A DNA stretch of 37,375 nt from a bacterium (lineage in GTDB: Bacteria > Actinomycetota > Coriobacteriia > Coriobacteriales > Eggerthellaceae): positions 1 through 37,375 of the forward strand of contig CAVHXL010000001.1 in assembly GCA_963639885.1 (NCBI GenBank). The letters are read 5' to 3'. The notes below the pieces were generated by a model. The model made no database searches, had not been told where the DNA came from, and was given only the letters and a program-made list of their open reading frames with translations. Of the stretch, positions 1 to 37,375 are shown one piece after another. The first letter of the stretch is position 1. The number at the start of each line of letters is the position of its first letter. The translations under genes and the position numbers were made by a program.

Positions 1-172
1 CGTTACCGTCGTCGGCAAGGGCGCACGCGGGCGCAAGCGCGCCGAGGGCAAGGGCGGCTGCGAGCGCGAGCGCGGCACCGATGACGACCATGGCGAACGA
101 CCCGCTCGCCGGCCGAGGCGCACTCGCGGGCCGGGGCGAACCCGCCGCCCGAGACCCGCCCGCAAGGCGCAC
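1..172 (-). CDS. Secreted/surface protein, N-terminal part only (runs off the left edge)
   Basis: Not in the ORF track. GTG at 172, 13 nt after the ATPase stop and preceded by GGGGGAAG. Translation MRLAGGSR...FAMVVIGAALALAAALALGALAPACALA-DDGN looks like a Sec signal peptide with an A-x-A cleavage site. The exact start is uncertain. Confidence 0.6.
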   Translation of the reverse strand, partial: MRLAGGSRAAGSPRPASAPRPASGSFAMVVIGAALALAAALALGALAPACALADDGN

Positions 173-185
173 CTTCCCCCAAACG

Positions 186-917
186 TTACGAGAAGATGCC
201 ATCGATATCCTCCTCGACATCTCCGCCCTCCGACAGGAATATCTCCTCGAGCGAGGCACCCGGATATTGCTCGTGAACCGCCTTCACCGACCCGTCGAAC
301 ACCAGCTTGCAGCCCTTGATCATGCCCAAATGGTCGGCAGCGTCCTCAAGCTCGCGCAGATTGTGCGAGCTGAGCACCACGGCGGCATCGCGCTCGCGGG
401 CGTACTGCCGCAACAAGCGCTTGAGCAGATTTCGTTTTCCCAAGTCAAGCCCATCGAAGCTTTCGTCCAGCAACATGGTGCGCGCGCCCGTGGCAAACCC
501 GAGCAGAATGCCGAGCTGCCGCTGCATGCCCTTCGAGAAGCCCGTCACCTTCGCCTGCGGGTCAAGCCCGAACAGCGCCAGCATGCGTTCGTACACATCG
601 TCTGACCAGCTCGGATAATAGCCACGGTAAAACGAGCGCATGGTCTCGGGCGTGGCCTGCGCAAGGAAATACGGCTCGTCGGCGACGATGAAAAGAGAAT
701 CGTGGCTCGCACGGTCGTCGTGCATCGAGCGCCCGTCGATGCGCACGTTGCCCGCATCGGGTTTGTACACCCCTGCGATGATTTTCAGCAGCGTCGTTTT
801 CCCGGCGCCGTTGTAGCCGACCAAGCCGTACACCTGACCGTTTTCGACCGTGAGCGTTATATCGTCAAGCGCCGTGTAGGAGCCGAACCGCTTGGTTATG
901 CCGACAACCTCTATCAT
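186..917 (-). CDS. ABC transporter ATP-binding protein, YtrB-like (exporter type)
   Basis: Walker A GYNGAGKT, signature FSKGMQRQ, Walker B LLDESFDGLD, H-loop LSSH; RBS AAGGGG. Confidence 0.93.
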   Translation of the reverse strand: MIEVVGITKRFGSYTALDDITLTVENGQVYGLVGYNGAGKTTLLKIIAGVYKPDAGNVRIDGRSMHDDRASHDSLFIVADEPYFLAQATPETMRSFYRGYYPSWSDDVYERMLALFGLDPQAKVTGFSKGMQRQLGILLGFATGARTMLLDESFDGLDLGKRNLLKRLLRQYARERDAAVVLSSHNLRELEDAADHLGMIKGCKLVFDGSVKAVHEQYPGASLEEIFLSEGGDVEEDIDGIFS

Positions 918-930
918 GCTCGCCCCTTTC

Positions 931-3900
931 CTACAGATACGATGGCGCCAAATCGGCGGGTAGGTAGAAATACACGTAGGATTCCAGCCCGCGCAGCTTC
1001 GCCTGCACCAGGTATCCGCCGGTCATATAGCAGCCGGTCCGCAAGTTCGGCAGCACCTCGGAGATGCGCGCCTGGTCGTCGACGACCTTGAGCGCGCCGT
1101 AATCCTGCGTGATCCAGAACTGCCCGGCCGTCTCGCTGCGATACGCCATGAAATAGCGGCTCACCGGCTGGGTCACCTTGTTGATGGATGCGTACGGGTC
1201 GTCAAGCTGGAACGTCAGCTGCTCGATAACGCGCGCGTCGAGCTGCTCACCAAGCTGCGCCATGACGCCGTGCTCCTCAAGCCAAGCATAGGTTCGCGTC
1301 CAGTCCTCGGTCACATATGACACGGCGTTGCTGAACGAATACCCGAACGAGCTCACGTCAAGCTCCGGCGAAAGGGTGAACATGAGGCAGGCCTTCGTCT
1401 GCTTGCTGGGGGCATAGCGCTCGGATGCGGGAAGATCGGCCAGATCAGCCGCCAGCGCGCTCAACAGCTCAGCGCGTTCCTCGTCGGTGCAGCTCACCTT
1501 GATGATGCGGTTGAGCGCGCCGTCGGCGGCGTACAGATAGCCCGTTCGATACGCATTGTAGGAAGGCGACTTCGAAAGCGCGGAAAGCTCGTCGGCCGAA
1601 AGACCCGTCGCCGACCCGGTGATCACGGCGCTTTCCAGTTCATGGGAATGCTCGTCGTTGTCGAGGGAGAGCAACGCCGACAGCTCGCCGATGCTCGCCT
1701 GCGAATAGTAGCGAACGACCTCGCTGCCATCGCTCAGATGGTAGCGCAGCACGACGTCGTAGGGCACGACGCTCGCATCGAAGTCCTCATAGACGGTCTG
1801 GCGGCTATCGCGCGCCGTTCCCACCAGCTGAGCGTGCAGCGAGCGCACGATATCGATGGACGACTCCGCCGAATACGTCCGGTACGAGGTGTAGTAATAG
1901 GAGGCGCCGCCAGAGGTGCCCGAGAAGCCCTGCGTCAGATAGCTAGGCGAGCCATTGTAGGAAACCTCAACGCTTTCCACCTGATCAGAGGCGGGAATGT
2001 AGCCCGCGAACCCGAAGGCGCCGGTTGCCACGACGGCGACGGTCGCGGCCATCACGGCCAGCTCGCCCCCGACGCAGCCGAACGTGACCGAGCGGGGCGT
2101 GCGTCCGCGCAGAGGACCGAACAGCATCGCAAGCGACACGAGCACGAACAGCGCGGCCGCCACCACGATGGCCACCACGATGTCGACCTCGCCGAGCAGC
2201 TTGACCGCGGCGGCGAAGGCCGCGAACCCGAACAGCGCGACGCACACGAACGCCATCAGGGGGGACTTGCCCGCCATCTCGGCCTGCTCGCCCCGACGGG
2301 CGCACAGAAGCGCCGCCGATATGCCCGCAAGCACCAGGAACACCGCGAACCAGCCGACCACAAGGCGCCAGTCGCCCAACTCGGGATAGTACACCGGATG
2401 CAGCGCCTTGAAGAACTGGTGGTTCGCACCGGCGTCGACGAAGAACAGCAGCGGGTTCGCCCAGGAAAGCGCGTCCAGAAGAGATGGCGCCACCTGCGTC
2501 GACTGCCCATAGAGTTGCGCACCCGCCGCATTGCCGACCAGCAAGAACTCGGCGAGCACCCCGAAGCCCCACAGCACGACGGTCACGCCCGCCAGCAACG
2601 CCGCCGCGAACGAGCACGTCTCGAACAGCGTTCCGGCGCACATGACGGCGATGGAGGACAGCGCGAACGCAACCAGGGCGACGACGATGTAACCGCAGGT
2701 CGTGAAGAAGAACTCGTGCACGAAGCCCTCGTATACGCCGAGCGCGGCCGCGTTGAGCCCCAACGAGATCGCGAAGGGGATGCCGATGGCGACGAGGATG
2801 CAGACGATGGCGGCGGCGGCACGGGAGAGGTAAAGCTTCATGCGCGAGAGGCCGACGGAGAAAAATGCCGTGGTCGCGCGCTTGACCAGCAGGAAGCGAA
2901 ACTCCACGACGGCGAGCACCGCGCCGAGCGCCACCGCGGCCCCGTTGACAACCGGCGCGAGGCTTTGCGCGAACAGCTGGTATTTCAGCTGCTCATGCGT
3001 GTAGTTCACATTGAATACCGACACATCGGGGACGGCGCAGGTTGAAACGGGCACCAGCACGCAGAACAGCACGAAGCCCGCCACGAGCACCGGGGAGGCC
3101 CCGCGCATCGAGAACAGGAAGTCGTGCAGGAACGGCGACGCGATCCGGCGGCGGCGTTTCGCGCCGGCATGTCGCTTCTCATACTTTTCGGACGAAAGCT
3201 TCGCTTTCCAGGTCAAGGGGAACTCCTCCTTCAGCTGGGTTGCACGCGCGGCCCAACGCGCCCGCGCAGCGCGCCGGCGACGCGCCAGGCGGACGAGCGA
3301 GCGGACGGCGAGGGCGACCCCTGCGGCCAATGCCGCAACGATCAGCAGCGCCAGAACGATAAGGGCGAGGTCAAGCGCCCCGAACGGCAGCACGTTCACC
3401 GCGAACGAATAGGTTGCCGTACGGTAATGCACCAGCTCGGCCGTGATGGTCACGGTGGTTTGCCCGGCGGCAAGCGGCACGATCCACGTTCGGCCGAAAG
3501 CCGAGACGACCTGCGCGACGTTCGGGTCGGCGACCGATATGGTGACGGTCGGGGACACGTCGCGGAAGCCGCCGCAGGCGCAATGACCCCACGCGTCGGG
3601 CTTTCCGCAGGTGCAGGGGTCGTATCCGCACACCTCGTCCATGTGGCATTCGATGCCGGTGCTGATGGATGAGGGCGTCGTGTTCACGGCCAGCAGGTTG
3701 GGGAAGACGGCGCCGATATCCTCGGTAGGCATATCGTCCGCGGAAGTCGCCGCGTAACTGGCGCCGGAAAGCTTGAGCAGGCGCGGCATCAGCCCGAGCT
3801 GCTCGGCGTCGGCGTCGTCATCGGCGGTTGCGGCAGACGATGCGGATCCGGAGCCCATCGAGTCCGAGGAGCCCATCGTGCCCATGTCGGCCCAAGCCGT

Positions 3901-3984
3901 CGTCGTCGCGAAAGCGAGGGCGACGGCGAGCAGCAGCAGGCGAGCGGCGCGCGCTATGCGAGAGAGGCCCTGCATGCTAGGCAT
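931..3984 (-). CDS. ABC permease (YtrC/YtrD-like, multi-TM with a large C-terminal extracytoplasmic domain) fused to an N-terminal Cys-rich Ig-like ectodomain
   Basis: Start moved from 4245 to ATG 3984 (or 3975), at the upstream stop. Signal peptide ends ATTTAWA, followed by a Cys6 Ig-like domain, a TM helix, a basic linker and about 10-12 hydrophobic segments including FFSVGLSRMKLYLSR. Adjacent to the ATPase. Confidence 0.8.
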   Translation of the reverse strand: MPSMQGLSRIARAARLLLLAVALAFATTTAWADMGTMGSSDSMGSGSASSAATADDDADAEQLGLMPRLLKLSGASYAATSADDMPTEDIGAVFPNLLAVNTTPSSISTGIECHMDEVCGYDPCTCGKPDAWGHCACGGFRDVSPTVTISVADPNVAQVVSAFGRTWIVPLAAGQTTVTITAELVHYRTATYSFAVNVLPFGALDLALIVLALLIVAALAAGVALAVRSLVRLARRRRAARARWAARATQLKEEFPLTWKAKLSSEKYEKRHAGAKRRRRIASPFLHDFLFSMRGASPVLVAGFVLFCVLVPVSTCAVPDVSVFNVNYTHEQLKYQLFAQSLAPVVNGAAVALGAVLAVVEFRFLLVKRATTAFFSVGLSRMKLYLSRAAAAIVCILVAIGIPFAISLGLNAAALGVYEGFVHEFFFTTCGYIVVALVAFALSSIAVMCAGTLFETCSFAAALLAGVTVVLWGFGVLAEFLLVGNAAGAQLYGQSTQVAPSLLDALSWANPLLFFVDAGANHQFFKALHPVYYPELGDWRLVVGWFAVFLVLAGISAALLCARRGEQAEMAGKSPLMAFVCVALFGFAAFAAAVKLLGEVDIVVAIVVAAALFVLVSLAMLFGPLRGRTPRSVTFGCVGGELAVMAATVAVVATGAFGFAGYIPASDQVESVEVSYNGSPSYLTQGFSGTSGGASYYYTSYRTYSAESSIDIVRSLHAQLVGTARDSRQTVYEDFDASVVPYDVVLRYHLSDGSEVVRYYSQASIGELSALLSLDNDEHSHELESAVITGSATGLSADELSALSKSPSYNAYRTGYLYAADGALNRIIKVSCTDEERAELLSALAADLADLPASERYAPSKQTKACLMFTLSPELDVSSFGYSFSNAVSYVTEDWTRTYAWLEEHGVMAQLGEQLDARVIEQLTFQLDDPYASINKVTQPVSRYFMAYRSETAGQFWITQDYGALKVVDDQARISEVLPNLRTGCYMTGGYLVQAKLRGLESYVYFYLPADLAPSYL

Positions 3985-5545
3985 CGGGCTTCCCGTCGGT
4001 GCCGTGGCTCTCGTCGCCCGCGGGATCCTCTGCGGGCTCGTCGGCGGACTCGGCCTCAACCGCAGGCTTGGTTGCGGGTCCGACCGCGGGCTCGGTTGCA
4101 GGCTCGGTTGCGGGTCCGACCGCGGGCTTGGTTGCGGGTCCGACCGCGGGCTCGGACTCCATCTTCTCCGGACCGTTCGCGCTCGCGCTTGCGTCCTGTC
4201 CTGCCGCGGCCTCGGCAGGGCGCCTCTTGCGCACGACCAGGGCAACCACCCCGGCCAGCATGACGACGAGCACGCCGACGCCTGCGGGAACCACCCAGCC
4301 GGGAAGCGTCTCGGAAGACAGCGACTGCTTGTCGTCCCTGATGGCTCCCGGCGTGTTCACTTCCTCAACCTGATACGCCGTCAAATCATCGCTCGACAGC
4401 GCCCAGGTCGAGCAATGGTCGATCTTGAAGGTCGCGTATCCGCCCGAAACCTTCACCTTGTCGGTCTGCGCGAGCTCGAATCGGCCGCTATCGGCGTTGT
4501 AGACGTACAGCCCCAGCTCGGTGCCGTCGGCGTAGGCCCCCGACGCCTTCACGTACAGCGATGCCGCGGCCGGCAGCACGCCCGTATGGGCGAACTCCAT
4601 GACCAGCGCGTCACGCGCCTGCTTGGCGATGTTCGACACGTTTCCCGTGCCCAGCTTCGACACCGTGATGGTGGGATCGAACGAAAGGTTCTGCGACAGG
4701 TCGGTGATGTCTGTGCCGACGAACGTCCAGGAGTACTCAGGCTTGTCCGAGGATGACCCTGCCCAGAATACCGCCTGATCAGACGTTCCTTTGATCTTGT
4801 TCAACTGCGCGGCGGTATCCAGATAGGCGTTATTCTGCGTCAGGTAGACCTTGCCCGCCACGGTCTCGATCACCGTCTCGTTGAGCGCATCGTCGCGCGC
4901 ATCGGTCACTGTCGCGGCCTCGGGGATGGACGCCTCATCGGCAGCCGGGGCGGCGCTCGTTCCCCCGTCAGCCACGCTCGAACCCGTTCCCGATCCGCCC
5001 GCGGCGCCATCCTGCGACTGAGCCGGGGCGCTCACCTCCACCACGACGCTCGTTGAATTCGATTCCCATTGGCGAAGCGACGCGTTCACCGTGATGGTAG
5101 CCGTTCCCGCCGCGTGCCCGGTCACGACGAGGGTGCCACCCGAGACGGTCGCGGTGGCCACGCCGGAGTTCGACGACTGAGCCGAAACCTCGGGATAATA
5201 GGTTGAATAGCTGCTGCCGGCGCACGTGCACTGGCCATTCGTGTCGAAGCAATGGTAACCGGCGGCAACCGCGCCCTCGTCCTCGCAGACTTGCGGGCAC
5301 TTCGCCATGCCGCACCCGAGCGTTTGGCTATCCGAGGAAGGATCGACCGAGACGCTCGTCGAGGTGGAGCTGCCGGCTGCAAGCGATAAATACGAGCTGC
5401 CAACCGACACATCGACGGTGCCGAAGCTGTAGTACGCCGCCGCCTTGGTGATGGGAAAAAGCGCGACGACCAGCGCGAGGGCAAGCCCGCACGCGATGAT
5501 GGCCGCAGGCGCGGGCATGGTTTCGATCCGCTTGAAAAACGTCAT
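3977..5545 (-). CDS. Membrane-anchored surface protein with Cys-rich Ig-like domain (paralog of 5558..6982)
   Basis: Signal peptide; motif GCGMAKCPQVC..C..CTC; Ig-like SSNSGVATATV..GTATITV; C-terminal TM followed by RKRR; acidic Pro-rich tail; RBS GAGAGG. Confidence 0.85.
   Translation of the reverse strand: MTFFKRIETMPAPAAIIACGLALALVVALFPITKAAAYYSFGTVDVSVGSSYLSLAAGSSTSTSVSVDPSSDSQTLGCGMAKCPQVCEDEGAVAAGYHCFDTNGQCTCAGSSYSTYYPEVSAQSSNSGVATATVSGGTLVVTGHAAGTATITVNASLRQWESNSTSVVVEVSAPAQSQDGAAGGSGTGSSVADGGTSAAPAADEASIPEAATVTDARDDALNETVIETVAGKVYLTQNNAYLDTAAQLNKIKGTSDQAVFWAGSSSDKPEYSWTFVGTDITDLSQNLSFDPTITVSKLGTGNVSNIAKQARDALVMEFAHTGVLPAAASLYVKASGAYADGTELGLYVYNADSGRFELAQTDKVKVSGGYATFKIDHCSTWALSSDDLTAYQVEEVNTPGAIRDDKQSLSSETLPGWVVPAGVGVLVVMLAGVVALVVRKRRPAEAAAGQDASASANGPEKMESEPAVGPATKPAVGPATEPATEPAVGPATKPAVEAESADEPAEDPAGDESHGTDGKPDA
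4070..4153. repeat. Coding tandem repeat, 24-nt unit (3 copies plus one 12-nt half unit)
   Basis: ggttgcgggtccgaccgcgggct(c/t) at 4070, 4106 and 4130, with ggttgcaggctc at 4094; encodes (E/K)PAVGPAT on the minus strand. Confidence 0.9.
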
Positions 5546-5557
5546 GGAAAAGCCTCT

Positions 5558-6982
5558 CTATTTCTCCGAATGCCCCGATTGGCTCCGCGGCGCCTCGTGC
5601 GCATCCGCGACGCCCGCCGCATCGTCGGCTTGCGCGGCTCCCTCCGCAGCGGCTCCCTCTACGCCGGCGTCCGCATCCGCCCGCCCGCGCGCTGCGCGCG
5701 GGCGACGCATAACCGCGATCGCCACGCCGGCGCCAACCGCGGCAGCAACCACCGCAACGATAGCCACCAGCGCAAACGGCGAGAGCACCTGCTGCCCGAC
5801 CGAAGCGGTGCCAGACGACGCGCCCAAAGACGCCGACGAGGACGGGTCGCAGCAGCTTCCCGCCGAAGCCGCCTGGGACGCGCCCCCGCTCACCACCGTG
5901 TTCGCCGCAGTCGTCAGGTCCTTGCACGACACGACGTAGGTCTTCCCCTCCGAAACGGTGAAGGTCGCGTAACCGCCGACCATCGAGGCGGACGCATCCT
6001 CGGCGACGAACGTCTTCGTCTGGTTGTCGTAGGAGTACAGGGAAACCTCCTGCCCATCCGAGATCGCGCCGTTCGCCAAGGCGTACACCGTCGCCGGTGC
6101 GGGCAAGGCGCCCTTCTGCTCGAAGTCGACGGCAACGAAGCAATCTTTCCCGGAAAGCGCCTGATACAGCGACCCTTCGGCCTTCGTCGAAACCGAGAGG
6201 CGGCACGACGTGAGCTCGGCAGCCGACGCGGTGATCTCGGTTCCCTTGAACGTCAGCGAGTATTCGGGGTGGTAGTACGTGTCGCCGGACCAAAACGTCA
6301 AGTCGCCATCGACGTTGGCGTAATCGGCCACGTGAGCCTGCGCGTCAAGACCGTCGGTGATGCGGACCATGCGGATCGCCCGGTTCATCACCGTTTTATC
6401 GACGACGTCGACCTTATCCTCGGCGGCGGTGGCGGCGCTGTCGGGAACATCGACGAAGGCATCCGAAGAGGCGGCGGCCCCTGCGGCGGACCCGCTCACC
6501 CTCACCGTCAGCGTCGCCTCCGCATCGGTATGCTGGCGAAGCGAGGCGCGCACCGTGATGGTGGCCTCGCCCGCCTGCTTCGCATACACGGTCAGGGAGC
6601 CGGCGCTGTACGTCGCGACCGCGACGGCCGCATTCGACGAGGTTGCCTGAGCCGTGGGGTAATAGGTCTTGTAGTCCTTGCCCGCGCATCCGCATTGCCC
6701 GTTCTCATCGGTGCAGCTGGCCGAACAGCCCTGCGGGCATTTCGGCATGCCGCACCCCTCGGTCTGCTCCTCCGATGCCGGCGTGATGGTAACGGTCGTG
6801 CTGGCGGTCTGCCCCGCCCCTATCTCCAAGCTCTCGGAGCCAAGCGAGACCTCGACGGGCCCTCGATCGAAGTATGCGAACGCCGAAGCCGGCGCCATGC
6901 CGAGCACCAGCACGCAACCCAAGGCGACCGACACCGCCACTCGGGCTGCGCTAGTGCGCCCATTCCTCCGCGACACGGACAT
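5558..6982 (-). CDS. Membrane-anchored surface protein with Cys-rich Ig-like domain (paralog of 3977..5545)
   Basis: Likely ATG 6982 with RBS GAGGGGG. Signal peptide ends ASAFA; motif GCGMPKCPQGC..C..CGC; shares TYYP, ASLRQ and GGYATF motifs with the downstream gene; C-terminal TM followed by RRPR. Confidence 0.85.
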   Translation of the reverse strand: MSVSRRNGRTSAARVAVSVALGCVLVLGMAPASAFAYFDRGPVEVSLGSESLEIGAGQTASTTVTITPASEEQTEGCGMPKCPQGCSASCTDENGQCGCAGKDYKTYYPTAQATSSNAAVAVATYSAGSLTVYAKQAGEATITVRASLRQHTDAEATLTVRVSGSAAGAAASSDAFVDVPDSAATAAEDKVDVVDKTVMNRAIRMVRITDGLDAQAHVADYANVDGDLTFWSGDTYYHPEYSLTFKGTEITASAAELTSCRLSVSTKAEGSLYQALSGKDCFVAVDFEQKGALPAPATVYALANGAISDGQEVSLYSYDNQTKTFVAEDASASMVGGYATFTVSEGKTYVVSCKDLTTAANTVVSGGASQAASAGSCCDPSSSASLGASSGTASVGQQVLSPFALVAIVAVVAAAVGAGVAIAVMRRPRAARGRADADAGVEGAAAEGAAQADDAAGVADAHEAPRSQSGHSEK

Positions 6983-7039
6983 GAAAATCCCCCTCATGAA
7001 CAACTCCCCCACGATCTCACTCATGCGCACCCAATGCGC

Positions 7040-9973
7040 TTAGAACCCGTTTTCTTCACCACGACCTGCGCTCTTGCGGCGCAAACCCGCCATCACGCAA
7101 GCGGCCAGCGCGCAGGCGCACAGACAAGCCATGCTGGCAACCGGTACCACGTCGCCGGTCTTCGCGGCGGCGGCCTGCGTTCTGCTCGCAGCGCCGCTTC
7201 CACCCGTGGCCGCCTTGTCGCCGTCAATCGTCTGGTCAGCGATCTCGCCGCCGATGATATCTATGCCGAACACGGCATAGGTGTTGGAGAACGTCGTGTT
7301 GTCATCCGTCGCCGCGCCCGCCTCATCGGCGGCAAGCCCGTACAGAAGGCGCAGCGCGGACTGCCCCGTGTAACCGTTGTAGCCCTGCTGCTCGGCCGGG
7401 TTCTCGCCACCCCAGGCAACCACGCCCTCGTTCCAGCTCCATGCGAGCACGGGGCTTACCTGCTGCTTGGTCTCGCCAAGCTTCGCCCTCAGGAACCCGG
7501 CAAGGTCGCCATCGCCCTTCCATGCATCCATATCCGCGGAAAGCACCTGGTAGATGGTCTTCCCGCCCAGCTGCTCATAGGTCGTCCCGTCGTCCCACAT
7601 AGCGGGATAGTAATACCGATCGGTACCCAGAAGGCTCTCGTAGGTATGCGTCCCGTTGCTCAGGTACGCCTCCTCGGTCGTCGACGCGTCGCCGTTGGAA
7701 TCGAGCGCGTCGTTCACGCGGACCTTAAGCGTCATGCCCGCGCCGAACCTCACGCCCGCGGCCGCGAGCACGTCGGTCAGCAGCACGCCCTCGCTGCAAA
7801 ACGAGCGCAAGCCCGCCATGCCGCAGTTCGACGCCGTGCTGTAACGCTGCTGCACCGGTAGCGCCTTGAGCTGATCCATCGAAAGCGTCGTGGTCTGCTT
7901 CACCGTCGTGCCATCCGCATCCAGAATGCGGACGACCAGCTCGTCGGTGCCCAGATTGCGGTATGCAACCGTGCCGCTCACCGTGGAAAACGAGCTTGAT
8001 TCGACAACGACGCTCTTGGTCGACTTCTCCTGCTTGGTGTCGAACAGCGCGATGGGCAGCCGCAGCGATGCCGTCTTGGTGTTCGCCGTAATCTCGTAGT
8101 AGTTCAGCTTGCCAGCATCGTCGGTGGGGTTGGTCAGCTGGCTTTTCCACTCATCGAACGCCTTGCCCTCAAGGCGCACGCCACCGACGGTGACCGACGT
8201 GATGCTGTCGATCCAGGCCGAGATCATGTCCTTCGCGCTCGCATCGGGATGCTCTGCGCGATACGCGGCAAGCGAGTCGTCGCTCGGCGTCAGCGTGAAC
8301 TGGGTCATGCCGGCCGGATAGCGGCCCATCGACGTCGTGGTGGTGGACGGCTCATCGGGGAACTGCATGACGAACTCACCCGTGCCGCTCGGCTGCGGCA
8401 TCTTAACGCCCGTCACATCCTCACCCAGCTTCAAGCCCGTTTCATGGAAGAACGAATCGGTGTAGTTGTCGGCCGACAAAACCTCGCCCGCAACGGCGGT
8501 CTGCGCCGTGAGGGTAAAGGTGCCATCGCCGTTATCGGTAAGCGAATAGCCGGCTGCATCAAGCTCGGAGGATCCGCCATCGACGATGAACTGCGCGGAG
8601 GTGGCCGGCGTGAACTCGTACCACTTATGGTGATGAGCCACGGTGGACTGCGTGGCCTCGCCGGTATTGGCAAGGATGGCGCGCCCCGTGCCGGCGGTCG
8701 CGGAAGTTGCGGAGTCGGCGGCGGCCGAAACGGAGGCGCCGGCGGCCTTGCTGGTCAGCCACACGATATGGTTCATCGAGCGCACATCGGCGACGTGCGT
8801 GACCTCGAAGGTGGTGGAGGCCGGCGTGGTGTCCGTGCCCGCGACCACGTTAACCGGCTGGAAGGCGAGGCCCGTGTCGGCAAGCGTCTTGAACGCCTCG
8901 AGCTTGGCCGGCTTGCCGCCGACCGTGATGCCCGCAAGCTCACCGCCATCCGAGGCGATGCGCCCGGCGAACATCGCGTAGGAGAACGCCATGTCGACGA
9001 CGAGGTTGTTCCCCTCGGCCGACGCCGCGTACGTGACCTCGCGCAACGTCGTCTTCAGGTTCAGGCTCGCGATCAGCGCCTGCTCGTCGGAGATGGAAAC
9101 CTCATCGCTGAAGGCGATGGTCAGCTTGACGTGCATCCCGCTGTTCGTGCCGTCCACGTCGTTGATGGGCGTGCCGTTCGGCGGGGTGCCGTACTGCGCC
9201 TCGCGCCACGACGTCGCCGTCACATCGGATTGGCAAACCGCATCATCACGCGCAGGATCGTCATCGGCGACAACGTTCACGGTGAAGGTGGTCTCGGCCG
9301 GATTCCACCATTCCAGAAGATCGGTCGCGTAACCCGTCGTGTCCGTCTCAGCGGAAACCGTCACCGTCGTCGTGCCGAGGGCCTGCGCCGTTAAGGTGAT
9401 GGTCCCGTTTTTCGTGACGGGGCGCGAGGTGTCCTTCAGGTTGCCGTTGTCGCCGTTGATCCACTCCCCCGCAACGACGCCGGATGCGGAAACGATGCCC
9501 TCATCGCCCACGGTCGTCGTCACATTCGCCGTGCGGGCAACGGGGTCCTTCTCGCACGAGCAGCCCATTCCGGGAACGAAGCAAACCTGACCGTATTCCT
9601 CACATTTGTCAGGGCACTTCCCCGTCATGCCGCAACCCTTGTACTGCAGATGGACGTAGGGCTCGATGGACACGCAGGCCGTCTCGCCCACCTTCAACGT
9701 GATCACGCCCGATGCCGTCGCATCGTCGGAAGCGATGGCAACGCTGCCGTGACCGAGATCGTCGCCCGCAGACCCTTCGGCATAGGCCGAGGAAAAGCTC
9801 AGGTTCGACGGGATCATCAGCCCAACGCACAGCACAACGGCGACAAGCGCGCGAAAAGCCGGCTGAACACGCGCGGTGCGCACCGTCCGCGGGCGGTGCG
9901 CGGACGCGCGATTTGCCTGAAGGCCGCAAACCGATGCCATCGAATGTTCGCTCAGCGAAGCAGCATGCTTCAT
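7040..9973 (-). CDS. Sortase-anchored multidomain surface protein (Cys-rich Ig-like, His-rich, DUF1533/HID-like and molybdopterin-oxidoreductase-like domains)
   Basis: Likely ATG 9973 with RBS AAAGGGGAG. Signal peptide ends SAYA; motifs GCGMTGKCPDKC, AHHHKW, WIDSITSVTVGG and GVLLTDVLAAAGV; C-terminal AKTGD + hydrophobic stretch + RRK. Confidence 0.82.
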   Translation of the reverse strand: MKHAASLSEHSMASVCGLQANRASAHRPRTVRTARVQPAFRALVAVVLCVGLMIPSNLSFSSAYAEGSAGDDLGHGSVAIASDDATASGVITLKVGETACVSIEPYVHLQYKGCGMTGKCPDKCEEYGQVCFVPGMGCSCEKDPVARTANVTTTVGDEGIVSASGVVAGEWINGDNGNLKDTSRPVTKNGTITLTAQALGTTTVTVSAETDTTGYATDLLEWWNPAETTFTVNVVADDDPARDDAVCQSDVTATSWREAQYGTPPNGTPINDVDGTNSGMHVKLTIAFSDEVSISDEQALIASLNLKTTLREVTYAASAEGNNLVVDMAFSYAMFAGRIASDGGELAGITVGGKPAKLEAFKTLADTGLAFQPVNVVAGTDTTPASTTFEVTHVADVRSMNHIVWLTSKAAGASVSAAADSATSATAGTGRAILANTGEATQSTVAHHHKWYEFTPATSAQFIVDGGSSELDAAGYSLTDNGDGTFTLTAQTAVAGEVLSADNYTDSFFHETGLKLGEDVTGVKMPQPSGTGEFVMQFPDEPSTTTTSMGRYPAGMTQFTLTPSDDSLAAYRAEHPDASAKDMISAWIDSITSVTVGGVRLEGKAFDEWKSQLTNPTDDAGKLNYYEITANTKTASLRLPIALFDTKQEKSTKSVVVESSSFSTVSGTVAYRNLGTDELVVRILDADGTTVKQTTTLSMDQLKALPVQQRYSTASNCGMAGLRSFCSEGVLLTDVLAAAGVRFGAGMTLKVRVNDALDSNGDASTTEEAYLSNGTHTYESLLGTDRYYYPAMWDDGTTYEQLGGKTIYQVLSADMDAWKGDGDLAGFLRAKLGETKQQVSPVLAWSWNEGVVAWGGENPAEQQGYNGYTGQSALRLLYGLAADEAGAATDDNTTFSNTYAVFGIDIIGGEIADQTIDGDKAATGGSGAASRTQAAAAKTGDVVPVASMACLCACALAACVMAGLRRKSAGRGEENGF

Positions 9974-10048
9974 CGTCTCCCCTTTCCCCTTGCCTTTTGG
10001 GCGCATGAGGCGGTCAGGCGCGCGAGCGCGGCTCCGACCGCTAGATAG

Positions 10049-10094
10049 CTACCTTAGGATAATAGTCGAAACAGGATAAATGAAGCACTGTCCT
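10049..10094 (-). promoter_or_regulatory. Putative promoter/operator of the left operon
   Basis: AT-rich island; -10-like TATTAT at 10059-10064; AGGATAA direct repeat at 10056 and 10073 (plus strand); resembles 33564-33610. No clear -35. Confidence 0.55.
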
Positions 10095-10260
10095 TTCGGT
10101 ACAGTCTTGAAAAGACCAGTTGGGAAAAGCATCGATCGGATATCGAGCCCAGCGGCGCGCGTGTGCGTCGTGGGCATACGCGCTGAGCTAGCGCAGGGAA
10201 TCCATCACCGGAATGGGAAGCCCGCCGGAACAGGCGGGGCCTATCCGGGCCTCGGGCCTC

Positions 10261-10336
10261 GCGCCGCGCACCCGCCAAGCCGCCAAGCCGCGCGCCGGAC
10301 AATCCGCCGGGCGCCAAGCCGCGCGCCGCGCACCCG
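10261..10336. repeat. Short intergenic GC-rich direct repeats
   Basis: gcgccgcgcacccg at 10261 and 10323; cgccaagccgcgcgccg at 10281 and 10312. Confidence 0.65.
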
Positions 10337-10349
10337 TCAGGGCGCCGGG

Positions 10350-11555
10350 CTATTCGGCCTTGCGGCCCGGGATCAGTTGAGCGGGAGCCACGACGGCGCT
10401 GCCGATGCGGTAGCGCCACGACCCGTACACCTCGGCAAGCTCGGCATCGCGCGCGGCAATCGCCTCCCGCATCCTCGCCTCCTCCTCGTGAAGACGGGCG
10501 ATCTCCTCCCGCAGCTGCCCTTCGACATCGCGCAAGCCCTCGATCTCGCGATGCAGATTCGCCGCATCATCGCGCGCCCAGTCAAGCTGATCGCCCAGCG
10601 CGACCGCATCGCAAAGCAGACGGGCGCGCGGACGCGCATGCAGCTCGAGAATGCGCCGCTCACGCCTGCCGATGCACGTCACGCCCTTGGGCATCTCGTC
10701 GATGAGCGCCCCGACGCTGGCAAGGTACCCTTCAGCGGCTTTGTCGTCCGGCAAATCGTTGATGCACTGGTACGAGTAAAGGAGAATCCAGTTGTAGTAG
10801 CTTTCAAGCAGCTGGTCGGCATGAGGCAGCATCGCTATCTCACCATGGATCGCACGCATGGCCTCGACCGCGTTACCCCAGCTTTTGCTGCGCGTTTTCT
10901 CAAGAGAATTCGGGTTGTTCGTCCGATGATGGAACAGCACGTCCTCCACGCACACGAGCGAGGACGCCTCGGCCATGGCGCAGAAAACGAAGAAGGCGTC
11001 GTTGGTGGTGCGCAGCCCCTGGAAGCGCAAGCCCCGTTCGGCGATGAAGCCCGCATCGAACAGCTTGTCCCATGCCCAGCCGACGAAGCTCTGAAACAGG
11101 CGGCTGGCGTAGGCGGCTGGCTCGAGCACCTGGTTGAAGGGGGTGTTCTCGACGGCCCAATGCATCAGCTGCGTTTCCTGCGAAACGTTGTCGAAGGACT
11201 CGGAGCGCCCCACGACGATGTCGCAGCGATATTTCAGCGCAGCCCCGACCATGATCTCGAGCGCGTTCGGCTCGATCCAGTCGTCGGCGTCGAGGAAGTA
11301 CAGGTACGAACCGCTTGCCGCGTCCATGCCCGCGTTGCGGGCGGTGCCGGCATAGCTGTTCTCCTGCTGGATGAGCGAAACGCGCGCGTCCTTCTCGGCG
11401 TAGGCGCGAACGATATCGGGGGTACGATCGGTCGATCCGTCGTCGACGACGATGACCTCGATGTCATCGAGCGTCTGCGCCACGACGCTGCCAAGCGTCT
11501 CGCCGATGAACGACGAGGCGTTGTATGCAGCTATGATGACCGAAACGATTGGCAT
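10350..11555 (-). CDS. Family 2 glycosyltransferase with C-terminal coiled coil
   Basis: Likely ATG 11555 (MPIVSVIIAAYN); motifs VVDDGSTD, ARNAG, YFLDADD, AWDKLF; heptad-like C-terminal region. Confidence 0.92.
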   Translation of the reverse strand: MPIVSVIIAAYNASSFIGETLGSVVAQTLDDIEVIVVDDGSTDRTPDIVRAYAEKDARVSLIQQENSYAGTARNAGMDAASGSYLYFLDADDWIEPNALEIMVGAALKYRCDIVVGRSESFDNVSQETQLMHWAVENTPFNQVLEPAAYASRLFQSFVGWAWDKLFDAGFIAERGLRFQGLRTTNDAFFVFCAMAEASSLVCVEDVLFHHRTNNPNSLEKTRSKSWGNAVEAMRAIHGEIAMLPHADQLLESYYNWILLYSYQCINDLPDDKAAEGYLASVGALIDEMPKGVTCIGRRERRILELHARPRARLLCDAVALGDQLDWARDDAANLHREIEGLRDVEGQLREEIARLHEEEARMREAIAARDAELAEVYGSWRYRIGSAVVAPAQLIPGRKAE

Positions 11556-11716
11556 CTTCCACCATTCCAACAATCCGACAGGCGGCCGGGCGGCAACGCT
11601 CGCGCCGCGGCCGGCAAACACTTCCCACCAGCCAACGAGAACGGCCGCATGCACGCTGCGCCGTTCGCTCGGCAATTATCTCATTCTACGATATAAAGCG
11701 ACCGGCGCGACGTGCG

Positions 11717-12613
11717 TTACAAAAAACGCTCCAGGGAATCGTCTTTCACCAAGTCGGCGAAAGACCCGTTAAGCATCCCGGCAACCTTCTCGTCGGCCAG
11801 CAGCGCGGCCAAGATGACGTCGTTGCCCCCCGCCTCGGTGTTCACGTGGCACAACGCCACCTCTTGCGTGTCGGGAACGTATTCGAGCAGCTGATCGGTC
11901 GTAGCGGCGACCACGGGAATGCCCGCCGAGACCTCGATGACCTTCAGCCAGATATCATCGGCGGCAAGGCATAGGCGACGGATGGCGTCGGCATCGAACG
12001 CCTCATCGGGGATAAGCGCAGGGTCGAACAGCGTGCCGGCCCCCGTAGTCGCCAGAAGGCGCATCGAGGGGACGTTCGCCAAGCCGGGATGGAAATACGG
12101 CGCCTCGTAGATCCACTGATCGTAGGGCTTGAGCGTTCCGTCCTCGTTGAACATGATCAGATGCGTTCGCGAGGCGACGATGGCGCGGGGGTGCGCCCTG
12201 TGCGCGGTCATGAGCTCGTCGATCATGGCCTCGCGATAGATGAGGTCGTCGTCGATGGTGACGACGAGCGCATCGCGGAAGTCCCGAAACGCCCAGAAGT
12301 ACTTCTTGTGCGGCATGAGATCCTCGTCAACCCAACGGATCTCGAAGTCGTGCCACAGAAGGCTCGTCAAGGTTTCCGGCAGATCGGCCTCGCGGTTGGG
12401 GAAATCGGATTTCGCCAGATAGAGAACCACCTTGTCCGGCACGCGGCTCTGCCCGAAAATCGAGCGCAGGGTATGGTGGATGGTGCCGATGCGCGGCGGA
12501 TACGAGGTGAGCGACACGACGACGGGGCGCTCGCCCGACCTTTTGCGCTGCGCATGCGCGATGGCGCGCCGCAGCTTGTTCTTCTTGTCGGCAAGCCAGC
12601 TGACCTCGGCCAC
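11717..12613 (-). CDS. GT-A-fold glycosyltransferase-like protein (polysaccharide-locus type)
   Basis: Likely GTG 12613, 8 nt after AAGGAGG; motifs VSLTSYPPRI, PHKKYF, VTIDDD, GAGTLF, DDIWL. Confidence 0.82.
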   Translation of the reverse strand: MAEVSWLADKKNKLRRAIAHAQRKRSGERPVVVSLTSYPPRIGTIHHTLRSIFGQSRVPDKVVLYLAKSDFPNREADLPETLTSLLWHDFEIRWVDEDLMPHKKYFWAFRDFRDALVVTIDDDLIYREAMIDELMTAHRAHPRAIVASRTHLIMFNEDGTLKPYDQWIYEAPYFHPGLANVPSMRLLATTGAGTLFDPALIPDEAFDADAIRRLCLAADDIWLKVIEVSAGIPVVAATTDQLLEYVPDTQEVALCHVNTEAGGNDVILAALLADEKVAGMLNGSFADLVKDDSLERFL

Positions 12614-12683
12614 TTGCACTCCCTCCTTGGCGAAACGCGATCGATTGACGAAACGCGGCGAATGAAAACGCGATAACGAGATG

Positions 12684-12692
12684 ATTGTAGCA
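12684..12692 (-). promoter_or_regulatory. Putative extended -10 promoter for the glycosyltransferase gene
   Basis: TGcTACAAT on the minus strand, about 70 nt upstream of the GTG at 12613. Confidence 0.5.
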
Positions 12693-12711
12693 GCGCATCC
12701 GCGCCGCGGCG

Positions 12712-13518
12712 CTATTCCCCCTGCATCAACGGGACGCACACGCGCTCGATGCGCCCGTCGGGCAACGTCGCTGGAGCAACGCAGGCGTCCATGTGGTAGA
12801 TCAGGCGCATGATCTCGGTCGTGATGCACTCGTCGGGGGAACCATCGCGCAGCACCAGACCATCATGCATCACGACCACCCGATCGGCGCAGAACAGCGC
12901 GTGGTCGGGGTCGTGCGTGACCATGACCACCGACTTCCCCAGCTTCGAGAGCATGCGCATCCTCGAGAGCACCAGATGCTGGTTGCCGTAATCAAGCGAT
13001 GCCGTCGGCTCATCCATCACCAGCACGTCGGCCTGCTGCGTGAGCGCGCGGGCGATGAGCACGAGCTGCTGCTGGCCGCCCGACAGCGTGGTGTAGGGAC
13101 GATCGGCCAAATCAGCGATATCGAGCAGGGCCATTGCCTGATAGGCGATGACGCGGTCGTAATCGCTCGTGAACGACAGCTGGTTTTGATACGGCGTGCG
13201 CCCCATGATAACCACGTCGGCCACGCTGAACGGGAACGGCGGCGTATGCGCCTGCGGTATGTAGGCGAAATGCCGCGCGCGTTGCCTGTCGCTCAGCTTC
13301 GAGATGTCCTGCCCCTCGATAAGCACCGTGCCGCCGAACGCCGGCAAGAGCCCCATCATCGTTTTGAGCGTGGTCGTCTTGCCGCACCCGTTCGCCCCGA
13401 TGATGCACACGAACTCGTCGCGATCGACCGCGAACGACACGCCATGGACGATCTCGTGCTCGTGCTTCTTCCCGTAACCGCAGCGCAAATCGCGCACCTC
13501 GAGCAAATGATCGGCCAT
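12712..13518 (-). CDS. ABC ATP-binding protein, iron-chelate/cobalamin/molybdate type II importer family
   Basis: Likely ATG 13518 (MADHLLEV); GANGCGKT, LSGGQQQ, VMDEPTASLDYGNQ, VTHDPDHA. Confidence 0.93.
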   Translation of the reverse strand: MADHLLEVRDLRCGYGKKHEHEIVHGVSFAVDRDEFVCIIGANGCGKTTTLKTMMGLLPAFGGTVLIEGQDISKLSDRQRARHFAYIPQAHTPPFPFSVADVVIMGRTPYQNQLSFTSDYDRVIAYQAMALLDIADLADRPYTTLSGGQQQLVLIARALTQQADVLVMDEPTASLDYGNQHLVLSRMRMLSKLGKSVVMVTHDPDHALFCADRVVVMHDGLVLRDGSPDECITTEIMRLIYHMDACVAPATLPDGRIERVCVPLMQGE

Positions 13519-13520
13519 CG

Positions 13521-14780
13521 CTACCACCCCCTCATGTTCTTCTTGAAAATGAAGGCGAAGAACGGGATGCCGAGAATGGACGTCAGGATGCCGATCGGTA
13601 TCTCCACGGAGAGAACCAAGCGCGAAAGATTGTCCACCAGCAGCAGGAACACGGCCCCTACCAGGAGCGACGTGGGCAGCAACGCCTTGTAGTTCGGCCC
13701 GACGATCGCGCGCGCGAGATGCGGGACCACCAGCCCGATCCAGCCGACGATGCCGGCGACGGCGACCGACACGCTCGTGATGAGCGTCGCGCCGAGGATG
13801 ACCCAAAGCCGCGTCATCTTGGTGTTCACGCCGAGGGCGCGCGCCTCCTCGTCGCCGAAAGAGAGCACGTTGAGCTTACGCGCGTTGACGAGCAGCAATA
13901 TGAAACCGATAAGCATCGGCACCAGAAACGGGCCGATATCCACAGCGTCTGCCTTGGAGAACGAGCCCATGAGCCAGTAGGTGATCTCGGGCAGCTTGTT
14001 GTTGCCGTCGGCAAGCAGCTTGATGGCGGACATGATGCTCTGGAACAGCGTCGAGGTCAGGATGCCGGCAAGCACGAGCCCCAGCATGGCGTCGTATTGA
14101 ACGAAGCGCGTGAGCCACACCGTGCAGCCGACGGCGACCATGCCTCCGACGAACGCCATGATCTGCACGTTGGTGCCGCCCATGTTCAGCAGCAACCCCA
14201 GGCACGCGCCAACCGAAGCGCCCGCCGAGGCGCCCAGCAGGTCGGGCGAGGTCAGCGGGTTCTTGAACATGCCTTGATAGCTTGCGCCCGCCATGGCCAG
14301 CGCACCGCCGACCAGCATGACGATGAACACGCGCGGCAGGCGGATCTTGAACAGCGAGCGGTACATGTTCTCGTCAAGCGCCCCGTAGTCGCCGGTGATG
14401 GAGCCTTGGATGACATACCAGACGGTCGACAGGGCGTCGAGCGGGTTCATCGAGTAACGCCCGAGCGAGAGCGATGCGAGCACGGCGAGAACCAGTACCA
14501 CGACGATGATGGCGAAAGCGCGCGCGGAAAGATGACCGCGGAACGTCACGTTGGCGAGCTCCTTGAGCTCCTCGTCGGAAAGCCCGTCCTCGCCGGCGGA
14601 GGTCTTGCTGACCAGCTCGCGCGCAATCTGATTGGCGTCTTTTGGGGCGGCGGCTGCGGGAGCTGCGGGGGCGGAGGCGGCAGCAGCCCGGGTGGTGGCG
14701 GCTGGGGCCTCGGCGGCCCCGGCGGCTGGAGCCTCGGCCATGTCGACCGGGGCCTTGCGATCCGTTGTTTTCCTTCTCAT
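13521..14780 (-). CDS. FecCD/BtuC-family ABC permease
   Basis: IRLPR, FKNPLTSPDLLG, WLMGSF, EARALG, GWIGLVVPH, EIPIGILT. Ala/Pro-rich N-terminal extension; start uncertain (14786, 14780 or 14741). Confidence 0.93.
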   Translation of the reverse strand: MRRKTTDRKAPVDMAEAPAAGAAEAPAATTRAAAASAPAAPAAAAPKDANQIARELVSKTSAGEDGLSDEELKELANVTFRGHLSARAFAIIVVVLVLAVLASLSLGRYSMNPLDALSTVWYVIQGSITGDYGALDENMYRSLFKIRLPRVFIVMLVGGALAMAGASYQGMFKNPLTSPDLLGASAGASVGACLGLLLNMGGTNVQIMAFVGGMVAVGCTVWLTRFVQYDAMLGLVLAGILTSTLFQSIMSAIKLLADGNNKLPEITYWLMGSFSKADAVDIGPFLVPMLIGFILLLVNARKLNVLSFGDEEARALGVNTKMTRLWVILGATLITSVSVAVAGIVGWIGLVVPHLARAIVGPNYKALLPTSLLVGAVFLLLVDNLSRLVLSVEIPIGILTSILGIPFFAFIFKKNMRGW

Positions 14781-14792
14781 GGGCAACGCGCC

Positions 14793-15380
14793 TTACATGC
14801 CGAAGCGGCCGGCGGTCGAACCCGATGAGCCGGACGATCCGGAACCGGAGGAGCCGGAGGAGCCTGAAGAGGCGTTGTTGCCCAACGTCGCCTTCGATTT
14901 CGAACCGGACGAGGAATCGGAGCTTGAGCTGGAATCGGAGCTCGAGCCGGATCCGGAGTTTGAGCCTGCGCCCTCAGCGGAGCCCGAGCTGCCCGTCGCA
15001 GCGCTTGCCGAGCCCCCCGTCGTCTCAGATGTTCCGCTCGCGGAGCCATCCGATCCCGACGAGGAGGCCTCGGCGTCCTCCTTCTTCACCACGTAATAAG
15101 CACCCGTGTTCGGGTCGATATACACCTTGCCCGCCTCGACATATCCCGATCCGGCCGCCGTCAAGTCTTCCGGCTGCACCGTCGCGTCGATCTTCTCCAT
15201 GTCCTGCTCGTCGTACTTCTCGACGTTCGTGTCGATGTTCCAATGCGTCATCATGGCCACCATGAACCCGCATGCGAGGACGAGCATGCAGTCGGCGAGG
15301 TTGACGATGTAGGCTGAAGGATTGACATCCTCGCCCATCTCCTCGCGGTGCCGCCGCAGCTTTCCCTGACCTATCCGCAT
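14793..15380 (-). CDS. DUF2149-family single-TM protein (ExbD/TolR-like partner) with Ser/Gly-rich tail
   Basis: EDVNP..IVNLADCMLVLACG TM containing Asp; G..AGKVYIDPNTGAYYVV motif; 5 nt downstream of the MotA/TolQ/ExbB gene; RBS AGGAG. Confidence 0.85.
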   Translation of the reverse strand: MRIGQGKLRRHREEMGEDVNPSAYIVNLADCMLVLACGFMVAMMTHWNIDTNVEKYDEQDMEKIDATVQPEDLTAAGSGYVEAGKVYIDPNTGAYYVVKKEDAEASSSGSDGSASGTSETTGGSASAATGSSGSAEGAGSNSGSGSSSDSSSSSDSSSGSKSKATLGNNASSGSSGSSGSGSSGSSGSTAGRFGM

Positions 15381-15385
15381 GGCTC

Positions 15386-16210
15386 CTACGCCTCCTGGGA
15401 GGCGGGCTTATCGGAGGCCTCGGCGGCCTCAGCCTCGCTGGATGCGCGAGACCCGCCAGCCGCGGCCGGCTCTTCCGGCGCGCCTTGAGCGCCCGCGTCG
15501 GCCCCGTTTCTCACCTTGTAATCGACCAGCGGGTTGCCCGTGTAGCCCGCCGGCAGGGACACGCCCTGCTTGCGCGCGAGATCGGCCTGCTCGATGATGC
15601 AGTTCATCAGCGACTCGAGCGTGTTGGTGTACTTGGCGTACCACAGCGTGCGAATCTTCGAGAGAACCAGGGAGAACACGGCCACGACCAGGCCGCACAC
15701 CGTCGCATCGAAGGCCACCAGAAGCGATGATGACAGCGTTGCGATGTTGCCCTGGCCCATGGCCACGATGCCCGGGCCGAGCGGGATGAGCGTTCCCATC
15801 AAACCGAGCATCGGCGCGATTTTCGAGATGGTGTCCGTCACCGCGACGCGGCGCTTGTAGCGGCCCTCCACGTTCTCCAGCTGCGTGGAGGCCATGGACA
15901 GCAACGCCTCCTCGGGAAGGCCCATGTTGCGCGACACCATGATGAGCGCCGCCTTCTGGAAGCGCAGAAGCGCGCTTTCGGCGACGATGCGCGTGATGTT
16001 GCCGTAATCCGCATCGTTGATCTGGTTGATGATCTGCGCGATGTTCTGCTTGTAGTGCCGTCGCTCGGTGAAGAACTCGGCGATGATCTGGCCGAGCAGG
16101 ACGAGCGAGACCAGCAGCATCAGGATGATGATGACCATCGTCGGGCCCAAAAGCGCCTGCGCGATGTCGTGCAGGATATCCGGTAAGTAAGTATCTTCCA
16201 AAACGTTCAT
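15386..16210 (-). CDS. MotA/TolQ/ExbB proton-channel family protein
   Basis: Three TMs; APMLGLMGTLIPLG and LLVAFDATVCGL match the ExbB/TolQ TM2 and TM3 pattern; RBS AAAGG. Confidence 0.9.
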   Translation of the reverse strand: MNVLEDTYLPDILHDIAQALLGPTMVIIILMLLVSLVLLGQIIAEFFTERRHYKQNIAQIINQINDADYGNITRIVAESALLRFQKAALIMVSRNMGLPEEALLSMASTQLENVEGRYKRRVAVTDTISKIAPMLGLMGTLIPLGPGIVAMGQGNIATLSSSLLVAFDATVCGLVVAVFSLVLSKIRTLWYAKYTNTLESLMNCIIEQADLARKQGVSLPAGYTGNPLVDYKVRNGADAGAQGAPEEPAAAGGSRASSEAEAAEASDKPASQEA

Positions 16211-16228
16211 TGCGCGGACTGCCTTTCG

Positions 16229-17380
16229 CTAGCTCTTCGAATACGGCGGGTAACTGTTGCCGAGCATCTTGAGTGCCTGCTCGTCGGTGATATCGACCCA
16301 ATACAGCGTGCTGTAGAACTTCTTCGTCTCCTCGACCATGTCGACGTCGTACAGGTCGGGGTAGAGCATGTTGGCGACCCACTGAAGGCCCAGCATGCGA
16401 TTGACTCCCGGCGGGCGATCGCACCATGAGAACGGGGTGGAAGGCATGGTGTAGACGCGATTGTTCTTGACGGCCTGGATGTTGGCCCATTTCTCATCCG
16501 TGCGGATAAGCTCGTCGGCGCCTCCGAGCACCTCGGAGTCCCATGCGACGATGACCTCGGGATCCCACTTGTACACCGATTCCAGCGAGACGTTCGTCAT
16601 GCCCAAATCGACCGTGAGCTCGACCTGCGCGACGTTTTTCGCCTTGGCGGCCTCGAAGCAGCTTGCGTGCTGCGAGATGTTCGGCTCGGTGTTCAGGCCG
16701 AACGCGCCCTCGGCGTAATACAGGGAAACCCGCTGATCGTCGGTGACCGGCTCGAGCGCGGTCGTGACATCATGGTAGATGCCCTCAAGATAGGTGGCGA
16801 TGGCCTCGGCGCGCTCGGGCACGCCCAAGATATCGCCGACGAAGCGATACGCATCGCCGATGACGTCGAACGAGCCGTCAACCAGCACAACCGGGATATC
16901 GGTGGCGTTCTGCAGACCCTCGGCATCGGTGATGTTCGACGCACTCAAGCCCACGCCGGATATGCTGAACACCAGCTGGATGCCCTCGGCGAGCAGCTGT
17001 TCGCGATCTATCTCGCCGCCATCGGACAGCGAGCCCATATAGGGGAGCTCGTTGATGCCCTCGGGCAGAAACTCCAGCTGCTCTTTCGTGAAGCGGCCGG
17101 ACGTGCCTCCCTGCACCTCGGGCTTGAGCGAGAACACGTACACCTGCGCCAGCCCCGAGGTGAAGTACACCTTTTCAATGGCGTTGGCCGTGGGGATGGT
17201 CAGCTCGCGGCCCGCATGGTCGGTGATCTTGCGCTTATTGCGGAAGAACGCATCCCCCGCCTCGGATACGCAGCCGCTCATCGCGCCCGCGGCCGGCAAG
17301 GCGGCGGCGGTAAGCGCCGCCGTGGCGCCGACGCGCACGAAATCGCGTCGAGTGAGCAACTGTGCGGATTCGTCTTGCAT
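16229..17380 (-). CDS. Tat-exported lipoprotein, class III (Fe/B12/TroA-like) ABC substrate-binding protein
   Basis: TRRDFV twin-arginine motif; lipobox MSGC; ITDHAGRELTIP, VSLESVYKWDPEVI, AVKNNRVY, PFSWCDRPP. Confidence 0.9.
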   Translation of the reverse strand: MQDESAQLLTRRDFVRVGATAALTAAALPAAGAMSGCVSEAGDAFFRNKRKITDHAGRELTIPTANAIEKVYFTSGLAQVYVFSLKPEVQGGTSGRFTKEQLEFLPEGINELPYMGSLSDGGEIDREQLLAEGIQLVFSISGVGLSASNITDAEGLQNATDIPVVLVDGSFDVIGDAYRFVGDILGVPERAEAIATYLEGIYHDVTTALEPVTDDQRVSLYYAEGAFGLNTEPNISQHASCFEAAKAKNVAQVELTVDLGMTNVSLESVYKWDPEVIVAWDSEVLGGADELIRTDEKWANIQAVKNNRVYTMPSTPFSWCDRPPGVNRMLGLQWVANMLYPDLYDVDMVEETKKFYSTLYWVDITDEQALKMLGNSYPPYSKS

Positions 17381-17386
17381 TCGGCT

Positions 17387-18055
17387 TTACCCTTCCTGTC
17401 TCACATCGTAGCCGCCGAGCAGCGCCGCGCCGAAAGACGCGCCATCCTCGACAGCCCAGGCGCCCTCATCGTTTCGCACCATGTACAGGGCGAAGGGCGC
17501 TTCGGTGCTGATCTGGCCCACGTTTTGCCACACGTCGGCGGCATAGGTCGCCATGACGGCGGTGTTGCCGGCGAGAGCAGCCTGCTGATATGCGTCGCCA
17601 AGCAGGTCCGTCGCCTGCTTGCCGTCGCGCGTCGTGAAGTTTACGAGCACCTCGACCGACCCATCCTGCATGTCGCGCAACCCCGCGACCTCATAGGAGA
17701 ACCCGTCGAAGAAACCGGCGATGAACTCGTCGTAGGAAAGTCCGCACACAGCCGGGTCGAAGCGCGACGCCGCGAGGTAAGGCTCGAGCGCGGCTGCGTC
17801 TCGGGCGCAAACGGCATCCAAAACGGCAACCGCGGCGTCGCGGGCCGCGCTCGCCCCTTCGCTCGGCTGCGCGCTCATCTCAGCCTCATAGGCTTGCTGC
17901 GCCTGCTCAGCCAGGCGCGCGCTGCGGTCCGATGCGCTTTCCTGGTCAGATGCACCGGCGGCGTTGCCGCTCGCGGCGCCGAAGGCGCAGCCGGAGGCGG
18001 CCAGGGACGCCGACAGCAGCAGCGTCGCCGCAACCGCGGCGATTGTGCGCTTCAT
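17387..18055 (-). CDS. Lipoprotein of unknown function
   Basis: Likely ATG 18055 (MKRTIAAV) with RBS GGGGG; lipobox ASGC; acidic mature domain ending MVRNDEGAWAV. Confidence 0.8.
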   Translation of the reverse strand: MKRTIAAVAATLLLSASLAASGCAFGAASGNAAGASDQESASDRSARLAEQAQQAYEAEMSAQPSEGASAARDAAVAVLDAVCARDAAALEPYLAASRFDPAVCGLSYDEFIAGFFDGFSYEVAGLRDMQDGSVEVLVNFTTRDGKQATDLLGDAYQQAALAGNTAVMATYAADVWQNVGQISTEAPFALYMVRNDEGAWAVEDGASFGAALLGGYDVRQEG

Positions 18056-18076
18056 GTGTTTCCCCCGAATGGTCAT

Positions 18077-21000
18077 CTACTGCAGCAGCTCCTTCAGGTA
18101 CGCCTCAAGGCTCATCGGCAAAACGCCGTCACCGCCAAGCAGGTAGCACGCATCGACCTTCGACGCGTTCGGCGCCAGCAGCTCGTCGGCGAAGGTCATG
18201 TCATAGCCGTCGGTAAGCACGAGTATGCCGCCGCACGATCCGGCAAGCGGGCCGCCGGCCAGCGCGTCGGGGAAGTTCACGCCCGTCGCAACGCAAACGC
18301 GCGAGAGGGAAAGCCCCTCGTCAACCTCATGCTTGGCGATCTCAAGCGAAGTGTCGTAGCGGGTTTGGCCGTACCAACGCTCGAATTCAAGGCCGGGAAG
18401 CTGAGCTTGAACGCCATCGGAGACGCAGATCTCGCCGCCAACGGCTACGATGCGCGTCGCGCCGGATGCCTTGATGGCGGCAATCGCCTCGTCCGAAAGC
18501 AGCTTGTCGCCCTCCACCAGCACCACCGGCGCGTTCTTCGCATACGAGAACGGGCTGATGGACAGCGAGTCGGCCGCGTTGTCCGCACGCGCAAGCACCA
18601 CCGTGTCGACATGCGAGCCTGCCGCCTCCATGGCGGAGACGACCTTGTCGAGCGATTCGAGCGAGGTGAGCTGACGCGTCTGGCCCGCCACGCGCTCGGC
18701 GTCGACGCCTATCGCCGCCAGGTCTGAAAGCACGGTATCGGAAAGCGCCGCGCTTCCGCCCATGACGAGCGCCTTCGTCGCGCCCAGGCGCACGATTTGC
18801 CGTTTAGCCTGCTCGGAAAGCGATTCTTTGTTGGTAAGCACGATGGGGGAACCGTATGCCCCCGCCAAGGCGGACGCCGAAAGCGCGTCGGGGAACGACT
18901 GGGCCGTCGCGACGATGACCGTATCGCTGCTCTCAAAGCCCTCGTTCACGACAGCCTCCATGGTGTCGAGGCGCGTCTGCCCCGAAAGGCGTTTCACCTC
19001 GGAAACGTGCTTGGCCGAGATGCTGAACGTGACGCTCTTCGTGCCCACGTAGCCGCCGAGGCCGGTGATGGTCGCCGTCGCCGTGCCGGGCGCGGTGTTG
19101 TTCGCGTACGAAACCGCGTAATCGACGCCGGCCGAAAGCTTCACGCCGCCAAGCGTCACCGAGAGCGCCGGTTCGACGGCCTCGCCGGAACCCTCAACGA
19201 TGACCTGGTCGTCAACGGCGGCGATCTCGGCCTGCGCAAGGTCGCCGACATATGCGACGAACGAGAAGTTATGCCCGCCGTTTTCCGTCGAGCCCGACAC
19301 GGCGGCGTTGGCCGCGGCAAGCGCCTTAACCGCGCTCGCAGCGCTTCTGCCCACCACGCGCACCGGCGTCTGCGCGCCACCGACGTAGTTGAAGGAGTTC
19401 GATCCGACCGAGGACGGCAGCGTCGCCGACACCGTCTCGAACTCGAGCAACGTCAGCTTCGAGCAGTTCGCGAACGCCATTTTGCCGATGGTCGTCACAC
19501 CGGCCGGGAAATGGAACTCGGCAAGGTTGCCGCAATACTGGAACGCGTTATCGCCGATGGTGGCCAGCTTGGAGGATTTCTCGAAGGAGACGCTCTCGAT
19601 GTCGGGGTGAGCCGTCGCCACGCCGCCGAACGCATATTTCTCGATCGTGGTCACGCTCGCGGGGATGACGACGCTTCTGACGCGCTTCTTGCAATCCTGG
19701 TAGGCGCCCTCGTAGCAGGAGCTCTTCGGACCGCCGAAGGCGTTCTCGCCGATAATGGCGACAGGATAGCTCACGCCGTCACGCTCCACCTGCGATGGGA
19801 TAACCAGATCGAGCTTGCCTTCGCTTGAGCCCGTGTACGTGAAGCCGGTGATCTTGGCCACCTGCTGACCGTCGACGGAGACGACATCCCATGCATATTC
19901 GAACGGGTCCTCATCGACGATATCGAACGTGCCGGACACGGTGCCCGCAAAGCGCCCCTGACCGACGACGGTGTAGCTTGCCGTGCCGGGGGCGGTGTTG
20001 TTCTGATACGTGATGGTGTAATCGGCGCCTTCGGCGAGCCTGTTGCCAGCGTAGTACACCTTCACCGGGCAGGCCGGCTCGCCCTCGAAGGGCACGCCGC
20101 CCTCGGGAAGCTCGATGCAGGTCTCGTCAAGCTGCGCCTTGTTGCCCCGGTCGGCGATCTTTATCAGCATGTTCTCGTAGTTGCTGAAGTTCGAGCCGGC
20201 CACATAGCGAACCATCACCGATCCCCAGCAGGTTTCGCCCGCCTCGCCGATGTTGTTCTTGCTGACATGGATGTTCTCGGCGTCGGTGTTGCCATCCGAG
20301 CCCAAATCGCCGTACAGCACGATGTAATCGCGGTCCAAAACCAGGTCGCGGTCAAGGTACTTCACACCGCTGACCTCAGGTTTCACCGGATAGCCCGTAT
20401 AGTCGAGCACCGGGATCTTGCTCTCGTCGTCCTCGGATGTGCTGTTCGTGGAGCTGTGCCACGGATAGTCGTTGCCCAGATAGCTGATGGTCGCCTCGCC
20501 ATCGAGGGAGAACGTGTTCATGAACTTCGCCTTCGAGATGACGAACGTGCCGGCGAGGGTGCCCTCGTAGTCGCTGGCATCGGTGGCCGCGATGGCGACA
20601 TCGTACATGCCGGCGTCGACAGCCTCCCCCGACAGCTCCCATGTGAACTCATCCGCGCCAAGCGCGATACCGGCCGAGTTCTTCACCGTGACCCCTGCGG
20701 GCTGCTGCGCCTCCCAATTGAACACCTTCGAATCGATTACGGCCGTGCACTGCGAAAGGTCGCCCTTGTCGATGCCGTACGACACGCTCGCCGCCGAGGT
20801 GCCCTCATAGCGCCCGATGCCCACGATGGTCGCGCGGTAGGGTTTGTCGGACGTGCGCGCGATGGCGCCCTCCTGCGGGACGACGCGGTAATCGACGTTT
20901 TGCAGCAGCTTCACGCCGTTCAGGGTCGCCGAAACCGTCGGGGCCGACTCGGTGCCGGTGTACTTCGCATTGGCGGCAAGCGTCAGGGATGCCTCCGAGA

Positions 21001-22975
21001 TGTCCTTCTTCGCGTAGCCGCTCACCTGCCAGCTCAATACGGGGAAGCCGCCGTTGTCGGTCCCGTTCGAGGAGGTCCAGTAGGTTTGCCACCCGCTTGC
21101 GGCCGCCGTGGAGTTCAGAAGCTCGAAGACCGAGTCCATATCCCCCTCGGCCATCACCTCCTCGCCGTCTTGCACGGTGCGATAGCGATAATGCATCGAG
21201 GTCGTGCCCTTGAGGCTGTCCTCGGCCTTTTGCAGAACCACCTTGCCCGACGCGTCCTTCTTATCGGTGCAGATGAAGTTGTTCGCGGCGGTACCGTTGG
21301 CGTCATCGTCGGTGGAGACCTCGCCATAGGTCATCTGGGCGTCGGGGCACGAACCGTCGAGCGCCGTGTTGTCGTAGACGTATCCCTCGTTGTTGCCGAC
21401 GATGTGGCGCGCGCGGAAGCCCGCCTGCGTCTCGATGCTGCCGGCATTGTAGTTGTTGTACGCCGTCGAAAGCGGGCTGTTGCGCACCTGCGTGCCCGTC
21501 GTCGTATCGGTCTTCGTGTAATGCAAAACGCCGCCCGCGATACCCGCGGAATAGTAGCCTTGAGCGCCCTTGAGCGTGCATGCGGCTTCGTTATCCCAGG
21601 TAGCAGAGGCAACGATACCCAAATTTCCGCAGAAGCCGACGTCGCCGTACGTGCGTCCGACGATGCCCGCCACAAACGGCTTGTTCCAGCGCGTGCCGAC
21701 GACGATCGTTTCCCTGCTCGACCTGTCGCGGCCGTTCATGCAGCCGGTGATGGTGGTATAGGTTCCCGCTTGCCCCACGATGCCGCCGACCGCCGCGCGC
21801 GCATAGACGATGCCGATGTTGACGCACTCGGTGGCGACGATCGGGTCGTCGGCCGATCCCTCGTCCGAACCCTCGCCGCTGTAGTTGCCGTTGTCCGTCG
21901 ACTCGACCGAGCGCAGCGCGCCGACGATGCCGCCGGCGATGGAGGCGTTCTCGATGTTGAGATAGCCGTAGTTCGTGCAGGAGCTCACGCTGCCGCGCGC
22001 GTAGCCCGCGATGCCGCCGACGTTGGAGGACTGGGCGGAAACGGCCATGCCGAAGCGGTCGGTGCCCGCCTCGGAGGGCGTGTCGATTTTGATGGAGTCG
22101 TTCTTGTTGTTGTCGCCGGAGCCGCTGCCCTCGTTAACGCAATTAACGATACTGCCGTGGGAATCGGCCGTGGACGTCGTTCTCGACTTGGTGACGTCGC
22201 CCTGATAACCCGCCACGCCGCCAACGTAGCTCACGAGCACGGCCTCGTCGAACTCGCTTACCGGATCGGACGTTGCCGAGATATCGATCAGGCCGGCGAA
22301 GGTGCAGTCGATCAGGCTGCCGTAGCAGGTGCCGGCGATGCCGCCGACGCGCTCGATAACCGAGGTTTCCGTCTCGGACTTCTGCACGGCGGCCGAATCC
22401 ATCTTGATGGAGCCCCTGATCGTGCACCCGACGATGGAGCCCTCGCTGCGCCCGACCAAAAGGCCGATATCGGAAAGGAAGGCCCCCTCCTGCTCGGTTA
22501 CGGAACGCGTGATCTTCACCGACTTGCCCAGCGTCGTGTCCTGGATCATCGAGCTTGCACCTGTGTAGCCGAACAGGCCCACGCAGGTATCGGCCGAGCT
22601 GTCGATGACGATGTTGTCGATCGTTTTTCCCGCGCCGTCGAAGGTGCCGTTGAAGGGCTTCTCCGCGGTTCCGATCGGCGTCACGGTCATGCCGCGCCCG
22701 TTCACGTCGCCGGAAAGCGTGATGGTTTTGCCGGTGAAGTCCACACCGCTTGACACCAGCTCGCCGATGCCCGCTATCTGCGCGATGCTCTTCACCGTGA
22801 AAGTGGTTTTGGAAGCGTCGTACCACGAGGTATCCGGAGTTGCCGTCGCGGCGGCAACGATGGAGCCGGCCTCGCTCGATGCCTCGGCCCAGGCAGCGGC
22901 AGGCACCATGCCAAGCGCCAAGGTTGCGGCAAGCACGACGCTTGCGCAAGCGTTCCCGAATCGATGTTTCATCAT
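18077..22975 (-). CDS. Large cell-surface protein: GLUG-like repeats, Ig-like repeats, BspA-type LRR, three CWB2 repeats
   Basis: Signal peptide ends AAWA; many (V/A)GGI(A/V)G repeats; about 5 L..G.DY...Y.NN..PGTA repeats; VTTIEKYAF, TIGDNAF, TTIGKMAF; RLSGQTR..FPDALS CWB2 motifs; ATGA overlap with the upstream stop. Confidence 0.9.
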   Translation of the reverse strand: MMKHRFGNACASVVLAATLALGMVPAAAWAEASSEAGSIVAAATATPDTSWYDASKTTFTVKSIAQIAGIGELVSSGVDFTGKTITLSGDVNGRGMTVTPIGTAEKPFNGTFDGAGKTIDNIVIDSSADTCVGLFGYTGASSMIQDTTLGKSVKITRSVTEQEGAFLSDIGLLVGRSEGSIVGCTIRGSIKMDSAAVQKSETETSVIERVGGIAGTCYGSLIDCTFAGLIDISATSDPVSEFDEAVLVSYVGGVAGYQGDVTKSRTTSTADSHGSIVNCVNEGSGSGDNNKNDSIKIDTPSEAGTDRFGMAVSAQSSNVGGIAGYARGSVSSCTNYGYLNIENASIAGGIVGALRSVESTDNGNYSGEGSDEGSADDPIVATECVNIGIVYARAAVGGIVGQAGTYTTITGCMNGRDRSSRETIVVGTRWNKPFVAGIVGRTYGDVGFCGNLGIVASATWDNEAACTLKGAQGYYSAGIAGGVLHYTKTDTTTGTQVRNSPLSTAYNNYNAGSIETQAGFRARHIVGNNEGYVYDNTALDGSCPDAQMTYGEVSTDDDANGTAANNFICTDKKDASGKVVLQKAEDSLKGTTSMHYRYRTVQDGEEVMAEGDMDSVFELLNSTAAASGWQTYWTSSNGTDNGGFPVLSWQVSGYAKKDISEASLTLAANAKYTGTESAPTVSATLNGVKLLQNVDYRVVPQEGAIARTSDKPYRATIVGIGRYEGTSAASVSYGIDKGDLSQCTAVIDSKVFNWEAQQPAGVTVKNSAGIALGADEFTWELSGEAVDAGMYDVAIAATDASDYEGTLAGTFVISKAKFMNTFSLDGEATISYLGNDYPWHSSTNSTSEDDESKIPVLDYTGYPVKPEVSGVKYLDRDLVLDRDYIVLYGDLGSDGNTDAENIHVSKNNIGEAGETCWGSVMVRYVAGSNFSNYENMLIKIADRGNKAQLDETCIELPEGGVPFEGEPACPVKVYYAGNRLAEGADYTITYQNNTAPGTASYTVVGQGRFAGTVSGTFDIVDEDPFEYAWDVVSVDGQQVAKITGFTYTGSSEGKLDLVIPSQVERDGVSYPVAIIGENAFGGPKSSCYEGAYQDCKKRVRSVVIPASVTTIEKYAFGGVATAHPDIESVSFEKSSKLATIGDNAFQYCGNLAEFHFPAGVTTIGKMAFANCSKLTLLEFETVSATLPSSVGSNSFNYVGGAQTPVRVVGRSAASAVKALAAANAAVSGSTENGGHNFSFVAYVGDLAQAEIAAVDDQVIVEGSGEAVEPALSVTLGGVKLSAGVDYAVSYANNTAPGTATATITGLGGYVGTKSVTFSISAKHVSEVKRLSGQTRLDTMEAVVNEGFESSDTVIVATAQSFPDALSASALAGAYGSPIVLTNKESLSEQAKRQIVRLGATKALVMGGSAALSDTVLSDLAAIGVDAERVAGQTRQLTSLESLDKVVSAMEAAGSHVDTVVLARADNAADSLSISPFSYAKNAPVVLVEGDKLLSDEAIAAIKASGATRIVAVGGEICVSDGVQAQLPGLEFERWYGQTRYDTSLEIAKHEVDEGLSLSRVCVATGVNFPDALAGGPLAGSCGGILVLTDGYDMTFADELLAPNASKVDACYLLGGDGVLPMSLEAYLKELLQ

Positions 22976-24951
22976 GCCGTTCCTCCTAGAGGTTGCTCAT
23001 CCCGGTATTCAAGGGGCCTGCGTTGCCGCGCATACCAAAACGACAGCTGCACCAATCCCGCGACGAAGGCCGCGAGGCATACGGGCACCACGAAAGGCTT
23101 GAAGGGGTTCTGCGCATATTGGATATCGAGGTTGGTCGTGTAGGGGTTCATGATCTGGTAGATGCTGTAAGCGCCCTGCCCGGTGCCGACCTCGTTTGAT
23201 TGCACGCCCGAGCCCCGCTGATCGCCCACGCCGGAGCCGATGCCGGCGATGCCGATGCCATCACCCGCGCCGGACGAGCCCGACCCGCCCGTGCCCGCGC
23301 CGCCGGTGCCTCCGTTCGCGATGACCTGGTTTTGCTGGCTGGGATCGGTTTTCTTGTCCTCGTTCTTGTTATCCGCGTCCGGGTTGTTATTCGGATCATC
23401 GCCGTTGTCGGGGTTGACGGGCGCCGATCCTTTCAGCGTGACGTTGATGCGGTTGATCCACTTGATGGAGTATCCGCTGGTGGAATCGCTGAAGGAGGCC
23501 GAACCCATGAGCAGGCGAAACTGCGTCGCGTCGGATAGGCCCTTGTCCTTGCCCTCGACCACCGAGTACACCGAAAGCCAGTTGCTCTCGAAGGCGAGCA
23601 TTGGCTCGACGCTTTTCACGATGGTGGAAATGCCCGCCACGTAACTGGCCGGATCGTAGGTGTAGCGCGTGGTGAACAGCGCGTCGATGGAAGCCGTGTA
23701 ATTCGCGCGGTCGGCGCCGCTGAGGAACTGCACCGACGCGATGGCGTCAAGACCATCGGCCTGGGCGGTTTCGCACGCATCAACCAGAAGGTTTCGCACG
23801 GAAACGCCGTAGCCCGTCGCCTGCGCGGCGCCGCTCTTGCCGATAAGCGTGTATGTCTCGGTCATGGTGCCGAGCGCGCCGAGGTCCGCGCGCGAATACT
23901 GCTTGTCCTCGATGGTGATGGCCCCTTCAGGCGCTTCCTCGTATTCGATATGGACGGTGAGGGTGTCCTGCGTGTGCGCCTCGCTATCGCCATCGGGGTC
24001 TTCGACCGTGACGGATATCGAGTTCGACATCACCCGGTAATCGGAACTGCAGGCGAAGACGTTGACCAAACCATATTCGCGCTGCCGGTATTCGCCGGTG
24101 GCGGGCTCGACCGCCGCGATCTGGCTGTCGCTCACCTCCCAGCAGAGGTCTTCCAGGTCGGGGTCTTGAGCGGAAAGTTTTCCGTCCTCGGTGCTGAGGC
24201 TTGTGCCGTCTTCTAAGGTGACGACGGCATAAAATTGCAGGTGAACTTCGCTTTTCCGCGTGTCATCAAGGTAAATGTCGTCGGTGGCGTACGCTGAGCT
24301 GTGGATGGAAATGCCCGTGATGGTTTTGCCGGATTGCCCCGACACATAGACGGGAACGACAAGCTCGATGGGATCGCCCGTCAGCGTGTTCTTCGTCATG
24401 GAAACGGTGATCTCGGCCTCACCGTCGCCGCGAGCGATGATCTTGCCATCGCGATCAACCGTCACGATCGCATCATCTGAGGAATGGAACTCCATTCCGG
24501 TTGGGTTGCGCTCGTAGGTATCGTCATTCCACCAGGCGATTCCGTAAAGATCGCCCGTCTGGCCCTGCTTGGTCAGCTCAATCGGGTCGGGTTCGTCGCC
24601 GCTTGAGGCGTAACCGAGGGTGACCTCGCGCTCGTTCATGAGCAGCGTGACGGATATGTCGTCGACATAATGCGTCGGCGCCTGGTCGGACGAGCCGCCT
24701 GCATCGGATCCTTCGCCCGAACCGCCATCAACGGCGAGGACGGCTTCGGTGCCGGAGCCGGCGGACGCTGAGGCGGCGATGGTGGAGGAGGCGGAGGAAG
24801 CGGACCCCGCGTCAGCGGCGAGGGCGAATGCCGTTTGCAGCGAGAAAGAGCAGCTGAAGGTGAGAACGAAGGCTAAAAGCGTGCAAAACGCCTCGTAGGC
24901 GACGCGCCGAGAGCGCGCCACAAACGCGGCCTTGTCCCCTATCGAAAGCAT
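22972..24951 (-). CDS. Membrane-anchored surface protein: Ig-like (Big_2-type) domains plus a molybdopterin-oxidoreductase-like domain
   Basis: RBS AAGGAGG; signal peptide ends AFA; SSDDAIVTVD..G.I.A.G.GEA.ITV; GVSVRNLL..PMLAFE..FRLLMG..KWINRINV; Gly-rich linker; C-terminal TM followed by RQRR. Confidence 0.82.
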   Translation of the reverse strand: MLSIGDKAAFVARSRRVAYEAFCTLLAFVLTFSCSFSLQTAFALAADAGSASSASSTIAASASAGSGTEAVLAVDGGSGEGSDAGGSSDQAPTHYVDDISVTLLMNEREVTLGYASSGDEPDPIELTKQGQTGDLYGIAWWNDDTYERNPTGMEFHSSDDAIVTVDRDGKIIARGDGEAEITVSMTKNTLTGDPIELVVPVYVSGQSGKTITGISIHSSAYATDDIYLDDTRKSEVHLQFYAVVTLEDGTSLSTEDGKLSAQDPDLEDLCWEVSDSQIAAVEPATGEYRQREYGLVNVFACSSDYRVMSNSISVTVEDPDGDSEAHTQDTLTVHIEYEEAPEGAITIEDKQYSRADLGALGTMTETYTLIGKSGAAQATGYGVSVRNLLVDACETAQADGLDAIASVQFLSGADRANYTASIDALFTTRYTYDPASYVAGISTIVKSVEPMLAFESNWLSVYSVVEGKDKGLSDATQFRLLMGSASFSDSTSGYSIKWINRINVTLKGSAPVNPDNGDDPNNNPDADNKNEDKKTDPSQQNQVIANGGTGGAGTGGSGSSGAGDGIGIAGIGSGVGDQRGSGVQSNEVGTGQGAYSIYQIMNPYTTNLDIQYAQNPFKPFVVPVCLAAFVAGLVQLSFWYARQRRPLEYRDEQPLGGTA

Positions 24952-25121
24952 CGCCCCTCCTTCGATTCAATTGGAAGACCGGCATTTCCCCCTGCCGACT
25001 TCGCGCTTCGACCGAATTTCAGCTGACATAAGCCAGCCCATCCGGCATGTCGAGCAGTTGGCACCCCGTGCGGGCAAAAGGCTGAACCCGCCACACGCGC
25101 ACCAACTATCCGTAAAGTTGA

Positions 25122-25127
25122 ATTATA
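25122..25127 (-). promoter_or_regulatory. Putative -10 element of the transporter/motor operon
   Basis: Perfect TATAAT on the minus strand in an AT-rich patch about 170 nt upstream of ATG 24951; no clear -35. Confidence 0.55.
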
Positions 25128-25232
25128 CCGGTTTCAGGAGCGCCTAAGTGCGCAAATGCCAAACGGAACGATTTCATTTCGGAGTGGCTGCCGGGCCCTG
25201 CGTGCTGACCCGGGAAAGCGCGGCATGCGCCA

Positions 25233-25389
25233 CGCGCGCCGGCGGCCTTAAACCCCCGCCGCACGCAGAAGGAAGCCGTTCGAAGCGCAGGCATGCTCCT
25301 GCGCGAACCGGACCACTCCCATCGCCCGGCGACGACATCAGCCTTGACGCCTCGCGCGCGCCGGCGACCTTAAACCCCCACCGCACGCA
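25233..25389. repeat. 35-nt intergenic direct repeat, two copies
   Basis: cgcgcgccggcg(g/a)ccttaaaccccc(g/a)ccgcacgca at 25233-25267 and 25355-25389; 33/35 identical. Confidence 0.85.
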
Positions 25390-25421
25390 AAGGGGGCCGT
25401 CGCTTTCGCGACGGCCCCCTT
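25389..25421 (-). terminator. Intrinsic terminator-like hairpin after the giant surface-protein gene
   Basis: 14-bp perfect stem AAGGGGGCCGTCGC-GAAA-GCGACGGCCCCCTT with a short U run, about 20 nt after the stop at 25443. Confidence 0.8.
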
Positions 25422-25442
25422 CCCCATCGTGCTGGGAATGCG

Positions 25443-28400
25443 CTACGAGAGCGCCTCTCTCGCGTGCTCCTCGAACTCGGCGGAGATGGAACCCTCGCCA
25501 CCGAGCAGGTACACCGAGGAAACCTCGCCCTTCTGCGCCGCGATGATGCTATCGAACAGCGACGTGTCGCTGCCGTCGGTCATCAGCATGACGCTATTGC
25601 TCAGCCCGCACAGGGCGCTGCCGGCCAGGGCATCGGGGAACTTCACACCCGTCGCGATGGCGGCATGGCTCACCGTCATGCCCTCGGCCAACTCGTGCTT
25701 CACGATGTCGGCGCACGTGGCGTAGCGATCGGCTCCGCTCCAGCGCTCAACCTGCATACCCGCAAGCTGATCGACGACGGATTCGGACACGGCGCCATCG
25801 CCGCCGACCATGACCACGCGCGTGACGCCCGCGGCCTTGATCGCCGACACGGTCGACGCCGAAAGCGTGCCATCGGCCTCGGTCAGGAAGATCGGCGCGG
25901 TCTTCGCGTAGCTGTACGGGCTCACCGACAGCGCGTCCCAAGGGCTCGAACCGGCGGCGACGATCGCCGTCACCGGCGAGGCGGACGCAGCCACCAGCTC
26001 GCTCACCTTGTTCGCCGTATCCTGGCGCGTGTCACCTGCGATGCGCTCCGTCGAGACGCCGGCCTTCTCAAGCGCCGCGATAACCTCGTCGGAAACGGCA
26101 CCCGCGCCGCCGAGCACGTAGGCCTTCGTGGCGCCTAAACGCTCGATCTCGGTCATGGCAGCCTCGGGAAGCGCGTTTGACTCCGTCAGGACAACCGGGC
26201 ACCCAAGCGTCCCGGCCAGAGCGGAAGCGGACAGCGCATCGGGGAAGTTCTCGCCCGTTGCGATAACCACGCTATCTGATTTATCGAATGCCGTACTGGA
26301 AATCGCACTTGCGGTCTCGTAACGTGTCTCTCCCGCGATGCGCGTCACGACGTTTCGAACCGGCGGCTCGAGCACCGTGAAGACAGCGGACGTCGTGCCG
26401 GTGTAGTTGCCCGCACCGGTGATGACGGCCTTGTACGAGCCGGCTGCGGTGATGGCCTCGACCACGTTGCCCGCCTCGTCGGTGAACGAGATCGTGTAAT
26501 CCTGCCCACGCTCAAGCGTCGCACCGTCGGCATCGCTGACCGTGATACCGGATGCGATGGTCTCGGCAAGGTCGGTGCCGTCAGCGGTCACGGAAGGCAC
26601 TTCGACCTTCGCGCCCTCGATCGACTTGATGTCGGGATCGGCCTGGTCGGTCTTGATGGTCAGATACGAGTTGCGCGACCAATAGTACATGCCGCGCGCC
26701 GTCGAGTGGTCGCCGGTGTACTCGTCCATCGTGATGCCCCAGATGACGCGGGGGTAGTTCTTGATGCCCTTGTTCGCAACGTTGTACGCAACCGCATCGG
26801 CCGCCGTCATGGCCTCGGTGGTACCGGTCGCCACCGAGTACTCGGTCAGCGACAGCACCGGCGGGGCCGCCTCGTTAATCTCGGGATAATCGGAATTGCC
26901 GCCCGAGGCCTTCGGGAAGAAGTAGCAGCGCGTCATGATCTCGTCATAGGTCTTGCTCTGCGCGGCCTTGCCCGGGGCGGACGGGTCGTCGCCACCCCAC
27001 ATGAGCGTCGCGCCGCTCGTCCAGTACATGCCCACGCCGGCATCGCCGAACAGGTCATCGAACGTGACGTACTCGGACGTGGTGACGACATGCCACACAT
27101 CGCCCTTCCAGAACATGCCGGAAACCGGGTCACCCTCGGACTTTATCTTCCAAAGGTCGCTTTCCTTGTAAGACTTCACGACCTTGGGCGTCTCGGAGCC
27201 CGCATAGAGCACCTGGATCTTGATGGACGGCGATTCGTACTTGATGGTGATGGAGTCGACGTTGCTCACCAGGCGCTTGCCCGCTGCGCTCGAGGCCTTG
27301 TATTCGTCCTCCGTGGCGCCGGTCAGGATGCGCGGCGCGGTGGCCGACGTAGCCGCGGCGGCGTTCGCCTGCTCGGCATCGGCCGCGGTCGCGCCCTCGG
27401 CGATGGCCGACGACGCCTCCTTAAGCGCCAGCGTCGCCGGCACGGTGGTGCCGCTTAGCGACTCATCGATGGCGCCTGCCGTCGTGGCCGGGTAGAACTT
27501 GCCGCCCTCAAGCTGCTCGTAGGTCTGCGAAACGGCGAAATCACCGGACGCGAACTCGACCGACGCGCCTTCAGCATAAGCCGAGGCGAGACCCGCACGG
27601 CTGAACAGCTTCGAGAGCGCGACGTTGCTCGTGCCCGTCGAGACGTTCCACGTTCCCTTCTTGCAGTACAGCGCCGAAACGTTGCCGTCGGAAGCCAGGT
27701 CGGCAAGATCGGCCTGCGTGAACTCGGCGACCATCGTCTTGTCGCCATCGTCAACGACCTTGTACACGGTCAAGTACGCTTTCACGGTGAAAGACGCCTC
27801 GACCTTGCCGGAGTAGTTGCCGATACCGGTGATGACGGCCTTATAGGTTCCCTTGTCCGTGACGGAGTCGATCGGATTACCCTGCTCGTCGGCGAACGCG
27901 ACCGTGTAGTCGACATCCTGGACGAGGGCGTTGCCGTCGGAGTCCTTCACCACGATGCCGGCAGCGGCTTCGGATGCGACGTCGGCACCGGTGAAGTACA
28001 CGTCGGCCGCGTCGATCTTCGCATCCGCGATGGACCTGCCGACGATCTGGAAGGTGCCGGTGATGGCGCCGGTGTAGTTGCCCTTGCCGACGACCACATA
28101 GGACGCGATGCCGATCTCGACGTTGTTGCTGTAGGCGACCACGTAGTCGACGCCGGAAGCGAGCTTCACGCCCGCCGCATTGACGATGGAGATCTCAGGC
28201 TCGACAGCCTCGCCCGTGGCGATCTGCGAATCGATCGGATCAACCTGAAGCCCGGACAGCGACGCCTGCGCGATCTCGAACGTGGTGTGCTTGTAGGCGC
28301 CCTCATAGGCTCCGATGCCCACGACGTCGACGCTCGCGGTACCGACCGCGGTGTTGTCCGAGAAGGCCAGCACGTAGTCGGTGCCCTCGACCAGCGCCGT

Positions 28401-31400
28401 GGACGTGTCCGCAGCCGAGTACACGGTGATAGCGGGCTTGAGCGCGGCGCCGGTATAGGTTTGCTTCTTGATGACGGGCACCGCGAACCCAGGCGCCTCC
28501 TCACCCTGCGCGAACACCGGGTAGCCACCGTTGGCGAGCGCCTCGTCATCGGCGAACGCCACACCGAGCTTCGCCGCCATACCGGATGCGCCGGTGGCCT
28601 TCAGCGTCTCGTCGGAAACCGAACGGGAGTTGTCGGTGATCAGGTTCTCGTTTTGATAAGAGCCGATGGAGCCCAGCTTCGACGTACCGTAATAGCAGTT
28701 GTCCAGCGTGGCCTTCATGCTCTGCTGCAGGATGCCCACAACCGTGCCGACGCTGGTGTTGGTGGAGCTGTACGTCGGTTCGCTGACGACGTAGGCGTTC
28801 TTGATGGTCAGCGTGTCGTTCTTGCCGTTCGAGGTGAACTTCGCGACGATGCCGCCCGTGCCGGCGTAAGAGTACTTGCTCATCGTCGAACGCGAATTCA
28901 CCGAGCCGGTGCTGTACGCGTCGACGATGGTGGCGTTCACGTTGTCGGAGCTGCTATCGACAAGGCCGAGAATGCCCGCGGGCAGGGAGCCATCGATGGC
29001 GCCGGTGTTCCCGCACCTCGCGATGCCGACCTCGACCGGGGTCGATCCGGCGCTGGCGCGGCCGACGATGCCGGCCGCGGCGCCGTAGGAGTTGTTCGTA
29101 GGCTTGCTTACGACATCGGCGGTGTTGAGGCATCCCTCGACGGTGACGACCGAGGAGTTGCCGATGTAGCCGACGATGCCGCCGGCTTCGCGGCCGGATG
29201 TGACAGGGCCGTTGTTGACGCAATCGGCCACGCTCAGCTCGGACCCCGCACCGGCAACCGCGACGATACCGGAAGCGGCGACGGTGCTGGTCGTGGTCAC
29301 CTGAGCATCGTTGGTGCAATTGGCGATGGACGTGGAGCCGAACGACATGCATGCGAGCGCGCCTTGGGGCACGGCCCCGCTCACGGTCCCGGCAGTCGTC
29401 ACGTTGGAGACCTCGGCATCTTGCAGCGTGCCGAACAACGGGGCGGAAAGCGTGATGGTGTGGCCCGCGCCATCGAAGGAGCCCTTGAACGCCCTGGGGG
29501 CGGAGACGACCGTCGCCGTCTTGCTGAGCGTGCCGATGGAATCGACCGCGGGTCGCCCATCGGCGGCCGTGGCGTCGATATCCGCCGCAAGCTTGATGGC
29601 GGCGACGCCGTATTCGCCCTTGGCATAATTCACCGAGAGGGCGACCAGCTCAAGGTCGTCCTTGCTGGAAACGACGTACGGATCGGCCATGGTGCCCGAC
29701 CCTTGAAGCTCATCGGAATCGATGGCGAACACGTTATAGGTGACATCGACCGTTCCGCCCCAGTTGCCCAAGCCCGTGAGGGTGGCGGTGGCGACGCCCG
29801 TCGTCGTGTTGTTCTTGTACACGACGGAGTAATCAACGCCCTCGACGAGCACAGCGCCTGCACCGGCGACCGTCAGCTCAGGAGTTGCAGCGATGCTCGC
29901 GGAGGTCCACAGATCGGGAACGGAAAGGACGGTCGCCCCCGAGATATCCTTCGTCGTGATGTTGAAGGTGATCGTCTTCGAGCCCGAATACAGGCCGATG
30001 CCGCTCACGGTGACCGTCGCCTTGCCCGCCTCGATGTTGTCGGAGTAGGTCAGGGCGTAATCGGTACCCTGGCAAAGCAGCTTGCCGTCAACGGTGACGC
30101 CCGTCACGTTCGGCGTGATCTCGGCGCCCGTGTAAGTCTGATCGGCGATGGCGTCGACGGTCGCGGTCGAAAGATCGACCGCGGACATGCCGGCCTGCCA
30201 ATACAGGATGGGGAACCCGCCGTTGAGCTGGGCGGCCCCGTCATCCTTCACGAAAGCGCCGCCGAGCGAGGCGGGAAGCGCCTTCAAGTCGTCTGCGGCA
30301 TAGCTTGCCGTGGTGTCGTTGAGCGTGCTCACATCGGTAGCCGCCGATTTGTTGACGCCGATGCCCGCCGTCGCCGACGTGTCCAGGTAACCGGTGGAGA
30401 TATTCCACGTGGTGCACGTCGACAAGGTGCGCGCCTGAGACTTCAAGCAGCCGACGGCCGCGCCCGCGTTCACACCCTTGATGGTGCCGCAGCTGTAACC
30501 GTTGATGGTCACGCTGCGCCCGGCGAGCGCGCTCGATCCGATGGCGTCGGCTGCCACGATGCCGCCCGCGCCGTAGTTGGAGGACGTGCTCGTGTCCGTC
30601 GAGGTGATGTCCCCGCTGTTGTAGCAATTCACGAAAGACCCGCCGCCGTACGGAACGGTGGCCGCGATGCCGCCGGCCGAGATACCGCTCACCGGCGCGC
30701 TGTTGTAGCACGAGTCGACCAGCAAGGACGCCTTCCCGCCGTAAGCGGACGTTCCCGCCGCGATGCCAGCGGCGCACTGCCACGCGCCCGTCACCGTGAT
30801 GGGGGCCGTGTTGGCGCAGTTCTTGAAGGTCATCGGCGACTGGCACTGATCCTGGGCGAGCATACCGCCAGCGCTGCCGCCGGAGTTGATCTCGCCGGCG
30901 TTGATGCAGCCCTCGATGGTGAGAGCGCCCGCATCGGCCATGCCGGTCGTGTTGTGGTAGGCGACGATGCCGGCGGAGCGGCCGGAGGACAGCCCGTTGG
31001 TGATCGCGCCCTCGTTCCTGGAATTCTTGACGGTGATCGCTCCGATGGACTGCGCGACCAGGCCGGCCATGTAGTAGCCGCTCTGGGAAGTGAGGCTCGC
31101 CTTGTTCACGCAATTCTCGATGACCAGCGGATTGTTGTATTGCACGCACACGAGTCCCGCGGCGTACCTCGCGTTGACCGATCCCGCGATCGTAAGGTTC
31201 TTGTAGGTGATGACCTTCGTCTGATCGGCGTCCATCGCCGAGTTTGCGCCGGCATAGGCGACAAGCGCCATGTGCTCGTTCGCGCTCGCCGTGAGGCCGA
31301 GCGTGATCGTATGGCCATCGCCATCGATGCTGCCGAGGAAATGGTTGTATGCGCGGACGTAGCTGCCTTCGTCGTTTTTGTACGAATACTGGCTGCCCAG

Positions 31401-33482
31401 CGGATCAACGGCAAGATCGGCCTCGCCCGATGCCGTGGCATCGATGTCCGCGGTGATCTTGATGTCTCCGGACATGTAGGCCTTATCGCCCGTGTTGACC
31501 TTATGCGCGACGAACTGCAGCTCGCCCTTGCTGCCAACCTGGTACGGATCTTCGGCCGTGCCGGCGCCCTTCACGCTGCTGGCCGCGGCCACCACGTTGA
31601 AGGTTGCCGAAATGGAGCCGGTAATGCCCTCGTTGGGACCCTTGACGGTCGCGGTCGCCGTGCCTGTGGCAACGTTGTCAACGTACTCGACCACGTAGTC
31701 GCTGCCCGCGGTAAGCACCTCGCCGTCGGCGTTCTTCACCGTAAGCGCCGGCGTAGCGGGCTCATCGGCGCCATAGCTCCAGGTGGTGGGGATGGCGTCG
31801 ATGGTGCACGTGGACAGGTCGAGGCGCGAGATGGAGAACGTGGCCGCAGCCGTTTTGCCCTCGTAGCGGCCGATGCCGTACGCGGTCGCCTTCGCGGTGT
31901 GATCGCCCGGCTGGATGTTGTCCTCGTAGACGACGTAGTAGTCAAGGCCCTCGGTGAGCTGCTTGCCGTCGACCGTGACGGTGAGCGCAGGCTCAAGCGC
32001 GCGGCCGGAATACTTCTGCGCCTCGATGTCGCCGATGGTTGCGCCCGAGATATCAAGATAGCTGCCGCCGGCCTGCCAGAACAGGACCGGATAGCCGTCG
32101 TTGACATCCGAGGAGGGTGCGGCGACGTATGCGCCGCCGAGGTTCGCCGCGCCGGCCTTCATCTCGTCGACGCTGTAGAAGCCCTCCGTGACCGCAATGG
32201 GCGTTCCGTTCTTCGAATCGGTGTAGCGATAGACGTTGTCGTTCGTGCCCTTGCGCGCCATATTGTTCGCGAAGATGCCGATGCCCTTGTAGGTTTCCTC
32301 TTCGCACTTGTTGGTGAACAGGGTGGACGTGATGGAGCCCGTATAGGCGCCGCTCGCGTAACCGGTGTTGTAGCAGCCGGTCACGAATCCGTTCGTGGAA
32401 CCGGAAACGCCGCCAGCCTGGCCGATGGTGCCGTTGGCCACGTCGCCGCGCGCGTAGCAGTTGATGACGCAGCACGCCGCGCGGTACTCGGATTCGCCGC
32501 CGAAGATGCCGCCGCAGCCGCGCGAGCCCGAGCCGTTGCCCGTGATGTCGACGTCGGCCCAGCAGTTCATGATCTTGGGCCACTCGGCGAGCGTCATGGA
32601 CAAGGTGGCCGAGGCGTCGGAGCCCTCGTCGGTGTTCGAGCAGCCGACGATGCCGCCGCCGACGCGCGCCTTGACCTGGCCGGTCACGCCGAGCGTCTTG
32701 ACGACGCCGCCGCGGCCGATAGCCGCGATGAGCCCCTGATAGCCGTTGAAGTTCTGCGCGCAGTTGATGGAGCCGTCAACGTTGAGATTCTTGACGGTAT
32801 GCCCCGCGCCGTCGAAGGTGCCCTTCCAGGCCACCTCGGAATAGGTGCCGCCACTGGTGCCCTGGCCACCGCCGCCCCAGTTGTTGAAGTCGGAGATGGG
32901 ATCGAACTGCTTGTTGTTCAGGTCGATGTCGGCGCCGAGCTTGATGGTCTTGCCCGCGAAGTTATCCTGCGTGATGCCCGCCGCACGCGACTCGCGCGAA
33001 CCGTTGCCCCACGCCTCGTAGTCGTTCTTCGGGCTGGTGATGTCCGCCAAGCCGGCAAGCTGGGCCGCCGTGGTCAGCGTGAAGACGGTGTCGGTGGTGT
33101 TGTACCACGAAACGTCGTGCGTCGTGCCGTCCCATGCGTCGCTTGCCACCTCGGCGCCATCCGCTGCAGCGGCGTCCGCAGCCTCCGCGGCGCTCGCCGC
33201 GCTCTCATCGGCAGCGCTTGCCGCCGCAAGGTCGGACAAGGCCGTGCCGCTTTCCTTTTCACCCCCCGTCGCGGCTTCCGAGTCGGGGGTGTCCGCAGAG
33301 CTTGCGCTCTGCTCACCCTGAGCGACTGCGACCTCGGTCGTCGCAGAGCCCGTATCGCTATCGGTGGTGGCCGCCAACGCAGATGCGTTCGGACACGCCA
33401 TCGACAGCGCCAGGGTTAGGGAGCAGACCCAAGACAGCGCCTTGTGCCACGCCCCCTCACCTGAGGTTTTGTCGATTGCCAT
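25443..33482 (-). CDS. Giant cell-surface protein: three GLUG-like modules, about eight Ig-like repeats, two molybdopterin-oxidoreductase-like domains, three CWB2 repeats
   Basis: ATG 33482 with RBS AAAGGAG; signal peptide; three modules ending N(D/G)G(Y/F)P(V/I); repeated L.EG.DY...Y.(D/N)N...G.A; RIAGETRYET and FPDAL CWB2 motifs. Confidence 0.9.
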   Translation of the reverse strand: MAIDKTSGEGAWHKALSWVCSLTLALSMACPNASALAATTDSDTGSATTEVAVAQGEQSASSADTPDSEAATGGEKESGTALSDLAAASAADESAASAAEAADAAAADGAEVASDAWDGTTHDVSWYNTTDTVFTLTTAAQLAGLADITSPKNDYEAWGNGSRESRAAGITQDNFAGKTIKLGADIDLNNKQFDPISDFNNWGGGGQGTSGGTYSEVAWKGTFDGAGHTVKNLNVDGSINCAQNFNGYQGLIAAIGRGGVVKTLGVTGQVKARVGGGIVGCSNTDEGSDASATLSMTLAEWPKIMNCWADVDITGNGSGSRGCGGIFGGESEYRAACCVINCYARGDVANGTIGQAGGVSGSTNGFVTGCYNTGYASGAYTGSITSTLFTNKCEEETYKGIGIFANNMARKGTNDNVYRYTDSKNGTPIAVTEGFYSVDEMKAGAANLGGAYVAAPSSDVNDGYPVLFWQAGGSYLDISGATIGDIEAQKYSGRALEPALTVTVDGKQLTEGLDYYVVYEDNIQPGDHTAKATAYGIGRYEGKTAAATFSISRLDLSTCTIDAIPTTWSYGADEPATPALTVKNADGEVLTAGSDYVVEYVDNVATGTATATVKGPNEGITGSISATFNVVAAASSVKGAGTAEDPYQVGSKGELQFVAHKVNTGDKAYMSGDIKITADIDATASGEADLAVDPLGSQYSYKNDEGSYVRAYNHFLGSIDGDGHTITLGLTASANEHMALVAYAGANSAMDADQTKVITYKNLTIAGSVNARYAAGLVCVQYNNPLVIENCVNKASLTSQSGYYMAGLVAQSIGAITVKNSRNEGAITNGLSSGRSAGIVAYHNTTGMADAGALTIEGCINAGEINSGGSAGGMLAQDQCQSPMTFKNCANTAPITVTGAWQCAAGIAAGTSAYGGKASLLVDSCYNSAPVSGISAGGIAATVPYGGGSFVNCYNSGDITSTDTSTSSNYGAGGIVAADAIGSSALAGRSVTINGYSCGTIKGVNAGAAVGCLKSQARTLSTCTTWNISTGYLDTSATAGIGVNKSAATDVSTLNDTTASYAADDLKALPASLGGAFVKDDGAAQLNGGFPILYWQAGMSAVDLSTATVDAIADQTYTGAEITPNVTGVTVDGKLLCQGTDYALTYSDNIEAGKATVTVSGIGLYSGSKTITFNITTKDISGATVLSVPDLWTSASIAATPELTVAGAGAVLVEGVDYSVVYKNNTTTGVATATLTGLGNWGGTVDVTYNVFAIDSDELQGSGTMADPYVVSSKDDLELVALSVNYAKGEYGVAAIKLAADIDATAADGRPAVDSIGTLSKTATVVSAPRAFKGSFDGAGHTITLSAPLFGTLQDAEVSNVTTAGTVSGAVPQGALACMSFGSTSIANCTNDAQVTTTSTVAASGIVAVAGAGSELSVADCVNNGPVTSGREAGGIVGYIGNSSVVTVEGCLNTADVVSKPTNNSYGAAAGIVGRASAGSTPVEVGIARCGNTGAIDGSLPAGILGLVDSSSDNVNATIVDAYSTGSVNSRSTMSKYSYAGTGGIVAKFTSNGKNDTLTIKNAYVVSEPTYSSTNTSVGTVVGILQQSMKATLDNCYYGTSKLGSIGSYQNENLITDNSRSVSDETLKATGASGMAAKLGVAFADDEALANGGYPVFAQGEEAPGFAVPVIKKQTYTGAALKPAITVYSAADTSTALVEGTDYVLAFSDNTAVGTASVDVVGIGAYEGAYKHTTFEIAQASLSGLQVDPIDSQIATGEAVEPEISIVNAAGVKLASGVDYVVAYSNNVEIGIASYVVVGKGNYTGAITGTFQIVGRSIADAKIDAADVYFTGADVASEAAAGIVVKDSDGNALVQDVDYTVAFADEQGNPIDSVTDKGTYKAVITGIGNYSGKVEASFTVKAYLTVYKVVDDGDKTMVAEFTQADLADLASDGNVSALYCKKGTWNVSTGTSNVALSKLFSRAGLASAYAEGASVEFASGDFAVSQTYEQLEGGKFYPATTAGAIDESLSGTTVPATLALKEASSAIAEGATAADAEQANAAAATSATAPRILTGATEDEYKASSAAGKRLVSNVDSITIKYESPSIKIQVLYAGSETPKVVKSYKESDLWKIKSEGDPVSGMFWKGDVWHVVTTSEYVTFDDLFGDAGVGMYWTSGATLMWGGDDPSAPGKAAQSKTYDEIMTRCYFFPKASGGNSDYPEINEAAPPVLSLTEYSVATGTTEAMTAADAVAYNVANKGIKNYPRVIWGITMDEYTGDHSTARGMYYWSRNSYLTIKTDQADPDIKSIEGAKVEVPSVTADGTDLAETIASGITVSDADGATLERGQDYTISFTDEAGNVVEAITAAGSYKAVITGAGNYTGTTSAVFTVLEPPVRNVVTRIAGETRYETASAISSTAFDKSDSVVIATGENFPDALSASALAGTLGCPVVLTESNALPEAAMTEIERLGATKAYVLGGAGAVSDEVIAALEKAGVSTERIAGDTRQDTANKVSELVAASASPVTAIVAAGSSPWDALSVSPYSYAKTAPIFLTEADGTLSASTVSAIKAAGVTRVVMVGGDGAVSESVVDQLAGMQVERWSGADRYATCADIVKHELAEGMTVSHAAIATGVKFPDALAGSALCGLSNSVMLMTDGSDTSLFDSIIAAQKGEVSSVYLLGGEGSISAEFEEHAREALS

Positions 33483-33560
33483 GAGCAATCTCCTTTCCCT
33501 TGCAGACCCTTCCGCTGCCGGAGGCGTTCAAGCACGCCGAACCGGCAACGCTTGATCGCT

Positions 33561-33610
33561 ATTCTACCTCAGGAAACTATAGTTTTTTTCAAGGATAGAT
33601 AAACGATCCT
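33561..33610 (-). promoter_or_regulatory. Putative promoter/operator of the giant surface-protein gene
   Basis: AT-rich island; -10 candidates TATAGT (33576-33581) and TAGAAT (33561-33566); palindrome AAACTATAGTTT; resembles 10049-10094. Confidence 0.55.
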
Positions 33611-33709
33611 GGAAGAGTCGCGAGGGGAACGAGGGTGCGCGGGAGTGGCAGAGGCGGGCTTGCAACCCGGTCAGGGCGGCGGGGCGGCGGGGCGGGCGCG
33701 AAGCCGGCG

Positions 33710-33742
33710 GGGCGGGCGCCCACGCAGATCGGGCGCCCGCCC
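33710..33742. terminator. GC-rich hairpin downstream of the subtilase gene (possible terminator)
   Basis: 12-bp perfect stem GGGCGGGCGCCC / GGGCGCCCGCCC with a 9-nt loop; no U tract. Confidence 0.4.
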
Positions 33743-33823
33743 CGCAGCGAGCCCAAGGCGAATTCACGACCCAGGCGGGTCGGCGGGCGTCAACCGGCTG
33801 CCCGGGCCAGCCCGCTCGCCTTC

Positions 33824-36800
33824 CTATAAACCAGCTGCCTCGGTTGCGGCGTCGCGAACAACCTGCGACACCGATGCCGTGCCGCCGAAGAACGTCACGC
33901 GGCCGATGCGGCTCGCGTTCTCGGAGATGAAGCCGCCCTCCTCCGCCGCCGCAAGGCCGTCGCCTTCATCCATCAGCACCATCGGGTTTTTCTGCATGCC
34001 CAGAAGCGGACCCGCCGTCAGCGCATCCCACGGCTTGGCGCCCGTCGCGACGCCGACTTCCTCGGACGTGAGCACGCCATCCTCGATACCATGCTGGGCG
34101 ATAACCTGGCTCGTCTCGTAACGGGTCGCGCCAGCCCAACGCTCGCACGTCAAGCCCAGGCGCGAGATCTGCTGCTCAACGGAGGCGGGCACCGATGCCT
34201 CGCCGCCCACGAGCACCACGCGGTCGAAATGACCCGAGACCAGACGCTGCAGAACCGACGCGGTAAGGCCCGATGCGGAATACGTGTCCACCAGGAACAA
34301 CGGGCTCTTCGACGCATACAGGTACGGAGACACCGAAAGCGAATCGGCGAACTTGGCGTTGTCGCCGCTCGCGATGAACGCCGTCTTGCCCCAGGACCCT
34401 TGACCCTCGTCGTAAATCTTCGTTGCCGTCTCGTAGCGCGTCTTGCCCTCCACGCGACGAACCGACACGTCCGGCACGAGCTCCCTGATCTGGTCGACGA
34501 CGTCGGCGGACACGGCCGCCTCGCCCCCAAGGACGATTACGCGCTTCGGGGCGGCGGAGGTAAGCGCATCGACGGATGCCTGCGGAAGCTCCTCGGCATC
34601 GGTGGTGATGATCGGACAGCTCTGCGTTCCCGCAAACCCGGCCGCGGCAAGCGCGTCGGGGAAGCTCGTGCCGCTTGTCACGATAACGGTCCTGACGCTG
34701 CCCCCTTCCAGCGCGCGCTGGGCGGCATACATCTCAACCGTCTGGCTCATGGTGTCGTAACGCGTCTCGCCCGCGTAGTTCATCACCGTCGTCTTGAACA
34801 TGGTCACGACATCGGCCGTCGTCGAGCCGTATACCGACTCGCCGTTAAGCGTGCCGAAGGGAACGACATGGTAGTAATACGGGGTCGAAACCTTCACGTC
34901 GGTATCGGCGAACTCGCAGACGCTCGAGTCGTCGGCCATGACGGTCCCGACCTTCTCCCAGCCATCCGCGCTCGCGCTGCCGGTCGCCCGATACACGTCG
35001 TAACCCGTAGCCGCAGGTGCGGGAAGCCACTGCACCTTCACCGCGTTGTCGGACGGCGAGGCGGTGATGCCATCGGGCACGGCGATCGGCTTGATCGAGA
35101 CGATCTTGCTGCCCCTCACCGTGGGGTCGACGGTGGAGGCGACGGTAACCTTCACAGTACCCTCTTGCAGGGCTGTTAGGACGCCGTCATCGGAGATGGT
35201 GGCAATGCCCGGCTTGTCAACGCTCCAGGTCCAGCCGGTGCCTTCCGCCGGGTCATCCGAACGGTTGGTGTAAAGCTCCGCGGAAAGACTCATCGATTCG
35301 GTCACATAGAACTCATCGGAGCCGCCCTTGATGTTCGCCCCGCGCAAAGTGCCTAGCATGGCCGCGGCGTCGATCTTGCCCCAGCCGTAGTACTGGTCCC
35401 AGCCCGGATCGCCTAGATCCTTCGCGGTCGAATACATGGTCGTCTTGGCGTCCTCAACCGACATTTCCGGCTGCGCGGCGAACAGCAGCGCGACAATCCC
35501 CGCCACCAGCGGGGAGGCCATCGACGTGCCCGATGCGCGCTTGGTGGCCGACTCGGAATTGATCCACGTGGAGAAAATGTTCACGCCCGGCGCCGAGATG
35601 TCCTTATATTTGTTGTAATCAGCCCAGGTTGCACGCTCGTCGGAAGACTGCAGCGCCACGACGGAGACGCATTCATCGTAGTCTCCCGGATAGGACGGTT
35701 GGGTGATCGGGTTGCCGTAGTCGTCACCATTGCCGCCGGCGCAAACGGTCATCACGCCAAGCTCGTTCATGTCCTGAATCTCTTTTTCGAAAGCGAGGTC
35801 GGTGGAATCGATGCTGCCGTAGCCGCCCAAGCTCATGTTGATGACGTGCAGATCCGTCAGCTCCCCATCATTGATAAGGCCCTTGAGGTACTGATACGCC
35901 TTGATCAGCGTCTCGGTCTTCGCATACCAATTGCCATCGCTCGTGCTGTAGTAGAACACGTTGACGGGCAGGATGTTGGCGTTATAGGACACACCGGCGA
36001 AATCAAGCCCGTTGTTCGCCTCCGCCGCGACGATGCCGGCGACATGCGTGCCATGCCCAGCGCCCTCGTCGGTGCGGCTCTCGGTCATGTGCTTGCCCTC
36101 TTCGGCATCGTAGGCATGCTCGGTATCGATGTTGTTCTTCAAGTCCTCATGCTCGAAATTGATGCCCGTATCGAGGATGGCCACCGTGACCGAGTTGTTC
36201 GCGCGGGACAGATCCCATGCATCGAACGCGTTCACGGAATACAGCCACCACTGGTTCACCTCGCTCGTGTTGTCGACGGGGTTGTTGGCATATGGGTCGT
36301 TGACCAGCGTCGTCATCGGGCTGGCGTCGGCTGCGCTGGCGGCGTCGGCCGCGCTGGCGGCGTCGGCTGCGCTGGCGGCGTCGGCGTTTGCGGTCTGAGC
36401 CCCAGCGGCATCGGCGGCATCCGCGGCAGTCACGTCACCGGCGGCAGAGTCCTGCGCCGCCGCGCCCTCGTCAACCAAATCGGCGCCTTCCACCAAGTGA
36501 TACAGGAAGTTCGGCTGCACGTATTCCACGCGCTGATCCTGGCTCATCTGATCGATGGCGTCCTCGACCGACACGCCGTCGTTCAATTCAACCTTGGCGA
36601 TGACCTGGTTCCCCTCATCGGAGACGATCTCCTGGCTCTTCGCCAGCGTTGACACCGCGCCAAGCTCATCGGCTTCCATGAGCGATGAAACCTTCGAGCG
36701 CGAATAGGCCTCGTCGTAAGCAACCAGCACTTCGCCCTCGATGTAGGTCTTGTAGCCATCGGGGCCTACCGCGGAAGAGCCCGAAGACCCCGTATCCGCG

Positions 36801-36940
36801 CCATTCGCGCCCACGCCCTCTGCCACAGCGGACGCATCATCCCGCTGTCTATCGCCGGCGAACGCGGCGGCGGGCGCAAGCCCGACCACGAGCACGACCG
36901 ACATCACGGCACGTATGGCCTTGTTTCCGAAATTCATCAT
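33824..36940 (-). CDS. Cell-wall-anchored S8 (subtilisin-like) serine peptidase with Ig-like, Fn3-like and CWB2 domains
   Basis: Catalytic motifs AILDTG, HGTHVAG, SGTSMASP; prodomain YVQPNF; signal peptide ends AAFA; three CWB2 repeats. Likely start 36937-36943 after AGGGGG. Confidence 0.95.
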   Translation of the reverse strand: MMNFGNKAIRAVMSVVLVVGLAPAAAFAGDRQRDDASAVAEGVGANGADTGSSGSSAVGPDGYKTYIEGEVLVAYDEAYSRSKVSSLMEADELGAVSTLAKSQEIVSDEGNQVIAKVELNDGVSVEDAIDQMSQDQRVEYVQPNFLYHLVEGADLVDEGAAAQDSAAGDVTAADAADAAGAQTANADAASAADAASAADAASAADASPMTTLVNDPYANNPVDNTSEVNQWWLYSVNAFDAWDLSRANNSVTVAILDTGINFEHEDLKNNIDTEHAYDAEEGKHMTESRTDEGAGHGTHVAGIVAAEANNGLDFAGVSYNANILPVNVFYYSTSDGNWYAKTETLIKAYQYLKGLINDGELTDLHVINMSLGGYGSIDSTDLAFEKEIQDMNELGVMTVCAGGNGDDYGNPITQPSYPGDYDECVSVVALQSSDERATWADYNKYKDISAPGVNIFSTWINSESATKRASGTSMASPLVAGIVALLFAAQPEMSVEDAKTTMYSTAKDLGDPGWDQYYGWGKIDAAAMLGTLRGANIKGGSDEFYVTESMSLSAELYTNRSDDPAEGTGWTWSVDKPGIATISDDGVLTALQEGTVKVTVASTVDPTVRGSKIVSIKPIAVPDGITASPSDNAVKVQWLPAPAATGYDVYRATGSASADGWEKVGTVMADDSSVCEFADTDVKVSTPYYYHVVPFGTLNGESVYGSTTADVVTMFKTTVMNYAGETRYDTMSQTVEMYAAQRALEGGSVRTVIVTSGTSFPDALAAAGFAGTQSCPIITTDAEELPQASVDALTSAAPKRVIVLGGEAAVSADVVDQIRELVPDVSVRRVEGKTRYETATKIYDEGQGSWGKTAFIASGDNAKFADSLSVSPYLYASKSPLFLVDTYSASGLTASVLQRLVSGHFDRVVLVGGEASVPASVEQQISRLGLTCERWAGATRYETSQVIAQHGIEDGVLTSEEVGVATGAKPWDALTAGPLLGMQKNPMVLMDEGDGLAAAEEGGFISENASRIGRVTFFGGTASVSQVVRDAATEAAGL
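36323..36385. repeat. Coding tandem repeat, 18-nt unit x3.5
   Basis: ggcgtcggc(t/c)gcgctggc at 36323, 36341 and 36359, partial at 36377; encodes ADAASA. Confidence 0.9.
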
Positions 36941-36983
36941 CACGCTTGTCCCCCTGATTCGTCCCTTGTCATTTGCATCGCCC

Positions 36984-37375
36984 CTATCGTTTTCCATTGA
37001 CTATCGCCTCGTTCAAGCTCGTCGCGAACCAAGAAGACACGCTTGCATCGCCGCCGAACAGGTACGCAACATCGATATCGCCCGCATAGGAGGAAACCCT
37101 CGTCAGCACGGCCCGCTCGTCATTCGGGTCGACGAGCACCAGGGTGCTCTTCGCAGACCCGTTGACCGCCGAGCCCGAAAGGGCGTCGGCGAAGTTCGCG
37201 CCGGTAGCGAAAGCCGCATGCGCGACGGTGAACCCGCTGCCGCTTTCCGCCGAGGTCAGCCATGCGTTCACCTCATCATTGGTTTCGTAGCGAGTGCTAC
37301 CGGCCAAGCGCTCGACCGCATCGGCGCCCTCGGCGTCGCGCAGCTCGCTTTCCGTCGCGTCGCTTACAACCGCAT
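36984..37375 (-). CDS. CWB2 (cell wall binding repeat 2) protein, C-terminal part only
   Basis: Frame open to the right edge: VSDATESEL..VERLAGSTRYETN..ATGANFADALSG..YLFGGDASVS. Confidence 0.88.
   Translation of the reverse strand, partial: AVVSDATESELRDAEGADAVERLAGSTRYETNDEVNAWLTSAESGSGFTVAHAAFATGANFADALSGSAVNGSAKSTLVLVDPNDERAVLTRVSSYAGDIDVAYLFGGDASVSSWFATSLNEAIVNGKR

What the first reader, a model, noticed from the sequence alone, without database searches (positions are those of the whole stretch)
12712..24951. Candidate TonB-less ion-motor-assisted uptake system in a monoderm: ExbB-like + DUF2149 genes inside an ABC importer operon with wall-anchored receptors
Seen: eight genes with gaps of about 20 nt or less (one ATGA overlap). 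The MotA/TolQ/ExbB and DUF2149 genes sit between the binding-protein gene and the permease gene, behind two large surface proteins and a lipoprotein. The DUF2149 TM keeps an Asp (NLADCML) and the ExbB-like protein keeps Thr in GT and AT. Known: ExbBD, TolQR and MotAB are ion-driven motors that use this Asp, and MotA+DUF2149 pairs occur beside CobN-like chelatases in Bacteroidetes hmu and methanogen loci. Here the window has no TonB, no beta-barrel receptor and no CobN/HmuS, and the anchors (CWB2, sortase) indicate a monoderm. Inference: the motor may pull a metal or cofactor off surface receptors, or through a surface layer, and pass it to the ABC importer.
Basis: partly seen in the sequence, partly recalled or inferred. 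Interest (0 to 1): 0.85.

Follow-up and report, generated by a model that had tools for sequence, protein, structure and literature searches.

The report
Proton-motor module on a Gram-positive importer
A Gram-positive gut bacterium, which has no outer membrane, carries an ExbB-like ion-motor pair and a long-tethered surface binding protein inside an ABC importer operon that probably takes up molybdenum or tungsten, a widely conserved arrangement that looks like a Gram-positive counterpart of TonB-powered uptake.

Summary
Eight tightly packed minus-strand genes (12712-24951) encode two surface proteins, a lipoprotein, a binding protein, a MotA/ExbB-like protein (PF01618), a DUF2149 protein (PF09919), a FecCD permease and an ATPase. 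Only the sortase anchor was not found.

The linkage is conserved. The motor gene sits beside DUF2149 in all 22 loci from this genome and its relatives, and in all 80 loci from named genomes (Eggerthellaceae, many Clostridia). A binding protein or FecCD permease shares the cluster in 17/22 and 55/80.

No TonB, ExbD over cut-off or TonB receptor was found. CobN occurs in 1 of 41 relatives.

Two points are new.
- The conserved third partner is the 659-aa protein, not the CWB2 giant. It has Ig domains, a sulfite-oxidase-fold domain like pterin-binding PruR (Z 11.9), a ~100-residue disordered tether and a C-terminal membrane helix.
- The cargo is probably molybdate/tungstate or a pterin cofactor. 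The permease and binding protein best match MolB and MolA. Moco riboswitches lie in 4 related loci, and Tup/Mod-type transporters, TOBE and PBP_like regulators adjoin others.

Best reading (about 0.5): a proton-driven motor acts through the tethered receptor to feed the importer. The coupling is inferred, not shown.

The parts
22972..24951 (-). 659-aa 'X-Ig anchor' protein. It has a signal peptide, two Ig-like (Big_2-like) domains, a sulfite-oxidase-fold X domain (res 325-515), a disordered G/S/N/D-rich tether (res ~516-614), a conserved juxtamembrane motif, a C-terminal membrane helix (res 618-643) and a basic tail. It is the conserved third partner of the motor pair.
   Evidence: AF2 models. 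Family alignments A2 and A3. The local HMM finds the family next to the pair: big659 at 100 bits or more in 36/80 loci, and the X-domain HMM in 71/102 locus rows.
23407..23979 (-). X domain of the 659-aa protein: sulfite-oxidase (SUOX) fold, PruR-like, with no conserved Cys.
   Evidence: AF2 pLDDT 89.9, pTM 0.87. VIA-align: the top 10 matches are all SUOX fold, Z 8.2-11.9 (PruR 7kp2 Z 11.9, rmsd 2.7, 126 aligned); the next match is Z 5.7. Foldseek's top matches are PruR and sulfite oxidases. hhalign to small PF00174 proteins gives 91%, E 1e-6. Alignment A5 has only G58 and G159 invariant.
18077..22975 (-). 1632-aa wall-bound surface protein (BspA-type LRR plus three CWB2 repeats). It is a variable neighbour, not a constant part of the module.
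   Evidence: Pfam CW_binding_2 143 bits and LRR_5 57.9 bits. Other loci carry SLH, Flg_new or cohesin/dockerin proteins in this place.
17387..18076 (-). 229-aa lipoprotein of unknown fold. Homologues were seen only in loci built like the window.
   Evidence: No Pfam or NCBIfam match. Homologues in L028, L029 and L030. lipo HMM at 60 bits or more in 6/80 loci. hhalign to the other families is negative. The Atlas gives only generic lipoprotein clusters.
16229..17380 (-). Tat-signal lipoprotein; substrate-binding protein of the Peripla_BP_2 class, MolA-like.
   Evidence: Pfam 50.2 bits. PDB matches: 4pag 6e-35, 4ovk 2e-18, HI_1472 (3psa/3psh) 1.7e-13. It is 31-33% identical over its full length to the binding proteins of the Moco-riboswitch loci L103 and L125 and of the TOBE locus L093, against 25% to its own paralogue.
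15386..16210 (-). MotA/TolQ/ExbB-like channel subunit (274 aa) with an ExbB-like three-helix layout.
   Evidence: PF01618 49.2 bits. The family profile's best PDB match is E. coli ExbB, E 4.4e-5, over profile positions 17-191 of 231. T140 and T170 are present in 95/95 sequences and D168 in 92/95.
14793..15380 (-). DUF2149 protein (195 aa). It has one N-terminal membrane helix with an invariant Asp (NLADCMLV), a short outside segment with a conserved beta-hairpin (GKVYIDPNTGAYYVV), and an S/G-rich tail.
   Evidence: PF09919 32.2 bits. Alignment A1 has N27, D30, M32, L33, V34, A36, G84, D89 and Y96 invariant. A 24-column match to genuine ExbD helices aligns Asp on Asp, E 0.0019, probability 14%.
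13521..14786 (-). FecCD-family type II ABC permease, closest to MolB.
   Evidence: PF01032 276.8 bits. PDB matches: 2nq2 HI1471 1.8e-57, HmuU 1.2e-47, FhuB 4.8e-43, BtuC 4e-36.
12712..13518 (-). ABC ATPase (268 aa, from the internal ATG).
   Evidence: PF00005 106.7 bits. The NCBIfam matches to corrinoid, heme and FecE ATPases are all below their cut-offs.
24952..25442 (-). Intergenic leader of the operon (491 nt). It holds the terminator-like hairpin of the upstream gene (25390-25421) and two 40-nt direct repeats (25233-25272, 25355-25394).
   Evidence: No Rfam family matches at gathering score. No sigma-70-like site was found by the consensus scan.
7040..10006 (-). 988-aa surface protein with a second, divergent X-like domain (aa 703-926). 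It may be a further receptor of the same kind and lies outside the operon.
   Evidence: X-domain HMM E 4e-13, 50 bits. No Pfam match at E 0.001. The C-terminus reads AAKTG, a hydrophobic stretch and RRK.

Best explanation
The locus is an accessory energising module attached to a type II ABC importer in a Gram-positive (Eggerthellaceae-like) bacterium.

Proposed mechanism:
1. The ExbB-like protein and the DUF2149 protein form an ion-driven membrane motor of the Mot/Exb/Tol kind. DUF2149 supplies the helix with the proton-carrying Asp. This step is inferred by homology.
2. The motor acts on the 659-aa protein. That protein is held in the membrane by a C-terminal helix and reaches into or through the wall on a ~100-residue flexible tether. 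At the far end it carries a sulfite-oxidase-fold binding domain. This step is inferred from gene linkage only.
3. The domain captures the cargo, most likely molybdate/tungstate or a pterin-bound form of them.
4. Motor work releases the cargo or brings it down to the MolA-like lipoprotein.
5. The lipoprotein feeds the MolBC-like permease and ATPase.

In function this would be a monoderm counterpart of TonB-dependent uptake, built with a different force-receiving protein.
For: Pairing:
- The motor gene lies beside DUF2149 in all 3 loci of this genome, in all 19 loci fetched from relatives, and in 80/80 loci of named genomes.

Motor residues:
- ExbB-like T140 and T170 are present in 95/95 sequences and D168 in 92/95.
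- The DUF2149 Asp is invariant in the 16 sequences found by HMM.
- The family profile's best PDB match is E. coli ExbB, nearly full length, E 4.4e-5.

Link to importers:
- SBP or FecCD is in the cluster in 17/22 loci and on the same strand in 55/80.
- Other loci carry Tup/Mod-type transporters (L129, L076, L092) or ECF-type transporters (L101, L108) instead.

Third partner:
- An X-domain protein is found in 71/102 locus rows, usually as the adjacent gene.
- The Coriobacteriia and Clostridia versions are homologous, with permuted domain order (hhalign 99.9%, E 5e-37).

Mo/W link:
- The permease's best PDB match is MolB (2nq2, 1.8e-57) and the binding protein matches MolA (1.7e-13).
- The Moco riboswitch RF01055 lies in 4 of 44 related loci scanned: L111, L125, L122, L103.
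- TOBE with LysR, PBP_like regulators and small PF00174 proteins lie beside the pair.
- The window's binding protein is 31-33% identical to those of the riboswitch loci.
- The X domain has the Moco/pterin-binding fold.
- The genome has at least 8 molybdopterin oxidoreductase genes. A relative, Gordonibacter, holds the largest molybdoproteome reported (PMC6147048, passages).

No other energy transducer:
- In 41 relatives, TonB_C is in 0, ExbD over cut-off in 0, and CobN in 1, a genome that lacks DUF2149.
Against: - No physical evidence exists for a motor complex, or for contact between the motor and the 659-aa protein.
- DUF2149 does not match the ExbD Pfam model or any solved ExbD, TolR or MotB at E up to 10. 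The profile-profile match covers only 24 helix columns at 14% probability.
- The window itself has no riboswitch or recognisable Mo regulator. None of the 16 Coriobacteriia-type loci scanned has one either. The cargo call for this locus therefore rests on similarity.
- The match to MolA covers only residues 209-361.
- One related locus has a cobalamin riboswitch just before the motor gene (L124, 34.4 bits against a 31.5 cut-off). Two have DUF4430 neighbours.
- 25/80 loci, and 5/22, show no importer in the DNA held. Many of these are cut by contig ends.
- The genome also has a ModA-like gene and MoaC, so this system is not its only route to Mo.
- Pfam PF00174 does not match the X domain itself.
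Confidence: 0.5

Rival explanations
1. The machine is the same but the cargo differs. The importer takes a siderophore, heme or corrinoid, which is the usual cargo of FecCD/Peripla_BP_2 systems, and the Mo/W signals belong only to other members of the family.
For: - NCBIfam's nearest models are BtuC, FecD, and the heme and corrinoid ATPases, all below cut-off.
- The window has no Moco riboswitch.
- L124 has a cobalamin riboswitch in front of the motor gene.
- L032 has a weak NEAT-like neighbour and cbi genes downstream.
- DUF4430 proteins adjoin the pair in L080 and L107.
- In Bacteroidota the pair belongs to the heme operon hmuYRSTUV (PMC10434189, passages).
Against: - The permease matches MolB better than HmuU or BtuC (1.8e-57 against 1.2e-47 and 4e-36).
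- The binding protein is closer to those of the Moco-riboswitch loci than to its own paralogue.
- The X domain has a pterin/Moco-binding fold, not a NEAT or corrinoid fold.
- Among the 44 related loci scanned, 1 has a cobalamin riboswitch and 4 have a Moco riboswitch.
Confidence: 0.2
2. The pair and the 659-aa protein serve the cell surface itself. They would export, fold, anchor or move giant wall-bound proteins, and their nearness to importers is secondary.
For: - Every locus examined has very large CWB2, SLH, LRR_5, Flg_new or cohesin/dockerin proteins next to the pair.
- One locus type (C26/L005, L041, L043) has a SurA-like PPIase and LRR giants directly after DUF2149. No importer follows within 7 kb, or none is seen at all.
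- X-like domains are embedded in some giants (L031, L042, L067, L072).
Against: - Three unrelated transporter classes recur beside the pair: type II ABC, Tup/Mod type I ABC, and ECF.
- Riboswitches and regulators for cofactors sit in the same clusters.
- The giants are not homologous from locus to locus, whereas the X-domain protein is.
Confidence: 0.12
3. The motor acts directly on the importer or its binding lipoprotein, for example to release the loaded binding protein or to gate the permease. The 659-aa protein would be only a passive capture protein.
For: - In the window, and in loci built like it, the pair is inserted between the binding-protein gene and the permease gene.
- Some loci with an importer show no X-domain protein in the DNA held: L028, L047, L050-L055.
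Against: - In L028 and L029 a C-terminal fragment of a 659-like protein lies at the edge of the fetched DNA, so the apparent absence is mostly truncation.
- The pair also occurs with type I ABC and ECF transporters, which have different architectures. That argues against a specific contact with FecCD permeases.
Confidence: 0.1
4. The genes are a vestigial, non-functional remnant of a Ton system, as has been suggested for Ton parts in monoderms.
For: A 2025 survey states that complete or incomplete Ton systems seen in monoderms are 'likely non-functional' (PMC12204202, passages).
Against: - All the frames are intact, and this genome holds three paralogous pairs.
- The key Thr and Asp residues are strictly conserved.
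- The gene order is conserved across two phyla.
- There is no TonB or receptor of which it could be a remnant.
Confidence: 0.03

Closest known systems
ExbB-ExbD-TonB (Ton) system of diderm bacteria
   Same: - An ExbB-like three-helix subunit with the conserved Thr residues.
- A small partner with one N-terminal helix bearing an Asp.
- Genes placed with high-affinity uptake genes for scarce cofactors.
- A third protein with one membrane helix, a long flexible spacer and a distal binding domain.
   Different: - There is no outer membrane, TonB_C domain, TonB-dependent barrel or ExbD periplasmic domain.
- The third protein is anchored by its C-terminus, so its topology is opposite to TonB's. Its distal domain has a sulfite-oxidase fold rather than a TonB C-terminal domain.
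- Delivery would be to the binding lipoprotein of an ABC importer.
HmuU/HmuV of the Bacteroidota heme operon hmuYRSTUV
   Same: The same two Pfam families (PF01618 and PF09919) lie as adjacent genes in a cofactor-acquisition operon (PMC10434189). The literature assumes they power uptake (PMC12583661).
   Different: - The Hmu operon has a TonB-dependent receptor (HmuR), a hemophore (HmuY) and a CobN-like dechelatase (HmuS). None of these is present here.
- CobN is in 0 of the 15 relatives that carry DUF2149.
- The DUF2149 here is divergent (32 bits, half the profile), whereas other Coriobacteriia families score 80-95 bits.
MolBC-A molybdate/tungstate type II ABC importer of Haemophilus influenzae (HI1470/71/72)
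   Same: The permease's best solved match is 2nq2 (1.8e-57), and the binding protein matches HI_1472 (1.7e-13). MolA binds molybdate and tungstate (PMC4031551, passages).
   Different: MolBC-A has no motor pair and no tethered receptor. Identity to MolA is partial (residues 209-361), and the ligand has not been tested here.
PruR, periplasmic pterin-binding protein of Proteobacteria
   Same: It is the best structural match of the X domain (7kp2 Z 11.9; 7rkb, with neopterin bound, Z 10.9). PruR is a small extracytoplasmic sulfite-oxidase-fold domain; I recall, but did not check here, that it lacks an enzyme's Mo-ligand Cys.
   Different: PruR is a soluble signalling partner of the enzyme DcpA (PMC11194511, listing and abstract only). 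Here the domain is part of a membrane-tethered multi-domain protein linked to transporters. Sequence identity is 12-16%.

Membership tests
MotA/TolQ/ExbB channel family (PF01618) | Match to the family model above its curated cut-off | tested here: met
   49.2 bits against a cut-off of 22.9, residues 95-191.
MotA/TolQ/ExbB channel family (PF01618) | Conserved Thr in each of the last two membrane helices, and an ExbB-like layout | tested here: met
   T140 and T170 are present in 95/95 unique sequences. The profile aligns to E. coli ExbB over positions 17-191 of 231, E 4.4e-5.
MotA/TolQ/ExbB channel family (PF01618) | Being ExbB, TolQ or MotA proper (NCBIfam equivalog scores) | tested here: not met
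   TolQ 23.1 against 221; ExbB 19.3 against 206; MotA 22 against 340. All are far below their cut-offs.
MotA/TolQ/ExbB channel family (PF01618) | Pentamer around a dimer of the small subunit (5:2) | not testable with these tools
No pentamer was modelled.
ExbD/TolR/MotB-type small subunit | Single N-terminal membrane helix with a conserved Asp | tested here: met
   D30 is invariant in 16/16 HMM-found sequences. The 95/95 count is biased, because 80 of those loci were found with a pattern that contains the motif.
ExbD/TolR/MotB-type small subunit | Sequence match to PF02472 or to solved ExbD, TolR or MotB | tested here: not met
   The genome has no PF02472 match. The PDB has no ExbD, TolR or MotB match at E up to 10.
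ExbD/TolR/MotB-type small subunit | Profile-profile similarity to genuine ExbD | tested here: inconclusive
   hhalign of A1 against 12 ExbD sequences aligns 24 helix columns, Asp on Asp, E 0.0019, probability 14%. Controls give E 0.24-0.55. In the Atlas the nearest clusters outside PF09919 are short ExbD proteins, score 0.77, a lead only.
ExbD/TolR/MotB-type small subunit | Folded periplasmic domain of about 80 residues | tested here: not met
   Only about 50 residues and one conserved hairpin follow the helix, then a low-complexity tail.
DUF2149 (PF09919) | Match above the curated cut-off | tested here: met
   32.2 bits against 27.1, covering profile positions 4-43 of 92 only. The C-terminal hairpin is present by alignment: G84, D89, Y96.
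Ton system | TonB C-terminal domain protein and TonB-dependent barrel receptor | tested here: not met
   PF03544 is in 0 of 41 genomes including this one. PF00593 has 0 matches in this genome, which is 68.9% complete.
Hmu-type module (HmuSTUV) | CobN-like chelatase or dechelatase next to the pair | tested here: not met
   PF02514 has 0 matches in this genome. It is in 1 of 41 relatives, a genome without DUF2149.
MolBC-A-like molybdate/tungstate type II ABC importer | Permease and binding protein closest to MolB and MolA among solved proteins | tested here: met
   2nq2 is the best match at 1.8e-57. HI_1472 is third at 1.7e-13, behind two uncharacterised binding proteins.
MolBC-A-like molybdate/tungstate type II ABC importer | Mo/W-responsive control at the locus | tested here: not met
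   The window has no RF01055 and no recognisable regulator. The feature is met in related loci only: L103, L111, L122, L125.
MolBC-A-like molybdate/tungstate type II ABC importer | Binding of molybdate or tungstate | not testable with these tools
   This needs ITC or ICP-MS on purified protein.
Sulfite-oxidase-fold (PF00174 / PruR-like) domain | The fold | tested here: met
   The top 10 of 48,161 chains are all of this fold, Z 8.2-11.9, and the next match is Z 5.7. The model has pLDDT 89.9.
Sulfite-oxidase-fold (PF00174 / PruR-like) domain | Pfam match, and the Mo-ligand Cys of true enzymes | tested here: not met
   PF00174 gives only E 0.066, elsewhere in the protein. The 43-sequence alignment has no invariant Cys. 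hhalign to small PF00174 proteins gives 91%.
Sortase-anchored surface protein | LPXTG or LAXTG motif before a C-terminal hydrophobic stretch and basic tail | tested here: not met
   0 of 17 window proteins have it. The 659-aa protein has the helix and basic tail without the motif.

The most novel reading that the evidence does not exclude
Monoderm bacteria may have their own general, proton-powered 'reel-in' uptake machine.

An ExbB-like/DUF2149 rotary motor would pull or wind the long disordered tether of a C-terminally anchored receptor. That would drag a sulfite-oxidase-fold capture domain, loaded at the wall surface, down to the membrane and force it to release its cargo to ABC or ECF importers.

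The cargo may be not only molybdate/tungstate but an intact pterin cofactor (molybdenum or tungsten cofactor, or molybdopterin) salvaged from the gut. That would fit three observations: the pterin-binding fold, the large-substrate type II importer, and control by a riboswitch that senses the cofactor itself.
Probability: 0.25. Interest if true: 0.92.

Novelty: new variant of a known kind. Interest (0 to 1): 0.8.

Why it matters
- Energy at the surface. TonB-type energy transduction is taught as an answer to the unenergised outer membrane. A conserved ExbB-like motor wired to importers in bacteria without that membrane would show that ion-driven work is also used to get scarce nutrients through a thick wall or S-layer. 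It would also supply a tractable Gram-positive model.
- DUF2149. It would give this family a role, and it invites a second look at HmuU/HmuV in Bacteroidota.
- Gut chemistry. Eggerthellaceae carry some of the largest sets of molybdenum/tungsten enzymes known (PMC6147048). A gut Eggerthella enzyme that acts on catecholamines is molybdenum-dependent (PMC7028382, abstract only). How these bacteria secure Mo/W bears on that chemistry.
- Cofactor salvage. If the cargo were a pterin cofactor, this would be, as far as I recall, the first bacterial cofactor-salvage importer of that kind.

Tried and rejected
- Complex prediction of the 659-aa C-terminal 64 residues with two copies of DUF2149 (residues 12-112) gave no answer: score 0.00 against a mark of 0.32, and the controls were not run. 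This is not evidence either way.
I did not pursue it.
- A search for sequencing runs listed none, so there is no expression evidence.
- Foldseek on the full-length 659-aa model returned only Ig-like tandem matches. Folding the domain alone was needed.
- The DUF2149 profile against the PDB matched only designed beta-propeller 'Cake' proteins, through the hairpin, summed over repeats. I treat this as a motif resemblance, not homology.
- The lipoprotein gave nothing with Pfam, NCBIfam, hhalign against the other families, or the Atlas.
- The consensus scan found no sigma-70-like promoter. I looked by eye for a ModE-like site in the leader and saw nothing convincing, so I make no claim.
- I rejected an archaeal or Bacteroidota origin for loci labelled Methanomethylophilaceae, Phocaeicola, Akkermansia, Alloprevotella or Bacteroidaceae. 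L114 is identical to a same-genus locus, and the four genomes tested have no ExbD. These labels look wrong.
- I rejected a sortase anchor.
The terms included DUF2149, COG4744, ExbB with monoderm, TolQ with molybd and riboswitch, and ExbB with Firmicutes, Actinobacteria and stator. None returned a description of this module in Gram-positive bacteria. The library lacks most subscription journals, and I read no supplements.

Full report
**What is there**

The whole 37-kb window is transcribed on the minus strand. Between 24951 and 12712 lie eight genes. The first pair overlaps by 4 nt, and the other gaps are 0 to 18 nt. A 491-nt leader precedes them. It begins with a perfect 14-bp hairpin, which ends the upstream 2644-aa gene.

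Pfam assigns the products as follows:

| Product | Assignment |
|---|---|
| 659 aa | Weak Big_2 only |
| 1632 aa | BspA-type LRR plus three CWB2 repeats |
| 229 aa | Lipoprotein, no family |
| 383 aa | Peripla_BP_2 binding protein with a twin-arginine signal and lipobox |
| 274 aa | MotA_ExbB, 49.2 bits |
| 195 aa | DUF2149, 32.2 bits |
| 421 aa | FecCD permease |
| 268 aa | ABC ATPase |

No sortase motif was found in any of the 17 window proteins.

**Organism and envelope**

The nearest named records are Gordonibacter, Eggerthella, Slackia and other Eggerthellaceae. From general knowledge these are Gram-positive Coriobacteriia.

The genome is an assembly of 211 contigs, 68.9% complete. It has no match to TonB_C, ExbD, CobN or the TonB-dependent barrel.

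Because the assembly is incomplete, I repeated three of the searches on 41 genomes of the same order, 33 of them at least 90% complete:
- TonB_C: 0 of 41.
- ExbD over cut-off: 0 of 41, with one 23-bit fragment.
- CobN: 1 of 41, in a genome that has no DUF2149.

**Is the linkage conserved?**

This genome has three MotA_ExbB genes and three DUF2149 genes, always adjacent.
- The second pair (contig C8) follows a FecCD permease, an ATPase, a binding protein and a 415-aa protein.
- The third (C26) sits between BspA-LRR giants and a SurA-like PPIase.

DUF2149 is patchy. It is in 15 of 41 relatives, in 9 of 22 genomes of the same genus, and in 34 of 299 high-quality genomes of the class.

I fetched 19 neighbourhoods from relatives, called genes with a codon-usage model trained on this genome, and scanned them against Pfam. 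Counting the three loci of this genome as well, a Peripla_BP_2 or FecCD gene is in the cluster in 17 of 22. It is on the opposite strand in one of these, L040. The five without are L005, L031, L042, L043 and L045, and several of them end at contig edges.

A scan of 185,579 species genomes with the DUF2149 alignment gave more than 598 pattern matches, of which 570 were confirmed. The best 80 loci come from Eggerthellaceae and from many Clostridia: Family XIII/Anaerovoracaceae, Lachnospiraceae, Oscillospiraceae, Peptococcaceae, Desulfoscipio, Desulfosporosinus and Mogibacterium. Seven of the 80 duplicate loci I already held.

HMMs built from the window's families gave these counts:
- ExbB-like gene adjacent: 80/80.
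- Binding protein or FecCD on the same strand: 55/80.

**The constant third partner**

The CWB2 giant and the lipoprotein are not conserved across loci. The 659-aa protein is. Homologues of 590-770 aa lie directly beside the pair in many Coriobacteriia and Family XIII loci.

AlphaFold gives this layout:
- a signal peptide;
- two Ig-like domains;
- a compact domain, 'X' (residues 325-515);
- about 100 disordered G/S/N/D-rich residues;
- a C-terminal membrane helix (618-643), preceded by a conserved motif (W.IYQMM...NPF.PF) and followed by basic residues.

Folded alone on 43 sequences, X reaches pLDDT 89.9. An all-against-all structural search puts ten sulfite-oxidase-fold chains on top, at Z 8.2-11.9. 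They are led by the pterin-binding protein PruR and by SoxC, and the next match falls to Z 5.7. Foldseek agrees.

X has no invariant Cys. It therefore looks like a binding domain rather than a molybdoenzyme.

In Clostridia the homologous protein has X first, then Big_2, then the C-terminal helix (hhalign 99.9%, E 5e-37). A separate protein of about 165 aa, matching Pfam PF00174, often follows DUF2149. An X-domain HMM hits 71 of 102 locus rows. In the window it also hits the 988-aa protein at 7040-10006.

**What the cargo is likely to be**

Among solved proteins the permease is closest to HI1471 (2nq2, 1.8e-57), ahead of HmuU and BtuC. The binding protein matches HI_1472 (1.7e-13), after two uncharacterised binding proteins. 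HI1470/71 with MolA is the MolBC-A molybdate/tungstate importer (PMC4031551, passages).

Rfam finds the Moco/tungsten-cofactor riboswitch inside four related clusters:
- L111, ahead of the operon;
- L125, directly before the binding-protein gene;
- L122;
- L103.

That is 4 of the 44 related loci scanned. All four are in records labelled as Clostridia. None was found in the window or in the 16 Coriobacteriia-type loci.

Other neighbours point the same way:
- TOBE with a LysR regulator (L093);
- small PF00174 proteins;
- SBP_bac/BPD_transp_1 transporters (L076, L092);
- in other Coriobacteriia families with canonical, high-scoring DUF2149, a PBP_like_2 / BPD_transp_1 / ABC-TOBE transporter of the Tup/Mod type and HTH-PBP_like regulators (L128, L129).

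The window's binding protein is 31-33% identical over its full length to those of L103, L125 and L093. It is only 25% identical to its own paralogue on C8.

The genome encodes at least eight molybdopterin oxidoreductases, MoaC and a ModA-like protein.

Evidence against an exclusive Mo/W role:
- L124 has a weak cobalamin riboswitch just before its motor gene.
- L080 and L107 have DUF4430 neighbours.
- L101 and L108 have ECF-type CbiQ genes.

The module may therefore be a general helper, as the Ton system is, with Mo/W its commonest client in the sample I examined.

**Is the pair a motor?**

For the ExbB-like protein:
- The family profile aligns to E. coli ExbB across almost its whole length (E 4.4e-5). 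MotA and TolQ follow.
- NCBIfam's ExbB, TolQ and MotA models all score far below cut-off, so this is a separate branch.
- T140 and T170 are invariant in 95 unique sequences and D168 is present in 92. These columns played no part in how the loci were found.

For DUF2149:
- It has one helix with invariant N27, D30 and M32-L33-V34, and a short outside segment with a conserved hairpin.
- It does not match ExbD in Pfam or in the PDB.
- Against an alignment of 12 genuine ExbD proteins from diderm Firmicutes, hhalign aligns only the 24 helix columns, Asp on Asp. E is 0.0019 and probability 14%, against controls of 0.24-0.55.

I therefore treat 'works like ExbD' as likely, and 'is a member of the ExbD family' as not shown.

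**How it most likely works**

| Status | Statement |
|---|---|
| Shown | Gene content, conservation of the linkage, the fold of X, similarity to MolB/MolA, and riboswitches in relatives |
| Inferred by homology | An ion-driven ExbB-like/DUF2149 motor |
| Inferred from linkage and architecture only | The motor works on the C-terminally anchored, long-tethered X-Ig protein, which captures Mo/W or a pterin form and hands it to the binding lipoprotein |

The one complex prediction I could run gave no answer. I put the whole chain at about 0.5. Within it, I put the motor at about 0.8, the role as an uptake accessory at about 0.7, Mo/W as this locus's cargo at about 0.55, and force transmission through the 659-aa protein at about 0.35.

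**Comparison with what is known, and novelty**

The module resembles the Ton system in logic but lacks every Ton-specific part except the ExbB-like subunit. It shares both motor families with HmuU/HmuV of Bacteroidota, but not the receptor, the hemophore or the CobN-like dechelatase.

A 2025 survey regarded Ton parts in monoderms as probably non-functional (PMC12204202). Ten full-text searches found no description of this module. I therefore file it as a new variant of a known kind of machine. It has a new partner protein, a new cellular setting and a probable new cargo class.

Noticed in passing
window 25233-25272 and 25355-25394: Two 40-nt direct repeats, 90% alike and 122 nt apart, lie in the leader of the operon. 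One overlaps the terminator hairpin of the upstream gene. They could be a regulator site or a duplicated terminator remnant.
   Followed up: partly
window 7040-10006 (-): A 988-aa surface protein carries a divergent X-like (sulfite-oxidase-fold family) domain at aa 703-926. Its C-terminus reads AAKTG, a hydrophobic stretch and RRK, which resembles a degenerate LAXTG sortase signal. Pfam gave only a sub-threshold Shr-like HID match.
   Followed up: partly
L004 10685-11932 (own genome C8); L032 10946-12124; L127-L131, the ~250-aa genes after DUF2149: A further conserved family accompanies the pair in some Coriobacteriia (hhalign 99%, E 5e-19). It has no signal peptide or Pfam match, and the C8 copy has a Cys-rich C-terminus. 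It may be a cytoplasmic partner of the motor.
   Followed up: partly
L127-L131 (other Coriobacteriia families): Canonical DUF2149 proteins (80-95 bits) sit in a different fixed arrangement: CWB2 protein, ~150 aa, ~190 aa, a ~550-610-aa protein that in L127 matches a PQQ_2 beta-propeller model, motor, DUF2149, ~250 aa. The DUF2149 hairpin motif resembles a propeller blade, since it matches designed 'Cake' propellers in the PDB. This hints at strand complementation.
   Followed up: no
L005 (own genome C26), L041, L043: A third locus type has BspA-LRR giants of 1700-2550 aa and a SurA-like PPIase around the pair. In L041 two FecCD-like genes follow 7 kb downstream.
   Followed up: partly
L124 8491-8658; L080 12234-13010; L107 12158-12901: A cobalamin riboswitch (34.4 bits) lies directly upstream of a motor gene in one Ruminococcaceae record. 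DUF4430 proteins lie beside the pair in two others. Some members may serve corrinoid uptake.
   Followed up: no
L101, L102, L121: Purple-acid-phosphatase-like proteins with cohesin or dockerin modules recur next to the module in Peptococcaceae and Oscillospiraceae records.
   Followed up: no
L062, L065, L081, L107, L114 (record titles): Records labelled Bacteroidaceae, Akkermansia, Phocaeicola, Alloprevotella and Methanomethylophilaceae carry Eggerthellaceae-like loci. The four genomes tested have no ExbD, and L114 equals a same-genus locus. The bin labels look wrong.
   Followed up: partly
window 25443-33377 and 33824-36997 (-): Two more CWB2-anchored proteins flank the operon upstream: a 2644-aa protein and a 1057-aa subtilase. 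Downstream lie a family 2 glycosyltransferase (10350-11654) and three secreted proteins with no family (931-6940).
   Followed up: no
L116 14152-14225: A fluoride riboswitch lies 4 kb downstream of the pair in an Actinomycetes record. It is probably unrelated.
   Followed up: no
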